Of a stretch of 64,000 bases of DNA, positions 1 through 64,000 are shown one piece after another (within the stretch, counting starts at the first letter, position 1; each line of letters opens with the position of its first letter). The DNA comes from a virus. The stretch lies in the UHGV virus genome UHGV-0038492, one strand, 5' to 3'. The notes under the pieces were generated by a model. The model made no database searches. It saw only the letters and a list, made by a program, of their open reading frames with translations, and had not been told where the DNA came from. The position numbers and the translations under genes were made by a program.

Positions 1-3000
1 ACACCTTGTGCAAAACGGAGAATGAGTTTGTGGCGATAACGACTTGCAGCAGCCTTAGTCGTACTCCACTCATTATTCCAGGATGTATGGAGTTCATTCT
101 TCTTCGCCATCAGTGAACCACGAGAAAGTTTACGTGGGAAGAATTGTGCTGGTAATTGCCCATCGTGGGAAATCGCCACGCTCCCTTGTCCTGTTGGAAG
201 TGCTATCGTTTCCGTAGGGCAGTAACTTAGCCCGTACTCGTATGTAGTAGGATCAATCAATTTTTGATAGTAATCACCATCTTTACTCTCCGCCAACCAA
301 CCAACGGAAGAGTCCATATACGACTCAAACAGCGAACGTAGATAATGATACTTATCAATATCGATATTACCCGTTTTCGGATCAATTAACGCGTGGTTAA
401 TAACGAGGCAGCATTTTTCACTCAAACCTTTAAACGCCAGCCCCACACCATCACCGGTAAAATAGTCTACCAGATCAAATGGGAACATTATCTCTATTTG
501 TCGTAAATCGATGGTTGTTGAACCAAACTGCGAAAAAGATAGCGCTAAACGTAACACACGCGTACTCACGTTATAGCGATAACGAATCATGCCACGTGGC
601 GCATGGTTTGCAGAGATTTTATCGCCGCTTGTTCCCCAGCCAATCAAATCGAGAATTGATGCGTTTGTTAGTTCTCCATTAAACAAAACATCTTTGGTCG
701 TAATTTCAACCGATGTTTCACTTCCCGCATCCATTAACATCGAACCATTATTCTTCTCGAAGCTCTTATGCCAAACCTCTGAAGAAGAAACGGCACCTAC
801 ACCCACCTTACAAGTTTTGCTAGTAAGATCAATCCGCACATAGCGACGACCCACTGTACTACCTTGTGAGCCTGCGCAGAGAATAAGATCAGGGGCTACG
901 GATAATGCCTTAGTACCTCCAATATCGTCAACATCAAAGACGAAAGAACCTTCAAATGTTGGCGCATTATTTTCTTTCGGATTAAACGGTGTAAACCAAC
1001 AATAGGGTGTCGCACCCTCTGTTGAAAATATCAACTCTAAATCGGTTTTAACATTTAATCCGTGAGAATAAGAAAAAAGACCACGACTTAAACTACAAAT
1101 TGTACCGCCGCTGCCGCTACCTAACATTTTTTGGTATATTAGAGCTCTCGGTTCCGGGGTAGCACGGTTTAATAACGGCAACCGTGGGTTATCCGTTAAC
1201 GCCCAGTCTACAGAACTGAGTCCGTGTGCTTTACGCGTGTCAATGTGCTCACTAACCTCGGCACTTTTCCCGAAATCAAACGTGGTTTCGAACCCTACCG
1301 TTTTATTCGCGTAATTCTCACCAGCAACAACATCAACGTAACCGATATAACCACGTTCAGGATCAACTGCGATGCTCTGAATCGGTTCAGCACGCGAATA
1401 TAGAGAGCCCGTGAGCATGTTAACGTACAGATAGTGACGAATCCCTACGTGCGTGGTAACAAACTCCTGGAGAAGCTCTACGCGCGTTTCAGGGCCACTG
1501 AAGTAAACAGGGTAATTCCCATCGTAAACTTCAAACTGTACCGCTGCGGACTTAGCCGTATCGCTACATTCGGCTTTAACCGCTACTGTGTAGTTTTCAA
1601 CGTCTGATGACGTTTCGTACACTGCAACGAGCGGAGACTCGCCTGACGCTGCCAGGACACCGTTAATGTAAACCGTAACTGGACCGCCCCCTGCGGCATA
1701 AACCCAGAGCTTCGGTTGGTACGCCCTTACACGCGTCTTTGCCAGTACCGTAACAACTGACTGGTCACCCATCTGCGTGGCAGTCTTACCTACCGGGACA
1801 GACTGGAACCCCATCAATGGCGGTTCTTCAATACCCGTCCAGTTGATCCCCGTACCGTTACTGACCTTACCCGTAGGCCAAGTCAGTTCAAGCTGGTTGT
1901 TCGGTGAGAACCAGTTAAACATCGGGGTGGTTTGCAGGTCAATCGCACCGGTAACGGTACTGTCACCTTTCGTGCCGTCCAGCAAATAGAAATATTTCAA
2001 ATCCTGAACGGAGATTGACGTACCCTGGCTATTAAAACGCCAGTCTGCCCCTTTCACAGCAGCGAAGTCAGTTACCGTGCCTTCTTTCGCGTTTGCAATT
2101 GCAGCAGCGACCACATCTAAACGGGCTGAAAGCTCTTTTAGGATGTTCGGTACCACTGCACGGTTTTCAACTAAGCCGTTCTGGTTAGTTGCGTAACGAC
2201 CAATACCGTAAACCGTCTGCGAGGCTTTATAAATACCTAACTCTGACCAGTCGTGATGGTGACCGACGTCTGCTAAACCACTAACCGAAGCATTCAGTGC
2301 GGTAGACAACGGTTTGTCAAGGTCTGCGGTGTTATCCGCTTGCCCTAATCCCAGGTCAGCTTTCGTGATTGTCCTGGAACCGTCATTCATCGGCTTACCG
2401 TTAATCATGGTCGTTTTAGTCACGTACCCTGATAAGTCGGTTGAATACGGCGTTAATGACGCAGGGGTTGCTGCAACCCCAACCGTTTCTGTGCCTTTAC
2501 CGGTTTTGAGTTTTACAACACCTTTTTCAGCGGTGGTCGCTTTCGTCGGGTCGATAGTCCCCACGATAGGATCGGTACGAGAACCTTTACCGGTAAAACT
2601 AATCCCGTTACGGCCTTCGATATACACTTTGGAGTCATCAGGATCGCTACCGCCGCCACCTGCATCTGGGTCTTGCTGATACTCCATCAGCGCTGTGGTG
2701 GTTAGCAACGGGTTACCGTTCAGGGTGAGTTTGTTCATTCCTAAAGCGTCACCGGTTGACTCGATGCGTAAAACATTGTTACCCGCACGCCAGTTAATGT
2801 AACGTCCCGCACCTGTGCCTTCCAGATGACCTACCGCTAATACCACAGAACCGTTGGATTTTAACGTAAAGCCATCATTCGCAAAAATGATTTCTGACTC
2901 ACCGTTTTTCGAACGGAACTGCGCACGGTTTCCTGACACTGTACAGTTAAACACACCCCGTACTTCCGAAGAAATCCAGTGGGAGATATACGTGTCAATA

Positions 3001-3746
3001 ACTGACTGTGGTAAACGAAACGCTTTCAGTTCTTCCGTTAACGCTTTCAACTTTAACCCGTACGCCATAAAGGTATCAGGTGTTTTCAGGTTAACGGGAT
3101 GAGCATTAATTTGTGCGTTTGTGGTTTCGTGTGGGTTCGTTGCGGCGATATGTGCTGGGTAGTTAAACGCTTCAATTTCTTTCCCCAACGCAGTCACTAG
3201 CGCTTTAACTTCGGCTAATTTATCTTTAATTAGCTGGTTAGCGTCATCGGTTTTCAACTCAATGTCGTGAATCGCCGACGCTAAGTATTTTTTGTTCAGC
3301 AAATCCGCCCAGGACGTTGCCGCAGGCGTAGCTGGGTATAACGACGGTCTACCGTCTAACAACAGCCAGTCTGCACTGACTGGGTTATTCAAATATTTCA
3401 CCAACTCGTCGAGCATGTCAACGAACGGGTCGTAGAACGTACCGCCGAGCATTTGTCCTTCAAAGGTTACGATGCCTTTGATGGATGGGTTGATAAGGTG
3501 TACCCCACAATACACGTTGGCTGCTACCGAGTCATCCAGTTCCGTCAGCTGATATTGCAGTTCGTAGTCCACCCCACGGCTCAGTGGGGTGGTTGAACCT
3601 GGTTGTCTGACGACTAAGTCTTCAAAGAACGGGCGATGGTCTAAAATCACCACCCGGTCATTGTTGTTTTCTGACCCGATGATACGCTCCTCTAAGAAGT
3701 GATTCTCGGTTTTCGTCCCCCGAGGATCGTAAGGATACGCTTTCAT
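1..3746 (-). CDS. tail fibre protein, N-terminal >1240 aa (partial; ORF continues beyond window start)
   Basis: Minus-strand ATG at 3744-3746, 9 nt downstream of AGGAG; N-terminus MKAYPYDPRGTKTENHFLEERIIGSENNN; the track reports no complete minus ORF here, consistent with one frame open to position 1; segment ATTAEKGVVKLKTGKGTETVGVAATPASL (around 2450-2540) resembles the short repeats of T4-type tail fibres. Confidence 0.6.
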   Translation of the reverse strand, partial: MKAYPYDPRGTKTENHFLEERIIGSENNNDRVVILDHRPFFEDLVVRQPGSTTPLSRGVDYELQYQLTELDDSVAANVYCGVHLINPSIKGIVTFEGQMLGGTFYDPFVDMLDELVKYLNNPVSADWLLLDGRPSLYPATPAATSWADLLNKKYLASAIHDIELKTDDANQLIKDKLAEVKALVTALGKEIEAFNYPAHIAATNPHETTNAQINAHPVNLKTPDTFMAYGLKLKALTEELKAFRLPQSVIDTYISHWISSEVRGVFNCTVSGNRAQFRSKNGESEIIFANDGFTLKSNGSVVLAVGHLEGTGAGRYINWRAGNNVLRIESTGDALGMNKLTLNGNPLLTTTALMEYQQDPDAGGGGSDPDDSKVYIEGRNGISFTGKGSRTDPIVGTIDPTKATTAEKGVVKLKTGKGTETVGVAATPASLTPYSTDLSGYVTKTTMINGKPMNDGSRTITKADLGLGQADNTADLDKPLSTALNASVSGLADVGHHHDWSELGIYKASQTVYGIGRYATNQNGLVENRAVVPNILKELSARLDVVAAAIANAKEGTVTDFAAVKGADWRFNSQGTSISVQDLKYFYLLDGTKGDSTVTGAIDLQTTPMFNWFSPNNQLELTWPTGKVSNGTGINWTGIEEPPLMGFQSVPVGKTATQMGDQSVVTVLAKTRVRAYQPKLWVYAAGGGPVTVYINGVLAASGESPLVAVYETSSDVENYTVAVKAECSDTAKSAAVQFEVYDGNYPVYFSGPETRVELLQEFVTTHVGIRHYLYVNMLTGSLYSRAEPIQSIAVDPERGYIGYVDVVAGENYANKTVGFETTFDFGKSAEVSEHIDTRKAHGLSSVDWALTDNPRLPLLNRATPEPRALIYQKMLGSGSGGTICSLSRGLFSYSHGLNVKTDLELIFSTEGATPYCWFTPFNPKENNAPTFEGSFVFDVDDIGGTKALSVAPDLILCAGSQGSTVGRRYVRIDLTSKTCKVGVGAVSSSEVWHKSFEKNNGSMLMDAGSETSVEITTKDVLFNGELTNASILDLIGWGTSGDKISANHAPRGMIRYRYNVSTRVLRLALSFSQFGSTTIDLRQIEIMFPFDLVDYFTGDGVGLAFKGLSEKCCLVINHALIDPKTGNIDIDKYHYLRSLFESYMDSSVGWLAESKDGDYYQKLIDPTTYEYGLSYCPTETIALPTGQGSVAISHDGQLPAQFFPRKLSRGSLMAKKNELHTSWNNEWSTTKAAASRYRHKLILRFAQG

Positions 3747-3759
3747 CAAAAAATTCTCC

Positions 3760-6700
3760 TTAATCGCGAATGATTACCGCCTGCACTTTATTGTTGGTGT
3801 CGATAAACGACATTACGCGCTCCTTGTTAAGATAAGGAGGTATCGGTAACGCAGCGTAATCCGCCAGGTTGTTATTAAACTCGGTTGCCACTAGCGCATT
3901 AAGCGTTTCGGGGTCTGAGCTTGTCCCGGCCAATTCCATAACACGTACACGATTTAACGAGGAGTAGTTGCTGATATAATCCAACAGCGTACCGTAGAGT
4001 TTATTCCCGGTTATGCTGTCCGCCGTAGAGCGGATATTGGCACGCACTTCGTCCTCATAAAGTCCCCCTAATCCGTAGTAAATAGGGGTGTACGGATCGT
4101 TAACGATAGGCGCGAGGTTGAACCCGGTTAAACGGTCGGTCAGCGAGATTTTCTGCGTAGTACCACCTGCCGCCGTACAGCTTACGTATTTATCTGCCGC
4201 AGACAAATACACCACAATGGTGTAAACAGTACCTGCTAAGGTCAGCGTTGCGTTAAACGTTAATTCGTTATTCGCACCACGCGTGTGGGTAAATGACACG
4301 TCAGGTTGTAACGTACTCCACGGTGCTGGGGTAACACGTTTGGTCGGCGTGAAGCCTAACACCACAGATCTCCCGTTACCGAAGTTTAAACCAAACCCGG
4401 CGTAACAATACTCACCGTTACTGTCGGTTAAACGATAACCACGGGTGATAAGTAACGACAATCGCATAAACTCGTCATCGGTATTTTTCCAGCAACCCAG
4501 GACGGTTTCTAGCACCGTACCGGTTTTTGCGTTGCTTTCGGTTTCCCAACTGACACGCATCCCCGCATTGTTAAATACCGGGAACAGGTTGTGGATAAAT
4601 CCGTGAACGTTATCACTTACCCCTTTCGCATCAAACACCCACTTCGACGCAAGCTGGTCGTATTTCACACCATCGAGTGCTTTATATTCGTCACCAACCA
4701 CATAACGCCAGTCTGCTTCGCCACGCGCAACCGCTTGAAGTCCAGAAGCCCAGCAGGGCGCACCTACTGTTAAATTGCTTAACCCCAGCACTGCGCGCGA
4801 AGCAGAACGCTGAATGTGTGCGTTGTCATTGGCGATGTGGTCTTTCAGCTCACGGAAATCACCTAACCGTGTCACGTTACGTAGTTCAGTAACGAACACT
4901 TCAGAAAGGTCGTTAATACCGATCAGCCCCACGCGCGTCATGGTATCCGTTTCAGCCTGACTGTAGCTGTCGTGAATAATGTACTTCGCTTTGTTATCGA
5001 CAATGTCAACAAAAATCCCTGCGTAAACTTCCTTATTCAGATTTGGGAAACGTTCAGTGACGTTAACCGACATCAACGGCACGTCGTACGTTTCACCGCC
5101 AATGAAATACGTGGAAGCAGGAAGTGTCACCAGGATATTGTCTTTAACCGTAACGTCGATTAAGTCGTTACCGGACTTACCAAAGCGAATAATGTCAACG
5201 CGCGCACCCGAGTCAACCCCGCCGACGGTGTTCTCCAAATTTTCAATCTGGGAAGTCTGCGCCATCACCACACTACTATCGAGTGCTAAAGTGGCATCAT
5301 CCACATCCAGACCGAATTTAATCAGACCCCGTTTCGTGGTGTCTGCGTTTTCAACACCGAACACAGAAGACGGGTGTTGGTGAACCTTCGGTGAGTATTT
5401 GTCTAACTCAGTCTGTTGTGCAACAGAAATCGGCAGGTCGAGGTCCGGGGTATTCGCAACGTTACCTAAACCAAAGGTAATTTTGTCGATAGTGACCGAA
5501 CTGGTAAGCTGCATCTCGTTGATGTACGACTTGGCAGCAACCAACTTACCGGTAAACTCTGCGTCCAGTTTTTCAATTAGCGCAGGAGTCGCCGCGAGGT
5601 TTTCAGCCGTACCAAACTCGTCAGTCAACTGCCAACATGCTAACGTCGTGACGTCATTGGCAACCGGAAGGATAAACGTTGCGACAAACGGCGATGCTTT
5701 AATCCCGCTACCCGTAAGTTCCACGGTAGACGTCGACGCACCGTAGAACAGTCCTGTACCGCCTGCGGTATTACCCGGCAAATACGGCCCGACCGTAGTG
5801 GGGTCTAAGAGCTTCTTACCACGCCACAACAGTCCACGGTCATCGGGGTATAGCACAAGCTGGTTACCGCCTGCTTGTAACGTAACAGGGTTATTACCCA
5901 CGTTAACATCGGTGGAGCCTTGACCAATGAACTTAATGGATTTCGGATCAACGACGAACTGGGCACCTAAACGTTTTTCGTCAACTACACCAGGGGCCTT
6001 TTTGATGGTGACGTAGTTTCTGCTGTGGGAAGACTGGATACTGACCCTATCTGCAACGTTATTGATAAATCTCTTGAAGTGATAACGGTTTTCCAGTGCT
6101 TCTAACTCGGCATCCATGTTGTCGAAATTGACACGCGCACTGTAGGTTTTCCCGTTTACCGTAACGATAACGTCAAAAAGATTACCGGTTCGTTTCATCT
6201 GGAAACGTAACGTGAAATCACCATCAGGTATCACCGGGTCGGGTGCTTTGGAGATATAACGGACTTGTGGTACTGTACCGACGCCATATCCGCTAAGCGA
6301 CACTTCGATAGAAAGGCTATTCCCCCAGAGTGAGCCCTCCAACTCGACAAACTTACCAGAGTCGGTGCCCGGATTCTCGTAGAATCGCATCTGTACCGCA
6401 CCGACCGGTGAGTTATCTCCTGCAACTCTTGTACCCGTTACAATAAAGTCGATATCTTGTAAATCAGCGGGAACGCCGTTAAAATAACATCCGAATCCGT
6501 TTCTAGTTCCGCTGTAGCGAAGCGCCCCGTGGTATCTAATTCCGTCCGAAACGTAATATTCGCTAAAATACTGACTAACGTATTTCGACATCGACACAGG
6601 GTCGACTTCGGTAGTAAATGACGTAAAGCCAGGAAGCGTCGTAATCGTGCCGTTAGCGTTCTTGCTCGCCGATTCACGAAGCAGTTTTCTCTGGGCGGTT

Positions 6701-8085
6701 AGCGTTGCCTGTGTTGGGTATTTAGCGTTAACGTAGTCCGTTAACTGTTGCTTGGTTTTCCCGTAGGTTAACGCTGCATCGGACGCAATGCCGTTTAACT
6801 CTAACGCACGAATCGGACCCCAGGTGTCAGCGTGTGGGTTGTCTTTACGAGTGACGTGTTCGTGCGCAGGTGCGTTACGATAGAGCTGTTCTACTAACTG
6901 ATGGTACTTAACGATTAGCTGATAAACGTCATTACTTACGTCAGCTTCTGGCGCACCAGGTAACGCAAGGAATTGTGCATAATCGTTTTCAGCCGCCCAC
7001 CAGTTTAAGTTAACGTTGGTTTTGTATTTCAGCCACTTCGCAACATCCGTTTTGGTGTAACCTGCTGAGAATTCGTCTGGCGGTGTGTCAACGTTAAAGG
7101 TGTAGTCCATGGACTGTTTGTTGGTCGTCACCTCGATAACGTATACACCGTTACCCGGTTGACGGACAACGCTAAACGTTAACTCGCCTTTTAATTCGTC
7201 GTCGGTCAAACCGTTGATTAACGTATAATCGTAATCGGTCGAACCACTGCCTAACGCAACGGTCAGACGTAGGAAGATCTTACGTTGTTTTAATTGGAGA
7301 CGAAGGATACTTGCACCACCATTCGCGTAGCACAGCATCCAATCGATTTGTTCGTTCGGGTTAATACTCCCCATGTTCGGAAAAATAGCCGGGATACGGT
7401 ATTTCATCGACAGGGAATATTCATTTAACGTGGTGGTTTTGTACGTAACGGAGAAACGACGTTTAGCGGTATTGTAGGTATACCCACCTTTGTTGTCGTA
7501 CGTTGCGTACTGTTCAGACGTGATAACCGTACCATTAGCACGATGTTCGATATCTAACGTGTTACGCGCAATCGGGTCTACCCGATTCACCACGTTACCT
7601 AACGAATCACCTAAGCCCGCAATGGCCTGCATTAATTCCAGTTCGCCTTTCCAGTTTTCCCAGTCGAACTGAATGTCGACCGGTGGAAAGTAAACATCGC
7701 CGATAACGGTATCCCATTGACACGCAGACGGGTATTTATCTTTATTGAGTTCGCGTTCTGCGGTAATCTGTTCTTGGGTCGCTTCACCACAACCTACGGC
7801 GTGGTAATCTACCGTGAAATTCGATTTGTATTTGTCGTTAACAATCCAAATCATCCCGTGCACGAGATAGGCTGTGCGCAACATACCGGTCTCGTACGGG
7901 TGTGTAATAACGTAATCGTCGCCTAAGGTCAGTATTTTGCCGCCGCTCTTGACCACCAGGGATGTGGTGAAAAAAGGGGCGTGGGCAGGTACCAACATTC
8001 GGTACTTCGTACCAATGACGGCGACCGCTTCACCGGTTATTTTATTCCCCGGTTCTTTGAAGTGTGGGTCTAGGACGACAGCCAT
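3760..8085 (-). CDS. large virion structural protein (1441 aa), putative tail fibre / tail spike component
   Basis: Complete 1441-aa ORF in track; its stop lies 14 nt upstream of the start of the downstream tail-fibre gene (same strand); function inferred from size and neighbourhood only. Confidence 0.75.
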   Translation of the reverse strand: MAVVLDPHFKEPGNKITGEAVAVIGTKYRMLVPAHAPFFTTSLVVKSGGKILTLGDDYVITHPYETGMLRTAYLVHGMIWIVNDKYKSNFTVDYHAVGCGEATQEQITAERELNKDKYPSACQWDTVIGDVYFPPVDIQFDWENWKGELELMQAIAGLGDSLGNVVNRVDPIARNTLDIEHRANGTVITSEQYATYDNKGGYTYNTAKRRFSVTYKTTTLNEYSLSMKYRIPAIFPNMGSINPNEQIDWMLCYANGGASILRLQLKQRKIFLRLTVALGSGSTDYDYTLINGLTDDELKGELTFSVVRQPGNGVYVIEVTTNKQSMDYTFNVDTPPDEFSAGYTKTDVAKWLKYKTNVNLNWWAAENDYAQFLALPGAPEADVSNDVYQLIVKYHQLVEQLYRNAPAHEHVTRKDNPHADTWGPIRALELNGIASDAALTYGKTKQQLTDYVNAKYPTQATLTAQRKLLRESASKNANGTITTLPGFTSFTTEVDPVSMSKYVSQYFSEYYVSDGIRYHGALRYSGTRNGFGCYFNGVPADLQDIDFIVTGTRVAGDNSPVGAVQMRFYENPGTDSGKFVELEGSLWGNSLSIEVSLSGYGVGTVPQVRYISKAPDPVIPDGDFTLRFQMKRTGNLFDVIVTVNGKTYSARVNFDNMDAELEALENRYHFKRFINNVADRVSIQSSHSRNYVTIKKAPGVVDEKRLGAQFVVDPKSIKFIGQGSTDVNVGNNPVTLQAGGNQLVLYPDDRGLLWRGKKLLDPTTVGPYLPGNTAGGTGLFYGASTSTVELTGSGIKASPFVATFILPVANDVTTLACWQLTDEFGTAENLAATPALIEKLDAEFTGKLVAAKSYINEMQLTSSVTIDKITFGLGNVANTPDLDLPISVAQQTELDKYSPKVHQHPSSVFGVENADTTKRGLIKFGLDVDDATLALDSSVVMAQTSQIENLENTVGGVDSGARVDIIRFGKSGNDLIDVTVKDNILVTLPASTYFIGGETYDVPLMSVNVTERFPNLNKEVYAGIFVDIVDNKAKYIIHDSYSQAETDTMTRVGLIGINDLSEVFVTELRNVTRLGDFRELKDHIANDNAHIQRSASRAVLGLSNLTVGAPCWASGLQAVARGEADWRYVVGDEYKALDGVKYDQLASKWVFDAKGVSDNVHGFIHNLFPVFNNAGMRVSWETESNAKTGTVLETVLGCWKNTDDEFMRLSLLITRGYRLTDSNGEYCYAGFGLNFGNGRSVVLGFTPTKRVTPAPWSTLQPDVSFTHTRGANNELTFNATLTLAGTVYTIVVYLSAADKYVSCTAAGGTTQKISLTDRLTGFNLAPIVNDPYTPIYYGLGGLYEDEVRANIRSTADSITGNKLYGTLLDYISNYSSLNRVRVMELAGTSSDPETLNALVATEFNNNLADYAALPIPPYLNKERVMSFIDTNNKVQAVIIRD

Positions 8086-8152
8086 TATCTACTCCTATAG
8101 TCCGTGGGCGTCGAGTTCATACTATGACTTGAATCTATTGAGGAAAAGAGCT

Positions 8153-9415
8153 GTGACTACTGCTTATCAAGTGCGGCCTGACAGCGCTTTTGGCTTCTCT
8201 CGTGAGACCCGTACCTGGGGAGCCATCGACGTCACGCAACCCTTAGAAACCTTGTGTTCTGATTACCATATTTTCGAAGTCGGTCTGAGTGCGCTTGGTA
8301 GAGACTATACGTTAATTAGCCAATATCACCTCGCTGACTTACAAAACCGTACCGATACATTACAAGACTGGCTGAATGAAAAAGCCGGTGTGGTTATCTC
8401 TGCATTAAAAGACGGTTTACCGACGTTAGAGTTTGATTGGGCACACTACCAATCGATTAATGCCGACGTTCCAGTAGAAACCTACCTGTGTCCTCCCGGT
8501 TATCATTACAGTCAAGATTTCAGTACAGACGATGCTGACGACGTTGTGGTGGTGTGTGAAGATAAATGGAAAGACAAATACCGTAACGGGGTGTTGTACA
8601 ACATCAACGGACAGTGGGTGCCGCATCAATCCGATACTGTTGGCGTACGTTTACCGGGTGCGGGTAAGATAGTACGTCGTGCGGGGACACCGGATATCGG
8701 GTGTATGGTCTTTAGTAAATTGGGGAATGTTAAGACGTACCCCATTGCTAATTTGACCTTAAACAAACTCGACACCACCCGTGACTATTATTCCACGTTA
8801 ATGATTTCTTTACCGGAATCTATTACAGATAAAACCGTGGGGTTTGTTATCGGGGGACTGATACACTGGTTACCGGTTACTGGGTACTTCTCCGACAAAG
8901 CCATTATGGTGTCGCTACCGAACTTTGACGTTGCGCGTACTGTGTTAGAAACCCGACGTTATTACGACTGGGACAGCATTGGTGTGGGTGATTTGTCATC
9001 ACCGACCAACGTACAGCGTATCCGTAACCCAGAAACGTTAAAGGCGCTTTTAACCCACGAGTCGTCGTTTATCTTTACGGTGGATAATCCGTATCTGGAA
9101 GAAGAAGTTGTGGGGGTTTCTCACAACGCTATCTGGGGACGTTTATACCTTAAAGATCCTACCGACCCTGATGGGGAAAAACAACTGGGGTATCTGTTAA
9201 ACCGCTTCGGTAAAACCGTTGCCTATTGGCCGACGTGGGAAGAAGGGGAATGGGTATTTAACACCACGGAGTTTGACAGTCAAAACTACGTGTTCCGTGA
9301 AGCCCGTTGGTATAACCAGAAGAAAATTAACGATGCACAGGCAATCGTAGGGCCTTTCGGTCCCTGGGAAAAAGTCTATTTAGAAATGCATCGTTTCCGT
9401 GCAAGAAAAAAATAA
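8153..9415 (+). CDS. hypothetical protein (about 420 aa)
   Basis: Track ORF 7937-9415 trimmed to the first start codon clear of the divergent minus gene: GTG at 8153 preceded by GAGGAAAAGAG (alternative TTG at 8138); followed by a hairpin terminator. Confidence 0.6.
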   Translation: MTTAYQVRPDSAFGFSRETRTWGAIDVTQPLETLCSDYHIFEVGLSALGRDYTLISQYHLADLQNRTDTLQDWLNEKAGVVISALKDGLPTLEFDWAHYQSINADVPVETYLCPPGYHYSQDFSTDDADDVVVVCEDKWKDKYRNGVLYNINGQWVPHQSDTVGVRLPGAGKIVRRAGTPDIGCMVFSKLGNVKTYPIANLTLNKLDTTRDYYSTLMISLPESITDKTVGFVIGGLIHWLPVTGYFSDKAIMVSLPNFDVARTVLETRRYYDWDSIGVGDLSSPTNVQRIRNPETLKALLTHESSFIFTVDNPYLEEEVVGVSHNAIWGRLYLKDPTDPDGEKQLGYLLNRFGKTVAYWPTWEEGEWVFNTTEFDSQNYVFREARWYNQKKINDAQAIVGPFGPWEKVYLEMHRFRARKK

Positions 9416-9420
9416 ATAAC

Positions 9421-9462
9421 CTCCTACCCTCTTAGAGGGTAGGAGTAGCACGTTTTTTTTTT
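9421..9462. terminator. bidirectional intrinsic terminator hairpin (CTCCTACCCT / AGGGTAGGAG, 10-bp stem)
   Basis: Perfect 10-bp stem 9421-9430 / 9436-9445 with 5-nt loop; T-run 9453-9462 on plus strand; on the minus strand the stem is followed by GTTATTTATTTTTTT; sits between convergent gene ends 9415 (+) and 9466 (-). Confidence 0.7.
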
Positions 9463-9465
9463 CAC

Positions 9466-9675
9466 TTAGTCTTTTTTGTAGACGATCGCGTTACCGTGCA
9501 GTTTGTTGTTACCGGAAATACCGATAACTTTAAACGCTTCACCGCCGATCTTTTCAGCTTCGACAGCCAGCTTAGCAGTAACGTCGTCTACGGTGTCACC
9601 GAAAGCACTTACGTTACCAATTTTCTTGAACTCTTCAGGAATGTGTTCAGCAGAAGAGAATTCTTTAATAGCCAT
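9466..9675 (-). CDS. DUF1471 (YhcN / BhsA-like) domain protein, 69 aa, no signal peptide
   Basis: C-terminal FKVIGISGNNKLHGNAIVYKK matches the conserved end of enterobacterial DUF1471 proteins (BhsA-like ...TLHGTAVIYK, recalled from memory); N-terminus is hydrophilic with no hydrophobic leader. Confidence 0.6.
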   Translation of the reverse strand: MAIKEFSSAEHIPEEFKKIGNVSAFGDTVDDVTAKLAVEAEKIGGEAFKVIGISGNNKLHGNAIVYKKD

Positions 9676-9735
9676 AGCTACTCTCCAGTTAAAGAAAGGA
9701 AGGACTGTATCGTGTTACAACCAAAGCATAAGATA

Positions 9736-9755
9736 GCTCCTCCCTTCTGGGAGGA
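9736..9755 (-). terminator. candidate hairpin terminator downstream of the 321-aa minus gene
   Basis: 8-bp stem CTCCTCCC / GGGAGGAG with 4-nt loop, about 120 nt past the stop at 9876; weakly U-rich on the minus strand. Confidence 0.3.
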
Positions 9756-9875
9756 GTAGAGTGCGCGAAAAAAGTGGCCTGCTTAACTAAACGATGAGGT
9801 TTAAGAAAAGTGTTGATAAGAAGCTTACCAACGTCAGGTCACAATATATAATACCAACGTAAGAAAAAGGGGAAA

Positions 9876-10841
9876 TTAGCGCGGGCCTGAAGTTGGACCA
9901 TGTACACCGTCGTGGATGTGTACGCTGAAGGTAATACCGGAAATCACCGCATCCTTAACTGTAAAGACGCCCACACCTTCACCCGTACCACCGTATTTGA
10001 AGTTCTTAGCAACTTCCAAATTACCGGTGAACATCGCCTCATTACCTTCTTGCTTAAAGTTCGGCGTTTTATACGTTGTGGAACCAGAGGCTTCGGTTAG
10101 CCACGTTTCTGTTTTAAAGGTAACCGATTTCGACGCTTCGGTATTCCGAACTTCGCATTTCTCATTAATCGTTTTCGTTTCCAGGTTAATCGAACGTTTT
10201 GCGTAAATGAACGCATCTTCTTTGTTGATGTTCACCTTCGAAAGCATCGCGTTCTCAAAACCTAGATCGTCTTCCACCGAGTTAATGTAATACTTATTCC
10301 CTTTATGGTCAACGCACTGCCACGATCCGTTAGCGTTATCGAATTGGAATAACCACGCCGCTTTCTCCCCGTTCACCATGCTTGTTCTTAGGGTAACGTG
10401 TTTGTCAATCGTTGAGACGTTTAACACATACGCGTTCGACAAGTCATCCGCCATCTGGTTTTCAGGGTCAGCAGACCACGCGTAAACCGCATCCTCTAAT
10501 CGCTTAACGTTAGCGAAATTCAAATCAATCCAAAAATAAATATCGGTTTGCCCTAGACGTAGCAAGATAACGTAATCTTCACGCTTAACGTCTGGGGAAT
10601 TAATTCGGTTGGAATTAAACTTCCACCACTTTGCAGTAATCGTGTTACCGGTTTTAATCGTTAGGTTGTCGGTAGCACCCCCGGCTTCGTGTACCTTTTC
10701 AGCGGTTGAGGAAACCGATTGTACAACGGTAGGGTTCGCAAAGTTGGTTTCAATGGGAATAACACTCACCCGATCCGTACCACGAGGTTTATCTTCCGCG
10801 ACGATACCAATCGAGAAAAAGTCAACGCTGGATTTCTCCAT
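9876..10841 (-). CDS. hypothetical protein (321 aa)
   Basis: Track ORF; minus-strand ATG preceded by AAGGAA with 7-nt spacer. Confidence 0.65.
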   Translation of the reverse strand: MEKSSVDFFSIGIVAEDKPRGTDRVSVIPIETNFANPTVVQSVSSTAEKVHEAGGATDNLTIKTGNTITAKWWKFNSNRINSPDVKREDYVILLRLGQTDIYFWIDLNFANVKRLEDAVYAWSADPENQMADDLSNAYVLNVSTIDKHVTLRTSMVNGEKAAWLFQFDNANGSWQCVDHKGNKYYINSVEDDLGFENAMLSKVNINKEDAFIYAKRSINLETKTINEKCEVRNTEASKSVTFKTETWLTEASGSTTYKTPNFKQEGNEAMFTGNLEVAKNFKYGGTGEGVGVFTVKDAVISGITFSVHIHDGVHGPTSGPR

Positions 10842-10895
10842 TAGGTCGTTCCTTAGATCGGAAATGTAATCAGATATATTTTACTTAAGTGAATA

Positions 10896-10920
10896 GGGGC
10901 TGAACTCGCACTTCAGCCCC
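10896..10920. other. 9-bp stem-loop (GGGGCTGAA / TTCAGCCCC) in the divergent intergenic region
   Basis: Perfect 9-bp inverted repeat 10896-10904 / 10912-10920 with 7-nt loop; no adjacent T-run, so more likely a regulatory or processing structure than a terminator. Confidence 0.4.
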
Positions 10921-10973
10921 TATGGGCACGTTTCTTTCGAAACGGAGTTACCACGTGATTAGGAGACAGACCA

Positions 10974-11051
10974 ATGTCTACTGAGAAGAAAAGCGGATTG
11001 AACGAAGTAATCGTACTGTTCAAACGCGACAACCCGGCTATTCCTCGGTAA
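10974..11051 (+). CDS. small ORF (25 aa, MSTEKKSGLNEVIVLFKRDNPAIPR)
   Basis: ATG 10974 preceded by AGGAGA with 7-nt spacer; too short for the track; real-gene status uncertain. Confidence 0.2.
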   Translation: MSTEKKSGLNEVIVLFKRDNPAIPR

Positions 11052-11229
11052 TCATAGTATTACTTAAAATTTACAGATTATCCCTTTATTCTGCTACTCG
11101 GGATACCGGTAGGGGGTAGGGGGCAATATGTATACGGATATAAATAGCGGAGGTATACGTAGTATACCGACATACTCTTCCCAGAGGAACGTAGTGACTT
11201 CCTTATTCCTTTTTAGGAGAATAAACCCC

Positions 11230-11964
11230 ATGAGAGAATTGATTGACGATATCTTTACCAATACCAGTTTAGAACTTTCTTCTACGGTGGTTAACGATCT
11301 AATAGGACAACCGTATCCTGCTAAGTTAATGTCAGTCGGTACCATTAAACCTGAAGATTATCCAGACAATGACATTATCGACTGTATAATTGACGAATAC
11401 ACGATAGCCAGTTACGCCAGTCGGGTCTTCTTTGTTCTTAATAGCGAAACCAGTGTCATTTTAATCTATAAGTTGATTAGTGGTGCTGAACTTGAAGTTG
11501 TAGCCGACCACATTCGTCTTATTGCGAGCACGATTGATGATTTCGCTGATGCGCTTTTTGGAGACAGTTGGCCTTTGCAACCCCTCTTCTCTTACTTCCC
11601 TCTATTTAAACATGGAATAGGGTTAATCCGACATGCAGAAAACCTTCCCGATAACGTAGAGCTATCGCTGCTTGGACCCGGCATCGATCTTTATCCATTA
11701 GAAGACGAGGGCACGCTATATGGTTTGCGCATTTATGTTTCTGTGTTAGAGGGATACCGCGTTATTGAATTGATTGCATCAGATTTAGCAAAACAGATCC
11801 CTGAAGCAGAAACGATTTCTAAAGCCACCCACCTGGTTGAGTTTAACCCAGCCGATCCGTTATTAAAATATCACAAAGAAATTGACATTCGTAAAATCGC
11901 CACGGTAAGAGGGTGGGGTTGTGTTGAGATTACGAATAATAACCTGTTACTAGTACGTAAGTAA
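11230..11964 (+). CDS. hypothetical protein; divergent member of the GW...LLF C-terminal-module paralogue family
   Basis: Track ORF 11128-11964 trimmed to ATG 11230 preceded by AGGAGAATAAA; C-terminus IATVRGWGCVEITNNNLLLVRK aligns with the module of the next three genes. Confidence 0.6.
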   Translation: MRELIDDIFTNTSLELSSTVVNDLIGQPYPAKLMSVGTIKPEDYPDNDIIDCIIDEYTIASYASRVFFVLNSETSVILIYKLISGAELEVVADHIRLIASTIDDFADALFGDSWPLQPLFSYFPLFKHGIGLIRHAENLPDNVELSLLGPGIDLYPLEDEGTLYGLRIYVSVLEGYRVIELIASDLAKQIPEAETISKATHLVEFNPADPLLKYHKEIDIRKIATVRGWGCVEITNNNLLLVRK

Positions 11965-11987
11965 AAAACCTAAAAGGAGAATATACC

Positions 11988-12542
11988 ATGTTTCAAACTG
12001 AACTGAAAAATGAAATTATCCAATCCCTTGAAAAAGGCGTAGGCGAACATTTCTTTGTCTGTCCTTATACTGTACTGACCAATACCATTATTCAGCCAGG
12101 CGCGATGATAGTAGGGGTGAGTGTACAAGCTGTGGAGGAAACCCCGCTGCGTCGCAACATCACTCGTAAAAACCATATTCCATTTAGAACGGGTTTTACA
12201 GATTACTTTCAGAGCTTACTGAAAGATAGCGTTTGGAAAACAGGTAGTTTCTTCCACGAAGGGAAAACATCCACGCTGGTTTATAAAGAGAATACCAAGT
12301 ATCTGGTTGATTTTCTCTTAGCGCGTCAATACGCTTTCTTTCCTTCACCCACCGGTCTCACCCCAGACAATCCGAGTAAGCTGTTAAACCAAGACGAAGC
12401 CGAAGCACTGCGTGCACAACTAAGAAAAGAAGGTTGTGATGTCGATGACTGGGAAACGTTGATCGCAGTCGCTAAAGCACACGGTTGGTATACCGTGCGT
12501 AATCTCGGTCAGCAATTGTTGTTCTTAGCTTACCCTGCTTAA
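11988..12542 (+). CDS. hypothetical protein (184 aa); GW...QLLF module family
   Basis: Track ORF; RBS AAAGGAGAA; C-terminus IAVAKAHGWYTVRNLGQQLLFLAYPA. Confidence 0.75.
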   Translation: MFQTELKNEIIQSLEKGVGEHFFVCPYTVLTNTIIQPGAMIVGVSVQAVEETPLRRNITRKNHIPFRTGFTDYFQSLLKDSVWKTGSFFHEGKTSTLVYKENTKYLVDFLLARQYAFFPSPTGLTPDNPSKLLNQDEAEALRAQLRKEGCDVDDWETLIAVAKAHGWYTVRNLGQQLLFLAYPA

Positions 12543-12571
12543 GTAACGAAAAACCCTAAAGGAGAGTAAAG

Positions 12572-13723
12572 ATGCGAAATATTATTTCTAAACCAGGACA
12601 TGCCAAGATCCTAAAAGAACTGATGGACAGATGCTATAATCAGACTTGGCCTCTGCCAAGCTTAACCATCGAGTCTTCATTACAACGCGAGTTGTTTGGT
12701 TATAACTTGGGCTGCTGTGTACTGAGTGAATACGATGAGATTATCGCGCCTGTCGATGTTTGTACTTACGATGAAGAAATTGAAGGTTACCAGTTCGCGG
12801 TTTACTCAAATTGTGGACTAAATTACCGTAAACTCGTTGTTAGAGAAAAGAGTAGCGGCAGGAAGATTATGTTTAAGGTCTTCCCAAGTGGTAAAGTCAG
12901 CAATTTATGTTTTCAGCTTGAGCAAGTGCCGTTTCACGGTGCAGCTATTTTAACTAAAGCAGAACGTGCGTTATTAAGCGGGTTAATCGGCTTTGAAGCA
13001 AAAACCATCAAAGTAGAACAGGAACTCACACAAAACGATTTCGGCTCGACCTGGTACGAAAGTTTCTTCCGCTACGAAATATTAAGTGATAAAGCTATCA
13101 AACTCACTTACCGTTCTACCGACGATCTCGTTTACCATATTTTAGTTAGCGGTGAACCCCACCTGATTATTGAAGACAAAGGAGAAAATCAAATGTCTGC
13201 CTTAAAAGACGAATTAGCCCAATTCATTCGTGATGTTGAAGAGAAAAGCAAGAGCGATCACATTTTCTCACAACGTTATCCTGAACTTATTGACGAAACC
13301 ACCGATAGTGTCGTCGACGGTATACGCATTTTCCCAAGTGGTCTTGCAATTTACCGACTGCCTAGCGTTAACCAGCTTAAAGTCATGGAAATGCTAAAAG
13401 ACGTTTTAGCAGAAGCGGGTTGGGAATATCGCTTCGATTGCAATTTCGAAGGGATGGCGTTATTCGTTACAAAGAAAAATTATACGTTGTCAATCGATCT
13501 ACCTAAAAGTCAATATTACAGTTTCTTCCCGAAAGCGGATGACCGCACTGAAAAAGAACCTGCATTGTTACTTGATGCGGCAGAATCCAATACGCTAATG
13601 ATGCGTCTGCGGATGGTTGACAAAAAATTAAATACCGGTCATCTAACGACGATCGGTAAAGATTACGGTTGGAAATCTGTCGAACCGTACGGCAGTCAGC
13701 TGCTGTTTGTTGCTGACCTTTAA
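12572..13723 (+). CDS. hypothetical protein (383 aa); GW...QLLF module family
   Basis: Track ORF; RBS AAAGGAGAG; C-terminus TTIGKDYGWKSVEPYGSQLLFVADL plus a degenerate internal copy (LAEAGWEYRFDCNFEGMALFV). Confidence 0.75.
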   Translation: MRNIISKPGHAKILKELMDRCYNQTWPLPSLTIESSLQRELFGYNLGCCVLSEYDEIIAPVDVCTYDEEIEGYQFAVYSNCGLNYRKLVVREKSSGRKIMFKVFPSGKVSNLCFQLEQVPFHGAAILTKAERALLSGLIGFEAKTIKVEQELTQNDFGSTWYESFFRYEILSDKAIKLTYRSTDDLVYHILVSGEPHLIIEDKGENQMSALKDELAQFIRDVEEKSKSDHIFSQRYPELIDETTDSVVDGIRIFPSGLAIYRLPSVNQLKVMEMLKDVLAEAGWEYRFDCNFEGMALFVTKKNYTLSIDLPKSQYYSFFPKADDRTEKEPALLLDAAESNTLMMRLRMVDKKLNTGHLTTIGKDYGWKSVEPYGSQLLFVADL

Positions 13724-13749
13724 TAAGTGAAACTACACTTTCTCTAACT

Positions 13750-13775
13750 GCCGCGCTTTAGTCGCGGCTTTTGTT
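13750..13775 (+). terminator. intrinsic terminator (GCCGCG / CGCGGC stem + TTTTGTT)
   Basis: 6-bp GC stem 13750-13755 / 13763-13768, 7-nt loop, T-rich tail; between genes ending 13723 and starting 13791. Confidence 0.55.
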
Positions 13776-13790
13776 AAGAAGGAAATAGAA

Positions 13791-14564
13791 ATGAAAGTCC
13801 AATTAGACGACCTCTTTAAAACTGAACCGTATATGATTAAAGGTTCACTGGCTTCACTGTTGTTAGATGATAGATTTCATCGAACGCTCCAATTACAATC
13901 GGTCGAATCCGCACCAACAGAAGACGCGAGTCTTTATCAACGTATCACTTACACACGCGGAGAATATCGGCGATATAAACCTGATACGCTAACCGTTAAG
14001 CTCTGGCAAGTGGCCACAGGCAAAGTATTAACTTATCGCACTGTTGGTCTATACTACGTTGAACGTGCCTACGCGTGGTTAGAAGAAGTTAAAGAAATGG
14101 ATTACGACCGCTTAAGCAAAAGACTGCGCGATAACAACGCCAGTTTACCGATACGCAATTATTTCTCCACAATTGAAAATAGTCGTTGTTTCGTTTCACG
14201 CGAATCCATGATATTGCCTGGGGCTGATGTTCAGACGACACTAAAAGATGTGGTTGTGAGGAAAATCTTTCATGAATCTGAACACGTTGGATTTCGTATC
14301 TATTTAACGCACAAGAGGCCATTTACCGTGATTCATGTTGTTACCGTACCCGAAGGCTCATCAGTCGTTCGTGAGCTTCCTGACGCACGTGATCGTAGTC
14401 CTAATGAGCCACTTTACTTAATGTCAGGAACAAAATCAGAATCTTTGATGTCCCGTTACAGCATGGTTGATGTTGTTGATACTGCTATGAAGTTAGGTTG
14501 GAAAGAAGTACAGCAGCACGGCAAACAATTGCTGTTTATCGCAGATGTAAATCTCAATAACTAA
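13791..14564 (+). CDS. hypothetical protein (257 aa); GW...QLLF module family
   Basis: Track ORF; RBS AAGAAGGAAA; C-terminus VDTAMKLGWKEVQQHGKQLLFIADVNLNN. Confidence 0.75.
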   Translation: MKVQLDDLFKTEPYMIKGSLASLLLDDRFHRTLQLQSVESAPTEDASLYQRITYTRGEYRRYKPDTLTVKLWQVATGKVLTYRTVGLYYVERAYAWLEEVKEMDYDRLSKRLRDNNASLPIRNYFSTIENSRCFVSRESMILPGADVQTTLKDVVVRKIFHESEHVGFRIYLTHKRPFTVIHVVTVPEGSSVVRELPDARDRSPNEPLYLMSGTKSESLMSRYSMVDVVDTAMKLGWKEVQQHGKQLLFIADVNLNN

Positions 14565-14576
14565 AGAGGTGGTACC

Positions 14577-15155
14577 GTGTACCGATTAATAGAAATGAGA
14601 AAAGACGTTTGGTTGGAAAACCTCGTCGATGGGGAGCTCGAGGGAATAGAGCTTTCCTTACCAGAGAGAGCGGACACGGTATTGGCCTTTCTGGTAAAAC
14701 AGGCAGACCGTGAACCGGTAGGAATCTTCACTGTGGACTATAAAGATCCACGAGGAATTCATTTACGGAACATTTGCAGTGGTTTGGAAAGCTTACCGGC
14801 TAACCCTTTCTTAAACTACGCAAAACGTAAACTCCAACCGGGACAACACCTCTGGGTAACGTTATCGCCTGACGTTAGAATCATACGTGACGATTACTCG
14901 GCGTTTGTACAGGCAACGAAAGTCAGTCTGTATAACCCGAACGCAGAGCGTACCGATATGCCGTTTATAATTACCTTAGAAGACGATGGAACGCAAGAAG
15001 GTATTGAGGCAATTACGGAATTAGTAAACTCTTATCCGGTTGCCACTATCGAGTTAGAAAACCCAAGCCGACTACCGTTGGGTGACCTGCTCGAATGGAT
15101 CGAACTGAATACAGAATTCTTAATCAGTTCGCGTCAGTATCGATTCGATGTATAA
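14577..15155 (+). CDS. hypothetical protein (192 aa)
   Basis: Track ORF, GTG start preceded by AAGAGGTGG; followed by a strong terminator. Confidence 0.7.
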   Translation: MYRLIEMRKDVWLENLVDGELEGIELSLPERADTVLAFLVKQADREPVGIFTVDYKDPRGIHLRNICSGLESLPANPFLNYAKRKLQPGQHLWVTLSPDVRIIRDDYSAFVQATKVSLYNPNAERTDMPFIITLEDDGTQEGIEAITELVNSYPVATIELENPSRLPLGDLLEWIELNTEFLISSRQYRFDV

Positions 15156-15159
15156 CAAC

Positions 15160-15190
15160 GGTGGGGTGTAAGCCCCACCTTTTATTTTTT
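15160..15190 (+). terminator. intrinsic terminator (GGTGGGG / CCCCACC stem + TTTTATTTTTT)
   Basis: 7-bp stem 15160-15166 / 15173-15179, 6-nt loop, immediately followed by a T-run. Confidence 0.8.
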
Positions 15191-15195
15191 GTTCG

Positions 15196-15226
15196 CTGAC
15201 ATTAAAAATAATCTCAGATATATATT
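15196..15226 (+). promoter_or_regulatory. sigma70-like promoter candidate (-35 CTGACA, 17-bp spacer, -10 TATATA; also contains TATATTAC)
   Basis: CTGACA 15196-15201, 17-nt AT-rich spacer, TATATA 15219-15224; lies between the terminator at 15160-15190 and the first gene of the secreted-protein cluster; the polymerase that would use it is unknown. Confidence 0.35.
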
Positions 15227-15284
15227 ACCTAGGGGAGAGTTAAGATTAACTCTTTTACTTGTTAACCCCACGAGGAGCAAAACA

Positions 15285-15746
15285 ATGAAAATCTTCACTT
15301 CCTTTTTAATCGCCCTTTTCGCAATCGGATTCAATACTGCAAACGCTGCAATCAATAGTTGGGAACAATTACTGAACCCAGGTCAGGCTGTTTACGAAAT
15401 TGAAGACATCGCCGGAAACGGACTGTCTATCAACTGTGACACTGAAACTGCGAATCGCAAATTTTACGGTCGGATGGTTTGGTATTACGGGGAACCTGTA
15501 GGCGCAACTAACGCTGAAGATAACACGATGGATATCGTCGTAAATGGCAAAACCTACAACATCCCTACGGTGGATGGTAGTGACAAAGCAGAACACGCTT
15601 GGGTGGCTTTCGTTAATGCTATCGGTAACGCCAAAACTTTCAGTGTGAATATCAATGGTAACGAAGCCGCTAACTTTACCGTAGAAGGCGAACGTCTGTC
15701 TGAAACTTTCTTCCAGAACTGTGGACACACCCGTCCTAACAAATAA
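15285..15746 (+). CDS. small secreted protein 1 (153 aa precursor, Sec signal peptide)
   Basis: Track ORF 15189-15746 trimmed to ATG 15285 preceded by GAGGAG; N-terminus MKIFTSFLIALFAIGFNTANAA is a typical signal peptide; two Cys in the mature part. Confidence 0.7.
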   Translation: MKIFTSFLIALFAIGFNTANAAINSWEQLLNPGQAVYEIEDIAGNGLSINCDTETANRKFYGRMVWYYGEPVGATNAEDNTMDIVVNGKTYNIPTVDGSDKAEHAWVAFVNAIGNAKTFSVNINGNEAANFTVEGERLSETFFQNCGHTRPNK

Positions 15747-15768
15747 GTAATAATCTTTTTTAGAGTGC

Positions 15769-16161
15769 GTGAAAATGAATATCAGAACTATACTTTATAC
15801 CATCATTATTTTCTGTGCAGTCGGTATTACCGGCACTTATGCTTTCGGCGATTCGGACGTCCGCCATTACGAACCGGCTCCTGACTCACCCATTATCAAC
15901 CCGGATGAGTCACCTACGTTAATGCGTAGTTTCGGTAAACTGCAAGTTTATCGCTTAGTGCGTGGTGAAACGTGTACCGGATTACTCATTGCTGACACCC
16001 GTGCACAAGTCTATCAACGTCTGACGGATATCGCCTGCGAACAACCAAAAGTCATGTCGGTCAGTATTCATCCGTTAGAGGTCGGTAACTATACTGCTGT
16101 GGACTTCTTCCATAATGCAGAACTGATTGGCCGTATTACTTTAAATCGTAGCGCTGAATAA
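15769..16161 (+). CDS. small secreted protein 2 (130 aa precursor)
   Basis: Track ORF, GTG start; hydrophobic N-terminus ILYTIIIFCAVGITGTYAFG; two Cys in the mature part. Confidence 0.65.
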   Translation: MKMNIRTILYTIIIFCAVGITGTYAFGDSDVRHYEPAPDSPIINPDESPTLMRSFGKLQVYRLVRGETCTGLLIADTRAQVYQRLTDIACEQPKVMSVSIHPLEVGNYTAVDFFHNAELIGRITLNRSAE

Positions 16162-16179
16162 TTTAATGGAGAATTTACA

Positions 16180-16662
16180 ATGAAACGTTTACATACCCTG
16201 ATGTTCTTCGTGGCTATTCTGTTCACAGGCTTTACCTTTAACGCAGAAGCGGCTACCGTAAAACAAGCACTTAGCTGTAACCCGGAAGCCTGGGCTGAAC
16301 AACCTGGTGCGTGTCCTGATATCAATACGCTCTATACCGACGATGCTACTTATAAAGCCGCAATCGATAAAGCGTTGAAACCTGTCGGACTGGACGGAAT
16401 GTTCGGTAAAGATGGTGTGATGGATGGTCCTGGCAGTGATGTTATTCCTGTGAAAATCAACGGCAAAGTCTGGCTTGAAGCTACTGGTTGTAAAAGCAAC
16501 GCCTGTGGCTGGGAATATATCACAACGCTTTATAACCCGCAGACCCATGTCGTGGTAGGTTACTATTACAACGTCGACCCAGGTTACCTGGTTTGGTTCG
16601 GCGATATCGGCGTTAATGAATTCGCTTATCTGGTTAAGAAATACGTAGCTACGGTTAATTAA
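16180..16662 (+). CDS. small secreted protein 3 (160 aa precursor) with an Ivy-like C-K-x3-C loop
   Basis: Signal peptide MKRLHTLMFFVAILFTGFTFNAEA; mature part has GCKSNACGWEY, same Cys spacing as the CKPHDC loop of Ivy-family periplasmic inhibitors but without the His. Confidence 0.7.
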   Translation: MKRLHTLMFFVAILFTGFTFNAEAATVKQALSCNPEAWAEQPGACPDINTLYTDDATYKAAIDKALKPVGLDGMFGKDGVMDGPGSDVIPVKINGKVWLEATGCKSNACGWEYITTLYNPQTHVVVGYYYNVDPGYLVWFGDIGVNEFAYLVKKYVATVN

Positions 16663-16677
16663 TTTAAGGAGTCTATC

Positions 16678-17088
16678 ATGAAAACGTTTATCAAAACTTT
16701 ACTCGTTGCTGTAACTGTTCTGTTCTCTCTTAACGTGGCAGCAAAAACAGTAAAACTACCGGCGGGTATCAAATACGTCAACAGTACCGATGAATTCTAC
16801 TGCACAGAAATTGACGGTCTGTATTGCCAGACAAAGAATTTGTTTGAATACAAAGGTAACAGATATGTTTTCGTTGTTGAGCAAGGCGGTGCCTGGTGCT
16901 ACGACAGCCCTATGTCGGTACTCAACCTGGAAACTTGGAAAGCACAGAAAATTGAATACAAAGATAACCAACTGTGCTCAGGCGAAAACAAACCGTTCTT
17001 CAAAATCAAAAATGGTGTGCCGACTGTAGGTGTTATCGACACCTCTGGAGCACCAATCGTTGTAGCTCAGGACAAACTTAAAATCTAA
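16678..17088 (+). CDS. small secreted protein 4 (136 aa precursor)
   Basis: RBS AAGGAG; signal peptide MKTFIKTLLVAVTVLFSLNVAA; four Cys in the mature part. Confidence 0.7.
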   Translation: MKTFIKTLLVAVTVLFSLNVAAKTVKLPAGIKYVNSTDEFYCTEIDGLYCQTKNLFEYKGNRYVFVVEQGGAWCYDSPMSVLNLETWKAQKIEYKDNQLCSGENKPFFKIKNGVPTVGVIDTSGAPIVVAQDKLKI

Positions 17089-17098
17089 GGAGTAAACC

Positions 17099-17488
17099 AT
17101 GCGTCTTATCTGCGCTTTGTTGGCGTTTTTCTCAATCGGAGTTATGGCTTCTACACACATCGACGATTTATTACTTACCCCGGCAACGAACACAGACTAT
17201 CACTACAACCCACCGGGTTTTGAAGTCTGCGAAGGTGATGCAGGCGAATGCCAAGAAGTTGGCGCAGATGGACGCTATATACTCGTAAAAGCAGACGGCG
17301 GGACAACCTGCCCTGCGGGTTATTATTTCGTACTTGACTCTGTAGCAAAAGAGGTGCTTCCTGTAACGACCAAAACGTGTGACCCCACAGTTGTACTAAC
17401 GCTTGCGAAAAGCAAATCACGTGACCGTCATCTTATCGTCATCGAAGAACGCGGTGAGATGCTAGGTGCTATTGAATTAGATTACTGA
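17099..17488 (+). CDS. small secreted protein 5 (129 aa precursor)
   Basis: RBS AAGGAG; signal peptide MRLICALLAFFSIGVMAS; five Cys in the mature part. Confidence 0.7.
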   Translation: MRLICALLAFFSIGVMASTHIDDLLLTPATNTDYHYNPPGFEVCEGDAGECQEVGADGRYILVKADGGTTCPAGYYFVLDSVAKEVLPVTTKTCDPTVVLTLAKSKSRDRHLIVIEERGEMLGAIELDY

Positions 17489-17499
17489 TGTGTAGTCTT

Positions 17500-17548
17500 G
17501 ACCCCGGTTCGTGCCGATTCGTCCGGGGTCCTTTTTACGACTTGTTTT
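17500..17548 (+). terminator. intrinsic terminator (GACCCCGG / CCGGGGTC stem + CTTTTT...TTTT)
   Basis: 8-bp stem 17500-17507 / 17523-17530 with 15-nt loop, followed by a T-rich tract; closes the secreted-protein operon. Confidence 0.65.
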
Positions 17549-17567
17549 ACCTAAAGGAGAATTAAAA

Positions 17568-18044
17568 ATGCGTTTATCTAATGTTTATCAAGCAGCCCAA
17601 TTCCATCACGAACTGACGGCTAAGCCTGAATATATTCGCCACAACTTAACGGTGGCTTGGAAACTGTTATTGATTGCTGATGCTGCACGGCACAACGACC
17701 AGGAAACTATTATCAAAACTGTGCGTACTTTACGCCCTATTGACCTGGAAACGATTTGGTCGTTTGACTTAACTCGAATTTATCATCGTCGTTTTAATGC
17801 GGCGGTGGATGCTATACGTCCTTATTTCCACTATTTGCAAGCAACATCGGACTGTGGTCCATCCTTAGAGTGGGTCTTGGTACAAAGCGTATGGAGCGAT
17901 TACATTTATCTCCTATCTTTAGAGACGGGTGAATGCATTATCGCTAACGAGGTATTCTCAACCAACGCTGAAATGTATCGTTCCCACGCTACTATCCAGG
18001 GTGTCTCACAGCCTATCTTATCACTCACGCACTTAGGGCTGTGA
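17568..18044 (+). CDS. hypothetical protein (158 aa)
   Basis: Track ORF 17511-18044 trimmed to ATG 17568 preceded by AAAGGAGAA. Confidence 0.65.
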   Translation: MRLSNVYQAAQFHHELTAKPEYIRHNLTVAWKLLLIADAARHNDQETIIKTVRTLRPIDLETIWSFDLTRIYHRRFNAAVDAIRPYFHYLQATSDCGPSLEWVLVQSVWSDYIYLLSLETGECIIANEVFSTNAEMYRSHATIQGVSQPILSLTHLGL

Positions 18045-18052
18045 TTAGCCCG

Positions 18053-18080
18053 GCCCCGCTGTGTACGGGGCTTCTTTTTT
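18053..18080 (+). terminator. intrinsic terminator (GCCCCG / CGGGGC stem + TTCTTTTTTG)
   Basis: 6-bp GC stem, 7-nt loop, T-run. Confidence 0.7.
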
Positions 18081-18098
18081 GCCCAAGGAAACTGAAAC

Positions 18099-18707
18099 AT
18101 GAACGAAATTACTTTGGTTCGTTTTATCGAAGCGATGCATCGAAACGAAGCTAATCCACACTCTCCATTATTCATCGATTTAATGGAGGAAGAAGTCGAA
18201 GGGTTCTTAGCGTACCCGCGTTTGAAAGCGTATTTTGAACGTAAAACACCAAGCGCTTACGAAAAGCTGATGTACGCGTTAGATAACCGTACTACGCTAA
18301 ATAATACGCCGTTTAAAGCGCTGGAAGCAATAGACCCTACCGGGGGTGCAGGTATCCCACAACGCGTTGTGTTCTACTACATCGACAACGGCCGTATTAA
18401 AGCCGACGTTGTAAACTGGATCTCCGAAGGGGAAATCCCGGAAACGCGTACTTTTAACCTCTGCCCGGTAGAAGAAGGTTGGGTCGCAGGAACGCATTAT
18501 TCCTATCCGTATCAAAGCATCAAATCACCTTATCTGTATCCGGTGTATTTAGATGACGTTACGCCAGGGAAATGTATTCCCGTTACCAATCTGATTTGTT
18601 TACTGACGATGGAAGTTGTTGCGTCAGATGCAGGCCAGGCTTGGGTTGAGCAATCGAAAAATATCCAAAACTGGCAGGAGATGGGCTACAAGCTCTATCA
18701 GCCGTAA
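18099..18707 (+). CDS. hypothetical protein (202 aa)
   Basis: Track ORF; RBS AAGGAAA. Confidence 0.7.
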   Translation: MNEITLVRFIEAMHRNEANPHSPLFIDLMEEEVEGFLAYPRLKAYFERKTPSAYEKLMYALDNRTTLNNTPFKALEAIDPTGGAGIPQRVVFYYIDNGRIKADVVNWISEGEIPETRTFNLCPVEEGWVAGTHYSYPYQSIKSPYLYPVYLDDVTPGKCIPVTNLICLLTMEVVASDAGQAWVEQSKNIQNWQEMGYKLYQP

Positions 18708-18713
18708 TACCAC

Positions 18714-18762
18714 GAGAGAACCTTCGGGTTCTCTCCCTTCTCTTTTATTTTTTTTCTTTTTA
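18714..18762 (+). terminator. intrinsic terminator (GAGAGAACC / GGTTCTCTC stem, TTCG loop, long T-tract)
   Basis: 9-bp stem 18714-18722 / 18727-18735, tetraloop TTCG, followed by CCTTCTCTTTTATTTTTTTTCTTTTT. Confidence 0.85.
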
Positions 18763-18791
18763 CACCACGCTCCGTGAATATGGAGGTGGAC

Positions 18792-21296
18792 ATGTTAAAA
18801 GTTGAACGTATTGTACTTAAAGGATTTACCGGAATGGGATTACACGAAATCGAAACCTTCGATTTTACTATCCATTCCCCGACCACCATTATCCTCGGTG
18901 GTAACGGCTGCGGTAAGACCAGCTTACTGTCCGTGTTTCTACCTATCGCACCTTCGAAATCCGAATTCCGTGACGGGGGTTCCTACACCAATATCTGTTT
19001 GGTTAACGACCATCGTTACAAGTTTAAAGTTGCACGTAAAGGCAACTCACTGGTTTGCGATATCGAGAACCTGACGACGGGTACCAAAATCGTCGAGCAA
19101 GGTAATGCGAAAGTGTACAACTCTCGCGTGGAAGAAATCACGGGTATTACAAAAGAGATTAAAGAGTTACTGAACGGAGAAGTGCTTTTAACGGATGCAG
19201 GAACGGAACTGCGTCGTAAGTGGTTCTACCGTTTAAGTACATCAGACTTAACGTACGCGTTAGGTTTTTATCAACGTTTACGAAAAAACCTAACGATGTT
19301 AAACGGCGGTATTGAAATCACCAGCCGCAAAATTGCAGAGTTGCGTACCCGCGTGATTGATAACGAGGAAGAACGTCAGCAGTTAGCAACACGGTTAAAA
19401 GCATTAGAAGCGGATTTACGTGAACTCAACAAACAGATCGAACAGCTGCCAGGTCTGAATCGTGACGTTACGGTGGCAACGATTCAATCGCTATTGCTTA
19501 AAATCGAAGCACCGATTAATGCTATCTTGGAACACCGTGGCGGATTACCTACGGAAGAACAGGTAGAGGAAGCACGACGCGTTGAAGCCACTGCCCGTGA
19601 AGCGGTGGTCTCTGCTGAAACAGAGCTGTCTATGCTAAACAAAGATTTGTCTTTGTTGATGGACGAGTCTACCCGCCAAGATTACCTGATGCGAAATCAT
19701 GAAGGGTTAAAAAACACGGTTGCGAAACTGCGCGAGTTATTAAAGCAGTGGGACACCGAACACCTTTTCCCTGAACTGTTTGCAGAGACCGTTAACATCG
19801 ACCAGCTTAAAGCAGCGACGGATGCGCGTGTCTGGGGACAACGTTTAGGAACAACGCTGGACGCCATTAAGTCAACGGAGCGGTTGAACGTACTGGAAGA
19901 GAAGCTGTTGACCTTAGACCAAAACTCGTCTGGGTTGCGTGACCGACTACAACGCGTTGAAAACGTATTGCAGAACCTCAACCACGAACGGAATCACTAT
20001 TTGGAAACCGCCGAGGTTGATTGTCCGCAGTGTCAATTTAAATTCCGTCCGGGTGTGCGTCGATCGCTGCCTGAATTGGAAGAAGCCATTCGTGGGCAGA
20101 TGGAGCAACGTAATACGTTACAGACTCAGCTTGATTCCGTGTTGCGAGACCGTACGGAATTAGAATCGGACGTTAATTACATGCGTCAAGTACGGGAAAT
20201 CGTTTTAACGTATTCGAAAGACCCGGTATTGAGTTTGTTCTTTAAACGTCTCCAGGAGCGGAATGTCTTTACGGATAACCGCAGTCAGTTCGGCAGTTTG
20301 TGCGCGGAGTTCGATCGTGAACTTTATTCTGCAATTGAGTACCACGAAACGATACACCGTTTTGCTAAAGCGGAAAAAGAGTGGGAAAATGCAGTTGCAG
20401 CGGTAGGTAACGTTGACGGTGCACTACAGCAGAAAATTGCCTTCCAGCAGGAACGTTTGGGTAAGGCGACAGAAACGCTCTCAGAGCGCCGTAGAGAGCA
20501 CGCAGTTGCTAATGATACCTTTTGTTATCTAAACGAACTTAAAGCCACTGTAGACAATTTTAATGCGGTTTTTGAGCGTTTAGAGAACGATGTTAAGGTA
20601 ACATTAACCAACACGGTGGTCGAAACGTTATTAAACGCCCGAGAAAACAAGTTGGATGCGTTCACCACAGCACGGGAACGGTACCGTCAAATGGAAAACG
20701 AACTCAACCAACTTACTGCGTTAGAAAAGGAGTTATCAGATTTACAAGCGCAGCAATTTAATAACAAACTGATGATTCAAGCGTTCTCACCTGAGAAAGG
20801 GGTGTTACGCAAATACTTCTACAACGCTATCGTGAGAATCACGGAATTGATGACGCGGTATATCGAACAAGTCTGGACCTACCCTATGCGGGTCATGCCG
20901 TGTGACTTAACCGACGGTGACTTAGACTACACGTTCCCAGTGCAGTTGAAAACCCATCCTGAACCGGTACCTGACGTACGGAAAGGGTCGAAAGCGCAGC
21001 GAGCCATCTTTAATTTGATGTTTCGTTTAACCGCTTACAAGGCCCTGAAACTTCATCAGTATCCGCTACTGTTGGATGAACCGTCAGAAGGGATGGATGA
21101 AGAACACCGAAATAACCTCGTTGGGTTTATTAAAACCTTGGCGAATTCTGGTGAGTTCTCTCAGTTACTGGTGGTGTCTCACGAAGCAGAAATTCATTCA
21201 AAACTTAACGAAGCCGCATACTGTGTTATTGAACCTGAAGGCGTAACACTGCCTGCGGTTTACAACGAAGGAGTAAAAATTGTCTACGCAAACTGA
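18792..21296 (+). CDS. Rad50 / SbcC-like ABC ATPase with coiled coil and CxxC zinc hook (834 aa)
   Basis: Track ORF 18774-21296 trimmed to ATG 18792 preceded by GGAGG; N-terminal Walker A GGNGCGKTS; central coiled-coil-like region with CPQC; C-terminal Walker B LLLDEP and H-loop VVSHEA. Confidence 0.8.
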   Translation: MLKVERIVLKGFTGMGLHEIETFDFTIHSPTTIILGGNGCGKTSLLSVFLPIAPSKSEFRDGGSYTNICLVNDHRYKFKVARKGNSLVCDIENLTTGTKIVEQGNAKVYNSRVEEITGITKEIKELLNGEVLLTDAGTELRRKWFYRLSTSDLTYALGFYQRLRKNLTMLNGGIEITSRKIAELRTRVIDNEEERQQLATRLKALEADLRELNKQIEQLPGLNRDVTVATIQSLLLKIEAPINAILEHRGGLPTEEQVEEARRVEATAREAVVSAETELSMLNKDLSLLMDESTRQDYLMRNHEGLKNTVAKLRELLKQWDTEHLFPELFAETVNIDQLKAATDARVWGQRLGTTLDAIKSTERLNVLEEKLLTLDQNSSGLRDRLQRVENVLQNLNHERNHYLETAEVDCPQCQFKFRPGVRRSLPELEEAIRGQMEQRNTLQTQLDSVLRDRTELESDVNYMRQVREIVLTYSKDPVLSLFFKRLQERNVFTDNRSQFGSLCAEFDRELYSAIEYHETIHRFAKAEKEWENAVAAVGNVDGALQQKIAFQQERLGKATETLSERRREHAVANDTFCYLNELKATVDNFNAVFERLENDVKVTLTNTVVETLLNARENKLDAFTTARERYRQMENELNQLTALEKELSDLQAQQFNNKLMIQAFSPEKGVLRKYFYNAIVRITELMTRYIEQVWTYPMRVMPCDLTDGDLDYTFPVQLKTHPEPVPDVRKGSKAQRAIFNLMFRLTAYKALKLHQYPLLLDEPSEGMDEEHRNNLVGFIKTLANSGEFSQLLVVSHEAEIHSKLNEAAYCVIEPEGVTLPAVYNEGVKIVYAN

Positions 21297-21480
21297 TTGG
21301 TGGCGTCAGTTACTAAGCGTTTTAGGGTTTAGCGTCATGGTGCTGGTTGCCATTCTGTACGTGCTATTTTGTATAACGGCGATTTTATGGGTGGTCTTAG
21401 CGTACGCGATTAGACTCGCCTGGGGTTCAATTTGGCACCAACGCGAATGTGAGTGGCGGTGTGTTGGAGGGAAGTCATGA
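21280..21480 (+). CDS. small membrane protein (66 aa)
   Basis: TTG start preceded by AGGAG, overlapping the end of the ATPase gene; very hydrophobic, about two transmembrane segments. Confidence 0.45.
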   Translation: MSTQTDWWRQLLSVLGFSVMVLVAILYVLFCITAILWVVLAYAIRLAWGSIWHQRECEWRCVGGKS

Positions 21481-21587
21481 TTGAGGGTATTCTGTTAACA
21501 CTTGGGTCGTTGTGGATTATTGGGAAATCCCTCAACTGGCTGATTAAAAAGTACGGATGGGCTTTCAAAGGCTCTACGCACAGTTAA
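21477..21587 (+). CDS. micro membrane peptide (36 aa, MIEGILLTLGSLWIIGKSLNWLIKKYGWAFKGSTHS)
   Basis: ATG overlaps the preceding stop (ATGA); one predicted TM helix; too short for the track. Confidence 0.3.
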   Translation: MIEGILLTLGSLWIIGKSLNWLIKKYGWAFKGSTHS

Positions 21588-21595
21588 GTTAGAAC

Positions 21596-21625
21596 CCCCT
21601 CCTGGGTAACTGGGAGGGCGTTTTA
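21596..21625 (+). terminator. weak hairpin terminator candidate (CCCTCC / GGAGGG + GTTTT)
   Basis: 6-bp stem with 10-nt loop and a short T-run. Confidence 0.3.
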
Positions 21626-21637
21626 CGAGGGAAAACC

Positions 21638-21766
21638 ATGACTGTTGTCAATACTACCAATGCTGCAATTGGCGCTTTATACAACGCGGAACTAACATGG
21701 GGTGCGGGATTTATTACCGTACTGCTTCTTGCCGCAGCCGCTTTTATCATTGGACGTTGGTTTTAA
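21638..21766 (+). CDS. micro membrane peptide (42 aa, MTVVNTTNAAIGALYNAELTWGAGFITVLLLAAAAFIIGRWF)
   Basis: ATG preceded by GAGGGAAAACC; one predicted TM helix. Confidence 0.35.
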   Translation: MTVVNTTNAAIGALYNAELTWGAGFITVLLLAAAAFIIGRWF

Positions 21767-21799
21767 TTTCAATCTTTTTGCGTCTGTAAGGTCTGATAA

Positions 21800-22243
21800 A
21801 TGGAAATTTATTTGTTGAACGCACTTTCTAAAATCGGTGAAGAACAAGCGAAAGATTTACTCGCACTTCATTACCGTTACTTAGATCACCAAGCAACGAT
21901 GCTGAAAATCAAAACCGCTGTACCGAAATTAAACGTGCGTCAACTGATCGAAGGCAACTGTGTTGTTCTGATTTATATCGACGATGTTGCGGTGGGTTAT
22001 TGCAGTTACCGTAATCGCAACGGGGTACTCAAAATTCGTTCGTTATACGTGCTACCCGATTACCGTCAGCGCGGGGTAATGAAAGAAATCTTCAAAGCGA
22101 TAGCCGCTGATGAAACATTCGGTGAAATTGCCATTGGGATGTACACGAAGTGCAAAGAAGCGAAAGAGTATTTCATTCGTCGTGGCTACAAAGCAACCTA
22201 TTCTCACGATAAAGAATGGGTGGATTTCAGCAAAACTTTCTAA
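21800..22243 (+). CDS. GNAT-family N-acetyltransferase (147 aa)
   Basis: LKIRSLYVLPDYRQRGVMKEIFKAI resembles the GNAT acetyl-CoA-binding motif region. Confidence 0.7.
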   Translation: MEIYLLNALSKIGEEQAKDLLALHYRYLDHQATMLKIKTAVPKLNVRQLIEGNCVVLIYIDDVAVGYCSYRNRNGVLKIRSLYVLPDYRQRGVMKEIFKAIAADETFGEIAIGMYTKCKEAKEYFIRRGYKATYSHDKEWVDFSKTF

Positions 22244-22253
22244 AACAATAAAG

Positions 22254-22304
22254 GCTCTCTTGACGTTCCTCACTATGAGTGTGAGATTTTTACGTCAGGA
22301 GAGC
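22254..22304 (+). promoter_or_regulatory. stem-loop that base-pairs the Shine-Dalgarno of the gene starting at 22310
   Basis: 12-bp stem GCTCTCTTGACG (22254-22265) / CGTCAGGAGAGC (22293-22304) with one G-U pair, enclosing a smaller CTCAC / GTGAG hairpin; the right arm contains the AGGAG ribosome-binding site. Confidence 0.4.
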
Positions 22305-22309
22305 TACTT

Positions 22310-22546
22310 ATGTTAAACAGTTTCGGTGTAGGTGGAATGGATACAAGCATTTGCTGGAAAGAATACGAACGCGCAAAAGCATTTCTCCAGCATCCCAACG
22401 TGGGTAAGATCGGTCAGGTGTGTTTTGGTAAACCTGCACTGACAGCCTGTATTCAAGGTGCGTTAGGAACGCTGCCACCTGAATCACCTTTCGAGCCTAA
22501 GGAGAATCCAGATGTTACCAGGAACCCAAACCCCGTATCTATTTAG
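22310..22546 (+). CDS. hypothetical protein (78 aa)
   Basis: Track ORF; RBS AGGAGAG; overlaps the next ORF by 35 nt in another frame. Confidence 0.5.
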   Translation: MLNSFGVGGMDTSICWKEYERAKAFLQHPNVGKIGQVCFGKPALTACIQGALGTLPPESPFEPKENPDVTRNPNPVSI

Positions 22547-22886
22547 TGAACCACTGGATAACAGCGACATCTTACAAATCTGTTATCAGTGTCACGAAAT
22601 CGGTGGCAGTGAACTTACGCGGGTTAATAAACTACTGTGGCTGATTCCAGAAATCGAATTACCGTTCGTTAAGCCGAGTTTGTGGCGTCGTGGTGCGTGC
22701 CGCGAAGCGTATATGCTGTCAAGATTTAACATTAATCTGGAGAAGGTCTGGGAGAAAATGAATGACGCCCAAACCCGAGAACAGATTACGCACACGCTAG
22801 AATTGCACCTTGCCATGAATCGCCTCGGTCTCGAACACGAAGGGCTGGAGTCCGTTATCAGTCAATGGGTGAAAAGGAATCGTTAA
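22512..22886 (+). CDS. hypothetical protein (124 aa)
   Basis: Track ORF; RBS AAGGAGAA. Confidence 0.55.
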   Translation: MLPGTQTPYLFSEPLDNSDILQICYQCHEIGGSELTRVNKLLWLIPEIELPFVKPSLWRRGACREAYMLSRFNINLEKVWEKMNDAQTREQITHTLELHLAMNRLGLEHEGLESVISQWVKRNR

Positions 22887-22993
22887 TGTCTAAAACGTAT
22901 ATAGCGATTTTGGTTGAGTTGGCGATTGGCGGAACGCGGTTTATCCCTGTGCATCAATTATGCTTACCTCACTCGGTAAGACCGTTATGTTAA
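22886..22993 (+). CDS. small ORF (35 aa)
   Basis: ATG overlaps the preceding stop (TAATG); RBS AAAGGAA; overlaps the start of the macro-domain gene; real-gene status uncertain. Confidence 0.25.
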   Translation: MSKTYIAILVELAIGGTRFIPVHQLCLPHSVRPLC

Positions 22994-23484
22994 CGATACT
23001 TCCAGAATCGGATATTGACAACGACCTGTTTAATGCGCCTGAGCGCTTCAAGGTCGTTACGATAAATTGCGTAGGGGCAATGGGTCGGGGTATCGCTTTA
23101 GCGTGCAGAGAACGCTATCCTGGGCTTTATCAGGACTACCGAGAACGTTGCTTCGCTAACGAAATACGAATAGGGAATGTGTATGTTTATCCCGAGGAAA
23201 ACTGCATTCTCTTACCAACCAAAACACATTGGAAACTAAAATCCCAGGTTTCTTATGTTATCGCGGGTATCACCGCGTTGGCAGATGCCGCAGAAAATTT
23301 AGAGGGTGGGGTGGCTTTACCGCCGTTAGGGATGGCTAACGGTTGGTTGACAAAAGCTGAACGTCAACAAATCTTTTTGTTTATCGAAAAGAAACTCGTA
23401 CCGAGGAGACAACATTACCGTTTCTATTTACCCGATACGCTTTACCAAGAAGCAAAACCTTTAATTCCAAACCTTTTTAAATAG
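22987..23484 (+). CDS. putative macro-domain (ADP-ribose binding / hydrolase) protein
   Basis: VVTINCVGAMGRGIALAC resembles the Gly-rich ADP-ribose-binding loop of macro domains and LPPLGMANGW the second conserved Gly motif; alternative start at 22960; assignment is motif-level only. Confidence 0.5.
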   Translation: MLTILPESDIDNDLFNAPERFKVVTINCVGAMGRGIALACRERYPGLYQDYRERCFANEIRIGNVYVYPEENCILLPTKTHWKLKSQVSYVIAGITALADAAENLEGGVALPPLGMANGWLTKAERQQIFLFIEKKLVPRRQHYRFYLPDTLYQEAKPLIPNLFK

Positions 23485-23584
23485 ATATTATCATTAGGGC
23501 ACACAACAAAGGAGTACCAGCTGTCCGCGCCGTGATTTCGTTCTACGGAACACGGAAATGTATAAATCCAACTGGAGAACTAGT

Positions 23585-24271
23585 ATGTTTCGTACCTTCT
23601 TTCTTTTACTGGTAACACTTTTCGCGTTTAACGCATACGCATCCAAATCCGCACCCAGTGCCAAACACCATCGTGAATTCGAAATGATTCAAGACCGTTT
23701 CGAACGTGTAAAACCGTTGATTGTGGAAATCTCCCGAAAGCAGGGTGTTGATCCTAAGTTGATGACCACGCTAATCTATCGAGAATCACGGTTTAATCCG
23801 AAGGCGTATAATCGAACGTCTAAAGCGCACAGTCTGGTTCAGATGCTACCGAGCACAAAGCGTAATTTACTAAAACTCTACGGCAACGAAATCGGACTTA
23901 GTCGTAACGCGGATTTGTATAATCCTCGTAATGCGGTGCTATTGGCTTCCGTCTACGTTAAACATTTAGAAAAGGGGTTGACTAAACGACTCAAACGCAA
24001 GCCCACTATTGCAGAAATTGCATTGGCTTATCACTGGGGTGAAAGTGGTGCACACGCCAGGATTAAAAGCAAGTCTCGGGCGGCACAACGAGAAATGGCG
24101 AGCTTTATGAAAGATGCAACGTTCTACAGTGCGAAAATCGACAAGCCTGTAGCATCTCGTCAGCTTGCGTTTGCGAAGAAACCAGAACGCCAGATTCAGT
24201 TAGCGGAAGTTAACCGAATTTGGGATACGATAAACACCAGTTTTCCATTTAAACAAGGAGTCACCCTTTGA
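23585..24271 (+). CDS. secreted lytic transglycosylase (SLT-domain, candidate endolysin)
   Basis: Track ORF 23558-24271 trimmed to ATG 23585 preceded by GGAGAA; signal peptide MFRTFFLLLVTLFAFNAYA; SLT family-1 signature YRESRFNPKAY...AHSLVQM. Confidence 0.8.
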   Translation: MFRTFFLLLVTLFAFNAYASKSAPSAKHHREFEMIQDRFERVKPLIVEISRKQGVDPKLMTTLIYRESRFNPKAYNRTSKAHSLVQMLPSTKRNLLKLYGNEIGLSRNADLYNPRNAVLLASVYVKHLEKGLTKRLKRKPTIAEIALAYHWGESGAHARIKSKSRAAQREMASFMKDATFYSAKIDKPVASRQLAFAKKPERQIQLAEVNRIWDTINTSFPFKQGVTL

Positions 24272-24777
24272 GCATCGTTGTAACCGATTGGTATAAAGGT
24301 ATCACTAAGGCTACCCAACTCACTGCCCAGGACGTATATAGCATCGTTCGTAGCAGTAGCGAAGACCAGATAAAGTCCGACGAAGACTTTGCAACGCGTC
24401 ATGAGTTTTACGATGCCCTTAAAACGGCTTTCGGTGATGACGAAGAAGAAGGTTTAGAGTTTGACTGGAACGTCAACCTTGCCTTGTTGTGGATTTGCGG
24501 ATTACGTCCGAGTGTGAAAGACACGGAGCAAGGGAAAGTTCTGTTGTGGCACTACACCGGTAAATACAATCCGAACCAGGTCTTTAAAGAAGCGTATATG
24601 GAAGCCACTGTAGAGTTACAGAATCTGCTGTTGGGTGAGAACACCTACTGTCAGCGTAGCTTCCTGACGATTCTGGAGAAACTGGCGACTACGCACAAAA
24701 TCTGGCGACAGGCAGATGCCCCTGAACACATCTTCGTTCTGGAATTTACTGTGATTCCAAACCAACCGTTCTTTTAA
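24268..24777 (+). CDS. hypothetical protein (169 aa)
   Basis: Track ORF, TTG start preceded by AAGGAG. Confidence 0.6.
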   Translation: MSIVVTDWYKGITKATQLTAQDVYSIVRSSSEDQIKSDEDFATRHEFYDALKTAFGDDEEEGLEFDWNVNLALLWICGLRPSVKDTEQGKVLLWHYTGKYNPNQVFKEAYMEATVELQNLLLGENTYCQRSFLTILEKLATTHKIWRQADAPEHIFVLEFTVIPNQPFF

Positions 24778-24783
24778 TACTTG

Positions 24784-24822
24784 CCCCTAATCCAATCGGA
24801 TTAGGGGTACTTTCATTTATTC
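24784..24822 (+). terminator. hairpin terminator, CCCTA...TAGGG family (CCCCTAATCC / GGATTAGGGG)
   Basis: 10-bp stem 24784-24793 / 24798-24807, 4-nt loop, moderately T-rich tail. Confidence 0.55.
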
Positions 24823-24840
24823 CCCTAAAGGAGCAAAGGT

Positions 24841-25320
24841 ATGTTGAAGTTTATCTGGCGTTACCCAACCCGCTTTTGGTTCGTGGTATTAGAGGTAATC
24901 ACCGTTCTACTGTTAGTGACGTTCGTAAACGTCCCTACGAAACAAATGGTGATTTTCTGTGTATTCGTGGCTATACCGCTGTGGGTGTTTGCAAAGATTA
25001 TTAAGTTTTGCATGATAAGCTGGGCGAACTACACCTGTCCATTTAAACCCAGAGAAATCATGAATTGGCTGATGTATATCGAAGACCGTTTACCCGCTCA
25101 GTCTAAAACACTGGGCTGGGAATCGATGTTGGATATTGCGCTAGAAACGAATGCAAAATTCCCTGGGTCAAAGAATCCCTATTTGCTGCTGGCCGTTATT
25201 GTTGCCCAGCAGAAACGTGCGGGTGAACGCTGGCTACCGGAAGAAGCGAAAGACTATATTCGTAAGCACCCGAAGGCTTTCTATTCCGTAGGTCAATGGC
25301 GTAACCTCCCACTCTTTTAA
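24841..25320 (+). CDS. membrane protein (159 aa, two N-terminal TM helices)
   Basis: RBS AAAGGAG; hydrophobic segments FWFVVLEVITVLLLVTFV and MVIFCVFVAIPLWVFAKII. Confidence 0.7.
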   Translation: MLKFIWRYPTRFWFVVLEVITVLLLVTFVNVPTKQMVIFCVFVAIPLWVFAKIIKFCMISWANYTCPFKPREIMNWLMYIEDRLPAQSKTLGWESMLDIALETNAKFPGSKNPYLLLAVIVAQQKRAGERWLPEEAKDYIRKHPKAFYSVGQWRNLPLF

Positions 25321-25373
25321 CTTTTTTACAAAACCCTTAGTTGATTTGAACAAACCTAAAGAGGACTATTAAA

Positions 25374-26318
25374 ATGACTTTTCCATCTGAAGTAATCTAC
25401 ACACTGGCTAATATTTTTCGCCGTGGCCATAATTTCCCACAGTTCCGGAAATCAGCAGATGTTACAGCCGACTTTCTGTTTAATTATCTAATTGGTACCG
25501 ATCCTGCAAGCGTTACGCAGGAAACAATTATGGATATTGAACGTGTCTCGGAAATTATCCCGATCGACTACGCCTCAGGGTATCAAGACGGAGTTAAGTT
25601 CAACTTCTCAATGGGTATGCGTCGGACTTCCATTGACATTAAGCCACGCACGAGTAACGAAACCCTTCCAGCAGCAAACTACAATCACGAAGCTCACGGT
25701 AACTGGTTAGTTGTTGTAGAGCAGGGTAAGAATCAGTATGAAGTCGTCGCGGCTAAAGAAGAAAACTATTTCGACCTGGGTCAGATTTCTCGTACTGAAG
25801 AAATCTTTTTTAATGCACGTCAGGGCAATATCGGTGTAACTGGAAGTACGGTTTGTTTCATTCTAAGCAGCTGGCCGCATATTGGTTACGTCTTAACCAA
25901 CGCCTCCAAAACATTCCACACTTTAAAAATAGAGCACAGTCATAAAGTGCTGGGTGATTTGTTTGCTGCCGACGACGAACTACCAGTCCCTGGTACAGAA
26001 GTCGCTGTCTGTGAAAACTACGATGATCTGAAATCTGTGCTCGTTAAACGTGATGTTTTCGAATCGTTAAACCTGGATTTCCCTGGTGACGAAAAAGAAA
26101 TATCCGTAGCTGACCTGGTAGAAGCATTGTGTCAGAAAGACCAAGCTAATGAGATCAGTGACGAAGAAGCGGAACTCTTCCAAGTTCAACAACTCGTCAG
26201 CAAGGTTATCGGCGGCCAGGAAATCGTTGACACCCTTATGGCTTTACCGCCGAAGAAACGTACTCAAAAGTACATTCGTGAACTGGTTCTTGAAAACCTG
26301 GGTCAAGCCAAAAAGTAA
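25374..26318 (+). CDS. hypothetical protein (314 aa); paralogue of the gene at 26379
   Basis: RBS AAAGAGGA; N-terminus MTFPSEVIYTLANIFRRGHNFPQF...FLFNYL parallels MFPSSEYLTHLAYGIRRGSVFRTR...FLFDRL of the next gene. Confidence 0.75.
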   Translation: MTFPSEVIYTLANIFRRGHNFPQFRKSADVTADFLFNYLIGTDPASVTQETIMDIERVSEIIPIDYASGYQDGVKFNFSMGMRRTSIDIKPRTSNETLPAANYNHEAHGNWLVVVEQGKNQYEVVAAKEENYFDLGQISRTEEIFFNARQGNIGVTGSTVCFILSSWPHIGYVLTNASKTFHTLKIEHSHKVLGDLFAADDELPVPGTEVAVCENYDDLKSVLVKRDVFESLNLDFPGDEKEISVADLVEALCQKDQANEISDEEAELFQVQQLVSKVIGGQEIVDTLMALPPKKRTQKYIRELVLENLGQAKK

Positions 26319-26326
26319 TTTAAGTC

Positions 26327-26360
26327 CCCTACTCCTCCGGGAGTAGGGTTATTCTTTTTT
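26327..26360 (+). terminator. intrinsic terminator, CCCTACTCC family
   Basis: 9-bp stem CCCTACTCC (26327-26335) / GGAGTAGGG (26340-26348), 4-nt loop, followed by TTATTCTTTTTT. Confidence 0.8.
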
Positions 26361-26378
26361 CCATCTTAGGAGTATTAA

Positions 26379-26927
26379 ATGTTTCCATCGTCTGAATATT
26401 TAACCCACCTGGCTTACGGTATTCGTCGTGGTTCTGTTTTCCGTACACGTTTAAAGGATATAAATTTCCTGGCTAATTTCTTATTTGACCGTTTGGGAGA
26501 TGGCAATAGCGTTTACAAAAAGATCACCACAACACAACTTTATTCCCTTATAGCAGCGTCTGAAATTGTACCTACAGATATTTGGCGATTCAAACGGTAT
26601 TGCGAGGGAATTACGATCAGTTTTCTTGATCATTCACCGATTACCGTTGAAATCGTCGATCGTGTTGATATTAATAGTGAAGTATCAGGTTGGAAGATTC
26701 TGTTTGATTGTGGCAATCGTTATGCGGTACTTGGTTCTTCTGATGAGCGCGACTTCCCATTCGACAAACCCTACTACTACCTCAACGAAGATGAATTCCC
26801 GGATAAAGAATCCAATATCTTTTTAAACGGGAATACCGTTTACTTCATTTTTCGTACCTGGAACGATGTTGCTGCTATGATTGCTCAAGGCGTCATCGAT
26901 TACCGTAAACTAGAAGTCGACATTTAA
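26379..26927 (+). CDS. hypothetical protein (182 aa); paralogue of the gene at 25374
   Basis: RBS AGGAG; N-terminal similarity to the preceding gene. Confidence 0.75.
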   Translation: MFPSSEYLTHLAYGIRRGSVFRTRLKDINFLANFLFDRLGDGNSVYKKITTTQLYSLIAASEIVPTDIWRFKRYCEGITISFLDHSPITVEIVDRVDINSEVSGWKILFDCGNRYAVLGSSDERDFPFDKPYYYLNEDEFPDKESNIFLNGNTVYFIFRTWNDVAAMIAQGVIDYRKLEVDI

Positions 26928-26937
26928 AATAAAAGCT

Positions 26938-26975
26938 ACCCTACTCCCGAAAAGGAGTAGGGTAATTTCTTTTAG
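26938..26975. terminator. bidirectional terminator, CCCTACTCC family
   Basis: 10-bp stem ACCCTACTCC (26938-26947) / GGAGTAGGGT (26954-26963), 6-nt loop; U-rich flanks on both strands; between convergent gene ends 26927 (+) and 26972 (-). Confidence 0.75.
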
Positions 26976-27595
26976 TTAACTAACCCGTTAGCTTTAAGAA
27001 TCTCTAACATCTGGTTGTTTAACTCTTTTAATTTTTTGTTTTCGTTTGTCAACGAAGTAACTTGTTCCGACAACGGAATAGCCTCTCGAATTTTCCTTTT
27101 CCGAGCTGCTTCCATTTGCAGGTGTTGCTCCTCCGTCACTTTCCCTTCATACTCCATGGTCGTGATTTCGACTTTCGGGTCAATACCCAACGTACGGGTA
27201 AGAATATCCGAAACGTCTTTAGTCATCACCGACACATCTACATAATCCGGTACAAACGATAAGTCCACCACCATCACATTACGCTGATACGCAATTCCCG
27301 ATAAACCAGGACACGATTCTACGTAAGTGTCAGGAATATAAACGACTTGGCCATCGCGTGATTTAAACGTAAGTATTGACGCGTTAACGGTAGCATCAGC
27401 AAGATATTCTTCTCGCTCCAACCCGACGGGCTTGTAATACTCGTTGTAAACATCAATATTCTGACGTACTAAATCTGGGAAGGTACGTGATGCCTCCACC
27501 GTGAAGATAACCGTTTCGGCTAACGTAAACGGTGTTTTTACCTTAAATAAACCCGTTGTGTTGACGGGAACCAAAAGAGGTAAACGCGTAGCCAT
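26972..27595 (-). CDS. hypothetical protein (207 aa), coiled-coil C-terminus
   Basis: Track ORF; second gene of a two-gene minus-strand island. Confidence 0.7.
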   Translation of the reverse strand: MATRLPLLVPVNTTGLFKVKTPFTLAETVIFTVEASRTFPDLVRQNIDVYNEYYKPVGLEREEYLADATVNASILTFKSRDGQVVYIPDTYVESCPGLSGIAYQRNVMVVDLSFVPDYVDVSVMTKDVSDILTRTLGIDPKVEITTMEYEGKVTEEQHLQMEAARKRKIREAIPLSEQVTSLTNENKKLKELNNQMLEILKANGLVN

Positions 27596-27598
27596 TCA

Positions 27599-28972
27599 TT
27601 ACTCCTCGTCGATTTCAGTGTACCATTTCGCTTTACGAGACAGTATACGGTATTCGACGTTATCGTATTCGAACACCCAGAAGTAGTTATCTGGATCGGC
27701 TTCATCAACGAGTTTCACGACGTCCAGACTGGTCTGATACGGATGGTATTCTTCCGCTGCTATTAGCGCCTGGAAGAACAACGCTAACCACTCGGTGGTG
27801 GATTTCGACATTCGTGCAATGTCTGGGTTTGTTGTTGCAATCAGTGCGTAGTCTGGTAACGTTTCGTGTAAGGTATTCTTACGAGTGTCGTTCTCAGGGC
27901 CACTGATAACCACCATGTTCAGCGATTTATACACGGTCGGTAAATCGGTAACATCCGTCGTCGGTTTGCTTACCGTATTACTATTTCTTTCTGCAACAGA
28001 CTGATCAGACCATTCCCCAAACTTTGTAATGGCTTTGACCCAGAAATCATATGGAAGGATGGGGGAATAGAGAGCCGCCACGTCTTCCTCATTCGGTATA
28101 CCACGGATTTTCCACCCCGGAACCATTGTGAATTTCGTGGTGGTAAAGATCTCAGGGAATACCTTCACTCCAATCGGAACCGTAAAGCTGGAGTTTGCAA
28201 GAATATGTTCACGCAACGCTTGCTTTATTTTCGTTGGGTTTTTTCCTGCACGTCCGTAAATGATAACCGACATTGGAACAACCAGTGTTGACTCGTAGTT
28301 TTCTTGGTCATGCCAGGTGTAGTAGTTAGTCTGGATGGCAGTATACGGGAACCCTGCCATTAACTCGTTGATTTTCTTATGGTGTTCGGTAAGGTTAAAC
28401 CCTTCCATCGCTTTTTCAACGACTGACTTCGTGGCCAAAAACGTGTCGATTGGCTCAATCGGCATTTGCACTTCGATTTCATAACCCGTGTAGTCCTGGT
28501 CGAAGTCTTCATCCGAGAACCAAACTATGATTTGGTTATCTACATCAGTGTCATCTTGTACTTGATCTGCTGTTGCTTCATATTTCCAGCTCACCCAACG
28601 TGGGAACCAGTTACTGTTCGTCTGGATCATCGCACCGGACTGGACACCGGAAATGGTTGATTGGAATTGGCCTAATAATAGGCGCTGGAATTCAAGTTCG
28701 TCATTTCTCAGATTCCCCAAGATGGCTTGCTGGTAAATCCATTGAGAAACGGTTAGAATATGATCAGAAAACTCGGCTGGAACAACAACCGTCTGTTTTT
28801 CTCGTTTAGACGTAAATGTCACCAACTGCACTTGCAGATTGGATTTAGTAAACGTCTGTTTACTCTTCGCGTACGAGAGGGTCAAATCAGACAGCTCACC
28901 TACCGGAGCGGTGACGCCGTCCTGATTGTCAAACAGAGCCGGTATCTGAATAAAACCTTGTAAGTCTAACAT
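27599..28972 (-). CDS. hypothetical protein (about 457 aa)
   Basis: Track ORF 27599-29032 trimmed to the internal ATG at 28970-28972, which has GGAG upstream; the 29032 ATG has no RBS and would overlap the divergent plus gene. Confidence 0.65.
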   Translation of the reverse strand: MLDLQGFIQIPALFDNQDGVTAPVGELSDLTLSYAKSKQTFTKSNLQVQLVTFTSKREKQTVVVPAEFSDHILTVSQWIYQQAILGNLRNDELEFQRLLLGQFQSTISGVQSGAMIQTNSNWFPRWVSWKYEATADQVQDDTDVDNQIIVWFSDEDFDQDYTGYEIEVQMPIEPIDTFLATKSVVEKAMEGFNLTEHHKKINELMAGFPYTAIQTNYYTWHDQENYESTLVVPMSVIIYGRAGKNPTKIKQALREHILANSSFTVPIGVKVFPEIFTTTKFTMVPGWKIRGIPNEEDVAALYSPILPYDFWVKAITKFGEWSDQSVAERNSNTVSKPTTDVTDLPTVYKSLNMVVISGPENDTRKNTLHETLPDYALIATTNPDIARMSKSTTEWLALFFQALIAAEEYHPYQTSLDVVKLVDEADPDNYFWVFEYDNVEYRILSRKAKWYTEIDEE

Positions 28973-28997
28973 AATTAAAAATACTCCGAGGTGAGCA

Positions 28998-29501
28998 ATG
29001 GGTTCATTTCTTAAAGTGCTTCCGTTCTTCATTCAGATGTTGATGGAAGCATTTAAACCAGGAGAAGGAGAAAACGTATCAAGAGCAAACAAGATAATGA
29101 CTTTAATCATCACGGTCTTGTTATCCTACTCGGCTTTCGTCTCCTATGCGTACGTAGTGCAGTTTCACAAGCTCGTTACAGTACAATCTCATGATCAATA
29201 CATGTCGCAATCTTACCAAGAGATGAAGCAAGATCGTGACAAACTGAAAGATGATAATGGTAGACTATACGACAAGCTCTTTATTTGCCTCGGCCAGAAA
29301 CCGCCATATGAAAGCGGGTACAGCTCGGTAAAAGAAGACAACTCTACCAAAGATTTAACACCTAAGAAACCAGAAACTCCTGTTAGCCCAGCTTCAACAC
29401 CAGAACAACGCAGAGAAGCTTCGGCGCGACCTGTTGGTAGTCAAAACGCTAACAGTTTCCGTCAGGAGATCATAAAGACGTTATCCTCACCTAAGGAGTA
29501 A
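28998..29501 (+). CDS. membrane protein with one TM helix and coiled-coil region (167 aa); spanin-like architecture
   Basis: RBS GAGGTGA; hydrophobic segment IMTLIITVLLSYSAFVSYAYVV followed by a charged helical region. Confidence 0.65.
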   Translation: MGSFLKVLPFFIQMLMEAFKPGEGENVSRANKIMTLIITVLLSYSAFVSYAYVVQFHKLVTVQSHDQYMSQSYQEMKQDRDKLKDDNGRLYDKLFICLGQKPPYESGYSSVKEDNSTKDLTPKKPETPVSPASTPEQRREASARPVGSQNANSFRQEIIKTLSSPKE

Positions 29502-29504
29502 CTG

Positions 29505-29960
29505 ATGAAATTGCTGTTATTCATCATGATTTTGTGCGTGGGTTTGGTGAGTAATAGCTATGGAGAACCCGGTAAACGGCCATCCTATACTGCGTTACAA
29601 CCTCCGCCAGCGCCGCCTATCATGCTAAATTGGAAAATTGATAAAGACGCGATGCGGGAATATGTTGCGGATGTGAATACATACGCTTATTACGTTTATC
29701 TCTACACACGAAACTTAAATCAACAAGCAGTCAAACGCGGGTGGAATCCACCGATGTTAGCACCTATCTGCGAACGGTTTGAAATTCCTAAATTACATTC
29801 CGTTCCAGAAAAGATGTTATTAGACGACAAAGCGTTAACGCCACAAGAAATCAGTCGGGATTTATCACGTAAACTGAATTCGTTGTTGTGGAATTATCGC
29901 TCTGACCGGCAAGCTTTATTAGACGCCTACGATCAGTATCTGACAACGTGTTTGAACTGA
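29505..29960 (+). CDS. secreted proline-rich protein (151 aa precursor)
   Basis: Start 4 nt after the preceding stop; signal-peptide-like MKLLLFIMILCVGLVSNSYG; PPPAPP stretch; no canonical lipobox. Confidence 0.65.
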   Translation: MKLLLFIMILCVGLVSNSYGEPGKRPSYTALQPPPAPPIMLNWKIDKDAMREYVADVNTYAYYVYLYTRNLNQQAVKRGWNPPMLAPICERFEIPKLHSVPEKMLLDDKALTPQEISRDLSRKLNSLLWNYRSDRQALLDAYDQYLTTCLN

Positions 29961-29965
29961 CAACG

Positions 29966-30005
29966 CCTCCTGTACCCTTCGGGGTACAGGAGGTATTTTC
30001 TTTTT
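29966..30005 (+). terminator. intrinsic terminator (CCTCCTGTACCC / GGGTACAGGAGG, TTCG loop)
   Basis: Perfect 12-bp stem 29966-29977 / 29982-29993, followed by TATTTTCTTTTT. Confidence 0.85.
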
Positions 30006-30047
30006 AACGTTTAACCCCCTTCTAATGTATAGAGAAAGGAGCTTAAC

Positions 30048-30782
30048 ATGACATACCCGAAAACGATTCAACCCACCTTACCGACGCTGGTAATTGGTGC
30101 TGACGCAGAAACCAAATCACTGCGTCCTGATGCGTATTTGTTAACCACAGGCTTAGTTGCCTTTGATGTACCGACTTTAAAAATGGTAGGGTCGTCGTAT
30201 ATGCGTATTGATCCTAATGACCCTAAAGCAAAAGCTGTGTTCCACGAAGACCCACAGACCGTAGGATGGTGGGAAGGTAAAGGGGAACCTGAATACGCAC
30301 CGTCTCGTGAAGCCTACACGGAAGCATGGGGCGGTACAACACCTATGCCGGAAGCGCTGTGGGCAATGCGTAAGTGGTTAGACGAAATCACCGGTAAGCA
30401 CAATTTTGTTATCACCATGCGTGGGCCGGATTTCGATTCGCCTATTTTCATGAACGCGTTCGCACAATGTGACGTCCCTCCAGGTAAATTCCGTAAGTTC
30501 AGCGCGTTAGACAGTGACCGTACCGCAGAACGTTTAGCGTTGGCGTTTGGTTTTGAACCCGACTTGACCGTTGAGCAAGTTTACTGGACGCGCGGTAAAC
30601 CGGCATTTGAACACCATGCATTGTGGGATGCTGCGAAAGAAGCTTACACCACTGCACGTATTTATCACCTTGCACTGATTACCCGCGAGTACGGGTACGA
30701 ACGTGCTAAAGCCTGTCACGAAGAACTGAAGACCGGTGAGTATATTCCACCTCAGATTCGTGATCAGTTAACCAGGGATTAA
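30048..30782 (+). CDS. DEDDh-type 3-prime-5-prime exonuclease (DnaQ-like fold)
   Basis: Exo I-like VIGADAETKSL, Exo II-like RGPDFDSPIF, Exo III-like HHALWDAAKEAY. Confidence 0.7.
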   Translation: MTYPKTIQPTLPTLVIGADAETKSLRPDAYLLTTGLVAFDVPTLKMVGSSYMRIDPNDPKAKAVFHEDPQTVGWWEGKGEPEYAPSREAYTEAWGGTTPMPEALWAMRKWLDEITGKHNFVITMRGPDFDSPIFMNAFAQCDVPPGKFRKFSALDSDRTAERLALAFGFEPDLTVEQVYWTRGKPAFEHHALWDAAKEAYTTARIYHLALITREYGYERAKACHEELKTGEYIPPQIRDQLTRD

Positions 30783-30784
30783 GA

Positions 30785-32296
30785 ATGAAGAACGTTGATG
30801 TTGCTGTACTTTATACCGACGGTAGCCATTTAACCTCACCGATGGGAACAGGCGGTGGGATTCACGGCTACCTGTTTAACAAGGAAGAGATTGTTGACGG
30901 TGGCGTTTATCGCCACCCTACCATTCCCGAAGGGATTACGACCTCTGGTTATCGCCAGATTAACAAAGAGGAAAAACTTCCTGCGTTACCGGACTCCGTT
31001 GAGTTCGTGGACTGCGTTATTCCGGTACCGAAACACCACCACTCTGACGTTGCAGAAATCGTTGCTTTTTTAACCGTTTTCGAAAAAGCACCGTTCGTTG
31101 CAAAGAACTACATTATCTATATCGATGCGTCTTACGTTGTGAATACGTTTAACGATTGGATTGACGGTTGGGCTAAGCGGGACTGGCGGCGGGCTGATGG
31201 AACCCCTATCGCAAACCTTGAGCTGGTTCAACGGATGTGGGAAATTAAGAAACGTCTGAAGAAAGAAGGAAAAGGGATTCGTGTTCTTAAAATCAAAGGA
31301 CACTCTGGTCACTACGGTAACGAACGGGCTGACGGGCTGGCACGAAAAGGATCGTCCATCTCTGCACACGGGGAAGGCTTAGATTATCAGGCGTACTGGT
31401 CAGCAGACGAAATCCCCGAAGAACAGCAGGAAGAAATCGTTAGCGAAGGCGTTAACGTTGCCGCGTTTCCTGATATTTGCGTAACCAAGTTCTGCTACCC
31501 AATGGTAAATGAGCAACACCCTACGGTTAAGGTAAACGGTGAAAATCTCTATTACATGTTCGGGGGTAACCACGCAAAACAGAAGGATGATATTGTCTTC
31601 GTTGGGAAATACATTCCTGATGCGCAGTTCTGTGTGATGTTTACACGTGAGCCGTGGACGAACGTTTACGATTTGGTTAACGCCCACGCTGCTAAAGCCT
31701 GGGAGGGCGTACCACGTTTGCGTCAGTTTGACCCTATCGCTGTTGTGTTCAACCTGTTCGTAAAACGTAAGAAGTTTGCGGAAGCAGCGGCTAACGGTAT
31801 TCCGGTTGACAAAATGCACTTTAGCGAAGACAAGAACCTGTGGATGTACGAAGACTTGTCTATCAGTCGTATTCTGCGTCCCGCGTTATTGTCTTACCGT
31901 TGCATTTCCATTCGTGATGAACTGGCAGAGTGGCTGCGTGACTGTCTGGAAGGGAAATCGAACGTTGTCTTAAACGACATTACCGATTTGCTTTATGACG
32001 AAAAAGGTAAACCCACCAAAGACTTTTACCGAAACGTGGATAAAGGGTTTGACGTCTCCATTAAAATCCCTAACGGGAAGGTTGGCGTTAAAGCTATTTT
32101 GACACGCGCTATCGACCTACCGACGCGTACGGAAATCAACCGTATCAAAGAACCGAATGGACGATTCTACGTCGCTGTACGTCGTCCAGAACGTCAGTAC
32201 GTTGAATACGCGTTAGTGTATATCGGTGAGAAGTATCACGGTCTGTGGTGTGGTTATTATTCAAACAAACGAATATTGACCGATAAGGAACTTTGA
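30785..32296 (+). CDS. RNase HI-domain protein with about 300-aa C-terminal extension (503 aa)
   Basis: N-terminal LYTDGS (catalytic Asp), E in SDVAEIVAF, D in IYIDAS, and KIKGHSGHYGNERADGLA matching the RNase HI GH...NE.AD motif. Confidence 0.8.
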   Translation: MKNVDVAVLYTDGSHLTSPMGTGGGIHGYLFNKEEIVDGGVYRHPTIPEGITTSGYRQINKEEKLPALPDSVEFVDCVIPVPKHHHSDVAEIVAFLTVFEKAPFVAKNYIIYIDASYVVNTFNDWIDGWAKRDWRRADGTPIANLELVQRMWEIKKRLKKEGKGIRVLKIKGHSGHYGNERADGLARKGSSISAHGEGLDYQAYWSADEIPEEQQEEIVSEGVNVAAFPDICVTKFCYPMVNEQHPTVKVNGENLYYMFGGNHAKQKDDIVFVGKYIPDAQFCVMFTREPWTNVYDLVNAHAAKAWEGVPRLRQFDPIAVVFNLFVKRKKFAEAAANGIPVDKMHFSEDKNLWMYEDLSISRILRPALLSYRCISIRDELAEWLRDCLEGKSNVVLNDITDLLYDEKGKPTKDFYRNVDKGFDVSIKIPNGKVGVKAILTRAIDLPTRTEINRIKEPNGRFYVAVRRPERQYVEYALVYIGEKYHGLWCGYYSNKRILTDKEL

Positions 32297-32964
32297 TGCT
32301 GATTGTTTTTAGTCAAGCGTTATCGATGGCACCGAGTTATATCCAGATACGCTTTTCAACAATTGCGCGTCAGCAGTGGGGCTTTAAAGCCCCCTATTCT
32401 GACGACCACTATACACTCGGTGAAATAGCACTTGAACTTGCTTTACGTTCATTGTGGGAAATCATCGCATTGTATAATGCGGGTTGTGATATACCGAAAG
32501 ATTGTTTCCCACAACGGGTGATTGCGCAAGGTACTACGAACACTTACGGTAATCCAGCATTGGTAGAAGAGTGCTTAGGCTACGCTAACCAGTCTGGGGA
32601 ACTGCAACACAACTTTAATCTGGTGATTAACAAAGTCTGGAGTGAGCTGGAAAGCTATCCTGAAAAGATTATCTGGTTTGATCGTAACCAATTCGTTAAG
32701 GAGGTGGCCAGTAAACGACCTGTACGTTTAGTTACCTTAAAACCTACCGATCTTGATTTGAAACAAACGTATCCCTTCCCGGAAGAAATTCGACTTTCTC
32801 CCGAAACTGTAGGTCACACTATTTTCAAACAAGGTGACGCCTGGATATTGCCTCACGATCTAGACCGTTTCCTGCTCAATTCCGATCAGATTCACTCCGG
32901 CTATGATTCTCTCGTAAAAGAGTTTCATATCGATCCCTATTTCACTAAAAACTTTCTTAGATAG
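32293..32964 (+). CDS. hypothetical protein (223 aa)
   Basis: Track ORF; start overlaps the preceding stop. Confidence 0.6.
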   Translation: MMLIVFSQALSMAPSYIQIRFSTIARQQWGFKAPYSDDHYTLGEIALELALRSLWEIIALYNAGCDIPKDCFPQRVIAQGTTNTYGNPALVEECLGYANQSGELQHNFNLVINKVWSELESYPEKIIWFDRNQFVKEVASKRPVRLVTLKPTDLDLKQTYPFPEEIRLSPETVGHTIFKQGDAWILPHDLDRFLLNSDQIHSGYDSLVKEFHIDPYFTKNFLR

Positions 32965-33001
32965 ATATTATTCAGGTGTAGAACCCTCGGAGTTAATCAC
33001 C

Positions 33002-33739
33002 ATGTTGAAAGTTTATGTCCCTCAATTACAACGTATTAATCCCTCGTTGTTCGAGGGATTCTTTTATAAAAACTGGCCACGGTTCTTCGAAGAATCCCTC
33101 AAAGATCCTAAGTGGACGACGATACAGGGGGAATTTTTCTGGACTGCACAATCGGCCTGTACCAACATCTTTGCTAACTTTGTCGGCGAAGTTATCAACA
33201 GTATCAACTCAAATATTCCTTTTGACCTAGAAAACGTAACCGTAGACCTGACCTCGATTTACGACGGGTATGATTGTTCCGATGTTAACTTCGAACATTT
33301 CTCTTCGGAAGAGGTTTGGGAGAAAGTGTATAACTGGTTGGAACATTATGTTAATACGCTGCTCTCACCGTCGATGTTATCGGGGTTCAATAAAGCGATT
33401 CTTCCTATCTACCACGACTTACTGAACGTTAAAGTAACGACGGGTTTAGTAGGGTACTGGTATTCCACCTACGACATGGAAAGCACGTTGTGGGAGAAAC
33501 AAATCAATGCGTACGGTATCGAGTACGGTGACTTTGAAGAAGTCTATCGCGGTTACTGGCCACACAGTTTCTACAGAAACAGAGAAGTGGGCGAACCATA
33601 TCTGTGGTCGTTTTATCGTTGCAACACCACGGGTGTTATTTATCTCGAAGACACCGGTGTGCAAATCCCTAACGGTGCTGATGTGACGTATTGTCAAATA
33701 CGCAAAGACCGGGGACACGTCATTTATAAGGATTATTAA
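33002..33739 (+). CDS. hypothetical protein (245 aa)
   Basis: Track ORF. Confidence 0.65.
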   Translation: MLKVYVPQLQRINPSLFEGFFYKNWPRFFEESLKDPKWTTIQGEFFWTAQSACTNIFANFVGEVINSINSNIPFDLENVTVDLTSIYDGYDCSDVNFEHFSSEEVWEKVYNWLEHYVNTLLSPSMLSGFNKAILPIYHDLLNVKVTTGLVGYWYSTYDMESTLWEKQINAYGIEYGDFEEVYRGYWPHSFYRNREVGEPYLWSFYRCNTTGVIYLEDTGVQIPNGADVTYCQIRKDRGHVIYKDY

Positions 33740-33740
33740 C

Positions 33741-34283
33741 ATGAAATTACTTATTGATTTCTCTCTGAGCTCGTCACGCGACAGGCTAAATAAAATACTT
33801 ACTGAAATGCGAAGTAAGGTGAGGTTAGAACTGCACGACGCAATAGCGGTGTACGAGAGAAAACTGACGAAAGAGAACAACGGGGAAACCGTGGTGATCT
33901 TAGACGCTAAGGCGATGGTGGATTTTCTGGTAAACATGTTAGAAAGGCGGATTCACGCGGTGATAGAGCGACCTTACTTAGTTCGTGTAACTGACCCAGA
34001 CACTACGGTAGAATCAATACTGGAAAAGGCGTTCGTCGACGCAGCACACTATTTACAAAGGCATTCCCCAGACGATTTCGAAACGATTTACGTTGGCGTT
34101 ATACAGCAACAGAATGCTGAAACCAACATCGTGGATACCGTGTGCTGGAGCGATATCCTTACTAATGAAACCATATCTCGTGTCCGGGACATCTTTATTG
34201 AAAATTTGGCATTAGTGAAAAGGGTGTGTAGTTCCGAGATTATTTACTTGTCATCAAAATACGAAAAAACTAAAGGAGTATAA
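33741..34283 (+). CDS. hypothetical protein (180 aa)
   Basis: Track ORF, 1-nt gap from the preceding stop. Confidence 0.65.
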   Translation: MKLLIDFSLSSSRDRLNKILTEMRSKVRLELHDAIAVYERKLTKENNGETVVILDAKAMVDFLVNMLERRIHAVIERPYLVRVTDPDTTVESILEKAFVDAAHYLQRHSPDDFETIYVGVIQQQNAETNIVDTVCWSDILTNETISRVRDIFIENLALVKRVCSSEIIYLSSKYEKTKGV

Positions 34284-34285
34284 CC

Positions 34286-34810
34286 GTGGATATTTTAATT
34301 CAATTTCGTAAGAAAACAACCATTACCACGCCGATTGAGTTAGAGGAGAAAATCTCTAGCGCGGTTGCACGCAAGCTCTGTGGTGCTCACGGCTTCAGCA
34401 GTCATCAAGAACAGGTCGTTACTGCCGCCACATTACACAACTTACGACACACAGTACATTACTGTTTAGTTGACAACGTCACCATCACTCTTGATGATAC
34501 CGCAAAAGTCGACCAACTGCGTCGTGAAATTGACCACAAGATCGGCGTTTATAAAAGACGTTTTGATCGTGCCTGCGCACGTTTAACCGACAACGAGGCA
34601 TTATGGAAACGTTTGAAACTTGAAATTGAGTATGCGGCGCAGCGTTACGGGATTGGCAGTACCGAACCGTTGCTGACCGAACAAGAAATCATGTTAGCAA
34701 TCGAAGTTTACATCACCATTTGTCTCGCCAACCTAAAAGAAACCAACTACGAAATTACAAAAGCGCTGTTAAACACCATTGACAGTCTCTACCCAATCTT
34801 AGGACAATAA
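34286..34810 (+). CDS. hypothetical protein (174 aa)
   Basis: Track ORF, GTG start preceded by AAGGAG. Confidence 0.65.
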   Translation: MDILIQFRKKTTITTPIELEEKISSAVARKLCGAHGFSSHQEQVVTAATLHNLRHTVHYCLVDNVTITLDDTAKVDQLRREIDHKIGVYKRRFDRACARLTDNEALWKRLKLEIEYAAQRYGIGSTEPLLTEQEIMLAIEVYITICLANLKETNYEITKALLNTIDSLYPILGQ

Positions 34811-34811
34811 A

Positions 34812-35297
34812 ATGAACTTAAATGCAATTATCAATCTCTCTAATAGCGACTTTGTCCACGAGTTTCTGAACCACTGCGATCGCACAGAACAGTCTATCCG
34901 TAACTTGTTAGCTCCGAAAACAGTGGACGCCATCTGGATAGCTTCACATGCAGCGAGCGCTATCGTTGCGAGATACCGTGCGATGTTGCTAATGAATCTG
35001 GACAATTTCTTCAGTCATTCAGGTCCTATTACATGGACTTCTATCGGGCGTCGGCTTTACGACGTGCGTATCAAAACCCTACTCTCGATAACTAATGACT
35101 TGCACAGTGGATATATGCCTGACGTGATCGTACCGTACACTGTTCCCGAATGGCGACGCTTTTATAGTCAGATATGGAGTAATGAAAGCGTTTATCATGA
35201 AATAGTGGCTCTTATCAGTGCTGACCAAAACCAACTTGCATATCAGCTGTGGGAGTGGCTAAAAGCTAATTATCCAAACTACGTCAAGATCGACTAA
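34812..35297 (+). CDS. hypothetical protein (161 aa)
   Basis: Track ORF. Confidence 0.65.
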   Translation: MNLNAIINLSNSDFVHEFLNHCDRTEQSIRNLLAPKTVDAIWIASHAASAIVARYRAMLLMNLDNFFSHSGPITWTSIGRRLYDVRIKTLLSITNDLHSGYMPDVIVPYTVPEWRRFYSQIWSNESVYHEIVALISADQNQLAYQLWEWLKANYPNYVKID

Positions 35298-35302
35298 TAA
35301 AC

Positions 35303-35333
35303 ACCCTAGCTTCGGCTAGGGTTATTTTATTTT
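35303..35333 (+). terminator. hairpin terminator, CCCTA...TAGGG family (ACCCTAGC / GCTAGGGT, TTCG loop)
   Basis: 8-bp stem 35303-35310 / 35315-35322, followed by TATTTTATTTT. Confidence 0.75.
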
Positions 35334-35355
35334 AACCATTTTAGGAGCATATACC

Positions 35356-36288
35356 ATGTATTTGTACAAAAGTAAAAAAGTAAAAGGTATTAAAGACTGC
35401 CTTAGACAAATGGGGAGTCAGCATCTAGAAAATGTCATGGAAGAAAACCAAACAAAAGAAAATCCTGTCTCGAAATGGATAAAAAAGAATCGTAACCATT
35501 TAACCAATTCCTTTATACCCTACGACACTGAGTTAGGTCTCAAAGATCCACGTTCCCTTCACGCACAAACGTTGGCAATCGGGTGGCTATATGGCGGGGT
35601 TTCCTTAATATCCAACCAAGCACTTAGAGAACTTGTTTTCGAGACTGAGATGCCCAGTAAATTCCCTGAAGAATGGTTGGACTTTATACCCGCATGGACT
35701 GTGGCAATCGACGTAGGTAAAGAGGATGAGACTTTCTTTCTCGGCTATCGAAAAAATGGGAAGAGAAGGTTTATTATAATCGCTACAAATACTGATTACG
35801 GGTTAACAGAAGGAGTTACCACAATTGCCACTTGTTCGTTAGAGCTTCGTAGTGCAGGGAACGGGCTTGTGGAAATCGACTACGACGACGGTGTGGAGAA
35901 CGAACAAGAAAGGATGTTATGGTTATCTCTGGCCAAAGCCGCCACATCGATGATATTTCTGTGCACGCTAATCCCGCCTAATTACAGGGAGTCTTTTAAT
36001 GATATTAAGTTCAGGGAAATCAAAAAGAACGGTAGTATTAGTTACGACGTTAAACCGCGAGAACGTGATGTTAAGGTAGATATCACACCAGGACAAGTAA
36101 AATATCTAAAAGGATTTAACACCGACTTGAAAGCCATGCAGGGTATCAAACACGCCAAAGCTGCGCACATTCGTCGTGCCCACTGGCGTAGATATTGGGT
36201 TGGCCCAAGAAACGGTGAAAGAAAAAGAAAACTTTGCTGGATTCCACCGACATTTGTCCGAGGCTACGTACCCCACACGCAAGACTAG
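35356..36288 (+). CDS. hypothetical protein (310 aa); HIRRAHW-motif paralogue A
   Basis: RBS AGGAG; C-terminus KAAHIRRAHWRRYWVGP...CWIPPTF. Confidence 0.7.
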   Translation: MYLYKSKKVKGIKDCLRQMGSQHLENVMEENQTKENPVSKWIKKNRNHLTNSFIPYDTELGLKDPRSLHAQTLAIGWLYGGVSLISNQALRELVFETEMPSKFPEEWLDFIPAWTVAIDVGKEDETFFLGYRKNGKRRFIIIATNTDYGLTEGVTTIATCSLELRSAGNGLVEIDYDDGVENEQERMLWLSLAKAATSMIFLCTLIPPNYRESFNDIKFREIKKNGSISYDVKPRERDVKVDITPGQVKYLKGFNTDLKAMQGIKHAKAAHIRRAHWRRYWVGPRNGERKRKLCWIPPTFVRGYVPHTQD

Positions 36289-36298
36289 GAGAATTATA

Positions 36299-37183
36299 AT
36301 GTTAAGACGCAGAATTTATGGAGATACGCTTCGACGTATTAGTGAAGCTATAGAGACTGCACACAAAGACTTGTTTGGTCTGAAAGAAGATCGGTTTCTA
36401 ACGTTTGTCAGGGAACACAAGAGACAACTCCCCGTAACCTTTCTGCCCGTTAACGACCCAACGTACCGTGAGTTCGGCACCACCAAACAGGTGCCGTATT
36501 CTATTCGCCAGTCGTTAGGTTTGGGTTGGCAATACGCAGGTATTGAAATTATCTCTGATAACGAGTTGATGGGATTACTTGCAGACACAGAACGTTTAAC
36601 GGATATTCCGTACGCGTGGATTGAAGCCATCCCATCATTCACCTTTTCCGTGACTGTCAAGATTAATGAACTTCCTGCTACGCTCTTTATCGGTCGTCGT
36701 AAATTCGAAGGTGAAGAAGTATTGTTCGTTTTACGATGGGTGGAGATAAATCAGCGGCACTGTTGGACGACCAAGATTTATCGGTTCAACAGAAAGGCAG
36801 ATGACTTTGTTAGTTTAGAGCCTTACTTTGCTAACGAGTCAAAGGACGAGGAACTTCTGGATGAGGTACATATCGGTTTATATCTTTCCTCGCGGGTGAA
36901 GAAATCGGAACGCGAGAGACGGGAATACCGTGGTAGAACGACACGTTACGTACCTGATACAGAAATCCTTCCACGCAGAGAACCTGTCGTTGTTGACGTA
37001 AGTCCAGTACAACGCGAAGACTTAGAGAAACAACGCAGGGAAGGTAGGAGAATCTGTTTAACGCCGCATCGCGCAGCACACATACGCAGGGCACATTGGA
37101 AACGGGTCTGGTGTGGGCCAATGACAGGACCACGCTGGCAGGAGTGGCGATGGATTGCACCCACCTTTATATCCGGTTTTTAG
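36299..37183 (+). CDS. hypothetical protein (about 294 aa); HIRRAHW-motif paralogue B
   Basis: Track ORF 36176-37183 trimmed to ATG 36299 preceded by AGGAGAA; C-terminus RAAHIRRAHWKRVWCGP...WRWIAPTF; full-length similarity to paralogue A. Confidence 0.7.
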   Translation: MLRRRIYGDTLRRISEAIETAHKDLFGLKEDRFLTFVREHKRQLPVTFLPVNDPTYREFGTTKQVPYSIRQSLGLGWQYAGIEIISDNELMGLLADTERLTDIPYAWIEAIPSFTFSVTVKINELPATLFIGRRKFEGEEVLFVLRWVEINQRHCWTTKIYRFNRKADDFVSLEPYFANESKDEELLDEVHIGLYLSSRVKKSERERREYRGRTTRYVPDTEILPRREPVVVDVSPVQREDLEKQRREGRRICLTPHRAAHIRRAHWKRVWCGPMTGPRWQEWRWIAPTFISGF

Positions 37184-37200
37184 CGTGAAAATAAAGATTA

Positions 37201-37249
37201 CCCCTAGACCACAAGGTCTAGGGGTAGCTTTTACTTTTTATTTTTTGTT
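37201..37249. terminator. bidirectional terminator, CCCTA...TAGGG family (CCCCTAGACC / GGTCTAGGGG)
   Basis: 10-bp stem 37201-37210 / 37215-37224, 4-nt loop, followed by TAGCTTTTACTTTTTATTTTTTG; sits between convergent gene ends. Confidence 0.8.
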
Positions 37250-37993
37250 TGCCTTCAGCGCTTTCAGGCGTTCAGCCGTCACGTTCAGACATTCAATCAA
37301 TTCGTTCACTTGTTTCATGAACAAACCAAACAGTTCAACCCAATCGGATGCAAAGTCTAACATCGCTGTCAGCTCTTTTGCTACGTTAGGATGGATGTTT
37401 TGTTCAGACAGAATCGTTGCAGAGGCTTTAATGGACTCGATGGATTTGTCGATGTTCGTACGAAGTTTCTTCGTAATTTCAACGTTCAGTGCTTTTGCAC
37501 GGTTAAACGCAATATCGATTTCCGTAGCACTGTGGTACGTTTTCTCAATCGGACGCTGATCAATAACGTTGTTGGTGTAGGACTTAGCCAACTGGTTAAC
37601 CAGGTCTTTCGGATTCACGTTACGTAACGGAATGTTAACGTTTTTATAACGGAAGCCGATAGGTAATGACAGTACGCCCACATCATGTGTAAGGGCGGAA
37701 AGTTGCAACTCAACAGGTAAAAGGACACCGTCGTAGATCTTCTGTAATGAACTCCACACCGATTCTAAGCGGTTAATGTGATCCATTACGTAGGTATTGA
37801 AGCCTGGCGGTACAATAACCAACATGCCTGCAAAGTGTAAGAATTTTTCCTGTTGCATCCACTTGGAAACGTCTGACATGTCGTCGTAAGTGGTTAATGC
37901 AATCTCTTGTTGAGGGCCACTGAACCCTTTGGGTAAGATTGCAGACGCTTTAGCGGCAAAGCTAGTTAACGCTGCAAGTGGATTTACGTTCAT
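37238..37993 (-). CDS. hypothetical protein (251 aa), single-gene minus-strand island
   Basis: Track ORF. Confidence 0.7.
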   Translation of the reverse strand: MNVNPLAALTSFAAKASAILPKGFSGPQQEIALTTYDDMSDVSKWMQQEKFLHFAGMLVIVPPGFNTYVMDHINRLESVWSSLQKIYDGVLLPVELQLSALTHDVGVLSLPIGFRYKNVNIPLRNVNPKDLVNQLAKSYTNNVIDQRPIEKTYHSATEIDIAFNRAKALNVEITKKLRTNIDKSIESIKASATILSEQNIHPNVAKELTAMLDFASDWVELFGLFMKQVNELIECLNVTAERLKALKANKK

Positions 37994-38090
37994 TTAAAAC
38001 CTCGGATTATAAGTCAGGGTTACATAGTAAAGTCTTTTTACAGTTCATCCTGAACTTATGACCGAGATTATCTCACAAAGGTAAAGCTCG

Positions 38091-38390
38091 ATGAAAATCA
38101 AATTACTGACTCGAAACACCACGCCTCGTCTGGAACCGGAAATCTATCTTACCCCGGTGAAAAAAGACAAAGAAGGTAAACCTATTCAAGTAGGTAAGAT
38201 TCTTAGCGTGACCTCTTTACCGAACGGTAAGCGCGTGATGGAATTAGAAATCGACGAGCGCAACAAACGTCGTTTCGAGTCTATTGAGAACCCCTATCCT
38301 GAAAAATCGGAAGAAGTTACCGAGTGGGCAGAGACCTACTTTGAATTCTGGCACAAACGCCGTCTTCTTCTTCCGACCAAGAATCGTTAA
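38091..38390 (+). CDS. hypothetical protein (99 aa)
   Basis: Track ORF; RBS AAAGGTAAAG. Confidence 0.6.
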   Translation: MKIKLLTRNTTPRLEPEIYLTPVKKDKEGKPIQVGKILSVTSLPNGKRVMELEIDERNKRRFESIENPYPEKSEEVTEWAETYFEFWHKRRLLLPTKNR

Positions 38391-38405
38391 TTATTGGAGC
38401 GCTAA

Positions 38406-39902
38406 ATGGCAGGCCCAACTAAGCAAGTTATCGGTGAAGTAATTCGTCCTCGTTTTAACGTTTATACCATCATGGACCACGCCTTAGGCAACTACGAAAG
38501 AGGCGAAGATGGTTTATACTACCTTAACGGTGGTTTTGCCCACATCATGGGTTTCGCGGGTCGTGGTAACACCTTCAAATCTACACTGTTGGATTTCTGT
38601 ATCTTCCAAATCCTGCAACGCTATAAAGCAGAGTGGGGTTCGAAATACGATACTGAAGTGTCTGCTGCCCTCGATCGCTTAGAGACCGGTTATATTTCTG
38701 CCATGCACGCCAACGGTATTGACGATGGAACTTCGGTACTGGAACTTATTCACGAAGGTCGTTATAACCTCGTTGGTTCTGACGTGATGCCAGGGGAACA
38801 GTATTACAGTGACTATATTCGTGATGAAGTGGAAAAACGCTTCAAGCAGTATATGTCTGGTAAAACCCGCGTAACGCCGTTCCTTGACCCGGTTCGTCGT
38901 AAGCAAAAAGAAATCCTTGACCCGTGGCTGTATTCTATCGACTCCCTGTCGGAGTGGCACTCGTCTTCTCTGGAAGACAAGCACGCTAAAACAGATATCG
39001 GTGATTCCGATCAGAACATCCTCAACGCCCACGACGCCTTGCAGAAATCGAACATGATGAGTCGTTGGCCGTCTGCGTTTGCCCGTGGTGGTTTCTACAT
39101 GGGCTTTGTTGCACAGATGGCCGATGACTCCGGTAAGGCGATGGCGGGCGGTCGTCAAGGACAGAAAGCAAACGCGAAGCTGTTGGACGATGCGAACGAC
39201 GATCTCAAATTCGCAGGGATTCCTCGTCGTCAGTTAAGCTTCCTGACTAACTCGTTTATTGTTGCGACAAAATCAGGCGAGCTGAAAAAGGACCAGAGTT
39301 ATAACGCGCAGACCGGTGTTAACGAAGAACTTTACCCAACCGCACGTTCAAAAGCCATGAACGCGTCGGTTAACGACCTGAAAGTCATCACCTTTACACA
39401 ATACCGTGCTAAAGGCGGTCACACGGGCGTGAAGTTCCAGATGATCTTCTCGCAAGAGATGGGTCTACTGTACCACCTGAGCTTGTGGCATTACCTGAGC
39501 GACACCCTGAAAAAATCCGAATTTGGCTTTACGTCCAGCGGTAGCGGTGGTTCCATTAAAGAACTCCAGATTCTGCCTGGTGTTAAATTCCAGCGTACGA
39601 CGATTCGTGACATGATCGACGATAACCCGAAACTGCGTCGGGCATTAGAAATCACGGCTGCGATTGCGTACATGCAAAACAACTACCATCGTTTAGAGGT
39701 TAAATATCACCTCACGATGGAAGAAATCTACAAACTCATTGATGAAAAATGGGATTGGAATGAGATTCTGGAGAACACCGTAGAATACTGGATGTTTAAA
39801 GACCAGGAAACGAAAGGCGGTAAACGCACGTTAACTGCCCGTACGATTCTGGGTATGGCCGTGGACGGCCTGGAACCGAAGTTCCTGACCAAAAAGAAAT
39901 AA
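38406..39902 (+). CDS. hypothetical protein (498 aa) with deviant P-loop-like motif
   Basis: GFAGRGNTFKST resembles a deviant Walker A; no confident family assignment. Confidence 0.7.
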   Translation: MAGPTKQVIGEVIRPRFNVYTIMDHALGNYERGEDGLYYLNGGFAHIMGFAGRGNTFKSTLLDFCIFQILQRYKAEWGSKYDTEVSAALDRLETGYISAMHANGIDDGTSVLELIHEGRYNLVGSDVMPGEQYYSDYIRDEVEKRFKQYMSGKTRVTPFLDPVRRKQKEILDPWLYSIDSLSEWHSSSLEDKHAKTDIGDSDQNILNAHDALQKSNMMSRWPSAFARGGFYMGFVAQMADDSGKAMAGGRQGQKANAKLLDDANDDLKFAGIPRRQLSFLTNSFIVATKSGELKKDQSYNAQTGVNEELYPTARSKAMNASVNDLKVITFTQYRAKGGHTGVKFQMIFSQEMGLLYHLSLWHYLSDTLKKSEFGFTSSGSGGSIKELQILPGVKFQRTTIRDMIDDNPKLRRALEITAAIAYMQNNYHRLEVKYHLTMEEIYKLIDEKWDWNEILENTVEYWMFKDQETKGGKRTLTARTILGMAVDGLEPKFLTKKK

Positions 39903-39908
39903 AAGCGT

Positions 39909-39933
39909 TAGGGTAGGGTAATCCCCTACCCTA
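39909..39933 (+). other. CCCTA/TAGGG-family hairpin in inverted orientation, directly upstream of an RBS, no U-tract
   Basis: 10-bp stem TAGGGTAGGG (39909-39918) / CCCTACCCTA (39924-39933), 5-nt loop; followed by GCTAAGGAG and ATG 39948, not by a T-run. Confidence 0.5.
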
Positions 39934-39947
39934 GCTAAGGAGTCGTT

Positions 39948-40247
39948 ATGCGTTATCAAACGGAGATTGTGGAACGCTTAAGTGAAGGTTTAGCCAGCGT
40001 CAGCCTGGAAACAGCAGCGGCATTTCGTGAGACTTTCGCTACTTTCTTTCCCGATCGTGAATCTTTTTGTTTAAAGGTCGGTGAATATTATTCCAAGTTA
40101 CTCGAACACTACGGTTATCCGCCGGTGAAATTCGACGTACCTGAAAACACCGACGACATCAGTTATTGGATTGAAACCCTCGAAGCAGGGACACTATCCA
40201 ACTTGCGTAAGGCGGTAGAAAATGAAACTCGATCCAGCGCGGCGTAA
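39948..40247 (+). CDS. hypothetical protein (99 aa)
   Basis: Track ORF; RBS AAGGAG. Confidence 0.6.
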   Translation: MRYQTEIVERLSEGLASVSLETAAAFRETFATFFPDRESFCLKVGEYYSKLLEHYGYPPVKFDVPENTDDISYWIETLEAGTLSNLRKAVENETRSSAA

Positions 40248-40890
40248 AAAAGCAGAAGCTTACGCCTTACAAATCTTAAACCTGGTTGACCCCTCTGGGA
40301 TTAACGCGGAAGCAGCAAAGAAAGCCTTTGCTCGAATGACGGACGAACAGTTTAATCGTCTTCGTGAAGGGCTACCGATTTACAACCCGGTCGGTAGTAA
40401 AGTTAAAATAGACCACATGCGAAACGTTAAGCTTTGTCGTGTTTTAGGTTTGAACCTGGAACAACGGTTGTGGTTAACTGAACCGAAAACGGGTGTTTTC
40501 CATCGTACTCGCTATCCTCATCTGGTGCTACGTTTACCTGCGCGTCGTCAAACACAGATGCAAGAAAAGAAAATGGCGGTAGCGAAGAACGACAAAGTTC
40601 GTGATAAACTCTCCGGTCAGGTTGTTGGTCCTTCTAAAGCATCTGGTGTGTCCTTCCCAGAAGCGTACATCATGTACTCCGATGGTCACGACTGGACACT
40701 GAAAGAGTTTCTGTGGGCGCGTGGGGGTAACGAAGCGTTACAACGTGCGTTCTATCAATCGTTACGTCAAACCGGTAAGGGACGTATTGACCTACCGGGG
40801 GCAGAACGTACCAGTTCAAAAGCAACACGTACCTGGTCTGCGTATCTGAAAGCGATGCACATTGGTAACAACATAGGCCATCCGTCATGA
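40222..40890 (+). CDS. hypothetical protein (222 aa)
   Basis: Track ORF; overlaps the upstream gene by 26 nt. Confidence 0.6.
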   Translation: MKLDPARRKKAEAYALQILNLVDPSGINAEAAKKAFARMTDEQFNRLREGLPIYNPVGSKVKIDHMRNVKLCRVLGLNLEQRLWLTEPKTGVFHRTRYPHLVLRLPARRQTQMQEKKMAVAKNDKVRDKLSGQVVGPSKASGVSFPEAYIMYSDGHDWTLKEFLWARGGNEALQRAFYQSLRQTGKGRIDLPGAERTSSKATRTWSAYLKAMHIGNNIGHPS

Positions 40891-41609
40891 GATTTTCTCG
40901 ACGTTTTTTGATTGATATCGATGCGTTGTTTGACACCCGAATCGGTTGGGTCAAAGCCATCAAACCTGAAAGATTGGAAATTATGGATTACGACGTTTAT
41001 CGTCGTCGTTTTACGGAGGAATGGGCGACTGTCTTGGGGTTTGAGAATTGGAAAGAGGAGTATCAGAAACGCGATAAACGCGCGTTGATGAATGCGGAAC
41101 CCACCGAACTGTTGTTGACGATGAAGAACGAGTTCGAATGCATGTTACTCGAAATCGAGATGCATTCGCCTATCGAAAAACCGACGCTGACGATCAACAC
41201 CTGGCCGTATACTGACCTTACCGACCAAGAAATGCAAACGTTCTTGCAAATGTTCCGTATCTATTACGATATGGTACAGGTTGAGCTAGTGTCGTGGCCA
41301 CATTCGGAACTCACACCAGGTCGTTTAGCGACAGCTTGGGATTGTTGGATAATGTACGATTGGTTCGCTTGGATTGAACTCAATGCGAAACATCTGAAAA
41401 AGCCTATCCCTAGCTTTACCATTACACACCCTGCCCTGCTAACACCGGAACTTACAAAAGAGACGGTAGAGCAGCTTAAACGCGATGGTGTAAATCCATT
41501 CAAGGAACACATCCGGTTTATGGCAGAGTGGGTCGGTGTCGACCCACGTGATTCTGCGTTATTTAGTCTGGCTCGTCCGAAGAAGGACGCGCAAACGCCG
41601 CAGTCATAA
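40887..41609 (+). CDS. hypothetical protein (240 aa)
   Basis: Track ORF; start overlaps the preceding stop. Confidence 0.65.
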   Translation: MRFSRRFLIDIDALFDTRIGWVKAIKPERLEIMDYDVYRRRFTEEWATVLGFENWKEEYQKRDKRALMNAEPTELLLTMKNEFECMLLEIEMHSPIEKPTLTINTWPYTDLTDQEMQTFLQMFRIYYDMVQVELVSWPHSELTPGRLATAWDCWIMYDWFAWIELNAKHLKKPIPSFTITHPALLTPELTKETVEQLKRDGVNPFKEHIRFMAEWVGVDPRDSALFSLARPKKDAQTPQS

Positions 41610-42027
41610 TGGACTTCACGTCAATTTGTTCGCCAACCGGAGCCAACTCCCCTTCCGAGATTTCGACGTTAGGAATGTCTGGAAGGGTGGGTTGGTAACT
41701 ATTATTTTCATCAGGTTCTTCGTCGTGACGTTTTATTTTCACGTTGCCACGCTGCATCAGAATCGTATTCAGTGCGTTAGCCAAGTCTTGGTTCGCTTCA
41801 CTGTTTTTCTGGGCAGCAGCAACACGACGTTTAGAAATGATTTGCTTATCTAGGTCGTTTAATAACGTCCCGATACGATCCACGGTCTTTAAGTCTTTGT
41901 GAGCATTAGGATCGTCTAAGATTAAATTGACAATTCTGACACGGGCTTGTTGCGTTTGGCGGAGAAGCGATTCTTCGTCGTCTACTTCACCATCTAACGC
42001 CTGGTATTTCACTTCTTCTTCAGCCAT
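41563..42027 (-). CDS. hypothetical acidic protein (154 aa)
   Basis: Minus-strand ATG preceded by GAGGTGG; 3-prime end overlaps the convergent plus gene by 47 nt. Confidence 0.55.
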   Translation of the reverse strand: MAEEEVKYQALDGEVDDEESLLRQTQQARVRIVNLILDDPNAHKDLKTVDRIGTLLNDLDKQIISKRRVAAAQKNSEANQDLANALNTILMQRGNVKIKRHDEEPDENNSYQPTLPDIPNVEISEGELAPVGEQIDVKSIMTAAFARPSSDEPD

Positions 42028-42099
42028 TTAAAACCACCTCATTTTCAAAAAGAAGTCAGACAGATATTATTTACGTGAGACATTCTTTCGGAGTGAATT

Positions 42100-42648
42100 A
42101 TGTTTACAGGATTAATAACGCGTTTTAAGAAACGTCTACAGCAAAAGCGTTTACAGGCTCTCAGAGAGTCTCTAAGGCAGGAGTTTCATAAGAACATCCA
42201 TAACCCCTACGTGAGAACGTTTAGCGGCTTACGGTTGCTTACGTTACCTATAAACGTAGATACCGAACCCTACCACCCCAGCTTACGTGGTAATCTCGAG
42301 TTACGTATCGCTAATCTCGATATTCTTTACCAACGTCTTGGTTTTTATATCAACGAATACCAACGCACGATTAACGGCACGTCTATCGAGTGGTTATCCC
42401 TGCCAGAGTCGTTAAGTAAGCAAAAAGACTCATCAGAAAACCGCTGGTTAGACACTTATTTTGGGACGTCCAATCCGGCGGTTGCCTATTATAAGCTAAC
42501 GCAGTTACTCGAGCTTATCGAACCTTACGAAGATATTTTCTTAAAGCCCAAGACCGATGAAGATCGGGCATTGGTGAATCACTGTGCACATTTGTTTCGT
42601 GAAATGGAGGTACTCATCGAACACTACCTTTTAAACCGACCTGTTTAA
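42100..42648 (+). CDS. hypothetical protein (182 aa)
   Basis: Track ORF. Confidence 0.65.
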   Translation: MFTGLITRFKKRLQQKRLQALRESLRQEFHKNIHNPYVRTFSGLRLLTLPINVDTEPYHPSLRGNLELRIANLDILYQRLGFYINEYQRTINGTSIEWLSLPESLSKQKDSSENRWLDTYFGTSNPAVAYYKLTQLLELIEPYEDIFLKPKTDEDRALVNHCAHLFREMEVLIEHYLLNRPV

Positions 42649-42681
42649 TAACCAGTTAACCCCTTGTAACAAGGTGAAGTG

Positions 42682-43494
42682 ATGGACAACGAAGCAAAAG
42701 CAAAACTGCAACGAGACGAAGACGAACGTGCGGGTAAACCGTTGCAAAAACTTTACTGGGAATATAAAACTCAGATTGGGTGGGAACCTAAAGATTATAA
42801 GCTTGCAGTTGCAAGACACATCCTGTCCCCTGATTTCCGCACACGTTCGAAGGCCGTTCTCGAAGATCGAGTACAACGCATCTCAACGAAACTTACCTCA
42901 GGTAACAACCGTGACTTACCGGTTGACCTTACGTGGCGTGGGTTCACGGAAGGGTTAGTGATTACCGGAGTGGAATCGTTGAGAATCTGTATAACGACTT
43001 ACCGTGGACGTTTCCAGACAAAAACCATTTCTGAAGTCACCACACGAGTGCGTGACGATCTTATCCGCTACGATTTTGAAGACTGTAACGAGAAACCGAC
43101 GGCCAGTGCCAGTACGGAATTAAATCGTTTCTTCCGAGATTGTGCGGGAACCGCAAAGACGATGGAGCACCCCCTTTCGAGACTCCTGTGGACAATCTTT
43201 GCGAATATCAAAATGACTTCGGATTGGTGGCATCGACTTTCAACGAACTATGTTAATAATCCAGAGAACTGTCTTCCTATCTCTTCTAAACGCAATGACA
43301 TGCGGCACAATATGCAGCACAACATGCGACTGAAAAAGAAGCTGTCTTGGAAATGGTTTATGAGGATACTCAAGGCGATTGATGTGAAGAAATTCGATAT
43401 TCTGTTGACGTTAAAACGCAAAAACGACAACAAGATTTACGAAGTCGTTCACACGGTTGACCTCGAGGCTTATCAATTTCGGAGTACAGAATGA
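42682..43494 (+). CDS. hypothetical protein (about 270 aa)
   Basis: Track ORF 42679-43494; ATG at 42682 preceded by AAGGTGAAG. Confidence 0.65.
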   Translation: MDNEAKAKLQRDEDERAGKPLQKLYWEYKTQIGWEPKDYKLAVARHILSPDFRTRSKAVLEDRVQRISTKLTSGNNRDLPVDLTWRGFTEGLVITGVESLRICITTYRGRFQTKTISEVTTRVRDDLIRYDFEDCNEKPTASASTELNRFFRDCAGTAKTMEHPLSRLLWTIFANIKMTSDWWHRLSTNYVNNPENCLPISSKRNDMRHNMQHNMRLKKKLSWKWFMRILKAIDVKKFDILLTLKRKNDNKIYEVVHTVDLEAYQFRSTE

Positions 43495-44765
43495 AACTCG
43501 ATCAGATAACCGGCCAGATTAACAAAGGTCAATCGGCTATCGACAACTCGGTTAATACCGCGAAGAATGCGGTTAACCGAGTACAGTCTACGGTAGAAAA
43601 CGCCGAACGTGGCATTCAGAATACCGTAGATAAAGTCAGTCAGCTTTCCGATCGTGCTGGCGAAACCTTTAACAAACTCATCAGCGGTGGGAGCGAACTG
43701 ACCTCAAAAATCGGTAACCTCTTCGGCGGTAGTGACATTGCCAGCGTAGGGGGTACCAAAACAGCAGGTAGCTCCACCTCCGGTGTTTCCCCAGGACAAA
43801 AAGTTCCTGGGTTTGCTTCTAACACCAAAGAGACACTACCTGTTCTCGACCCGCAGAAGCGCGATGTGTCAGAACCTTTCAAAAAGGTTAATGAGGAAGG
43901 GCTTAAAGCACTAGGATATCTGTCACCGGGTGACTCAGGAAGTTTACTGGGTAAAGGTTGGAACAGTCTTTCGTCGCTTAGTGATTCTCTTCTGTCAGGA
44001 ATCGGTACTGACTTTTCCTCCGTGAAGAAACGTCTCGAAGGAACGCTGAATATCGCAGGCCAACTGGCTAAGCTTCCTTCGGAAATCAGTCATGAAGTCA
44101 ACAACTTTATGTCTGAAGTCAACAGTATGCGTTACCAGATAACCTCGGTTATTGATGACGTACAACACACGTTTGACAGCTACAAAGACCTTGACGATTT
44201 CTTAGCTATCGACAACTTGATTAACAGTTTCAAAGGCAGCGACAGTTTTTCAGCGTTAGACATTAACACATCGTCTGCGCTGATCTACGGTTTGTCTACG
44301 AAACTTAACAGTTACGGACTGCCTGCAAAAATCGACCCGATGATTCAGGCTATTACTGACGATCAAGCAAAAGAGGCGCTTTACGGGGAGTTGATGATTC
44401 AAGCTGCCGCTACCGGTAACTTGGACTCAACGGAATATTACCTGGGCAAACTTCAGGAAGGTCAGGGCAAACAGATTGCGGAAACCGTGATTCAAAACAT
44501 CATGGCTAACTTGCGTGTAGAACCCGGTACGAGCTTTAGTACGTACGGGACACGAATGTTGGCGTTGTTTAAAGCACTGGATGCCAAATGGGATAAAACG
44601 AAAAACGTTACTCCCGAAACTACCGAATTGAAACTCTATACTTACGCAGGCGCTAACGCGATACAAGCGCTGATGACCACCGAAAAACGTAACTACGTTT
44701 TAGCGGCAGGTAGTGTAAGTTATCAGTCTACCGATGAAATCGTGGAAGACTACTTTGCAATCTAA
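43491..44765 (+). CDS. hypothetical Ser/Gly-rich protein (424 aa)
   Basis: Track ORF; start overlaps the preceding stop. Confidence 0.7.
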   Translation: MKLDQITGQINKGQSAIDNSVNTAKNAVNRVQSTVENAERGIQNTVDKVSQLSDRAGETFNKLISGGSELTSKIGNLFGGSDIASVGGTKTAGSSTSGVSPGQKVPGFASNTKETLPVLDPQKRDVSEPFKKVNEEGLKALGYLSPGDSGSLLGKGWNSLSSLSDSLLSGIGTDFSSVKKRLEGTLNIAGQLAKLPSEISHEVNNFMSEVNSMRYQITSVIDDVQHTFDSYKDLDDFLAIDNLINSFKGSDSFSALDINTSSALIYGLSTKLNSYGLPAKIDPMIQAITDDQAKEALYGELMIQAAATGNLDSTEYYLGKLQEGQGKQIAETVIQNIMANLRVEPGTSFSTYGTRMLALFKALDAKWDKTKNVTPETTELKLYTYAGANAIQALMTTEKRNYVLAAGSVSYQSTDEIVEDYFAI

Positions 44766-44775
44766 GAGGCCGGAT

Positions 44776-45597
44776 ATGTCCGAACCACAATTACTGCGTT
44801 CCGTATTGAAGAAAATCAAAAGTCAACGTGAAGACATTCAATCACTGGCTATAACGCTCGGTTATGCGCCGGGTGACTTACGTTCTAAATCCTACGTGAA
44901 CGCGTCAAGCATTGTACTCACACCTGATGAGCGCCTTGCTTATGTCCTGTACCTGAGACGGTTAGGCTATGTTTGTGCGTTACCTGAACAACTCCCGTTT
45001 ACCGATGGGGTGAACCACATCAACTTTTACTCCAACGGCCGTACTACCGTGGGTAAGATGATCAGTAACTTCTACGCGAAACCTGACGGGTCAAAATTCG
45101 ACACGATACACGGTCAGTTCCTGACGTTAGAAGGTTACTATCACTACTTGCGTATCGTTGACTACATGTTACACATGGGTTACTCGATTAAAACGATGGG
45201 TCGTCTGGAAACTGAATTTCCTGATATTCTTCGTTTACGTACGTTAACGGGTACCGAGTGTATTCAGTTAGGTCGTCGATTAAAAGCGGCAATTTACGGG
45301 AAAACGGATTACCGTCCGGGCGAGTTTAGTAGCTACGCGACTGGCGCATTTAAGAATGCACTGCTGCGTAAGTTACACTTATTACAATACGACGGGTCTT
45401 GTTTAGGTAATACCCTGTCTTACTGCCATTCGATGAATCTTCCGTTCTTGCATTACTACGTTATGAACGGTCGGGTGATTACACCACCGCATTCTGAATG
45501 GCTTCCTAATCTGGTGATTTCTATTGTAGAAAACATCGACTATAACGACTCGACGTTCGATATTACGGACGTCAGTGAACGTATGGGATTAATCTAA
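44776..45597 (+). CDS. hypothetical protein (about 273 aa)
   Basis: Track ORF 44734-45597 trimmed to ATG 44776 preceded by AAGAGG. Confidence 0.65.
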   Translation: MSEPQLLRSVLKKIKSQREDIQSLAITLGYAPGDLRSKSYVNASSIVLTPDERLAYVLYLRRLGYVCALPEQLPFTDGVNHINFYSNGRTTVGKMISNFYAKPDGSKFDTIHGQFLTLEGYYHYLRIVDYMLHMGYSIKTMGRLETEFPDILRLRTLTGTECIQLGRRLKAAIYGKTDYRPGEFSSYATGAFKNALLRKLHLLQYDGSCLGNTLSYCHSMNLPFLHYYVMNGRVITPPHSEWLPNLVISIVENIDYNDSTFDITDVSERMGLI

Positions 45598-46256
45598 TGG
45601 GATTGTTCGATACCCTAGCGCGGCTGGATAAAGCGCAGGAAGAAGAAATCATTCGTGTTGCAGGTGAATCCATTAAACACGAAGTCGAAAAGGAATACTG
45701 CGTTTGGGTAAGACCGACGCAAGCGGGATGGGATTGGCTCCACGCACAAGAAGCCAAGATGTTCATGGACATTCTCATGCCGATAGAAGGCGGGCGTCGT
45801 CGTATCCGTATTAAAGAAGACGGAACGGCACAGCTGACGCTTAAGCGTAAATTCCTGGACGGAAAGGTTGAAGAGAATTCGGATATCGGGATTAGTTCCG
45901 CACTCTCTTTTTACAAAGATGGCTATTTGGCACACCTGGTGAAGCGTATTCACTTAAAGCCAGGTGAATTAGCCGACAAAGGCGCTAAGCATTGGGATAT
46001 TGATATTTTCACTATCACCACCGGGCACCCTGCAATTGAAGTTTCGGCTGACTTTAACGATCTCCTCACCGAGATGCGTAGTAGTACCAGCGTCGGAGAC
46101 TGGGTGAAAGTTGAACTGGAAGTCGAGCGTTACGAGATTGCGGATGTGCTGTCTGTAATTCCGTTTGAGTTTGACGGCCACATTCCGGCTACACCAAAAG
46201 ATCCTGAAGACCAAGAATATCTTCGCGATTACTGGGATTCAGTTACCCGTATGTAA
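45597..46256 (+). CDS. hypothetical protein (219 aa)
   Basis: Track ORF; start overlaps the preceding stop. Confidence 0.65.
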   Translation: MGLFDTLARLDKAQEEEIIRVAGESIKHEVEKEYCVWVRPTQAGWDWLHAQEAKMFMDILMPIEGGRRRIRIKEDGTAQLTLKRKFLDGKVEENSDIGISSALSFYKDGYLAHLVKRIHLKPGELADKGAKHWDIDIFTITTGHPAIEVSADFNDLLTEMRSSTSVGDWVKVELEVERYEIADVLSVIPFEFDGHIPATPKDPEDQEYLRDYWDSVTRM

Positions 46257-46261
46257 CACCT

Positions 46262-46300
46262 ACCCTACTCCTGTCTGGGAGTAGGGTATTTTCATTTTTT
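46262..46300 (+). terminator. intrinsic terminator, CCCTACTCC family
   Basis: 10-bp stem ACCCTACTCC (46262-46271) / GGAGTAGGGT (46278-46287), 6-nt loop, followed by ATTTTCATTTTTT. Confidence 0.8.
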
Positions 46301-46320
46301 ACCCTAAAGGAGAATTTACC

Positions 46321-46689
46321 ATGCAAGCTCAGTTTTTTAATACCCCCAACGGGTTCGGTTTTAGATTCCCTGAATTTGTTTTACCAAAACAAGTTATTGA
46401 AGTACCCTTCCCCCGTTATGTGCTATTAGGACTGCGCACTGTACTTGCCAACTTTTCGGGAAAGACTGTGGAAATTCGTGTGTGGTCAGGTTCGGGAAGT
46501 CCTGGTGGTGTTTTGTTTGTCGATTACAATTGGATTAAAACTACAGGTTTTCCGCTTGTACGAAAAGTTGAAGCTGTACACGGATTATCCTTCCACACTC
46601 TACTAGGGGATTTATCGTTTCCTGAAACCGGCGATTATTCTTCTCCTGCGGATGACGAATACCAAATTCATCTTGTCTTGTTGAAATGA
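46321..46689 (+). CDS. hypothetical protein (122 aa)
   Basis: Track ORF; RBS AAAGGAGAA. Confidence 0.6.
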   Translation: MQAQFFNTPNGFGFRFPEFVLPKQVIEVPFPRYVLLGLRTVLANFSGKTVEIRVWSGSGSPGGVLFVDYNWIKTTGFPLVRKVEAVHGLSFHTLLGDLSFPETGDYSSPADDEYQIHLVLLK

Positions 46690-46750
46690 TTTTTACAGTT
46701 GGGAACAGACTTATGTCTCCCCGAACTACATTCAAGCGGAGAAAACGATT

Positions 46751-47299
46751 ATGCGTACATATATTCTCGAACTTGCAATTTCCGTAGAGGAACTTGTGGA
46801 AAAACTCGGTGGTACTGGTCGCGGACTTCATGAGAAGACCAAAAGCATAGCCTATCTTCTCGAACCAAAATACGAACGGAAACTCCATATGATTGCTTCC
46901 GTTCGCAACAAAGCCTCTCACAGGAGAATTCTTCCCGATCGCATAGACGTCTATGAACAGGCTGTGGAAGAAACGAGGCTCTATTTAGAAGAGCTGATTA
47001 AGAAAATTGAAGAACGGAAACGTCAACGGGCTGCGGAAATGAATGCCCGAGCTGCGGAGATAAACGCCAGATATCTAAATCGTGAAGCGTTGTGGAAACA
47101 GGTAGAAGACGAAATCGAACGTAATGAAGTTGAGACAGAACGCATGAGGGCGCAAGCCTTCTCAGCGAATACTGGCTCGTCTACTACGGAAGAGAAGAAA
47201 TGGTCCGATTTGACTGTAGTAGAAAAGATAGGTTGGGGTGCCGGTATTGCAATCATGGGAGCTGCGGTTGCGTACCTTAAAATAAAGTCTCGTGACTAA
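46751..47299 (+). CDS. hypothetical protein (182 aa) with RNxxxH motif, coiled coil and C-terminal TM helix
   Basis: IASVRNKASHRR contains an R-x4-H (HEPN-like) motif; C-terminal IGWGAGIAIMGAAVAYL is hydrophobic. Confidence 0.65.
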   Translation: MRTYILELAISVEELVEKLGGTGRGLHEKTKSIAYLLEPKYERKLHMIASVRNKASHRRILPDRIDVYEQAVEETRLYLEELIKKIEERKRQRAAEMNARAAEINARYLNREALWKQVEDEIERNEVETERMRAQAFSANTGSSTTEEKKWSDLTVVEKIGWGAGIAIMGAAVAYLKIKSRD

Positions 47300-47313
47300 A
47301 TCGGGTATCGGAA

Positions 47314-47859
47314 ATGAAACAAATACAGTTAACTGATCACGTTAATGCGTTTAAACACTTTCTGGATAACGCGGGTATAAAACCCGGCGAACAGACAGAC
47401 GCATGGACTGCACGTGTTTACGGAAGTATCGGCAAAGTCTGTGAATCCACGACGACACACGACGGGTTGTTTGTTGCTAAAGCAGTAGGTATTGCCTTGT
47501 GGGATATTGTCGCTCTAGTTTACGTGATGAATAACGGGGATTTACGTCCCCTTGAAAAATCACTGCACCGACTACTAGCCATTAAGAAATGGAAAAATGA
47601 ACATCCTGAGTCAATCGCGGTTACGTTGATGCCAGAAGCGGTACTTGCTATCAAAGCGGTACGAAGTTGTACCGCTCGCGCACAAATGGAGCGGCGTCTA
47701 CATCTCGCGACGCTCTTTTATCAATTGGCCAGAATTGTAAAGATGAACGGCCTAATCTTCGACCGGGTTCTACAGAACGGACGTATAAGTTGGACAGAAG
47801 AACTAAGTAGTTCTCCGTTCTATACAAAACTAAAACTTAAAGACATTTTGAAGGATTAA
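47314..47859 (+). CDS. hypothetical protein (181 aa)
   Basis: Track ORF. Confidence 0.65.
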   Translation: MKQIQLTDHVNAFKHFLDNAGIKPGEQTDAWTARVYGSIGKVCESTTTHDGLFVAKAVGIALWDIVALVYVMNNGDLRPLEKSLHRLLAIKKWKNEHPESIAVTLMPEAVLAIKAVRSCTARAQMERRLHLATLFYQLARIVKMNGLIFDRVLQNGRISWTEELSSSPFYTKLKLKDILKD

Positions 47860-47860
47860 C

Positions 47861-48169
47861 ATGGAAAACTATTCGGGTTGGGCAATTTCGCAGTGCATTG
47901 GCTATTCTTTACGTTCTTTAGTGCGTACACTTTATAACAAAAACTCGGGTGAAAGCATTTCACCACAGTTACTGGGCAAATTGGAAGTCGAAGTTAACCA
48001 CAAATTAAAACAGTTACTCGACAGCCACGTAAGAACATTGCGTTGGGAGTTTTTGTTACGTGGTAAAAAGCCGTCAATTACCGTTGTAGCAGAAGGCAGT
48101 GAAATCGTTCTCCAATCCAACGCAGACCTGTTTGAAATTTTAACTGAACTAGAAAAGGACAAAATCTGA
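47861..48169 (+). CDS. hypothetical protein (102 aa)
   Basis: Track ORF. Confidence 0.6.
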
Positions 48170-49209
48170 TGAAACAGTATTTAGCATTAATGCAAGACAT
48201 TCTGGATAACGGTGTTGTCAAGAAAGATCGTACAGGCGTAGGGACACTTTCTGTGTTTGGTCGTCAACTACGTTTTGACCTGAAAGAAGGTTTCCCATTA
48301 GTTACTACGAAAAAGGTTCACCTGAAAAGTATCATTCACGAACTACTGTGGTTCTTAGACGGTGACACTAATGTGAAGTACCTGCAAGAGAACGGGGTAA
48401 AAATCTGGAACGAATGGGCGAATGAAGAAGGGGAATTAGGTCCTGTCTACGGACAACAGTGGCGGGAATGGATGGACACCAAAATGCTTTATCTTTGGGA
48501 CGAGCGTAGTAAAGACGTGTTGAGAAAGCGGGGATATCACTACATTGGGACTATTGCAGAGGACAACCCTGAAGAAAGTATCGTTATTTATAGCAAATCT
48601 CACGACCAGATCAGCAAAGTCATCCAACAACTTCGTGAAGATCCTGACTCCCGCCGTATTATTGTTAGTTCCTGGAACGTAAGTGATCTGGACGATATGG
48701 CACTTAACCCGTGTCACAACTACTTCCAATTCTACACAACGGAAATGTCACTACTTGAGAGACTGGAATGGTACGAAGTAAACGAACCGGAAAAAATTGC
48801 GAGCGCACCGCTTATTAAACACGAAGATATTGATGATGAAGAACGACTTCATGTAACTTTAGATCGTGAAGGTATTCCGCGTCGTAAACTTTCGTGTTTC
48901 TTCCTGATGCGATCAAATGACGTGTTCTTAGGTTTACCGTTCAACATCGCTTCGTACGCGTTGTTAACACACATCGTTGCTCAACAACTGAACATGGTTC
49001 CAGACGAACTTGTTTACAGTGGTGTAGATGTCCATCTGTACTCTAACCATCTGGAGCAAGCAAAACTTCAGCTTACACGCGAACCTTACCCGTTACCTAA
49101 ACTCGTTATCAAACGTAAACCTGATTCTATCTTCGAATACAAATACGAAGACTTCGAATTAGTCGGCTATCAAGCTCATCCACATATTGCGGCCCCTGTC
49201 GCGGTTTAA
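48169..49209 (+). CDS. thyA: thymidylate synthase (ThyA family) with two insertions; could alternatively be a dUMP hydroxymethylase
   Basis: Near-identical to bacterial ThyA in the conserved blocks: [51 protein letters not shown], catalytic [29 protein letters not shown]-terminal PVAV; about 35-aa and 45-aa insertions relative to E. coli ThyA (recalled from memory). Confidence 0.9.
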
Positions 49210-49239
49210 ATTACCACCTAATTAAAAGGGTATGATAAA

Positions 49240-49686
49240 ATGTCTAAAACTCATGTTAACTATAACATCGTAGTAGAAGAATTATCAAAAGGTTTAACCG
49301 ATCTGGATTCTAAAGATAACCCGTTTACCGAACGTTATGGTCCCAATGCTTTATCTGAATTTCGTACTATCCGCTACGGTACAGGCAGACAGATGGGGCT
49401 TACAGACTTTGCTGTTGAATTAGCTAAGAACCATAAAGGGAAAGTGTTGTTCGTTAACCCAAAAGGGTTCTTAGAAGACGATGTGCTATTCCGTTTGGGT
49501 CTCGAAGAATTACCGGAGAATATCACACAAATCAGCGGTTACCAAATGGGTACAGAAAAAGAAAAATACAGCCTTGTCATTGTAGACGACGCTGGGGTTT
49601 TCTTTAGCATGTTCCGTTACATGAAGTTCTTCCGCTTACTTGCAAACTCAGTAACTAAAGACGTTGTAATCCATTTAATGGGTTAA
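49240..49686 (+). CDS. hypothetical protein (148 aa)
   Basis: Track ORF. Confidence 0.6.
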   Translation: MSKTHVNYNIVVEELSKGLTDLDSKDNPFTERYGPNALSEFRTIRYGTGRQMGLTDFAVELAKNHKGKVLFVNPKGFLEDDVLFRLGLEELPENITQISGYQMGTEKEKYSLVIVDDAGVFFSMFRYMKFFRLLANSVTKDVVIHLMG

Positions 49687-49717
49687 TTAGAACCTATCAC
49701 ATTCGAGTGGAAATCTA

Positions 49718-49942
49718 ATGAAGAAGCCACGCTTTCACAGCCTGAGATACTTTACAGGTACTCTATATTTTATTGGCTACAACCGTGTACGTAAGGGTCC
49801 TGGTAAATCGAAGATGCGCATCGTGCGATATAAAGAAACGCCGCCAGGTCTAGCACCGATGGCGAAACTTCTGTCGCCGTTCGCTAACCTTAATATCAAA
49901 ACTGTTAACCCCTTTGTAAGAAATTTGGAAACTAAAAAATGA
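49718..49942 (+). CDS. small basic ORF (74 aa)
   Basis: Track ORF; weak RBS; real-gene status uncertain. Confidence 0.3.
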   Translation: MKKPRFHSLRYFTGTLYFIGYNRVRKGPGKSKMRIVRYKETPPGLAPMAKLLSPFANLNIKTVNPFVRNLETKK

Positions 49943-50082
49943 CTGAAGAAGTTAAAGTAGAAACCGTTAAAGAAACTGACGAATTTGCAATCCCTGGCTT
50001 AGACCCGGAAGCGACCGTAGAGAAGGGTGCTGACCCAACTACGGAAGACGATAACTGCTCAGGCGGGGCTTGCAAAATTTAA
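49939..50082 (+). CDS. small acidic ORF (47 aa, ends ...DDNCSGGACKI)
   Basis: ATG overlaps the preceding stop (ATGA); followed by a terminator hairpin; too short for the track. Confidence 0.3.
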   Translation: MTEEVKVETVKETDEFAIPGLDPEATVEKGADPTTEDDNCSGGACKI

Positions 50083-50090
50083 CAGTTCAC

Positions 50091-50130
50091 GGGGTGCTTA
50101 TGTAGCACCCCTAATCATTATTCTTTTTTT
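50091..50130 (+). terminator. hairpin terminator (GGGGTGCT / AGCACCCC)
   Basis: 8-bp stem 50091-50098 / 50104-50111; T-run TTCTTTTTTTG about 10 nt downstream. Confidence 0.6.
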
Positions 50131-50152
50131 GTTAATCTAATGGAGTTTTAGA

Positions 50153-50983
50153 ATGGGCGAACGTTTTGACATCAACGCTATTTACAACATCGTAGTTAAT
50201 CCTGGTCAACACCTGGAAGAAGTTAACGCACAACTGCGTGCTCTGAATGAGAAGGCAATACAGTTCGACGCCATTTACACAATCGGTGTAAACCCTGGTA
50301 CCAGTCGTATTCGCGTGGAAGGTAAACGACACACCGGCACTCAAGAACTGGACATCGAAACGATTGAAGCACCGATTAAACTTACCGACGCCGTTTATAA
50401 CGGTACGGTAATGCACACCGTGTCGGTTCCGGTCTATTCTATTGCGAACTGTGCAGAACATGTTAAAGGCTGGTCTAAAGAACGCGGCATCCTCGATAAC
50501 GGTAAACTGGAAACTCAAATCACGAAATTCTTTGAAGAGTTTGGTGAAATCGCAACAGGTATCAGTAAAAACAAACCTGAACTGATCATGGATGGCATCG
50601 GTGATGCGTTAGTGGTTTTAGTGAACATCCTGGAACTGGGTAAAGACAAACTGTCTGGTGAAATGACAACCGCTGAAATCATCGAGCACGGTTTACAATT
50701 GCAGGTAGATGATGTCGCTGACGTTGAAGAACGTTTTGATGACAACGGGTATCCGCACCATTTGTATCTCCACGCTACCGAAATCTTCGCTACCGCATTT
50801 ATTCGCTCCGATGCTGGGTTCGATCAACTTAACTGGGCTTTGTACCGCCTTGCGAAACTGGCTCTCTACTATCGTCTTGACATTCGTCATTGTTTCTCTC
50901 TAGCCTGGCACGAAATCAAAGACCGTAAAGGCTATCTGAACGCTGACGGTATCTTTGTAAAAGAAGCAGATTTGGCGAAATAA
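50153..50983 (+). CDS. MazG-like nucleoside triphosphate pyrophosphohydrolase with N-terminal extension (276 aa)
   Basis: ITKFFEEFGEIATGI ... DGIGDALVVLVNILE ... AWHEIKDRKG resemble the MazG EExxE / D-loop helices. Confidence 0.7.
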   Translation: MGERFDINAIYNIVVNPGQHLEEVNAQLRALNEKAIQFDAIYTIGVNPGTSRIRVEGKRHTGTQELDIETIEAPIKLTDAVYNGTVMHTVSVPVYSIANCAEHVKGWSKERGILDNGKLETQITKFFEEFGEIATGISKNKPELIMDGIGDALVVLVNILELGKDKLSGEMTTAEIIEHGLQLQVDDVADVEERFDDNGYPHHLYLHATEIFATAFIRSDAGFDQLNWALYRLAKLALYYRLDIRHCFSLAWHEIKDRKGYLNADGIFVKEADLAK

Positions 50984-50991
50984 ATAAAAGT

Positions 50992-51028
50992 ACCTACCTC
51001 CGAAAGGAGGTAGGTTAACTTTCTTTTT
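50992..51028. terminator. bidirectional terminator (ACCTACCTCC / GGAGGTAGGT, GAAA loop)
   Basis: 10-bp stem 50992-51001 / 51006-51015, followed by TAACTTTCTTTTTTTTCTTTTTTT; U-rich on the other strand as well; between convergent gene ends 50983 (+) and 51038 (-). Confidence 0.85.
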
Positions 51029-51037
51029 TTTCTTTTT

Positions 51038-51601
51038 TTAGGCGTCTGGAACGATTCCAGAAGAGATATACGTCAAACCGTCAAGTTCGGTAACTTTAAT
51101 CAGTTTCGAAATATCCTTACCGTCAGACGGCAGTTCAGTTAAGTACACTTCCAACTGACCTGTCCAAGCCAAAGATCTCCCGTTCATGATAATGATGGTT
51201 TTATCTCTGCTGTCTGGTGCAGCCGTTGGGTTCTCAACTTCGTCATCCGTAATCTGCAAGTTATACTTCGTACGGAACAGTTCCAATACTTCAGAAACGG
51301 TAGTAGCGTTCACACCTGCGACAGAGACAACGAAATCACCCAACAGATGTTCCAAATCCAACCGACGATAAATAACGTCAATTTTACCAAACGTTTTTTG
51401 TTCAATAATTCCCTGGACGCTGAGTTGAGTATTTAATCGTGTAAATTGAGTTTCTGGTGTTTCTACTGCGGGGATATGTGCCGGTGTGCCGAAATTCAAT
51501 TTATCGATTGTAATACCTTTCTCTACCAAACCTGGATTCTTTTTTACTAATAACTCATAAACCAGTTGTTTTCCTGATTTACCTAATAGCGTATTAGCCA
51601 T
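51038..51601 (-). CDS. hypothetical virion-module protein (187 aa)
   Basis: Track ORF; last gene of the minus-strand operon with the 2377-aa and 733-aa genes. Confidence 0.7.
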   Translation of the reverse strand: MANTLLGKSGKQLVYELLVKKNPGLVEKGITIDKLNFGTPAHIPAVETPETQFTRLNTQLSVQGIIEQKTFGKIDVIYRRLDLEHLLGDFVVSVAGVNATTVSEVLELFRTKYNLQITDDEVENPTAAPDSRDKTIIIMNGRSLAWTGQLEVYLTELPSDGKDISKLIKVTELDGLTYISSGIVPDA

Positions 51602-51617
51602 TATTTCCTCTCAAACA

Positions 51618-53819
51618 TTAACGTGCTTGCGGCAGGAAGATGTTCGCGATCTGGCGTGCTGGGATAACATCCAGTGCCGAGTTAATAAAACTACCCTGTG
51701 ACCATGCAGATGCCCAGTTTTGTGCCCAGATGCTCGCATTAATCTTGGCACGCGCAATACCGTTAGTACGTTCGTACAACGTAGCACCACCTAAACACGC
51801 CATAAATTCACTGAATTTGTTATCATCATCCCACACACCTGTGTCAGTAACAATGGGCATGTACATAACGCGAGTCAAATCACGAATAGTAACAGAGATG
51901 TCGCAAGACAGTGGGACGGAATCACCTGGCCGCCAACCTAAACCACCCACACCGAACTGTAACGACATCGACGTTACCATCGCATTACGGAACGAGAAAC
52001 GTCCTTGAGAGTAACACTCTAAGTAGAACGGGTGGGTAAAGGATTGTTTACCGGTTGCGAGCGGACACACTGCTGCAATCCAAAACGAAAGCGGAACTAA
52101 CAAATCCTGGAAAATATCCAGGTCGTTACCCGACCAACAACGTAAAGGAATGGTTAAAGTAATGTCGTCTCCTGATGCGTCAGAACTATCCCAGACTTCT
52201 GGGAAGTCTATCACCGAGGAGTTGTACAACGACATTATCCCTGTCAAATGTAGGGTGTCTGCAACGCCTCGCATCGCTGACTTAATACCGGAAACTAAAG
52301 CATCGACCGCACTAAAACCGGTTTGTCCACCCGACAGGTTAACCTCCAACGAACGCGCTTTTGCTGTTGCGGAGTTTACCATCCCGGAAATTTCAGGTTC
52401 TTTCGTGGAGTTAGAGAACGAACGCGAAACGGTGTCTTTACCATCAATACGCCAAGTAACCCATTGTGAACCGTTCTTAATCTCTGACAGGACGTTATCG
52501 CCAACATCCGCAACCATATCGGTAAACTCTTTAAAGAACGTTCCTACTTTGGATTCATCTTTACCTTTGTTCATCCAATCTTGAACTTCGACAATATCGC
52601 CCTCAGTAAGATCCTCCGGGTTCTTTTCATCCAACGTAGAATTCAACTGCTTAGCTGCTGCCGCACGTTTCTCCATAGCCTGACGGGTTTTTTCCTGCTC
52701 TGACTGGATTTCTGCGGCTTGCTGTTGTAGTTCATTAGCGGTACCACCCACCACCAGGCTATTACTCATCTGTCCGATGAGCTGGTCTTCCTGACTGTCA
52801 ATATCCTGTATCGGAGAAGCGTAACCACCCTTTTCACTTCTGGCAACTTTTTCCAAGTCGTATAGTGAGACTTCGAACTGTTCTGCTTTTAGACGTACGT
52901 TATCGCTGTAAGTAGCATTATAGTAAAACGCACGTAAGCGACTAGCAAACAATTCTTCATCGTCACCGGATTCTACACGAATCGCATCGATAGTTTTAGC
53001 CTGATAGTTCGCCAAGGTCTGGTAACGGTTAATCATTCGGTAAATGTCAAACTCACCGTTCGCTTTCCAGACTTCGGGTAAGGATTTATACCACTCTTCA
53101 CGATCTTTATGGTAACTATTTTCTTTGCTTTCGGTATCGTAGCCCAACGCAAAAGTCCCTAACACCCCTGTAGGTACCAAACGACGGTAAATTAGCTGGG
53201 TATTCAGGATGTTTTGCACCGCGCGCAAATACAGATGCATTGTGGGCTTAACGTAATAGTATCTTGACGTTTCTTTATTCAGCGCTGCCGAAAGAATTCT
53301 CGGTGTAATCAGAATCACCGCAAACGCTACAGTACCCACCGTCGCCCAAATAGCAGCCGCACCGATATACGATGCTGCTGTTCGAATAATTCCTGGATAG
53401 TCACCTGTACGCGCAAGATACGCCAGGTTAGAATCGTACATGTTCGCAAAGAACGAAGCCATACCCAGATACTTCGGTTTACCGAAACGGCAATGAACGT
53501 AAAATGAGTTCTGGCTGATACTTTCGTAGTAATACGTCCCTAAGCGATAAGACCCTGCGGCTGAGGAGTTATAAAGAGACTCGGTACCGCTCTTAGTCGT
53601 GTCGGGTTGTGCAAACGCGCCTGTTGAGGAAGGGTCTGCAAAAAGTGTAAACTGGGGCGGTGTGTTAATCGCTTTACTGCCACCAACTGTGGTGTCTTCA
53701 AACGACATCATACCACCGGAATAGCGGCGCAAGGCCAGGAAACGTTCATCTCGGCCATCGACTGCGCCATTAAATAGGTTTTTGACCCAGCTTGAGTCGT
53801 TAACTGTTCTAGCGTCCAC
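51618..53819 (-). CDS. putative virion structural protein (733 aa)
   Basis: Track ORF; immediately downstream of the 2377-aa gene on the same strand. Confidence 0.75.
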   Translation of the reverse strand: MDARTVNDSSWVKNLFNGAVDGRDERFLALRRYSGGMMSFEDTTVGGSKAINTPPQFTLFADPSSTGAFAQPDTTKSGTESLYNSSAAGSYRLGTYYYESISQNSFYVHCRFGKPKYLGMASFFANMYDSNLAYLARTGDYPGIIRTAASYIGAAAIWATVGTVAFAVILITPRILSAALNKETSRYYYVKPTMHLYLRAVQNILNTQLIYRRLVPTGVLGTFALGYDTESKENSYHKDREEWYKSLPEVWKANGEFDIYRMINRYQTLANYQAKTIDAIRVESGDDEELFASRLRAFYYNATYSDNVRLKAEQFEVSLYDLEKVARSEKGGYASPIQDIDSQEDQLIGQMSNSLVVGGTANELQQQAAEIQSEQEKTRQAMEKRAAAAKQLNSTLDEKNPEDLTEGDIVEVQDWMNKGKDESKVGTFFKEFTDMVADVGDNVLSEIKNGSQWVTWRIDGKDTVSRSFSNSTKEPEISGMVNSATAKARSLEVNLSGGQTGFSAVDALVSGIKSAMRGVADTLHLTGIMSLYNSSVIDFPEVWDSSDASGDDITLTIPLRCWSGNDLDIFQDLLVPLSFWIAAVCPLATGKQSFTHPFYLECYSQGRFSFRNAMVTSMSLQFGVGGLGWRPGDSVPLSCDISVTIRDLTRVMYMPIVTDTGVWDDDNKFSEFMACLGGATLYERTNGIARAKINASIWAQNWASAWSQGSFINSALDVIPARQIANIFLPQAR

Positions 53820-53864
53820 TTTCTACCTCTTTAAGATGGGGGTGGTTTCCCACCCCCGTATGTA

Positions 53865-56800
53865 TTAACCTGCACGTCTAACGTTAAGCTGTCGTGCTGG
53901 CTGTTCAACGGACATTTGTCGTGATGCTGAACCTGCTGGTGCCGTAGGTTTAGACGATACAGTGTTTTGTACCGGCTGCGGGCGTTGTTTAAGGATCGTG
54001 ACAATCTCTTTGAGATAACCCGCCGATTCTTTTGCAACAGCCAACTGTTGAACACTAATCGGATCACCACTGCTGAGAGTAGGCCCGTTTTGTGCATCAG
54101 AAGTAACCGCAGGTGCCGGTTTACTCGTCGCTGCTGCACGCTGCACAGCACCTTCTTTCACCTTCTCGACATCCTCTTCCGGCAACCCTTCATTTCTGGC
54201 TCCGGCTGCAACAGTCTCCCCAATCACTGAGGCATCACCGCCTGCACTACTACCGCCAGGTGACGGTACTGCTGGGCCACCACTGGTTGCGGCTTTGACG
54301 TTGTCAGCACCCATCGCGCCTTTCTCTGCTAACGCATCGTCACGACGCTCAGCATTCGATGCAGGTAGGTTATCAGCCGGATCAGAAATCGACGGATCAT
54401 TAGCTGCTCCTGCTGCTACCGCCGGAGAGGAGGCAACCGCAGGCGTTAGCCCTTTCACCATGTCTTTCGTTGAAGCCGGATTAGCCGCAATTTCGTTTGT
54501 CGCCACAGCACCCATGCGGCGGTTCAGTTCATTAATAACTTCACCAACAGTACGAATACGAACAATCTGTTTGCCACGCATTTCGTAGAAGACCCCCTTA
54601 TTACCTCTAAGGATTTGAGGAGTAATGCCTTCTGCTTTGTCGGCTGGCATGTTCGGATTCTGACGCCACGCATTAAGGAACTTCTTACCACCGCCTGGAC
54701 CCAAGAAGTGATACAGATACGCAACAGCCGGAGGCGGCTCTACACCACCCAGGTCTTTCTGCGCCTGCATGATATTGTCACGAATAAACTGTACGCCGAG
54801 GATGGTATTTGCCCACGGGTCATACTGGTTTACTTGCGGTATACCGTACCGACGAGAATATCCTTTCATCATTCCAGACCACGTTTTGTCAATGAACTGG
54901 AACAACCCTGCTGCCGACGCACCTGGGTTCTTGACACCGTATTTGAAACCAGATTCGGCGTTCGCCATCGCAATCGCGACCGCAGGCGGAACACCTAAGG
55001 TATTTGCGACATCCGCAATCATCGCTTTAACGCCGTCTACGTTAGGTGACTCACCACTACCCAGTTTACTGATTGGATATTTCTCAGCCAAGGTTTTGTA
55101 GTCACCCTCTTTGACGTCTCCGAGTTTAATCCCAGATTGGCCCGTAGAGAACTTCGCGTAATTGCTAATACCCATCTCACCCACAACTTGAGACAAGTCG
55201 CCCGGAGTACCGTAAGACGCACCACCGTTTGGCAAGTACCCATCGTTAGACGCTGTACCCCAATCAACGACACCTTTGAAACGATCTTTGGTGTCTTCGT
55301 CGGTTTGGTACATTCTCGTCGCACGATCGGCTTTCTGCCACTTCGCACGTTTACCCGCTGCGGGTGTAGACCGCAGGGTATTACGAACAGCCAGGTCAGG
55401 TTCTTTGGACAGTTCTTTCAGGTTGGCAAGTTCGGTAGCAACAGAACCTGCGTCGGTGTTTGCTTCTTCACCCAGTGGGTTGAATGGAATCTCCCACACG
55501 GACTGACGAATACCACCCTTCATGTTGTAAGCGCCACGAATCATCAACGCCAATTCGTACATGAACCCACCGGATACTTTCAGTTCGGTAGGGTCTGCTT
55601 GCGGAATGTAACGTTTCAGACCAACAACGTAGGTCATATACGCCGGTAAGAAACGGTTGTAGAACCAGTTCTTACAACGCTCCTCTTTAGGGCCACCTAT
55701 CAGGTCAGGCGAGATAACCGCAATGGCTTCTTTCCAGTTGCCTTTATAGGTACAGTTCTTCACATCAATGTCTTTCAACACGTTCTTCTCTAACAGCGTG
55801 AAAAGATTACGTGTTGTTTGGTTGATAGTAACTGCGCCATAGGTCTTCCACCTGATCGATTCCAGGTCTTCCAAATCGCTTTTCTTCGGTAACGAATGCC
55901 AATCAACTTGGATTTGAACCTGCTCGGTTCCATCTTCCCAACCTTCAACCTTCGCAACTTTCTCGTTACGTTCAGCATCCGCATTCGCCAGTACCTGACT
56001 GGTTTCAGCAACAGACGCAACTTTATGTCCTTCGACAGCGTCACGCATACCCGAACGTTGTTTCCGTTTGTCGTCAGTACGCATGTTGATTGACCGCCAC
56101 ACACGTTCCTGTGCTTCGACAACCTCTTCCCCTGACAAGAACTCTGCCGGAGTAAAGGTAACGAAGTCCCACGCTTTAGAGAACCAACCCTGGTTAACTT
56201 TACGCGGGTCAGTCAACGAACGGAACTCCGCAGAATCTTTACCCATCTTCATTTTGTTGTAGAGGGTAATCATGTCCGCTTTCGACACTTTCTTCGGATC
56301 ACCGACATCTGCTAGAGCGATATCGTTATCCATGGACTTCAGTGCTGAAATCCAGCGGAGGTAAATCGGTGCGAAACGTTGTAGCATAAACGCAGTAAAT
56401 GCTAACATCTCACCACGTTCTTCTAAGTTAACACCGAACCCTTCTGCGAGTTTCTTCACGTCTTCGGAAGACAAGCCACGTAATTGTGCTTCACCCCCTT
56501 CGGTATACGAGACGTAAGGTTTCAAAGCGTCTTCTAAATAACGGGCTTTCATACCGTCTTCAGAAGACCACTGGTCGTAGTCACGGAAACCGTATTGTGC
56601 CAGACGCATATAGTCGAGGTATTGTGCTTTCACACGGGTGGCGCATTTATACGCCCAATAACCCAGACCAGCGACAGTCGCACCGATCGCAATTGCAGGC
56701 CATCCCACCGCCGCTACCACCGTAGACGCAGCCGAGGCTACCGCAGTCACTGCCGGAACCGCTAAACGTTGTACGGCAAACTTACCAACGTTCCACGCTG

Positions 56801-59800
56801 CTTTACCAAGGAACCCGGTGGGTTTAAAAATACCCCACTTCGCAACTTTACCCAGTATCGAACCCACCGTACCTAAGATACTCACGATTGGCCCTACTAA
56901 CGGTAAGTCTTTGAGGAAGTCCATCACCCCGCCTTTACGTCCTTTCTGCTCAGCGGTTTTCTTGGCTTTCTCTTCTTCTTTAGAACGTCTACGACGACGG
57001 AAGAATTGGAAGTAGTCACGTTTTTCATCGTTGGCTGCCGGTTTGTTACGCTGTCCGAACTTACTGAACATCGTACGAATCAGGCCATCTGGTGCACCGG
57101 CTCGCTCCGCAGAATCACGCATGGTGTTAAACCAGGACATTTCCTGAAGGTTAACCATCCGGTTCAAACGTTCCAGTAATGCTGAACCAACACTCTTCGC
57201 TTTCTGCTTACCTTTGTTGATAACGCGTCCTGCGGTATCCGTTGCGGTTTCGAAATCCTCCTTCGCTGCGTTAAACACGCGTGTTGGAGAAACCTTACCA
57301 CGAGCGTACAAGTGTTGGCGGTAAAACTCCGCAACGTCGTCATCACGACCTGCTAAACGCGACTCCGCCCGATAACGTGTGGCAATGTCGTAGCGTGGAT
57401 CACGGAAACTATCTACTGTTTCGCCAAAGCGTCCACGGAAACGGCCAAACCACCCTTTACCCGCAGCACCCCAACGAGACAGTCTATCGCCAACGCCATG
57501 ACGGAAACGTGAGAATCGGTCACGTTGTCTGCCTCGCCAATCCCGGAAATTCTGGAAGTAGTCTTTAAATCCGTCGCGGAAATCCTTAACACGGTTAAGC
57601 ATCCCTTTGATAGATTTCGAGCCAACGTTTTTCTCCAGTTGCTCCGTCCAGGATTCATCTTCAGGCTCACCGTCTAAACGACGGTTAAGGAGTTTATAGA
57701 TACGAATCAGGATATGGTTGGTCTTACGGCCATTCGACCAAGAGAACATGCTGAAGCCACCGCCAGAACCACCTTCCTTACGATTCTGCCACCACCGGGT
57801 AAGCGGGTTGTCAGTCGCTAACTCTTTGAATTTCTCAAAGCCACGTTTTGCATTGTTCCACAAACGAGCAGGCATTCCGGTTACGCGAGAAATCATGCTT
57901 TGTAAACGCGTTTTCTCACTGCCCTCAGGAATCTCATTAAGCCACTCACGCGCTTTCTCGAAGATAGACGCTGCTCTTGGCGAGATTAGTCCAATCAGTT
58001 TCTTCGGTAAGTTAACAGCTTTGTTTACTGCTGTACCTGCTTTACCGGAGATATACTGGAACAGGGCCTGGAGTTTACCGCCTTTATAGAAGCGCAATTT
58101 ACCTGCTGCCGCTAGATCGGCCGCTGCGAGAATCAAGTTCCCGGCTTCGTCGACAATATCACGACCTAGCTTAATGTCGTCTAACGAACGGAGTTGTACC
58201 AGCTTATTAGTCTTAGGGTCAGCCTGATAATACTCACCTGCCTCTAAGCGGCTACCTTGTAAAACGACATTGCCTTTTTCGTCGTAGATGTCTCGAACAC
58301 CAAGAACACCTTTCCCGAAGGCGACCGCTGAATTCCAGCCTGTGGACAATGTACCAGTAACTAAACCTTTCAGTCGTTCAAAAACACCCGGGCCGTCAGA
58401 TGGGCCACCGGAGAATTTCCCACGGATAAAACTGCCCAGTGACTGTAAACGTCCTTTCCCTCTCAGGAACATGTTCTTCGCAAAACGACCTGCACCCGTA
58501 CCGGTGTCCCAAAGTACGCCCGCCCAACGACGGAACAGACCGCTTTCACCAAGCACGATGCGTTTACGCTTGCGTTTGTTACCGGCGCTACCTGCATCTT
58601 CAGAAGTGTCATCCTCACCGTCACGACCACCGCCTAAGCTGGCCAGCAGAATACCCTCCTCATCCATGTTCTTGACATGTTTCAGAATTTCCTGCACGGT
58701 GTTGGATTCGGATTTGTTACGGATAGCATCGACGATTCTATCAAACTGCTGTTCTAGTCCTGCGGTGGTATCAGGGCGTTCACTTAACAGTTCAACAAAG
58801 TTGGTGGATTTTTCACCGTAAAGGACAGCAGCAAGTTGTCGTGCTGACAGTCCACGACCACCACGACCGCCTTTACCTTTAACGGAGTCAATCGTCGACT
58901 CGTCACCGGTTACGGAGGCGTCTACCCCTAAACGACGCAAATAGTCACCTAACGCAGAACCGTTTTTCAGTTTGCGCTGGATTTCTTGTTCACGCGTTAA
59001 CGAACGGCCGGAACGGGTTTTCCCCATGGCCAGGTCATTAAACAGCGTATACGGATCGTTAATGTCTTTATCTACATCAAACCGATCGTTCTTCGCATCG
59101 TACTTAAAGATGCCTGCATCACGTAACGCATTCTCACCGTAGATAATTGAAGCTTCGTCTACCGTGTTTTGACGTGCACGTATCGTTGACTGAATGGCTG
59201 AAATCTTACTAGCAATCTCATTGCTAAGTTCGTGATGACCGCCTGTCAGTTCTGAAGACCGTGCTTCTAAGACCGCCTGAATCGCTTCTACCGCGTTTGC
59301 ATTCATGTAACGATACATGTGCATCGGGTCTTTCAGCAGACTGCCTACGTCGAATGCCTTACCTTCAGACGCACGGGATTCAATATAGTCCGCCAGCGCC
59401 TGGCGAGTTTTCGAATCCAGGGTTTTGTCTTTGTCGATAAAGTCAACGGTTTCGTTAATGTACTGCTGTAAACGCTTCCGCTGTTCATCGTTCGCAACCG
59501 CTTTACGGACACGGTTACCGATAACTTTACGGTCAATCATCCCACGCGTGGTTAAATCGTACACCTGGTCGTGGTGTTCGCCGTACCCGCGACGAATAGA
59601 TTTGTTAATCTCCGTCAGCAAAGTCGGGATGACTTCCGTGATGCTAAGATACGCTTTACGGTCGAACTTCGCGGCGGCGGATAACGCTTCTGCTGAACGT
59701 TCTTCTAAAGCTAATCCCTCACGACGCAGCGGTGTCACTAACCCCATCTCGTGCATTAAACGGAAGACGGTGGCCAATGGGCCGTCTATCTCACCAGCAA

Positions 59801-60998
59801 TCGCCGAGTTAGAGATAGACGATAAGTTACCGAACCCGTATCGTGCCAGCTGAAGCCGTTTCATGACTTCTGGGTTCTTTTCTAACTCACTGCGTGTCCA
59901 GTTCTGTAAACGTTCTACCTGAGGCTGTAAGAATCGTTTTGCTAACCAACTACCAGCAAACCCTGCGACTTTACCTCGGGAGTTCGTACGACGACGTTCT
60001 GGCGACAGCGTAGAACTATCTTCCATGCCGAAGTCGTCTTCCTGACTCATTGACAGAACTTGTTCTAATATCCCGCGTCCGTCGCTGAAGATATTCGAAA
60101 TCTTTTTCTTCGCGTTCTCACGAATCTGATCAATAAAGTTATCCGCGTAACGCAAGGGGTTCATCCATTCGGCAGCTTTACGTTTTACGTTAGCCCAACG
60201 AACTTCAGAGAATTCCTCTTTTGCGTAGTCCGGCAACGCGGTGTTTTTAACAATCGCTTCAAGTGCCGGGGTGTTACGGCTAAACTCATCCTGTTTAAGT
60301 TTAGCAATATCTTGCAACGCGAATAACGTACGGTATTGCAGCTCTAACTGTTTACGCTGAACGTTAAGCATTACCCCACGACTTAAACTGGTCGTCAGGT
60401 TAACGTCTTTCGCAATACCGATAACCGTCTGGAACAGCGCATCGGACTTCATGTCCTTGATGGTGTCGCGAAGACGGTCTTCTACCATTCCTTCCTGAAC
60501 CTCGCGTTGTTGTTCAGGTGTTTGTGGTGTGCCTGCAAAAACAGAGTCTAACTCACGATCCATTAACGCTTGTTTAGGATCGTAATTCCCGTAATCGTAC
60601 TGGTCGCTTTTCGCCCACTTGTCGATCTTACGGGTTACACTGTCAGGCAAATACCGTTTTAGGGTTGGGCCTAACTGACGAGCTTGTGCCTTCACTACAC
60701 GGGAGGTCTTTTCAATCTCGTCTTTCGTATGGGCCAGAATGTCTTGACCTGCGGCTTTGACGTTCTTATAACCTTCATAAGCGTCAGTCGCCGGTTTTGG
60801 CATTCCTTTTAAAATGACCTGATCACGTTTATTTTCGGGCCAGATAGTCGACAACGCCGACTTACGGGCAGCACGAAATGTGTCCATGACCGGGTTACGC
60901 GATTGGTCTTGTTGACGAGGGGGCTCATCAAAATCGTCCCAGTCGTCCATGTTATCAAGATCGATTTCATCGAAATCGTCTTTACCTTTTTTAGCCAT
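53865..60998 (-). CDS. giant virion protein (2377 aa) with internal hydrophobic region and soluble-lytic-transglycosylase domain; resembles phiKZ gp181-type tail / ejection protein
   Basis: Single 7134-nt ORF; N-terminus MAKKGKDDFDEIDLDNMDDWDDFDE; hydrophobic stretch LPLVGPIVSILGTVGSILGKV...AVTAVASAASTVVAAVGWPAIAIGATVAGLGYWAY; SLT motif NAESGFKYGVKNPGASAAGLFQFIDKTW encoded near 54880-54950. Confidence 0.85.
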   Translation of the reverse strand: MAKKGKDDFDEIDLDNMDDWDDFDEPPRQQDQSRNPVMDTFRAARKSALSTIWPENKRDQVILKGMPKPATDAYEGYKNVKAAGQDILAHTKDEIEKTSRVVKAQARQLGPTLKRYLPDSVTRKIDKWAKSDQYDYGNYDPKQALMDRELDSVFAGTPQTPEQQREVQEGMVEDRLRDTIKDMKSDALFQTVIGIAKDVNLTTSLSRGVMLNVQRKQLELQYRTLFALQDIAKLKQDEFSRNTPALEAIVKNTALPDYAKEEFSEVRWANVKRKAAEWMNPLRYADNFIDQIRENAKKKISNIFSDGRGILEQVLSMSQEDDFGMEDSSTLSPERRRTNSRGKVAGFAGSWLAKRFLQPQVERLQNWTRSELEKNPEVMKRLQLARYGFGNLSSISNSAIAGEIDGPLATVFRLMHEMGLVTPLRREGLALEERSAEALSAAAKFDRKAYLSITEVIPTLLTEINKSIRRGYGEHHDQVYDLTTRGMIDRKVIGNRVRKAVANDEQRKRLQQYINETVDFIDKDKTLDSKTRQALADYIESRASEGKAFDVGSLLKDPMHMYRYMNANAVEAIQAVLEARSSELTGGHHELSNEIASKISAIQSTIRARQNTVDEASIIYGENALRDAGIFKYDAKNDRFDVDKDINDPYTLFNDLAMGKTRSGRSLTREQEIQRKLKNGSALGDYLRRLGVDASVTGDESTIDSVKGKGGRGGRGLSARQLAAVLYGEKSTNFVELLSERPDTTAGLEQQFDRIVDAIRNKSESNTVQEILKHVKNMDEEGILLASLGGGRDGEDDTSEDAGSAGNKRKRKRIVLGESGLFRRWAGVLWDTGTGAGRFAKNMFLRGKGRLQSLGSFIRGKFSGGPSDGPGVFERLKGLVTGTLSTGWNSAVAFGKGVLGVRDIYDEKGNVVLQGSRLEAGEYYQADPKTNKLVQLRSLDDIKLGRDIVDEAGNLILAAADLAAAGKLRFYKGGKLQALFQYISGKAGTAVNKAVNLPKKLIGLISPRAASIFEKAREWLNEIPEGSEKTRLQSMISRVTGMPARLWNNAKRGFEKFKELATDNPLTRWWQNRKEGGSGGGFSMFSWSNGRKTNHILIRIYKLLNRRLDGEPEDESWTEQLEKNVGSKSIKGMLNRVKDFRDGFKDYFQNFRDWRGRQRDRFSRFRHGVGDRLSRWGAAGKGWFGRFRGRFGETVDSFRDPRYDIATRYRAESRLAGRDDDVAEFYRQHLYARGKVSPTRVFNAAKEDFETATDTAGRVINKGKQKAKSVGSALLERLNRMVNLQEMSWFNTMRDSAERAGAPDGLIRTMFSKFGQRNKPAANDEKRDYFQFFRRRRRSKEEEKAKKTAEQKGRKGGVMDFLKDLPLVGPIVSILGTVGSILGKVAKWGIFKPTGFLGKAAWNVGKFAVQRLAVPAVTAVASAASTVVAAVGWPAIAIGATVAGLGYWAYKCATRVKAQYLDYMRLAQYGFRDYDQWSSEDGMKARYLEDALKPYVSYTEGGEAQLRGLSSEDVKKLAEGFGVNLEERGEMLAFTAFMLQRFAPIYLRWISALKSMDNDIALADVGDPKKVSKADMITLYNKMKMGKDSAEFRSLTDPRKVNQGWFSKAWDFVTFTPAEFLSGEEVVEAQERVWRSINMRTDDKRKQRSGMRDAVEGHKVASVAETSQVLANADAERNEKVAKVEGWEDGTEQVQIQVDWHSLPKKSDLEDLESIRWKTYGAVTINQTTRNLFTLLEKNVLKDIDVKNCTYKGNWKEAIAVISPDLIGGPKEERCKNWFYNRFLPAYMTYVVGLKRYIPQADPTELKVSGGFMYELALMIRGAYNMKGGIRQSVWEIPFNPLGEEANTDAGSVATELANLKELSKEPDLAVRNTLRSTPAAGKRAKWQKADRATRMYQTDEDTKDRFKGVVDWGTASNDGYLPNGGASYGTPGDLSQVVGEMGISNYAKFSTGQSGIKLGDVKEGDYKTLAEKYPISKLGSGESPNVDGVKAMIADVANTLGVPPAVAIAMANAESGFKYGVKNPGASAAGLFQFIDKTWSGMMKGYSRRYGIPQVNQYDPWANTILGVQFIRDNIMQAQKDLGGVEPPPAVAYLYHFLGPGGGKKFLNAWRQNPNMPADKAEGITPQILRGNKGVFYEMRGKQIVRIRTVGEVINELNRRMGAVATNEIAANPASTKDMVKGLTPAVASSPAVAAGAANDPSISDPADNLPASNAERRDDALAEKGAMGADNVKAATSGGPAVPSPGGSSAGGDASVIGETVAAGARNEGLPEEDVEKVKEGAVQRAAATSKPAPAVTSDAQNGPTLSSGDPISVQQLAVAKESAGYLKEIVTILKQRPQPVQNTVSSKPTAPAGSASRQMSVEQPARQLNVRRAG

Positions 60999-61027
60999 AA
61001 CGTTTAATCCGTATCAGGAGATTTAGC

Positions 61028-62653
61028 GTGAATAAACTTAATTGGGTTGACTTTTATCTGCTCAATGTAAACAAGTCTCTTGTGTCGCGATTACGACCCG
61101 TCACGACCACAGATACTTTTCAAGGGTTGACAAAAAACTTTCACCCTGAAGGGTTATACTCCACGGAGATATTCGGTCTTACGGGAAGTGAAGCCCGAGA
61201 CTCAACGTTTTCTTACATTGATATTAAATTAGATATCATTTCGCCGACGGTGTGTTTGGCGTTATTCCAACTAAAACAACTCTACGAAGAAATTTGTTCT
61301 GGAAAACGCTACGCAACCTGGAGCGAAAAAGAAAAAGATTTTGAACCGGCTTTGCCTGGCGACGCTGGCGCAGATACCGGTTTTAACTTTTTCCTTAGTC
61401 ACTACAACGACTTAAAACCCGGACGTAACGAATCGTTACAACGTGACGAAACGGTGGATTTCTTCGAGAAGTTCCGTCCCGTGAGTCTTAGCCGCTATGT
61501 TCTCGTATTACCCGCGGGCTTACGTGATTTGGTGGTTAGACAAGACGGTAGGGAACAGGAAGAGGAAATCGGCGGGTTATATCGTCGTTTGATTTCTTTG
61601 GCCAGGGCGATTCCTGACCGTGCTACACGGGTTGAATTAACGAACCCTGTGCGATGGAAGCTCCAACAAACCTTTAACGAAATCTGGATGTACTTCTTTA
61701 ACATCCAGGACGGTAAAGGGGGCTTCCAACGTCGTAAAGTGACGTCACGTAAACTGATGAACGGGACACGTAACGTATTGTCCTCATTCTCCACAGGCTC
61801 TAAATGCATGGGGCGTGAGGATGCGATTCGACCAACTGACACCAAAATTGGTTTGTATCAGGGTCTGAAAGCGTTACTGCCGGTTGCGCAATACCAGATA
61901 CGTGAACGTTACCTCGGTAACATTCGTGCTGGCGATGGCAACCTTTACGGCGTAAACACCAAAACGCTTAAACGCGAGTTCTTGGAAGTTGGGGGTCGAG
62001 TTTACGACACCTTTACCACGGACGACGGTATCGAAACATTAATTAACCGGATGGAAGCTCGCGAGCTTCGTCATCAACCGTTAATGATTAACGATACCCA
62101 TTACGTCGCGTTGGTCTACCAAGACAACAAACATTTTAAGGTGTTCTACGATATCGATGAACTGCCTAAAACGTTTGACCGTAAAAACGTCCATGGAATG
62201 ACCCTGGTAGAACTACTCTACTTATCGGGTTACGATCTGTGGAACAACTATTTCGGTTTCGTTACACGTTATCCCGTCACCGGTCGAGGCTCGACGTACT
62301 CATCGACCATAAGATTGGAGACCACCACGTCATCTTTATACTTAAAAGAACTGGAAGATGACTGGGAGACTGAAAAGCCTCGCGGGGCAATCAGTTATCC
62401 TGACCGCTCGGTTCCAACCTTTGTTGAGTCGATGGCACCGCACCCGTCACGACTGGGTGGCTTAGGGGGCGACTACGATGGTGACACCGGTTCACTTAAC
62501 GCGCCTATGTCGCAAGAAGCGCTCGAGGAAAACCGTAACTGGATACACTCGAAGAACTACTGGTTCGATTCTGACGGGAATTTCAAAATCAATCCTGTCA
62601 ACAACGTGATTAAACGTGCGACGCAAGCGTTATTAAAGAATCCAAAAGGCTAA
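61028..62653 (+). CDS. beta-prime-like subunit fragment of a split multisubunit RNA polymerase (N-terminal part incl. catalytic DxDGD), 541 aa
   Basis: GTG start preceded by AGGAG; [14 protein letters not shown] resembles beta-prime [36 protein letters not shown] resembles [44 protein letters not shown] resembles the catalytic [22 protein letters not shown] (E. coli beta-prime recalled from memory). Confidence 0.8.
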   Translation: [541 protein letters not shown]

Positions 62654-62656
62654 TCA

Positions 62657-64000
62657 ATGCTGCTCATTAAACAGTTTAACCAACGCTTCTCTGTGCGTAA
62701 AACAGACGAGTTTGGTAATCCGAGGATTATCCCGCTCGAGAAGCTCCAGATACCACGAGGCTCCATACTGCACGTCGTGGATCTCGATCAGGTGGTCTTA
62801 GCACCACCTGCTACGCTGGAAATCATCCAGCCGTTGGAAAAACCTGCACAAATTCGCCACCACTTTAAACTTCCCGAAGAAGGGATTAGTGGGCATCCAC
62901 GTAACAAACCTGTGCAGGGGCAAGAACGTGCTATCTTTGCGTACCATCGCGCTAACCGTCCAATTCGTCGTCTGACTTCAGATGACCTGATTCGTAAAGA
63001 CTTAAAAGTTCTCCTTATCGAGAACTACACACCGATGTTATCGCACTACTATTATCCAGACACACAATTAGCCTGGTACGATAGACTGCGTAACATCCAG
63101 CTGTTAATGACCAACCAGTTCAAATACGACACGCAGGAATACATGCGTCAGAACTACTTCGTAATTGAGCTGGGGTCAACGTTACCGTCTTTCCAGAAGT
63201 TCCAAACGACGTATAACGATCGCGTTAAAAGCAAGATTGAAAAGTTCCAGGACTTTAACCTGCTGTGGTTGTTGGAACTGTTCGCTTGGGCGTACGGTAA
63301 ACAGTCTGATTCTCTGTTTGCGGGAATGGACTTAACGCAACTGTCTCGAATGAACTTCATCTTCACCCACAACGGCGGCTTTACGTCGATGAACATGGGT
63401 GTCGTGGAGAAGATGCGTAAATCGTCCGGTGGTCGTTTAAGTGACGACCAGATGGCCAGGATGTTCTATCGTACGTTAGTGCGTGTAATGACACAAGCAC
63501 CGTCTAATGCGTACGAAGCTGAATTCCTGACACCGGAAGGTGATGAACGTATCTTTGTTAAAGACATCGAAGAAGAGACGGTTGACGTCGCTGACGATGG
63601 AGACGTTGTTAACGACGCTGTGGTTGAATCGGATAACGCTTTCGATGAAAAAGAAGACCTCGTTATTGAGGAACCGAAAGAAGACGTTAAGCCGACGACT
63701 ATCGTTATCGAAAAAACGATTGCCCACGATGACATTATCAAACAGGAAGCGCAGAAACTGGCTGAGGCGGGCCGCTTAAGCTCTAAAGCGTATCAGTTCC
63801 TGTCTGATTCGACTAAACGTTTCGTTCAGTTACCGAACCCGTATAACCCGAAAGAAACTTACGGTGAAGCATTAACCGTTCACGAAAAAGACATTGCCGT
63901 GAAAGCGGAACCGAAGAAAGTCCAGCGACTGGTTACGGATGAAGGTTGGGCAGAAAACGTCACCGACCAAATGGTGAAACAATACAACCAGACCATGATG
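62657..64000 (+). CDS. hypothetical protein, N-terminal 448 aa (partial; continues past window end)
   Basis: ATG 62657 four nt after the preceding stop; frame appears open to the window end (not in track, consistent with no in-window stop). Confidence 0.6.
   Translation, partial: MLLIKQFNQRFSVRKTDEFGNPRIIPLEKLQIPRGSILHVVDLDQVVLAPPATLEIIQPLEKPAQIRHHFKLPEEGISGHPRNKPVQGQERAIFAYHRANRPIRRLTSDDLIRKDLKVLLIENYTPMLSHYYYPDTQLAWYDRLRNIQLLMTNQFKYDTQEYMRQNYFVIELGSTLPSFQKFQTTYNDRVKSKIEKFQDFNLLWLLELFAWAYGKQSDSLFAGMDLTQLSRMNFIFTHNGGFTSMNMGVVEKMRKSSGGRLSDDQMARMFYRTLVRVMTQAPSNAYEAEFLTPEGDERIFVKDIEEETVDVADDGDVVNDAVVESDNAFDEKEDLVIEEPKEDVKPTTIVIEKTIAHDDIIKQEAQKLAEAGRLSSKAYQFLSDSTKRFVQLPNPYNPKETYGEALTVHEKDIAVKAEPKKVQRLVTDEGWAENVTDQMVKQYNQTMM

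Follow-up and report, generated by a model that had tools for sequence, protein, structure and literature searches.

An operon of five small, probably exported proteins, one with a predicted divergent Ivy fold, in a nucleus-forming jumbo phage of E. coli

We focus here on a question raised by a compact operon in the virus genome UHGV-0038492, of which a 64,000-nt stretch was analysed (the window): what would the source of this DNA, an E. coli jumbo phage of the nucleus-forming SPN3US/phiKZ type, gain from sending five small cysteine-containing proteins into the periplasm? The original prediction had proposed that the cluster controls cell-wall hydrolases, either for self-control of lysis or for superinfection exclusion. 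Our preferred answer, to which we give a probability of about 40%, is that the operon is an early periplasmic cassette that guards the envelope and excludes other phages, with the product of gene 3 inhibiting a peptidoglycan-cleaving enzyme in the way that T4 Spackle does.

Layout, export signals and promoter

The predicted arrangement of five tightly packed genes on the plus strand (15285-17488) between two hairpin terminators was confirmed from open reading frames and folding (Table 1). Gaps within the operon are 10-28 nt, and a GGAG/AAGGAG-like Shine-Dalgarno (SD) site precedes all five genes, that of gene 2 being weaker. The products, said to be 129-160 aa long, span 128-160 aa. The upstream terminator belongs to the preceding gene, which stops at 15155, and folds at -16.7 kcal/mol (z -2.76). 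The downstream hairpin, at -20.6 kcal/mol (z -2.59), was overlooked by a pattern scan because its loop is 14 nt.

Table 1. Features of the operon, the island-shared block and the candidate target genes
Feature	Position	Strand	Description
Upstream intrinsic terminator	15160..15190	+	GC-rich 8-bp stem 15160-15179, then T-run (TTTTATTTTTT); 5' limit of operon
Early-promoter-like element	15214..15252	+	TCAGATATATATTACCTAGGGGAGAGTTAAGATTAACTC; core TATATTAC at 15221-15228; conserved across genera
Gene 1	15285..15746	+	153 aa, secreted YfjT-family protein, predicted signal peptide 1-21, 2 Cys
Gene 2	15775..16161	+	128 aa, secreted family-A protein, predicted signal peptide ~1-23, 2 conserved Cys
Block common to CP4-type genomic islands	16173..17121	+	gene 3, gene 4, and SD, ATG and first ~20 nt of gene 5
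Gene 3	16180..16662	+	160 aa, secreted divergent Ivy-fold protein, predicted signal peptide 1-24
Gene 4	16678..17088	+	136 aa, secreted four-cysteine all-beta protein, family C, predicted signal peptide 1-22
Gene 5	17099..17488	+	129 aa, secreted four-cysteine protein, family D, predicted signal peptide 1-17
Closing terminator	17500..17536	+	hairpin 17500-17530 (GACCCCGG...CCGGGGTC, then CTTTTT), T-run 17532-17536
Candidate target: secreted SLT-domain endolysin	23585..24271	+	signal peptide MFRTFFLLLVTLFAFNAYA; Pfam SLT E 3.7e-14
Candidate target: 2377-aa protein	53865..60998	-	SLT lytic-transglycosylase domain, residues 1996-2081; Pfam SLT E 3.9e-8

Signal peptides were called by reading sequence features and, as the original prediction held, all five N-termini look like Sec-type signals: a basic n-region is followed by a hydrophobic core and then by a cleavage site of the small-x-small type. 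The predicted sites are ANA/A, TYA/F, AEA/A, VAA/K and VMA/S for genes 1 to 5, the slash marking the cut. A crude hydrophobicity scan of all 114 ATG-initiated ORFs of 60 aa or more picked out six, of which four belong to the cluster; gene 3 fell narrowly below threshold. The signal peptide of gene 3, read from its sequence as MKRLHTLMFFVAILFTGFTFNAEA/A, is kept in all homologs. A lipoprotein reading of gene 2 was rejected, the lipobox-like LAAC being found in SPN3US gp180 only and not conserved. The mature proteins do contain cysteines, in numbers not of 2-5 as claimed but of 2, 2, 4, 4 and 4, all even. Canonical signal peptides and even cysteine counts together suggest that the five proteins are exported to the periplasm and support the view of the operon as a compact unit of exported, disulfide-type proteins.

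The promoter had been proposed to be sigma-70-like, CTGACA-17-TATATA. Both hexamers are present at 15196-15224, but the sigma-70 reading does not hold: a consensus scan makes no call there, and in relatives the -35-like hexamer becomes CTAACA, TGCGAT or TTAATA while the TATATATTAC...GGTGAGAG element is unchanged. The proposed -10 hexamer in fact falls inside this longer conserved element, which is 91% identical in nucleotide sequence to that at the same position before the syntenic cluster of Machinavirus phages, proteins being only about 42% identical between the genera. It is kept in SPN3US, SNU29, SPAsTU and all relatives of the lineage, and it recurs in a different intergenic region (10872-10891), making two copies in the window where 0.01 would be expected. 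The published early promoter consensus of phiKZ and 201phi2-1 matches the TATATTAC element (PMC7058600; PMC7598289), and use of such motifs by the virion RNA polymerase (vRNAP) has been described (PMC7598289). The operon promoter is thus more likely a phiKZ-type (chimallivirus) early, or virion RNA polymerase, motif than a sigma-70 one, and it is from this motif alone that we infer early timing.

The Ivy-like protein and its neighbours

The link of the third protein to Ivy, initially a matter of one short motif (GCKSNACGWEY, residues 103-113), is now backed by four independent lines of evidence, Pfam, NCBIfam and profile alignments among them. Pfam Ivy (PF08816) is matched by six of eight members of the Ivy-like family (best E 0.0077). 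Gene 3 itself scores 14.3 bits against it (E 0.045; curated threshold 21 bits) and 19.2 bits against NCBIfam Ivy NF007443 (E 8e-4; equivalog threshold 180 bits), reaching neither threshold. In a profile search of PDB sequences and in hhalign, its CKxxxCG falls in register with Ivy CKPHDCG, and both cysteines, the lysine and the following G-W of the loop are invariant across the eight sequences. The conserved cysteines are Cys33, Cys45 and the two of the loop C104-K-S-N-A-C109-G-W, and they probably form two disulfides, Cys33-Cys45 and C104-C109. An AlphaFold model built on the eight sequences (pLDDT 75) has the central five-stranded antiparallel sheet and flanking helices of Ivy. The C-x4-C loop, closed by its putative disulfide, lies at the homologous position between two strands. 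As modelled, gene 3 is thus a divergent member of the Ivy fold. A match to the beta-1,4-mannanase 3vup was set aside as weak (E 0.017-0.09) and without fold support.

The divergence is considerable. Compared with E. coli Ivy/YkfE and P. aeruginosa Ivyp1/Ivyp2, gene 3 is 17% identical and under all curated thresholds, carries an additional conserved N-terminal cysteine pair (Cys33, Cys45), has a loop of the form CKSNAC or CKA[NH]AC rather than CKPHDC, and belongs to a family whose genes are found in the early operon of a phage and on mobile islands, in every case beside a four-cysteine gene. The Ivy motif is cited as CKPHDC (PMC3660660), and it includes the His that inserts into the active site. 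This strict motif is absent from the phage alleles, which read CKSNAC or CKANAC, with neither Pro nor Asp and with Asn in place of the key His; E. coli island alleles read CKSNAC, CKANAC, CKANTC or CKAHAC, so that His occurs in a minority only. No match to genes 1 and 3 was returned by tblastn against deposited phages (50,697 phage genomes for gene 3), and the BFVD set of viral structures yielded no Ivy-like relative.

The other four proteins are not further Ivy relatives, an idea that was dropped when hhalign linked the Ivy-like family to none of families A-E. Gene 1 is assigned, on full-length similarity, to the YfjT family (PF27224): a 135-aa alignment with YfjT from CP4-57 of E. coli K-12 shows 27% identity (local blastp, E 4e-14), with conserved W, C, P, G, W, F and N columns, and the 90%-identical ortholog of gene 1 in a sister phage has a precomputed Pfam PF27224 match. 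The family is rare, with 13 representatives at E<=1e-3 among 1.84 billion sequences (phmmer), YfjT-like ones included. Gene 2 matches phrog_9424 (E 6e-42) and is 50% identical to SPN3US gp180 and 46% to Asesino gp201; gene 5 matches phrog_5248 (E 5e-31) and is 48-52% identical to SPN3US gp183 and Asesino gp204. Weak profile links join family A (gene 2) to family D (gene 5; hhalign 60%, E 9e-5), and family D to the K-12 lipoprotein YfjS (59%, E 9e-5). For genes 1, 4 and 5 nothing usable came from profile searches, PDB sequences or a Pfam copy without PF27224, and no PADLOC model matches any of the five proteins.

Genes 4 and 5 form a paralogous four-cysteine all-beta family whose fold has no known match. 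The gene 4 model resembles neither Ivy, MliC/PliC, PliG or PliI nor any other lysozyme-inhibitor fold. A match of the four-cysteine profile to ThreeFoil (3pg0; E 6e-5) was treated as an artefact, being the sum of three repeat matches that are singly insignificant. MliC/PliC, PliG and PliI, small periplasmic proteins or lipoproteins of beta structure that send a loop into the lysozyme active site, may offer a functional analogy for genes 4 and 5.

Distribution in jumbo phages and bacterial islands

Conservation and selection speak against a chance arrangement. The cluster is kept in 53 deposited jumbo-phage genomes, gene 5 being present in 53 phage records. All five genes are under purifying selection (dN/dS 0.04-0.27). 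In the same sister-phage comparisons gene 3 evolves fastest, at 0.21-0.27 against 0.04-0.14 for the other genes, with gene 2 at 0.04-0.05. In SPN3US (gp180-gp183) and Asesino (gp201-gp204), a syntenic cluster of hypothetical proteins has the same promoter element, orthologs of genes 2, 4 and 5 and, likewise, two small genes and an SMC-like gene downstream. These phages differ in that a family-B four-cysteine protein takes the place of the Ivy-like one and the YfjT-family gene, gene 1, is absent. Ivy-type inhibition is thus not essential to the operon, because relatives of the SPN3US type have a four-cysteine protein instead.

The same families occur in bacteria. Gene 4 is only 34-36% identical to its SPN3US and Asesino versions, against 76-91% to copies in E. 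coli islands, and the block shared with CP4-type islands (Table 1) is 87% identical at the nucleotide level between phage and island. Among 5426 complete E. coli genomes, 2409 have a match, and in 1878 of them the match covers 80% or more of the query (35-44% of the genomes by the two counts). Homology stops about 10-45 nt before the gene 3 start, and nothing of gene 2 is left in front of the block in E. coli; at the other end, the island copies finish in a 7-codon stub of gene 5. Phage and island copies alike are under purifying selection, and gene 3 dS between them is 0.23, below sister-phage divergence. The gene 3-gene 4 pair is not annotated in the 18-kb CP4-57 region of K-12 that was examined, where yfjS and yfjT, relatives of genes 5 and 1, occupy the slot (preceded by a YfjP-like GTPase and yfjR, a regulator gene) that the pair fills elsewhere. 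The likeness is distant: YfjS and YfjT are only 22-27% identical to the phage proteins, and YfjS is a lipoprotein without the first two cysteines. Islands of Yersinia and Pantoea have a WYL-domain regulator at this slot, and the island GTPases give only weak PADLOC matches, to LeoA and LeoBC. In phages, and in this one island slot in four bacterial genera, members of the Ivy-like, four-cysteine and YfjT families are found together, which suggests a functional link between them.

Two features favour transfer from phage to island, the phage-like GC of the island copies of the gene 3 and gene 4 block and the 7-codon stub of gene 5. Mosaic alleles, however, show that genes are still being exchanged, and some islands hold further low-GC secreted genes, so that this direction is tentative. 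A more ambitious reading is that enterobacterial CP4-type islands have repeatedly captured these genes from the early operons of jumbo phages that are virulent and form a nucleus. The bacteria would deploy the proteins in the periplasm against phages, blocking the virion transglycosylase at wall penetration, the phage would use them for superinfection exclusion, and the four-cysteine beta family would be a new class of periplasmic inhibitors or entry blockers; taken whole, we consider this quite unlikely. The instances it would cover are the Ivy-like and four-cysteine pair in E. coli and the four-cysteine and YfjT pairs in Yersinia, Pantoea and K-12.

Candidate targets and competing readings

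Two peptidoglycan enzymes were found in the window, each of them an SLT transglycosylase, in agreement with the claim that the phage carries a secreted SLT protein and a second SLT domain; the virion role ascribed to the latter is assumed by analogy, so that the 2377-aa protein is taken to be virion-associated or cell-puncturing. The secreted enzyme is 51-53% identical to the 'putative endolysin' of SPN3US and Asesino. Ivy, MliC and related inhibitors act through a loop inserted in the lysozyme active site, and we know of no SLT-family (family 1) enzyme shown to be an Ivy target. Gene 3 retains the C-K-x-x-x-C-G loop, probably clamped by a disulfide, with which Ivy enters a lysozyme-like active site, and is therefore proposed to be an inhibitor. 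Precedents come from Ivy proteins, whose inhibitory action extends to MltB of P. aeruginosa and, in weak form, to MltA and MltB of E. coli (PMC10139938), and from T4 Spackle, an early periplasmic inhibitor of tail lysozyme that leads to superinfection exclusion (PMC7677548).

In the reading that we prefer, the operon would be transcribed from its virion-RNA-polymerase promoter directly upon DNA entry, and the periplasm of the infected cell would be loaded with five small, Sec-exported, disulfide-bonded proteins. The gene 3 product would bind and block a periplasmic peptidoglycan-cleaving enzyme, most likely an external one, for instance the SLT transglycosylase in the virion of a second phage particle, or a tail lysozyme belonging to another phage. 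The outcome would be envelope protection and superinfection exclusion, with the products of genes 1, 2, 4 and 5 as further envelope-acting factors of the same programme, and the families in the CP4-type island slot of Enterobacterales would probably serve the bacterium likewise. Spackle (gp61.3) offers the closest parallel, as a small, disulfide-containing periplasmic protein with a signal peptide, encoded by an early phage gene (PMC7677548). The parallel does not extend to homology: Spackle is an alpha-helical bundle that acts allosterically and whose function is demonstrated, whereas gene 3 would be a beta-sheet protein inserting a loop.

Self-control of lysis, in which the Ivy-like protein, perhaps with its neighbours, restrains the phage's own exported SLT endolysin until lysis time, has lost ground. 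The endolysin has a cleavable-looking signal peptide besides its SLT domain and might need restraint because that peptide takes it to the periplasm without a holin, and lytic transglycosylases can be inhibited by Ivy-family proteins. However, SPN3US and Asesino have the same secreted endolysin and no Ivy-like gene, and the gene pair persists in E. coli islands where this endolysin is absent. An early promoter also suits a late enzyme poorly, an argument that has been made for Spackle and the T4 endolysin as well (PMC7677548), and we regard this explanation as improbable. The operon might instead be a host-benefit ('moron' or orphan immunity) cassette guarding the wall from exogenous muramidases (animal lysozyme, muramidase bacteriocins, type VI peptidoglycan-glycosidase effectors), with phage and islands as mere carriers. 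Lysozyme inhibition is the established function of Ivy, and the pair, carried by 35-44% of complete E. coli genomes, is under purifying selection in them. One deposited record, a circular 'plasmid' from a urinary isolate of E. coli, is in fact a 96.9%-identical phage genome, which suggests that the phage can be carried in a state that makes survival of the host important. Set against this, E. coli already has a chromosomal ivy, a virulent phage would gain little from long-term protection of its host, the operon stands behind an early phage promoter, and type VI or bacteriocin genes were not found adjoining the cluster in phages or islands; on balance host benefit seems unlikely.

It is also conceivable, if rather unlikely, that the proteins have nothing to do with peptidoglycan hydrolases and instead block entry or remodel the envelope, binding outer-membrane receptors, Tol/Ton components or the injection site (compare T5 Llp and T4 Imm), or that the Ivy-fold protein is a periplasmic chaperone for the others. 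Four of the five proteins are without an inhibitor fold or family, and YfjS, the weak family D relative, is a lipoprotein. K-12 Ivy is annotated as 'periplasmic chaperone, inhibitor of vertebrate C-type lysozyme', and gene 3 always adjoins a four-cysteine gene, in phage and island. On the other hand, the C-K-x3-C-G-W loop is strictly kept among alleles only 60-65% identical, which points to an Ivy-type loop interaction.

The gene 3 dS of 0.23 documents that genes have recently passed between islands of the host and a jumbo phage that is virulent. A concrete, testable function can now be offered for a very common 'hypothetical' gene pair of E. coli islands and for K-12 yfjS and yfjT, which would gain a function if the repeated-capture reading were true. 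Jumbo phages considered for therapy could have their host range influenced by the copies that islands carry. Early biology of phiKZ/SPN3US-type phages has mostly been framed around the cytoplasmic vesicle and the nucleus. If the exclusion mechanism that we prefer is true, no virus before this one would have been assigned an Ivy-type inhibitor, and these phages would have a periplasmic early programme.

The operon and its early-class promoter motif

The five genes form a conserved, compact operon under selection, packed on the plus strand between 15160 and 17548 with spacers of 10–28 nt and a Shine-Dalgarno-like sequence before each. This arrangement, and the two strong bounding terminators of the original prediction, are borne out by the coordinates, spacers and folding energies listed below. 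In comparison with sister phages, dN/dS is 0.04–0.27 in all five, and the genes are thus real. As had been proposed, a signal peptide is predicted on every precursor, from a basic n-region, a hydrophobic core and a small-x-small site at each N-terminus. Disulfide-bonded periplasmic proteins are expected to have even cysteine counts, and the mature counts here, all even, fit that class. Of the window's 114 ATG-ORFs that reach 60 aa, a crude hydrophobicity scan picked out only six as candidates, four of them from the cluster, with gene 3 just under threshold; by simple combinatorics, with about 70 genes and about seven exported, we estimate that five exported in a row would arise by chance at ~1e-4. 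Elsewhere, a small ORF begins with a strong signal-peptide-like segment (MKLLLFIMILCVGLVSNSYG) and has no Pfam match.

Coordinates and properties of the operon and of other window features
Feature	Position	Strand	Properties
Second motif copy	10872-10891	+	AGATATATTTTACTTAAGTG
ORFs flanking second copy	9876-10841; 11128-11964	-; +	divergent
Upstream terminator	15160-15179 (stem), then T-run		textbook type; -16.7 kcal/mol, z -2.8
Promoter-motif site	15200-15254
Gene 1	15285-15746	+	153 aa; 2 mature Cys; small-x-small site ANA↓A
Gene 2	15775-16161	+	128 aa; 2 mature Cys; small-x-small site TYA↓F
Gene 3	16180-16662	+	160 aa; 4 mature Cys; small-x-small site AEA↓A
Gene 4	16678-17088	+	136 aa; 4 mature Cys; small-x-small site VAA↓K
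Gene 5	17099-17488	+	129 aa; 4 mature Cys; small-x-small site VMA↓S
Block shared with E. coli	16173-17121		gene 3, gene 4, and SD, ATG and first ~20 nt of gene 5
Downstream terminator	17500-17530 (8-bp GC stem), then CTTTTT		-20.6 kcal/mol, z -2.6
SMC-like protein gene	18774-21296
Endolysin gene	23585-24271		SLT transglycosylase; predicted signal peptide
Small ORF	29505-29960	+	151 aa
SLT-domain protein gene	53865-60998		2377 aa; SLT domain at residues 1996-2081

The CTGACA-17-TATATA hexamers, originally read as a sigma-70 promoter, do exist in the window; they are probably not a working signal, and an early phage motif takes their place. The element TCAGATATATATTACCTAGGTGAGAGTT..ATTAACTC stays in all close relatives, whereas the -35-like hexamer varies (CTAACA, TGCGAT or TTAATA). 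In an alignment this element is conserved in five lineages, with a diverged version in three more, and the window site is 91% identical to one just upstream of the syntenic cluster of Machinavirus phages, where the proteins are only ~42% identical. Its core, TATATTAC, is the phiKZ early promoter, and the extended form fits the 201phi2-1 consensus (PMC7058600); AT-rich motifs of this type mark early operons transcribed by the injected virion RNA polymerase (PMC7598289). The window holds two matches to the motif against 0.01 expected. From this early-class motif, the operon is thus predicted to be expressed early. The second copy sits in a divergent intergenic region. In SPN3US (L002:3795-3870), SNU29, SPAsTU and Wellington, the first cluster gene is preceded by a GC-rich hairpin with a T-run (GGCTACCTTCGGGTAGCC TTTTTT), which in the first three lies between motif and gene; the Wellington stretch compared did not reach the motif. 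This promoter-proximal terminator-like element, absent from the window phage, could be an attenuator.

Gene 3 and the Ivy fold

The proposed link between gene 3 and Ivy, the inhibitor of vertebrate lysozyme, is strengthened by several independent comparisons. The Pfam Ivy model matches the gene 3 protein at E 0.045 and six of eight family members (best E 0.0077), the NCBIfam Ivy model matches it at E 8e-4, and hhalign aligns the family with K-12 Ivy over 75 columns (E 6e-4). Among PDB sequences, the family profile finds E. coli Ivy, with CK(A/S)NACG exactly over CKPHDCG and the flanking strands matching, and the AlphaFold model (pLDDT 75, pTM 0.71), five strands with flanking helices, reads as an Ivy fold. 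One truncated E. coli copy is labelled 'Ivy family c-type lysozyme inhibitor' by NCBI's pipeline. Strict membership and the CKPHDC motif itself did not stand: all scores fall under the curated cut-offs, and the loop reads CKSNAC in the phage, while E. coli alleles have CKANAC, CKANTC or CKAHAC. We call gene 3 a divergent subfamily with a predicted Ivy fold; like Ivy, it retains the predicted disulfide-clamped loop, its Lys and the Gly that follows, and, unlike Ivy, it has Asn, rarely His, at the His position and adds a second conserved pair, Cys33 and Cys45. At the level of modelled structure, we regard an Ivy-fold protein with a conserved disulfide loop as established. We found no relatives of gene 3 in deposited phage genomes or among BFVD viral structure models.

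Relatives in jumbo phages and bacterial islands

Gene content and order place the window phage among the jumbo phages of the SPN3US/Erskinevirus group, relatives of phiKZ: its SMC-like protein shares 69% identity with gp207 of Erwinia phage Asesino and 58% with gp186 of SPN3US, and gene order is syntenic among the three. Its own lineage was not found among 50,697 deposited phage records; it is present in IMG/VR contigs of 107 and 225 kb, in metagenome contigs L030 (145 kb) and L028 (228 kb), and as a 221,873-bp circular 'plasmid' from a urinary E. coli isolate (96.9% identity over the queried 1.1 kb). The host is thus E. coli. RefSeq 'plasmid p98232-contig_4' (NZ_CP173450.1, L025; urinary E. 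coli isolate, Egypt), which matches window 16100-17200, is 96.4% identical across the whole 2.5-kb region with identical surrounding gene order, and looks like a jumbo-phage genome, in carrier state or co-purified, filed as a plasmid. For its intact Ivy-like gene (L025:2563-3063), PGAP gives the status of pseudogene, 'missing N-terminus'; the call looks like an artefact of annotation, likely because the reference proteins are 223-225-aa E. coli forms with an upstream ORF remnant fused in frame.

In 53 deposited phages, which span four genera, this position holds a cluster of four to six small genes. We grouped their products into five families: A resembles gene 2, B SPN3US gp181, C gene 4 and D gene 5, while E is an extra member in Wellington-type phages. 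Profile comparison (hhalign 96-98%) shows B, C and D to be paralogs with four aligned Cys in common, and the link between A and D is weak (hhalign 60%, E 9e-5); no Pfam or PDB relative of B, C or D was found. In the window phage, gene 3, which is unrelated to family B, fills that family's slot, and gene 1 is extra. Gene 1 is assigned by homology to the YfjT family (27% identity to K-12 YfjT over 135 aa, E 4e-14), and its 90%-identical ortholog has a precomputed Pfam YfjT match; its YfjT-like family is rare, with 13 representatives in 1.84 billion, and no solved structural relative was found. In sister phages the operon opens with an extra 123-aa gene that lacks a signal peptide (L028:2243-2614, L030:2191-2562); the two copies are only 46% identical, and the window phage has none. 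For Salmonella phages SPFM1, 6, 8, 12, 14 and 20 (P0100-P0105), the deposited family-B products read as SPN3US gp181 with its blocks scrambled and segments placed in reverse order; this seems to be an artefact of annotation or translation in those entries.

The original prediction did not foresee that the gene pair is shared with bacteria. The homologs of gene 3 are encoded on E. coli chromosomes, and the shared block, 87% identical in DNA, is matched in 2409 of 5426 complete E. coli genomes, of which 1878 align over ≥80% of the query. The E. coli pair keeps the 15-nt spacer of the phage, is followed by a 7-codon gene-5 stub (MRFSAHY*) and lies in CP4-type integrative islands, flanked on one side by GTPase, dynamin, RdcB and patatin genes and on the other by a DUF932, antirestriction, RadC, DUF987 and CbeA/CbtA module, which in strain VE-T9 adjoins a tRNA-Ser gene. 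Gene 3 of the window is 92-96% identical in protein to the VE-T9-type allele (dS 0.23), whereas its identity to the Ivy-like gene of two sister phages is just 63-64% (dS ~1.1-1.3); the flanking genes of these phages are 75-96% identical to the window's. Together with mosaic alleles, this argues for recent and repeated exchange between phage and island. The gene-5 stub and base composition (46.0 and 41.1% GC, phage-like, in the island copies; 52-57% in their neighbours) tentatively favour an original direction from phage to island, although some islands hold another secreted gene of low GC whose product has a family-D-like motif. In some islands the Ivy-like gene is preceded by one for a 180-aa secreted protein (L003:7098-7640, GC 42%) with the family-D-like motif C..YFYILD..C; in others the first ~65 residues of this protein remain, fused in frame to the N-terminus of the Ivy-like ORF.

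This pattern holds generally: in islands of Yersinia rohdei and Pantoea ananatis, the slot behind the genes for a GTPase and a WYL regulator is taken by a family-B gene and a YfjT-family gene. In Y. rohdei the pair has GC below that of its neighbours, and its family-B protein is 63% identical to Asesino gp202, compared with 41% for SPN3US gp181. In K-12 CP4-57 the slot is filled by yfjT and by yfjS, which is weakly related to family D (hhalign 59%, E 9e-5). The Ivy-like, four-Cys and YfjT families thus move together in both phages and islands. The E. coli alleles of the gene pair are under purifying selection (dN/dS 0.14-0.22). GTPase and dynamin-family genes beside the pair (L026:222-5677) weakly match LeoA and LeoBC of Eleos defence in PADLOC, and the patatin gene weakly matches phospholipase effector models; the slot may thus lie in a defence-type neighbourhood.

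Possible roles of the exported proteins

In Ivy-type and related inhibitors, a loop between beta-strands enters the lysozyme active site. Both peptidoglycan enzymes that the window itself encodes are SLT transglycosylases: the endolysin with its predicted signal peptide and a domain of the 2377-aa protein. We tentatively favour, at a probability of about 0.4, an early cassette for envelope guarding or exclusion: the periplasm would be loaded with cluster proteins soon after infection, and gene 3 would block an incoming enzyme that cleaves peptidoglycan, most plausibly the SLT transglycosylase of another phage particle. T4 Spackle, an early periplasmic protein, blocks the tail lysozyme gp5, which results in superinfection exclusion (PMC7677548). 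Against this guard role, the gene 3 loop lacks Pro, Asp and, in the phage, His; SLT-family enzymes are, to our knowledge, not known Ivy targets. Inhibition of transglycosylases by Ivy, furthermore, is weak where measured: Ivy proteins inhibit P. aeruginosa MltB, and E. coli MltA and MltB weakly (PMC10139938).

That the proteins guard against exogenous lysozymes or muramidase toxins seems unlikely to us. Restraint of the phage's own secreted endolysin is the least probable reading, weakened because gene 3 is missing from relatives that have the same endolysin, and the endolysin is missing from the islands. Roles unrelated to hydrolases, in receptor or entry blocking or as chaperones, we consider rather improbable. 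No PADLOC defence model matched any of genes 1–5, and we found no published function for YfjS or YfjT.

The observation behind the original prediction is thus confirmed and its interpretation partly supported. What is new is a divergent, predicted Ivy-fold protein within a predicted early phage operon of predicted exported proteins, common to widespread bacterial islands; if gene 3 acts as an envelope guard, the island copies would protect bacteria in the same way.

Follow-up and report, generated by a model that had tools for sequence, protein, structure and literature searches.

Does an SbcC/Rad50-like ATPase gene with no nuclease gene beside it encode a stand-alone protein, or is its partner encoded elsewhere? 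This question is raised by a gene on a 64,000-nucleotide stretch of the virus genome UHGV-0038492, referred to here as the window. In bacteria, archaea, T4 and T5, mre11 or sbcD typically lies next to the ATPase gene. A sequence-only reading of the window had called the gene an orphan, and had left open whether it is a recombination factor using a remote or host nuclease or an ATPase for competition between phages. Here, we find that the gene very probably (roughly 0.88) encodes the ATPase of a phage SbcCD (Mre11–Rad50-type) complex whose two subunit genes are split, following the pattern of phiKZ-related, nucleus-forming jumbo phages (Chimalliviridae).

An SbcC/Rad50-like ATPase with a predicted zinc hook

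The open reading frame lies on the + strand and runs to 21296 from either a GTG at 18774 or an ATG at 18792. The ATG at 18792 is the true start, since it is preceded by the Shine-Dalgarno sequence GGAGGT (Table 1) and all homologs start with MLKVERI. The encoded protein matches phrog_77, "SbcC-like subunit", over its whole length (E = 1.8e-91, 309 bits) and is 69% identical to Asesino gp207 and 58% identical to SPN3US gp186. It is the ortholog of these two proteins and of phiKZ gp165. The top PDB sequence matches are Rad50 proteins, including that of P. furiosus, and hhalign against E. coli SbcC gave 81% probability over the stretch from the signature to the H-loop. Pfam SMC_N scored 35 bits, under its gathering threshold, and NCBIfam gave no match above cut-off for this protein or for the clade SbcD described below.

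The Walker A, mid-protein CPQC, Walker B and H-loop motifs that had been read from the 834-residue ORF were all located. Residues G36, N38, G39, G41 and K42, the hook residues C411, P412 and C414, and S733, D762, E763, D769, S796 and H797 are invariant, both across 11 homologs down to 19% identity and across 21 database homologs. The motifs are therefore not chance matches. The ABC signature keeps S733 and reads GSKAQ in the sub-clade versus the canonical SGGE/Q, whereas distant clade members keep CSGGE; the motif has decayed without being lost. Where a Q-loop glutamine would be expected, the sequence is LNGE. With both elements degenerate, the ATPase cycle may differ from that of canonical Rad50.

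An AF2 model of the protein (pLDDT 83) contains two helical arms of ~250 residues each with the CPQC hairpin between them. The Rad50/SbcC architecture and hook proposed from the sequence are upheld. The best Foldseek match is near-full-length C. thermophilum Rad50 (MRN; E = 7e-18), the matches listed also include human Rad50 and E. coli SbcC, and SMC5/6, condensin, MukB and JetC rank under Rad50. The C-terminal head lobe aligns to P. furiosus Rad50 and, by hhalign, to E. coli SbcC. A long antiparallel coiled coil is predicted to separate the two head lobes, the antiparallel packing being taken from superposition on Rad50. In the model, the coiled-coil apex is a CxxC hairpin of ~20 residues with no SMC hinge, and the hook hairpin itself spans residues 409–418. 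This apex is a predicted zinc hook.

Two other family assignments were considered and rejected. The apex consists of residues 406–425 only and holds no globular hinge or MukB-type dimerization domain, which sets the protein apart from SMC, MukB and JetC. For Gabija GajA and OLD, PADLOC returned no model at E ≤ 1, and the chain ends at the ABC C-lobe, with no further domain that could be the TOPRIM nuclease fused to the ATPase in those families.

Table 1. Features of the SbcC-like locus and the recombinase gene in window coordinates
Feature	Coordinates	Strand	Residues	Basis or remark
SbcC/Rad50-like ATPase gene	18792..21296	+	834 aa + stop	ORF, phrog_77, homologs, model
Shine-Dalgarno GGAGGT	18782..18787	+		4 nt 5' of ATG 18792
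N-terminal ABC head lobe	18792..19250	+	1-153	Model secondary structure; contains Walker A
Walker A GGNGCGKTS	18897-18923	+	36-44	
Predicted outgoing coiled-coil arm	19251..20006	+	154-405	DSSP of AF2 model; helical with short breaks
Predicted hook region	20007..20066	+	406-425	AF2 model; short beta-hairpin between helical arms
CPQC	20022-20033	+	411-414	Almost exact protein midpoint
Predicted returning coiled-coil arm	20067..20873	+	426-694	DSSP of AF2 model
C-terminal ABC head lobe	20874..21293	+	695-834	Motifs, alignment to Rad50/SbcC
Degenerate signature motif KGSKAQR	20982-21002	+		
Walker B LLLDEP	21066-21083	+	759-764	
D-loop SEGMD	21084-21098	+		
H-loop VVSHEA	21171-21188	+	794-799	
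66-aa hydrophobic (membrane-type) peptide gene	21280..21480	+		ORF, hydropathy, phrog_16515; TTG start
Second small ORF	21453-21587			Weakly hydrophobic
Third small ORF	21638-21766			Strongly hydrophobic
UvsX-like recombinase gene	38406..39902	+		phrog_97, E = 1e-54; collinear with Asesino gp238, "putative UvsX"

Gene neighborhood

The window is collinear with positions 152–219 kb of the Erwinia jumbo phage Asesino, and no DNA-level match to it was found in the GenBank phage collection. The 5' neighbor of the SbcC gene encodes a 202-aa phrog_9964 protein with no assigned function. Besides other such phage PHROGs, the surrounding genes encode an acetyltransferase, a macro-domain-type phosphatase and a transglycosylase, the same set as in Asesino.

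Three tiny membrane peptides had been read downstream of the gene. The three ORFs exist; strong hydrophobicity is seen in the first and third, and the second is only weakly hydrophobic. Only the first matches a PHROG (Table 1). Its TTG start lies within the end of the SbcC gene, giving an overlap of 17 nt that is identical in Asesino gp207/gp208. The SPN3US equivalent, gp187, is likewise encoded directly downstream as a small transmembrane protein and has been noted as analogous to T4 gp47.1, the product of a small membrane protein gene associated with T4 46/47 (Thomas et al. 2016, PMC5105663). The 66-aa peptide is a possible SbcC accessory or anchor.

SbcD is encoded far from SbcC in related genomes

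The absence of a flanking Mre11/SbcD gene, as read from the sequence, was upheld. The flanking genes of SbcC carry no Mre11 motifs, tblastn of Asesino gp44 found no homolog of the clade SbcD in the 64-kb window (best E = 1.1), and Pfam detected no metallophosphatase among 20 mid-sized window proteins. A regular-expression scan of all window ORFs for DxH...GDxxD...GNH[DE] also returned nothing, a pattern that the clade motif III, GTPSHD, escapes. With E. coli SbcD as the query, tblastn of the phage collection recovered T4-like and Bacillus phages and no phiKZ-like phage, BLAST being too insensitive here. Asesino gp44 is annotated as the SbcCD D subunit and lies ~96–150 kb from gp207.

The window covers about a quarter of its genome, and the genomes in which SbcD was located are one with 97% identity and those of all relatives. 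The same-species contig IMGVR_UViG_3300045988_078609 (L042) has 97% DNA identity to the window, its SbcC differs from the window protein at 2 of 834 residues, and it encodes SbcD ~88 kb from SbcC. Locus searches with Asesino gp44 or alignment A1 missed L042, which was reached with the closer SbcD from L034. All complete relatives examined, the same-species genome included, have an Mre11/SbcD-fold gene at another locus, and the SbcC-like gene is no orphan. This is the outcome that the sequence-only reading had said would overturn it, with the proviso that SbcD was located in the 97%-identical genome and other relatives. Of the options offered there, a recombination factor using a remote nuclease agrees with the evidence.

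The identity of this partner is supported at several levels. L042 SbcD matches phrog_100, "SbcD-like" (2e-63), and keeps all five Mre11 motifs (I–V) invariant, with motif III of the clade reading GTPSHD, not GNHD/E. The top PDB sequence matches of the SbcD profile are Mre11/SbcD only. In the AF2 model (pLDDT 91.7), the top 17 Foldseek matches are all Mre11/SbcD, with E. coli SbcD from the SbcCD head complex ranking first (2.9e-14, TM 0.59). Pfam Metallophos scored 18.5 bits on the clade SbcD, under its gathering threshold; together with the altered motif III, this shows that the protein is divergent enough to escape simple motif scans. The exact L042 SbcD sequence also occurs in a different sample.

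SbcC and SbcD occur together across phages. Homologs of the two were found in 290 and 291 phage records, respectively, with nearly identical genus breakdowns, and SbcD is also present in 10 of 10 IMG/VR contigs >220 kb that bear SbcC. The two genes are not adjacent, being at least 85 kb apart in the nine genomes measured, and adjacency is not a defining Rad50/SbcC trait. This is a caution for phiKZ-related jumbo phages, which scatter functionally linked genes: no neighboring partner in 64 kb does not mean no partner. The SbcD gene is itself translationally coupled to that of the PHIKZ066 family, a conserved core protein (~275 aa) for which no Pfam match, PDB-sequence match or recognizable fold was found.

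A different candidate for a hidden SbcD, the ~330-aa gene divergent from SbcC in phiKZ, FLC4, Totoro, Survivor and pTD1, was set aside because the real SbcD was found elsewhere. Three of the five records label it structural or baseplate, and the remaining two call it hypothetical or "phage protein".

Comparison with characterized systems

The family, its essentiality, the SbcD partner and the gene separation are already known from SPN3US and phiKZ, through 2016 work and later functional-genomics papers. SPN3US gp186 (836 versus 834 aa) is alike over its full length, with the same split ABC head and long middle, and its sbcD is likewise unlinked, by ~92–149 kb. Sequence divergence and host are the only differences; the window phage is uncultivated and nearer to Asesino. 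An amber mutant showed that gp186 is essential, gp27 was named SbcD, the two genes were called "drastically separated", and the small membrane protein downstream of gp186 was described (Thomas et al. 2016, J Virol, PMC5105663).

phiKZ gp165 is more distant, with 22–26% identity over its full length, and conserves Walker A, the CPxC hook, Walker B and the H-loop; its signature motif reads GSDSQ versus GSKAQ in the window phage. The SbcC-like gp165 and the SbcD-like gp065, which we mapped as SbcD, are Chimalliviridae core genes and are unlinked, ~114 kb apart in a phiKZ-type genome. In phiKZ and several other lineages SbcC is divergent from a baseplate or structural gene, whereas in the window and Asesino it is preceded by a run of small ORFs on its own strand. 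phiKZ orf165 tolerated no transposon insertion, while the UvsX-like recombinase of the phage was dispensable (PMC12676376). ASO knockdown of 165 and of 065 gave fewer plaques, the gp165 phenotype being weak (+) (PMC12571901).

The working model for this pair is T4 gp46/gp47, an essential ATP-dependent end-processing nuclease that acts upstream of UvsX in recombination-dependent replication. The T4 genes are clustered, whereas those of the window type are separated, and T4 gp46 is a smaller protein (~560 aa) whose coiled coil is much shorter and which has no BLAST-detectable similarity to the clade SbcC (PMC5105663). E. coli SbcCD and archaeal and eukaryotic Mre11–Rad50 have the domain plan of both subunits, the CxxC hook and the five phosphoesterase motifs in common with the clade proteins. 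Unlike the phage pair, bacterial and archaeal sbcD–sbcC and mre11–rad50 are operon neighbors (checked for E. coli), and the phage proteins differ from the cellular ones in the GTPSHD motif III of SbcD and in the degenerate signature and Q-loop of SbcC.

Proposed role in DNA end processing

By analogy, a physical SbcC–SbcD complex with ATP-dependent nuclease activity is proposed for the clade. As in E. coli SbcCD, T4 gp46/47 and Mre11–Rad50, two SbcC chains would be joined via zinc at their hooks, ATP would engage the SbcC heads, and an SbcD dimer would dock on the heads and the coiled-coil bases. ATP hydrolysis would then license SbcD to cleave DNA hairpins and DNA ends, blocked ones included. 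The 3' single strands so produced would be passed to the UvsX-like recombinase of the phage (Table 1), the probable downstream user of resected ends and pathway partner, for recombination-dependent replication and break repair. The site is presumably inside the phage nucleus, and both the recombination-dependent role and the location are drawn by analogy to T4. To our knowledge, T4 replication does not take place inside a protein-shelled nucleus.

A more elaborate form of this proposal can be drawn up, in which SbcCD of the nucleus-forming phages has gained extra clade-specific subunits (the 66-aa peptide and the PHIKZ066 family) and a rewired ATPase cycle, making it a tethered end-processing complex for replication in the phage nucleus. 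We regard this form as rather unlikely, though gene overlap and translational coupling make candidate leads of the peptide and the PHIKZ066 family.

Alternative roles

The protein could have drifted from the SbcCD role, serving either as an SMC-like DNA tether or organizer in the phage nucleus, or in a larger assembly, anchored via the 66-aa peptide or including the PHIKZ066 protein, with SbcD as one partner among several. [quoted passage not shown] The phiKZ requirement for gp165, with its UvsX-like recombinase dispensable (PMC12676376), points the same way; however, the same holds in T4, where 46/47 are essential and uvsX is not, with no need for an extra role. The hairpin apex with no SMC hinge and the close-to-strict phyletic coupling of SbcC and SbcD also argue against drift, and the peptide and PHIKZ066 are tied to the complex by gene position only. 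We consider a drifted role improbable and favor the split-gene SbcCD complex.

A stand-alone SMC/Rad50-like ATPase for anti-phage or inter-phage competition, resembling LmuB, Gabija or OLD and acting without an Mre11-type nuclease, is very unlikely. The non-adjacent nuclease gene fits such a role, and the fold that the protein has in common with Lamassu LmuB is seen in a weak full-length PADLOC match (PDLC03859, 4.5e-17, 60.5 bits) and in a structural match (9hqu_A, 4.8e-11); PADLOC matches to JetC, AriA and PtuA are weaker still, and Wadjet JetC structures are also among the Foldseek matches. However, the LmuB score is five times below that of phrog_77, as expected from shared superfamily ancestry, and PADLOC gave no GajA or OLD model (E ≤ 1). 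No LmuA- or LmuC-like or other effector flanks SbcC, and its neighbors are conserved phage genes. SbcC is instead a core gene kept in synteny within a lytic phage family, with an Mre11-fold partner gene co-occurring in ~290 jumbo-phage records. Its orthologs are required for growth on a plain host even when no competitor is present (PMC5105663; PMC12676376) and count as essential or core replication-type genes (PMC5105663; PMC12676376; PMC12571901). The competition role floated from the sequence is thus set aside.

Use of a host SbcD/Mre11 nuclease in place of a phage-encoded one, for which the lack of a local phage nuclease gene is the sole support, is hardly credible, given that a phage SbcD is conserved alongside SbcC throughout the clade, that the phage nucleus has been described as excluding most host proteins (PMC10643120), and that BLAST cannot detect the low identity to E. 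coli SbcC, so that an interface conserved with host SbcD is not to be expected.

The exact SbcC-like protein of the window also occurs on a 15-kb Logan contig, which is 100% identical to window positions 8792–21756.

Architecture of the SbcC-like protein

The open frame extends from a GTG at 18774 to a stop at 21296 on the plus strand. The ATG at 18792 was taken as the start, giving 834 aa, because a GGAGGT Shine-Dalgarno sequence ends 4 nt upstream and the resulting N-terminus, MLKVERI, is common to all SbcC-like homologues aligned. Every Rad50/SbcC-type motif named in the sequence-only reading is present in this ORF and conserved across homologues. Residues G36, N38, G39, G41, K42, C411, P412, C414, S733, D762, E763, S796 and H797 are among the invariant columns of two alignments, one with 11 homologues down to 19% identity and the other with 21 database homologues. 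Judged by these columns, the predicted motifs are not chance matches. The ABC signature is GSKAQ in the Asesino/SPN3US sub-clade, GSDSQ in phiKZ and the canonical CSGGE in distant clade members, with the serine S733 invariant despite the degeneracy. Together with the LNGE sequence at the expected Q-loop position, the degenerate signature suggests that the ATPase cycle may be altered.

Assignment to the Rad50/SbcC family, made from these motifs, is upheld by profile and structure comparisons. The PHROGs family phrog_77, "SbcC-like subunit of palindrome specific endonuclease", matches the ORF over its full length (E=1.8e-91). Pfam SMC_N aligns end to end with a score under the gathering threshold, Rad50 heads are the top PDB sequence matches, and hhalign of the family profile to E. 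coli SbcC gave 81% probability for the segment from signature to H-loop. The AlphaFold2 model, built with 21 homologues as input (mean pLDDT 83), places the CPQC motif on a hairpin between two helical arms. In the PDB, Foldseek matches it best to a near-full-length Rad50 from the C. thermophilum MRN complex (E=7e-18), then to SMC5/6, condensin, MukB, JetC and LmuB; the matches also include human Rad50 and E. coli SbcC. An apex CxxC hairpin instead of a hinge domain distinguishes Rad50/SbcC from true SMC proteins.

Coordinates of features in the window and in related loci (aa, residues of the SbcC-like protein; L-numbers, loci in their own coordinates)
Feature	Location	Strand	Basis
N-terminal beta/alpha lobe	aa 1-153	+	AlphaFold2 model
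Walker A GGNGCGKTS	aa 36-44	+	sequence
Expected Q-loop position, LNGE without glutamine	19167-19190, aa 126-133	+	alignment
Helices, first arm	aa 154-405	+	AlphaFold2 model
Short beta-hairpin with CPQC	aa 409-418	+	AlphaFold2 model
CPQC hook motif	aa 411-414, about mid-protein	+	sequence
Helices, second arm	aa 426-694	+	AlphaFold2 model
C-terminal lobe	after aa 694	+	AlphaFold2 model
Degenerate ABC signature GSKAQ	20982-21002, aa 731-737	+	alignment
Walker B LLLDEP	aa 759-764	+	sequence
D-loop SEGMD	after Walker B	+	sequence
H-loop VVSHEA	aa 794-799	+	sequence
66-aa strongly hydrophobic peptide gene, TTG start	21280-21480	+	ORF, hydropathy; phrog_16515
Five small signal-peptide-like ORFs, about 129-185 aa	15189-17488	+	hydrophobic N-terminal segment each
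Exonuclease	30048-30782		phrog_255
RNase H-like protein	30785-32296 (window)		
UvsX-like recombinase	38406-39902	+	phrog_97, 1e-54; Asesino gp238
SbcD cassette	L042 (same-species contig) 5992-7973; L008 (Asesino) 21690-23743; also L043-L046		
Divergent gene beside SbcC-like gene	L002 4825-5826; L003 5058-5939; L004 2969-3958; L005 2112-3092; L006 1979-3103	-	

The phage and its relatives

At the DNA level the window has no match in the GenBank phage collection. A protein search with the SbcC-like ORF returned 290 phage records, all from phiKZ-related, nucleus-forming jumbo phages (Chimalliviridae), with identities of 69% to Asesino gp207, 58% to SPN3US-type Salmonella phages and about 26% to phiKZ-type phages. 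By tblastx, the entire window, about one quarter of the phage genome, is collinear with 152-219 kb of Erwinia phage Asesino at a near-constant offset. Over the 8.5 kb compared, a 224.8-kb same-species IMG/VR contig (UViG_3300045988_078609) shows 97.2% DNA identity, and the SbcC it encodes differs at 2 of 834 residues. A Logan contig matches window 8792-21756 at 100% identity. IMG/VR and ENA hold near-complete relatives of about 225 kb, and the phage is frequent in public read sets, apparently as an abundant relative of the Asesino/SPN3US group that has not been cultivated. Clusters at 90% identity contain 495 member sequences for the window SbcC and 248 for SbcD (cluster ids P0001 and P0051).

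A remote SbcD

No partner nuclease was found in the window by a motif scan of ORFs or by Pfam on 20 mid-sized proteins, tblastn found no homologue of the clade SbcD there, and the genes flanking the SbcC-like ORF are, as claimed, without a nuclease by ORF and PHROG annotation. Motif III of the clade SbcD is GTPSHD, not GNHD, and a classic-motif regular expression is therefore blind to it. In Asesino, gp44 (21690-22910), annotated "putative nuclease SbcCD D subunit", is separated from gp207 by about 150 kb along the linear map and by about 96 kb the other way round. Its homologues number 291 phage records (Pseudomonas 81, Erwinia 62, Salmonella 24, Vibrio 23, Serratia 21, Aeromonas 19, Klebsiella 16, Ralstonia 13, others), a breakdown by genus nearly the same as that of the SbcC-like records. 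All ten IMG/VR contigs above 220 kb with an SbcC-like gene also carry an SbcD-like gene, among them the same-species contig. The two genes are at least 85 kb apart in 9/9 genomes measured, and none of six lineages inspected has an annotated SbcD beside the SbcC-like gene. The protein had been called an orphan lacking an Mre11/SbcD partner, which does not hold: an SbcD-like gene was seen in all relatives and in the 97%-identical genome, rather than on the molecule of the window itself. The remote nuclease offered as one option is what was found, about 88 kb away on the same strand in the same-species contig and remote across the clade.

In the Salmonella phage records SPFM1, 6, 9, 12, 15, 20 and SPFM7, SbcC and SbcD homologues of normal length match 5-8% of the query (proteins P0046-P0049, P0092, P0096, P0097; match H40 for SPFM7), and in the sister records SPFM3, SPFM11 and SPFM22 95-100% is matched. 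This points to a sequence-quality or frameshift fault in the deposited genomes, not to biology.

The remote SbcD is strongly divergent, with Pfam Metallophos at E=0.003, under threshold, and NCBIfam sbcd/Mre11 at E about 0.01. It matches phrog_100, "SbcD-like" (2e-63), and has invariant motifs I (D-x-H), II (GD), III (EGTxSHD), IV (HG) and V (GH-x-H). A 10-sequence profile retrieved from the PDB essentially only T. maritima Mre11, E. coli SbcD and eukaryotic Mre11 (best E=1.2e-6). The top 17 Foldseek matches of its AlphaFold2 model (pLDDT 91.7, pTM 0.82) are all Mre11/SbcD, with E. coli SbcD from the SbcCD head complex in first place (E=2.9e-14, TM 0.59). This evidence is specific, and profiles and predicted fold argue strongly for an Mre11/SbcD despite the divergence.

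We put the probability at 0.88 that the window gene encodes the ATPase subunit of a split-gene SbcCD, with SbcD known from the 97%-identical genome and relatives, not from the window's own molecule. The gene is already known: its orthologue is an essential core gene described in jumbo phages, and the split arrangement has been described as well. SPN3US gene 186, the orthologue of the window gene and homologue of phiKZ ORF165, is essential from an amber mutant; gp186 was called the SbcC subunit and gp27 named as the SbcD subunit (Thomas et al. 2016, PMC5105663). Iyer et al. 2021 (PMC7824862) place both subunits in practically every jumbo phage. In phiKZ, orf165 tolerates no transposon insertions (PMC12676376), and plaques are reduced when antisense (ASO) knockdown targets either 165 ("SbcC-like nuclease") or 065 ("Nuclease") (PMC12571901); synteny in phage fnug identifies 065 as the SbcD homologue.

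Candidate subunits and alternative readings

A weaker reading has the SbcCD complex carrying extra clade-specific subunits or acting as an SMC-like tether, and two gene overlaps speak for additional subunits. The 66-aa peptide gene starts 17 nt before the end of SbcC, an overlap identical in Asesino gp207/gp208. SPN3US gp187, a 63-aa small transmembrane protein directly downstream of 186, was likened to T4 gp47.1 (PMC5105663), and the peptide may anchor the complex to the membrane or act as an accessory factor. At the remote locus, the SbcD stop overlaps by 4 nt (translational coupling) the start of a ~275-aa core protein of the PHIKZ066 family (phrog_3229; about 266-278 aa) in Asesino, the same-species contig, EL and OBP. 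This protein, "Uncharacterized 066" in the phiKZ ASO screen (PMC12571901), has no Pfam or PDB-sequence match and no recognisable fold; its gene position beside SbcD makes it a third-subunit candidate. Pairing of the SbcC-like protein with a host nuclease is unnecessary because the phage SbcD is conserved. A defence or inter-phage competition ATPase (Lamassu/Gabija/OLD-like), also proposed earlier, could draw on the LmuB match (60 bits) and on a structural likeness common to any Rad50/SMC protein, but is contradicted by the lack of LmuA/LmuC or any effector nearby, the lack of GajA or OLD matches, core-gene synteny and essentiality in single infections of relatives.

Proposed mechanism

What has been shown for a split-gene SbcCD is the domain layout of its two subunits, the conservation of their catalytic and hook residues, their close to strict phyletic coupling and their essentiality in relatives. 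By analogy with E. coli SbcCD, T4 gp46/47 and Mre11-Rad50, SbcC would dimerize through zinc at the hooks and ATP at the heads, with an SbcD dimer docked on the heads and coiled-coil bases. Once ATP is hydrolysed, the complex would turn to cutting DNA ends, hairpins and blocked ends. Resected ends could then pass to the phage UvsX-like recombinase for recombination-dependent replication and repair, presumably in the phage nucleus; by this analogy such a resection-fed role is reasonably probable. The predicted UvsX-like protein is so divergent that Pfam fails, with no RecA-type family at E<=0.05. Recombination genes are scattered in the window, from SbcC at 18.8 kb through the exonuclease and RNase H-like genes to UvsX at 38.4 kb.

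Neighbouring genes

Upstream of the SbcC-like gene is a 202-aa protein of the function-unassigned family phrog_9964; downstream the 66-aa peptide is followed by two small ORFs, an acetyltransferase, a macro-domain-type protein and a transglycosylase. In phiKZ-type phages, Ralstonia FLC4, Serratia Totoro, Pantoea Survivor and Vibrio pTD1, a divergently transcribed gene of about 300-370 aa adjoins the SbcC-like gene. Three of the five records annotate it as structural/baseplate, and the other two call it hypothetical or "phage protein". This pairing is lost in the window and Asesino. The small-ORF block further upstream, which only partially matches Asesino, resembles a group of genes for small secreted or periplasmic proteins, with predicted hydrophobic N-terminal segments such as MKIFTSFLIALFAIGFNTANA (within a listed ORF) and MKRLHTLMFFVAILFTGFTFNAEA. 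One of its ORFs has a precomputed Pfam YfjT match on the identical Logan contig.

Follow-up and report, generated by a model that had tools for sequence, protein, structure and literature searches.

Directly downstream of an SbcC/Rad50-like ATPase gene in the phage genome UHGV-0038492 lie three very short ORFs, here named A, B and D, and the questions that this locus raises are whether such ORFs are genes at all and, if so, what a phage would use them for. The window, i.e. the whole stretch of 64 000 nt that was analysed, is jumbo-phage DNA, the phage being a member of the Chimalliviridae. Our preferred reading is that A, B and D belong to a clade-specific cassette of small membrane protein genes which would act as an accessory inner-membrane module; as a whole, this explanation has in our estimate a probability of about 0.45, and its parts differ in strength.

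A megablast search of the region found no match among 50 697 phage records. Relatives could be reached only at the protein level, and Rfam and tRNA scans of the region returned nothing. For the SbcC-like protein, tblastn gives an identity of 69 % to gp207 of Erwinia phage Asesino and of 58 % to SPN3US gp186, the latter being essential (PMC5105663); its match to Pfam SMC_N lies below the curated cut-off. Homology places its start at the ATG at 18792 (MLKVERI) and not at the GTG at 18774 from which the length in Table 1 is counted.

Table 1. Features of the SbcC-like gene, the small ORFs and their surroundings (positions within the window)
Feature	Position	Strand	Details
Terminator-like hairpin	18714..18765	+	GAGAGAACC-TTCG-GGTTCTCTC and a long T-run; upstream boundary of the SbcC-A-B unit
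SbcC/Rad50-like SMC ATPase	18774..21296	+	840 aa counted from GTG 18774; TGA stop at 21294-21296
TATG motif	18777..18780	+	Between terminator and SbcC start; kept in the window, L008-L011, Erskinevirus, Seoulvirus and Machinavirus
Micro-ORF A	21280..21480	+	66 aa; TTG start; AGGAG at 21269-21273, 6 nt upstream
Micro-ORF B	21477..21587	+	36 aa; ATG at 21477; GGAGGG at 21466-21471
Hairpin	21597..21618	+	CCCTCCTGG-GTAA-CTGGGAGGG, then CGTTTTAC; in the 50-nt spacer between B and D
Micro-ORF D	21638..21766	+	42 aa; GAGGGA at 21627-21632
GNAT acetyltransferase	21800..22243	+	Pfam Acetyltransf_1/7/10; phrog_3810
SLT lytic transglycosylase	23558..24271	+	Pfam SLT 4e-14; conserved Sec signal peptide (..FAFNAYA|SK)
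Protein with two N-terminal transmembrane segments	24841..25320	+	159 aa; two genes after the SLT gene

Three small genes for predicted membrane proteins

A preliminary description had reported three translationally coupled micro-ORFs for hydrophobic peptides of 66, 36 and 42 aa directly after the ATPase gene. Their coordinates were confirmed, each ORF having a Shine-Dalgarno sequence, and all three peptides are indeed hydrophobic, with GRAVY values of 0.82 (A), 0.43 (B) and 1.18 (D). The coupling holds for two of the junctions, i.e. from SbcC to A, which starts inside the ATPase gene with an overlap of 17 nt, and from A to B, where the ATG of B overlaps the TGA of A (ATGA), but not for D, which follows 50 nt after B and behind a hairpin. 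The overlap of A with the ATPase gene also stands, but the AGGAG and the TTG lie within the last ATPase codons and not on the stop codon. As to the claim of one or two transmembrane helices per peptide, hydrophobicity and charge support the prediction of very small membrane peptides, and the products of A, B and D are very probably integral proteins of the host cytoplasmic membrane, as far as can be predicted from their sequences.

The A protein has an uncharged stretch of 35 aa (residues 10-44), followed by a basic C-tail (+4/-2) that carries a conserved CEWR motif (R-x-CEWR). AlphaFold2, run on a 13-sequence alignment, predicts a single helix over residues 4-63 (pLDDT 80.7), and its composition points to a tight helical hairpin of N-in/C-in topology or else to a single long helix, CEWR being on the tail. 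In the B protein, an acidic N-end leads into a 13-aa apolar stretch, K17 and an amphipathic basic and aromatic tail (..WLIKKYGWAFKG..), a composition which suggests that a short anchor of N-out orientation precedes an interfacial helix of cationic and aromatic character. In the D protein, the first 18 aa form an uncharged, slightly acidic N-tail, which is followed by a transmembrane segment of 21 aa and a C-terminal RWF.

Coding constraint was judged from related phages. None of the three frames is broken in the four IMG/VR relatives L008-L011, i.e. 90 %-related uncultured phages, where the Nei-Gojobori dN/dS values are 0.26-0.32 for A, 0.28-0.48 for B and 0.08-0.20 for D. In a permutation test, the observed nucleotide differences were placed at random and the amino-acid changes counted, with 5000 trials per ORF; as few amino-acid changes as observed were seen in 1 of 5000 trials for A, in 112 for B and in none for D. 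The preliminary description had proposed such a check for coding constraint in related phages, and since constraint was found by both approaches its view of the ORFs as genes was not refuted. A, B and D are thus almost certainly genuine protein-coding genes. The opposite view, that they are chance open frames or decaying remnants without function, could draw on the very small size of the ORFs, on the TTG start of A (in the NCBI record of the window-type phage, P0025, A is annotated with an internal ATG as its start and has 47 aa) and on the absence from the window of three cassette genes present in relatives, but it is effectively refuted by the conservation analysis, i.e. by intact frames with dN/dS below 1 in all relatives, by motifs kept across genera whose SbcC proteins are only 52-58 % identical, and by an ATG in place of the window's TTG in SPAsTU and pEa_29.

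A clade-restricted cassette between the SbcC and GNAT genes

Homologues at the same position were found in Asesino, phiEaH2, Stratton, SPN3US, SPAsTU, pEa_SNUABM_29, pEa_SNUABM_6 and pEa_SNUABM_4; the evidence from synteny and homologues covers four genera in addition to the uncultured relatives. Across Seoulvirus, Erskinevirus and Machinavirus the small genes form a cassette of up to six small genes (families A to F) between the SbcC and GNAT genes, the GNAT gene being syntenic in all relatives and thus the conserved downstream boundary. The window holds a reduced version with A, B and D only, and no homologue of C, E or F is present anywhere in its 64 kb. A and B occur in every cassette-bearing genome examined, i.e. 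in the window clade and all three genera, and their starts overlap or abut the end of the upstream gene in all of these genomes except L010 and L011, where a gap of 11 nt takes the place of the overlap between A and B. C, D, E and F are patchy among the genera, as expected of accessory genes.

The closest homologues are SPN3US gp187, an unannotated B ORF of SPN3US, SPN3US gp189, Asesino gp208 and phiEaH2 AFQ96656/AFQ96657. Those of A include SPN3US gp187 and Asesino gp208; its identity to the phage-database matches is low (33-39 %), and residues 1-60 align to positions 1-60 of the 62 in phrog_16515 (E 3e-6). B has an identity of 50-65 % (53 % to SPN3US) and shares a GWAF motif with its homologues; it matches phrog_13448 (E 6.8e-14, residues 1-34 on profile positions 6-41 of 43) and, by tblastn, 33 phage records, i.e. 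32 jumbo-phage genomes and, weakly, one unannotated record of 10.6 kb. For D, tblastn gave no matches and the E value to phrog_29196 was only 0.64; homologues in SPN3US (gp189), SPAsTU and pEa_29, with an identity of about 40 %, were recovered by reading the syntenic loci and by profile search. The alignment of D with gp189 and its relatives has ten invariant columns and the common pattern MT.VN...W.F, and the exact D sequence is present on 565 contigs (P0053). We also considered D and E as interchangeable 'WF-ended' paralogues of a universal core, and rejected this because their charge distributions predict opposite orientations and their homology is unestablished.

In total, family A comprises 34 clusters, B 11 and D/E 19, and an exhaustive profile search of 1.84 billion proteins returned only eight clusters for A. 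The members lie almost entirely on contigs of jumbo-phage size (the largest 220-250 kb), and all three families of the window are confined to SPN3US-like jumbo phages. In Pfam, NCBIfam and PADLOC, neither the three window proteins nor C, E and F of the relatives had a significant match, and no family match of A, B or D in Pfam, PHROGs, NCBIfam or PADLOC points to any function. The expectation that such peptides are routinely missed by annotation is only partly borne out. B was missed in SPN3US and Asesino but is annotated in phiEaH2, Stratton, SPAsTU and pEa_29; A and D are annotated in most GenBank relatives, as hypothetical proteins.

Transcriptional context

In the window, a terminator-like hairpin stands on either side of the SbcC-A-B unit. 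The upstream one has a counterpart with the same CTTCGG loop and a T-run before SbcC in all relatives. The TATG that follows it could be a late-type promoter for the non-virion RNA polymerase as defined for phiKZ (reviewed in PMC7598289), a weak possibility for a motif of only 4 nt. The second hairpin, the 66-nt context of which folds at -26.9 kcal/mol (z = -3.5), is one of the G+C-rich, T-tailed hairpins by which the + strand gene block is punctuated, and a re-shaped hairpin is found at the same place in L010 and L011. Its own T-tail is weak, and its probable role is that of a weak terminator, or of a stabiliser of the 3' end, between A and B on one side and D on the other. A derivation of this hairpin from the 3' end of gene E was rejected, the likeness being limited to the hairpin, a GTTTTA and the Shine-Dalgarno sequence, and the gene order being unfit.

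No promoter was identified for D, which opens the next stretch, i.e. the GNAT gene, a macro-domain gene and the exported SLT transglycosylase, up to a hairpin at 24782. A k-mer search of the window for a recurrent AT-rich early-promoter motif found only T-runs and hairpin arms.

Possible functions of the cassette

The preliminary description had suggested holin-like, membrane-depolarising or immunity roles, for or against which the analysis does not decide. Under the preferred reading, A, B and D would form an accessory module in the membrane, produced from the middle or late phase of infection onwards, which would modulate the host envelope through membrane energisation or permeability and thereby affect either lysis timing or the entry of competing DNA; the module would be neither the holin itself nor a factor acting on DNA. 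Such a role in envelope control or lysis timing draws on context and analogy, and we put it forward only tentatively, as somewhat doubtful.

The alternative that survives best makes A itself a class II-like holin or pinholin, with two short transmembrane segments, an N-in/C-in topology and a charged C-tail, which would collapse the proton-motive force and so activate the Sec-exported SLT endolysin, B and D being antiholins or timing modifiers. The SLT transglycosylase is a homologue of SPN3US gp198, a 'putative endolysin' (54 % identity, tblastn), and as the signal peptide of this endolysin candidate is conserved and cleavable, a small-hole holin would suffice. In its size, hydrophobic core and charged tail, A agrees with what is generally described for holins, the micro-ORFs share a same-strand block with the SLT gene, D opens the stretch in which that gene lies, and holins are notoriously diverse and often without a family match. 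Nonetheless, we regard this alternative as unlikely. No holin family was matched in Pfam, PHROGs or NCBIfam, the best hit being PF07332 with an E value of 0.58, far below the cut-off. A has no polar loop between its putative transmembrane segments, and B and D, with 36 and 42 aa (and a C-end of three residues in D), are far below known holin sizes and, to our knowledge, smaller than any known holin. Furthermore, about 2.1 kb separate the micro-ORFs from the SLT gene, with the GNAT gene, a possible 78-aa ORF, a 124-aa ORF and the macro-domain gene in between, while a different protein with two transmembrane segments is encoded two genes after the SLT gene. SPN3US has the counterpart series gp198-199-200, with gp200 (86 aa, two hydrophobic stretches, basic C-end) in the same position, and this layout downstream of SLT mirrors the proven arrangement of holin, regulator and endolysin in phiKZ. 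By position, the 159-aa protein is a better and more conventional holin candidate than the micro-ORFs.

A further alternative ties A to its upstream neighbour. SPN3US gp187, a member of family A, has been suggested as a possible membrane anchor of SbcCD by analogy with T4 gp47.1 (PMC5105663); accordingly, A would be co-translated with SbcC and would anchor a Rad50/Mre11-like SbcCD nuclease to the inner membrane, with B and D as auxiliaries. In the window clade as well as in Erskinevirus, Seoulvirus and Machinavirus, A begins within the 3' end of SbcC or directly next to it, the conserved R-x-CEWR of the tail is a putative binding site, and T4 independently has 47.1, a gene for a predicted membrane protein of 46 aa which overlaps gene 47 (SbcD) by 4 nt. 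Derbicusvirus also has a small transmembrane ORF in the same coupled position, without detectable homology to the cassette families; hhalign of the D and B profiles against its small ORFs at this position showed no homology, and they are positional analogues only. Against an anchor, phiKZ, Goslar and Eowyn have SbcC without a small transmembrane ORF after it, and A shows no homology to T4 gp47.1 (hhalign probability 0.5 %). Overlapping junctions are common in this genome, with at least 13 overlapping or abutting junctions among ORFs of at least 100 aa, so the coupling to SbcC may be mere compaction. In addition, phages of the Chimalliviridae replicate their DNA inside a protein-walled nucleus, i.e. 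away from the membrane, and B and D are left unexplained. Altogether, a tether appears less probable still than a holin.

On a par with the tether, and thus also distinctly improbable, is superinfection exclusion, by which the peptides would alter the inner membrane such that the DNA of a second phage cannot enter, in the manner of T4 Imm. The T4 imm gene (83 aa, recorded as 'immunity to superinfection') likewise lies inside a cluster of DNA-metabolism genes, and a patchy, fast-evolving content as seen in the cassette is typical of competition genes. However, the A profile has no homology to T4 Imm (hhalign probability 0.3 %), no exclusion family was matched in PHROGs or PADLOC, and PADLOC, searched to an E value of 1, matched no defence model with the three window proteins or with C, E and F of the relatives. 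Exclusion genes are normally early, whereas no AT-rich early-promoter motif was found in the window and, of the motifs upstream of SbcC, only the late-type TATG is conserved.

It is tempting to speculate further that part of the SbcC, tethered by A (with B) to the host inner membrane, serves superinfection exclusion, in that an essential nuclease held outside the phage nucleus, at the site of DNA entry, may degrade the linear ends of any competitor or host DNA that comes in, or else that A, B and D are an unrecognised minimal lysis-timing system for the Sec-exported endolysin; we consider either version to be a long shot.

Of all that jumbo-phage genomes encode, small membrane proteins are understood least. 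Here, a clade-specific cassette of genes for such proteins is defined, with the two coupled micro-genes A and B after SbcC as its conserved core, the true starts of A and B are fixed, and the B gene missed by the SPN3US and Asesino annotations is recovered. The cassette is also set apart from the likelier lysis genes beside the exported SLT endolysin, which leaves a short candidate list for the genetics of SPN3US and the Erwinia phages, i.e. gp187 with the unannotated B ORF on the one hand and gp198-gp200 on the other. The finding is modest and no new principle is shown; its value lies in annotation and hypotheses.

Comparison with known systems

The homologues in SPN3US, Asesino and phiEaH2 share with the window ORFs the position after an SbcC-like gene, the sizes, the overlaps and the motifs; the window clade differs in carrying only A, B and D and in having a hairpin-containing spacer where relatives carry gene C. 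With T4 gp47.1, A has in common that both are tiny hydrophobic ORFs overlapping a gene for an SbcCD-type recombination nuclease. However, the small gene of T4 lies upstream of SbcD and A lies downstream of SbcC, and the link of gp47.1 to SbcCD is, as for A, a proposal only.

A also resembles class II holins and pinholins, of which S68 of phage 21 is an example, in its size of 60-70 aa, a core able to form two transmembrane segments, a charged C-tail and the presence of an exported endolysin in the same gene block. The lysis cassette of phiKZ (gp141-144) has been defined experimentally (PMC12894885); in its holin, gp142, a single transmembrane segment is combined with a large cytoplasmic domain, and the gene lies near that of the endolysin gp144, with only the regulator gp143 in between. 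In the window, the position equivalent to gp142 is taken by a protein other than A.

The layout of D, finally, is like that of the major coat protein of Pf3 (44 aa): in both, an uncharged acidic N-tail of about 18 aa leads into a single transmembrane segment of about 20 aa, and the C-end reads R-W...F. Pf3 coat is the model for YidC-dependent, Sec-independent membrane insertion, the route taken by peptides laid out in this way. It is a virion protein of a filamentous phage and shows no sequence homology to D (hhalign). The analogy bears only on how D might enter the membrane, possibly by YidC without Sec, and not on its role.

Position and start sites of the micro-ORFs

The gene upstream of the three micro-ORFs (A, B and D) encodes an SbcC/Rad50-like SMC ATPase, which by tblastn shares 69 % identity with Erwinia phage Asesino gp207, 68 % with a phiEaH2 protein and around 58 % with Salmonella phage SPN3US gp186, phiKZ gp165 being more distant. 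The genera with these SbcC relatives all lie within the Chimalliviridae, the family of nucleus-forming jumbo phages. No nucleotide-level match was found among isolated phages, while IMG/VR contained two near-identical contigs (L008 and L009) and two further relatives (L010 and L011, contigs up to 225 kb) in which the C-terminal part of SbcC is around 90 % identical at the protein level. The exact D sequence is present on 565 public contigs, including some Salmonella and E. coli assemblies; therefore, the window represents a common, uncultured enterobacterial jumbo phage.

The three short forward-strand ORFs reported in the preliminary description are present, and its claim that they are translationally coupled holds for two of them, i.e. 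A, whose start lies 17 nt inside the 3' end of the upstream 840-aa gene (TGA at 21294-21296), and B, joined to A by an ATGA stop-start overlap. D, on the other hand, is uncoupled, with a 50-nt, hairpin-containing spacer after B. The TTG start of A is backed by conserved N-terminal residues (TDWWR, RDWGR, KGWR), and SPAsTU and pEa_SNUABM_29 have an ATG at its position. The start codon of A is likewise TTG in Asesino, and ATG in SPN3US. In a public annotation of the window-type phage, A begins at an internal ATG, and the resulting 47-aa call (P0025) is probably too short.

Coordinates of the features discussed (positions in the window unless a relative's locus is named)
Feature	Position	Strand	Details
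Hairpin before SbcC	18714-18765	+	strong T-run; CTTCGG loop, conserved in all relatives
TATG	18777-18780	+	after the SbcC-upstream hairpin; present there in every lineage
A	21280-21480	+	66 aa; TTG start, AGGAG 6 nt upstream
B	21477-21587	+	36 aa; ATG start, GGAGGG ahead of ATG
Hairpin after B	21597-21618	+	CCCTCCTGG-GTAA-CTGGGAGGG, then CGTTTTAC
D	21638-21766	+	42 aa; ATG start, GAGGGA ahead of ATG
D-GNAT spacer	21767-21799		33 nt; TTTCAATCTTTTTGCGTCTGTAAGGTCTGATAA
GNAT acetyltransferase	21800-22243		
Macro-domain-like protein	22960-23484		phrog_335; Pfam Macro E 1.4e-3, below its cut-off
SLT (lytic transglycosylase) protein	23558-24271		54 % identity to SPN3US gp198 'putative endolysin'
Candidate lysis cassette	23558-25320		SPN3US gp198-gp200 (L018 4025-5655)
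Gene E 3' end, relatives	L003 6170-6202; L001 6075-6102; L005 6020-6050		
Small ORFs, Derbicusvirus	L013 5007-5300, 6179-6618; L014 5021-5436, 6311-6753		

Coding constraint

The frames of A, B and D are open in all four IMG/VR relatives. In comparisons of the window group with L010/L011, synonymous substitutions approach saturation (dS around 1 or more), and A has a dN/dS of 0.26-0.32, B of 0.28-0.48 and D of 0.08-0.20, compared with around 0.05 for the neighbouring GNAT gene. When the observed nucleotide differences were placed at random (5000 trials per ORF), amino-acid changes were as few as observed in 1/5000 trials for A, 112/5000 for B and 0/5000 for D. Of the six alternative forward frames, five contain stop codons in both genomes; the sixth, the +2 frame of D, lacks them, yet is poorly conserved (14 of 41 residues). 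Coding constraint in relatives, whose absence would have refuted the ORFs according to the preliminary description, is thus evident from dN/dS values below 1 together with the permutation test. A, B and D are real, conserved genes confined to one clade, and it is hardly credible that they are artefacts.

The small-gene cassette in related phages

In relatives, the interval from SbcC to a conserved gene for a GNAT acetyltransferase holds up to six small genes (families A-F). All six are found in the Seoulvirus phages SPN3US and SPAsTU, whereas pEa_SNUABM_29 carries A, B, D, E and F, Erskinevirus and Machinavirus A, B, C, E and F, and the window clade A, B and D, with no homologue of C, E or F anywhere within the 64 kb. 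A and B, which are coupled, make up the invariant core of the cassette.

Small-gene families between SbcC and GNAT
Family	Length (aa)	Features
A	49-66	
B	32-46	motif ..W.WII..KGWAF.G
C	65-74	two hydrophobic stretches; C-end ..PP.LRDPAYD.RE in most members
D	42-43	motif MT.VN...W.F
E	33-39	C-end ..ALTQGWF
F	76-92	soluble, very basic C-end

Small hydrophobic ORFs coupled to the SbcC end also occupy this position in Derbicusvirus (Phobos, pEa_38), with no detectable homology to the cassette families, and nothing comparable was found 3' of SbcC in phiKZ, Goslar and Eowyn. Farther on, Phobos and pEa_SNUABM_38 have a hydrophobic ORF of 46-48 aa and, behind it, a protein of 99-100 aa whose C-end is extremely basic (..KKKRLKNQRRRRKTKAMRKK); the arrangement of these ORFs is reminiscent of families C and F.

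Family searches of 5.8 billion proteins, and profiles run exhaustively against 1.84 billion representatives, agree that the families are nearly restricted to contigs of jumbo-phage size; A is represented by 34 clusters (8 with the exhaustive profiles), B by 11 and D/E by 19. The source-given names of the A, B and D/E members are all 'hypothetical protein', A and B correspond to phrog_16515 and phrog_13448, both annotated as of unknown function, and Pfam, NCBIfam and PADLOC gave no significant match for the micro-ORFs. The conserved B-family gene is annotated in phiEaH2, Stratton, SPAsTU and pEa_SNUABM_29, and a 34-36-aa version lies unannotated in the GenBank records of SPN3US (JN641803, 171588-171689) and Asesino (KX397364, 173590-173691). 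A, B and D are therefore already in public annotations, as hypothetical proteins, and in PHROGs, and one has been remarked on in print.

In gene E, the codons of the invariant C-terminus (..ALTQGWF and stop) form a hairpin followed by TGGTTTTAA, e.g. CCTTGC-ATTGAC-GCAAGG in SPN3US and CTTTGCG-TTAA-CGCAGGG in Asesino. The strong conservation of this peptide end might be explained by such a terminator-like element inside the coding sequence.

Hairpins and putative transcription units

G+C-rich hairpins that end in T-rich tails are interspersed along the forward-strand gene block. The 66-nt context of the hairpin after B folds at -26.9 kcal/mol (z = -3.5 versus shuffles), and L010 and L011 carry a re-shaped hairpin at the same spot; its tail is weak, no promoter was found for D, and the next hairpin lies at 24782. 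On this structural basis, the arrangement suggests two putative units, i.e. SbcC-A-B, followed by D, GNAT, genes for 78 and 124 aa, macro domain, SLT and a gene for 169 aa. In phiKZ, the 4-nt motif TATG marks the late promoters read by the non-virion RNA polymerase (PMC7598289). Upstream of SbcC, its contexts across the lineages (L001-L013) are GAATATGG, CTTTATGG, GGATATG and GATTATG, and the leader of the window clade is shortened to 11 nt from TATG to ATG (region 18714-18791).

Across the gene blocks of the window, G+C-rich hairpins were located at 9421, 15160, 18052, 18714, 21597, 24782, 26327, 26937, 29965, 35303, 37198, 39907, 46261, 50091 and 50992, most of them followed by a T-rich tail. 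Those at 26327, 26937 and 46261 have near-identical arms (CCCTACTCC / GGAGTAGGG), and the 10-mer GGAGTAGGGT occurs five times, both strands counted; the recurrent arms look like a repeated terminator module. Between the window group and L010/L011, the D-GNAT spacer has changed far less than the synonymous sites of the flanking genes, and it may harbour a site that regulates the GNAT gene.

Predicted topology

A contains a 35-aa uncharged stretch (residues 10-44), which exceeds an ordinary single membrane span yet is scarcely enough for two, with basic residues on either side. Its C-tail motif, R-x-CEWR, is shared by the window clade, phiEaH2 and Seoulvirus. The basic flanks would fit a tight N-in/C-in hairpin, while the AlphaFold2 model shows one helix (residues 4-63, pLDDT 80.7). 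B has one N-end acidic residue and 12-14 apolar residues, after which come K or R, conserved at position 16-17, and an amphipathic, W/K/F-rich tail (net +4 in the window and SPN3US); it thus reads as a predicted short N-out anchor plus interfacial helix. D combines an 18-24-aa N-tail, acidic but without basic residues, with an apolar segment of 19-21 aa and an (R)WF end. The layout is like that of the Pf3 coat protein, a textbook YidC substrate, although no homology to it was found. Since the charge pattern of E is the reverse of that of D, the two were not treated as equivalent.

Possible functions

We tentatively read A, B and D as an accessory inner-membrane module acting on envelope state or lysis timing (probability around 0.3). 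A as the holin proper, one of the roles the preliminary description had in mind, appears unlikely, because the SLT gene and the two genes after it form a more conventional lysis-cassette candidate. The SLT protein carries a conserved cleavable Sec signal peptide. The next gene, which encodes an acidic soluble protein, overlaps the SLT stop with its start, and the third encodes a protein with two N-terminal transmembrane segments (159 aa in the window, 86 aa in the SPN3US counterpart gp200). No spanin-like genes were recognised near this candidate cassette. The experimentally defined phiKZ cassette comprises i-spanin gp141, o-spanin gp141.1, the holin gp142 with one transmembrane segment, the regulator gp143 and the endolysin gp144 (PMC12894885).

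The macro-domain-like protein and the GNAT acetyltransferase sit between the micro-ORFs and the SLT gene; such activities are typical of host modification or anti-defence.

The probabilities behind these readings do not sum to one, since the module overlaps both the holin and superinfection exclusion, and other host-membrane targets are possible. While unsurprising in kind, the finding is useful for annotation and offers the genetic systems of SPN3US and Erwinia phages a defined set of targets.

Superinfection exclusion, for which T4 imm, encoding a small immunity protein among replication genes, offers a precedent, is rather improbable, considering that no homology to T4 Imm was found and that the hints of promoters do not point to the early type. 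It is likewise doubtful that A tethers SbcCD to the membrane. For SPN3US, Thomas et al. (PMC5105663) demonstrated that gp186 (SbcC) is essential and noted gp187 (family A) as a small transmembrane protein, recalling the proposal that T4 gp47.1 anchors gp46/47 to the membrane. However, coupling alone is weak evidence for a functional link, since overlapping or abutting junctions are frequent in the window, the larger ORFs providing at least 13 of them, and a membrane-held recombination nuclease is hard to rationalise in a nucleus-forming phage. Although A and T4 gp47.1 lack similarity, the latter is likewise short and hydrophobic (46 aa), and its 4-nt overlap with gene 47 was confirmed here.
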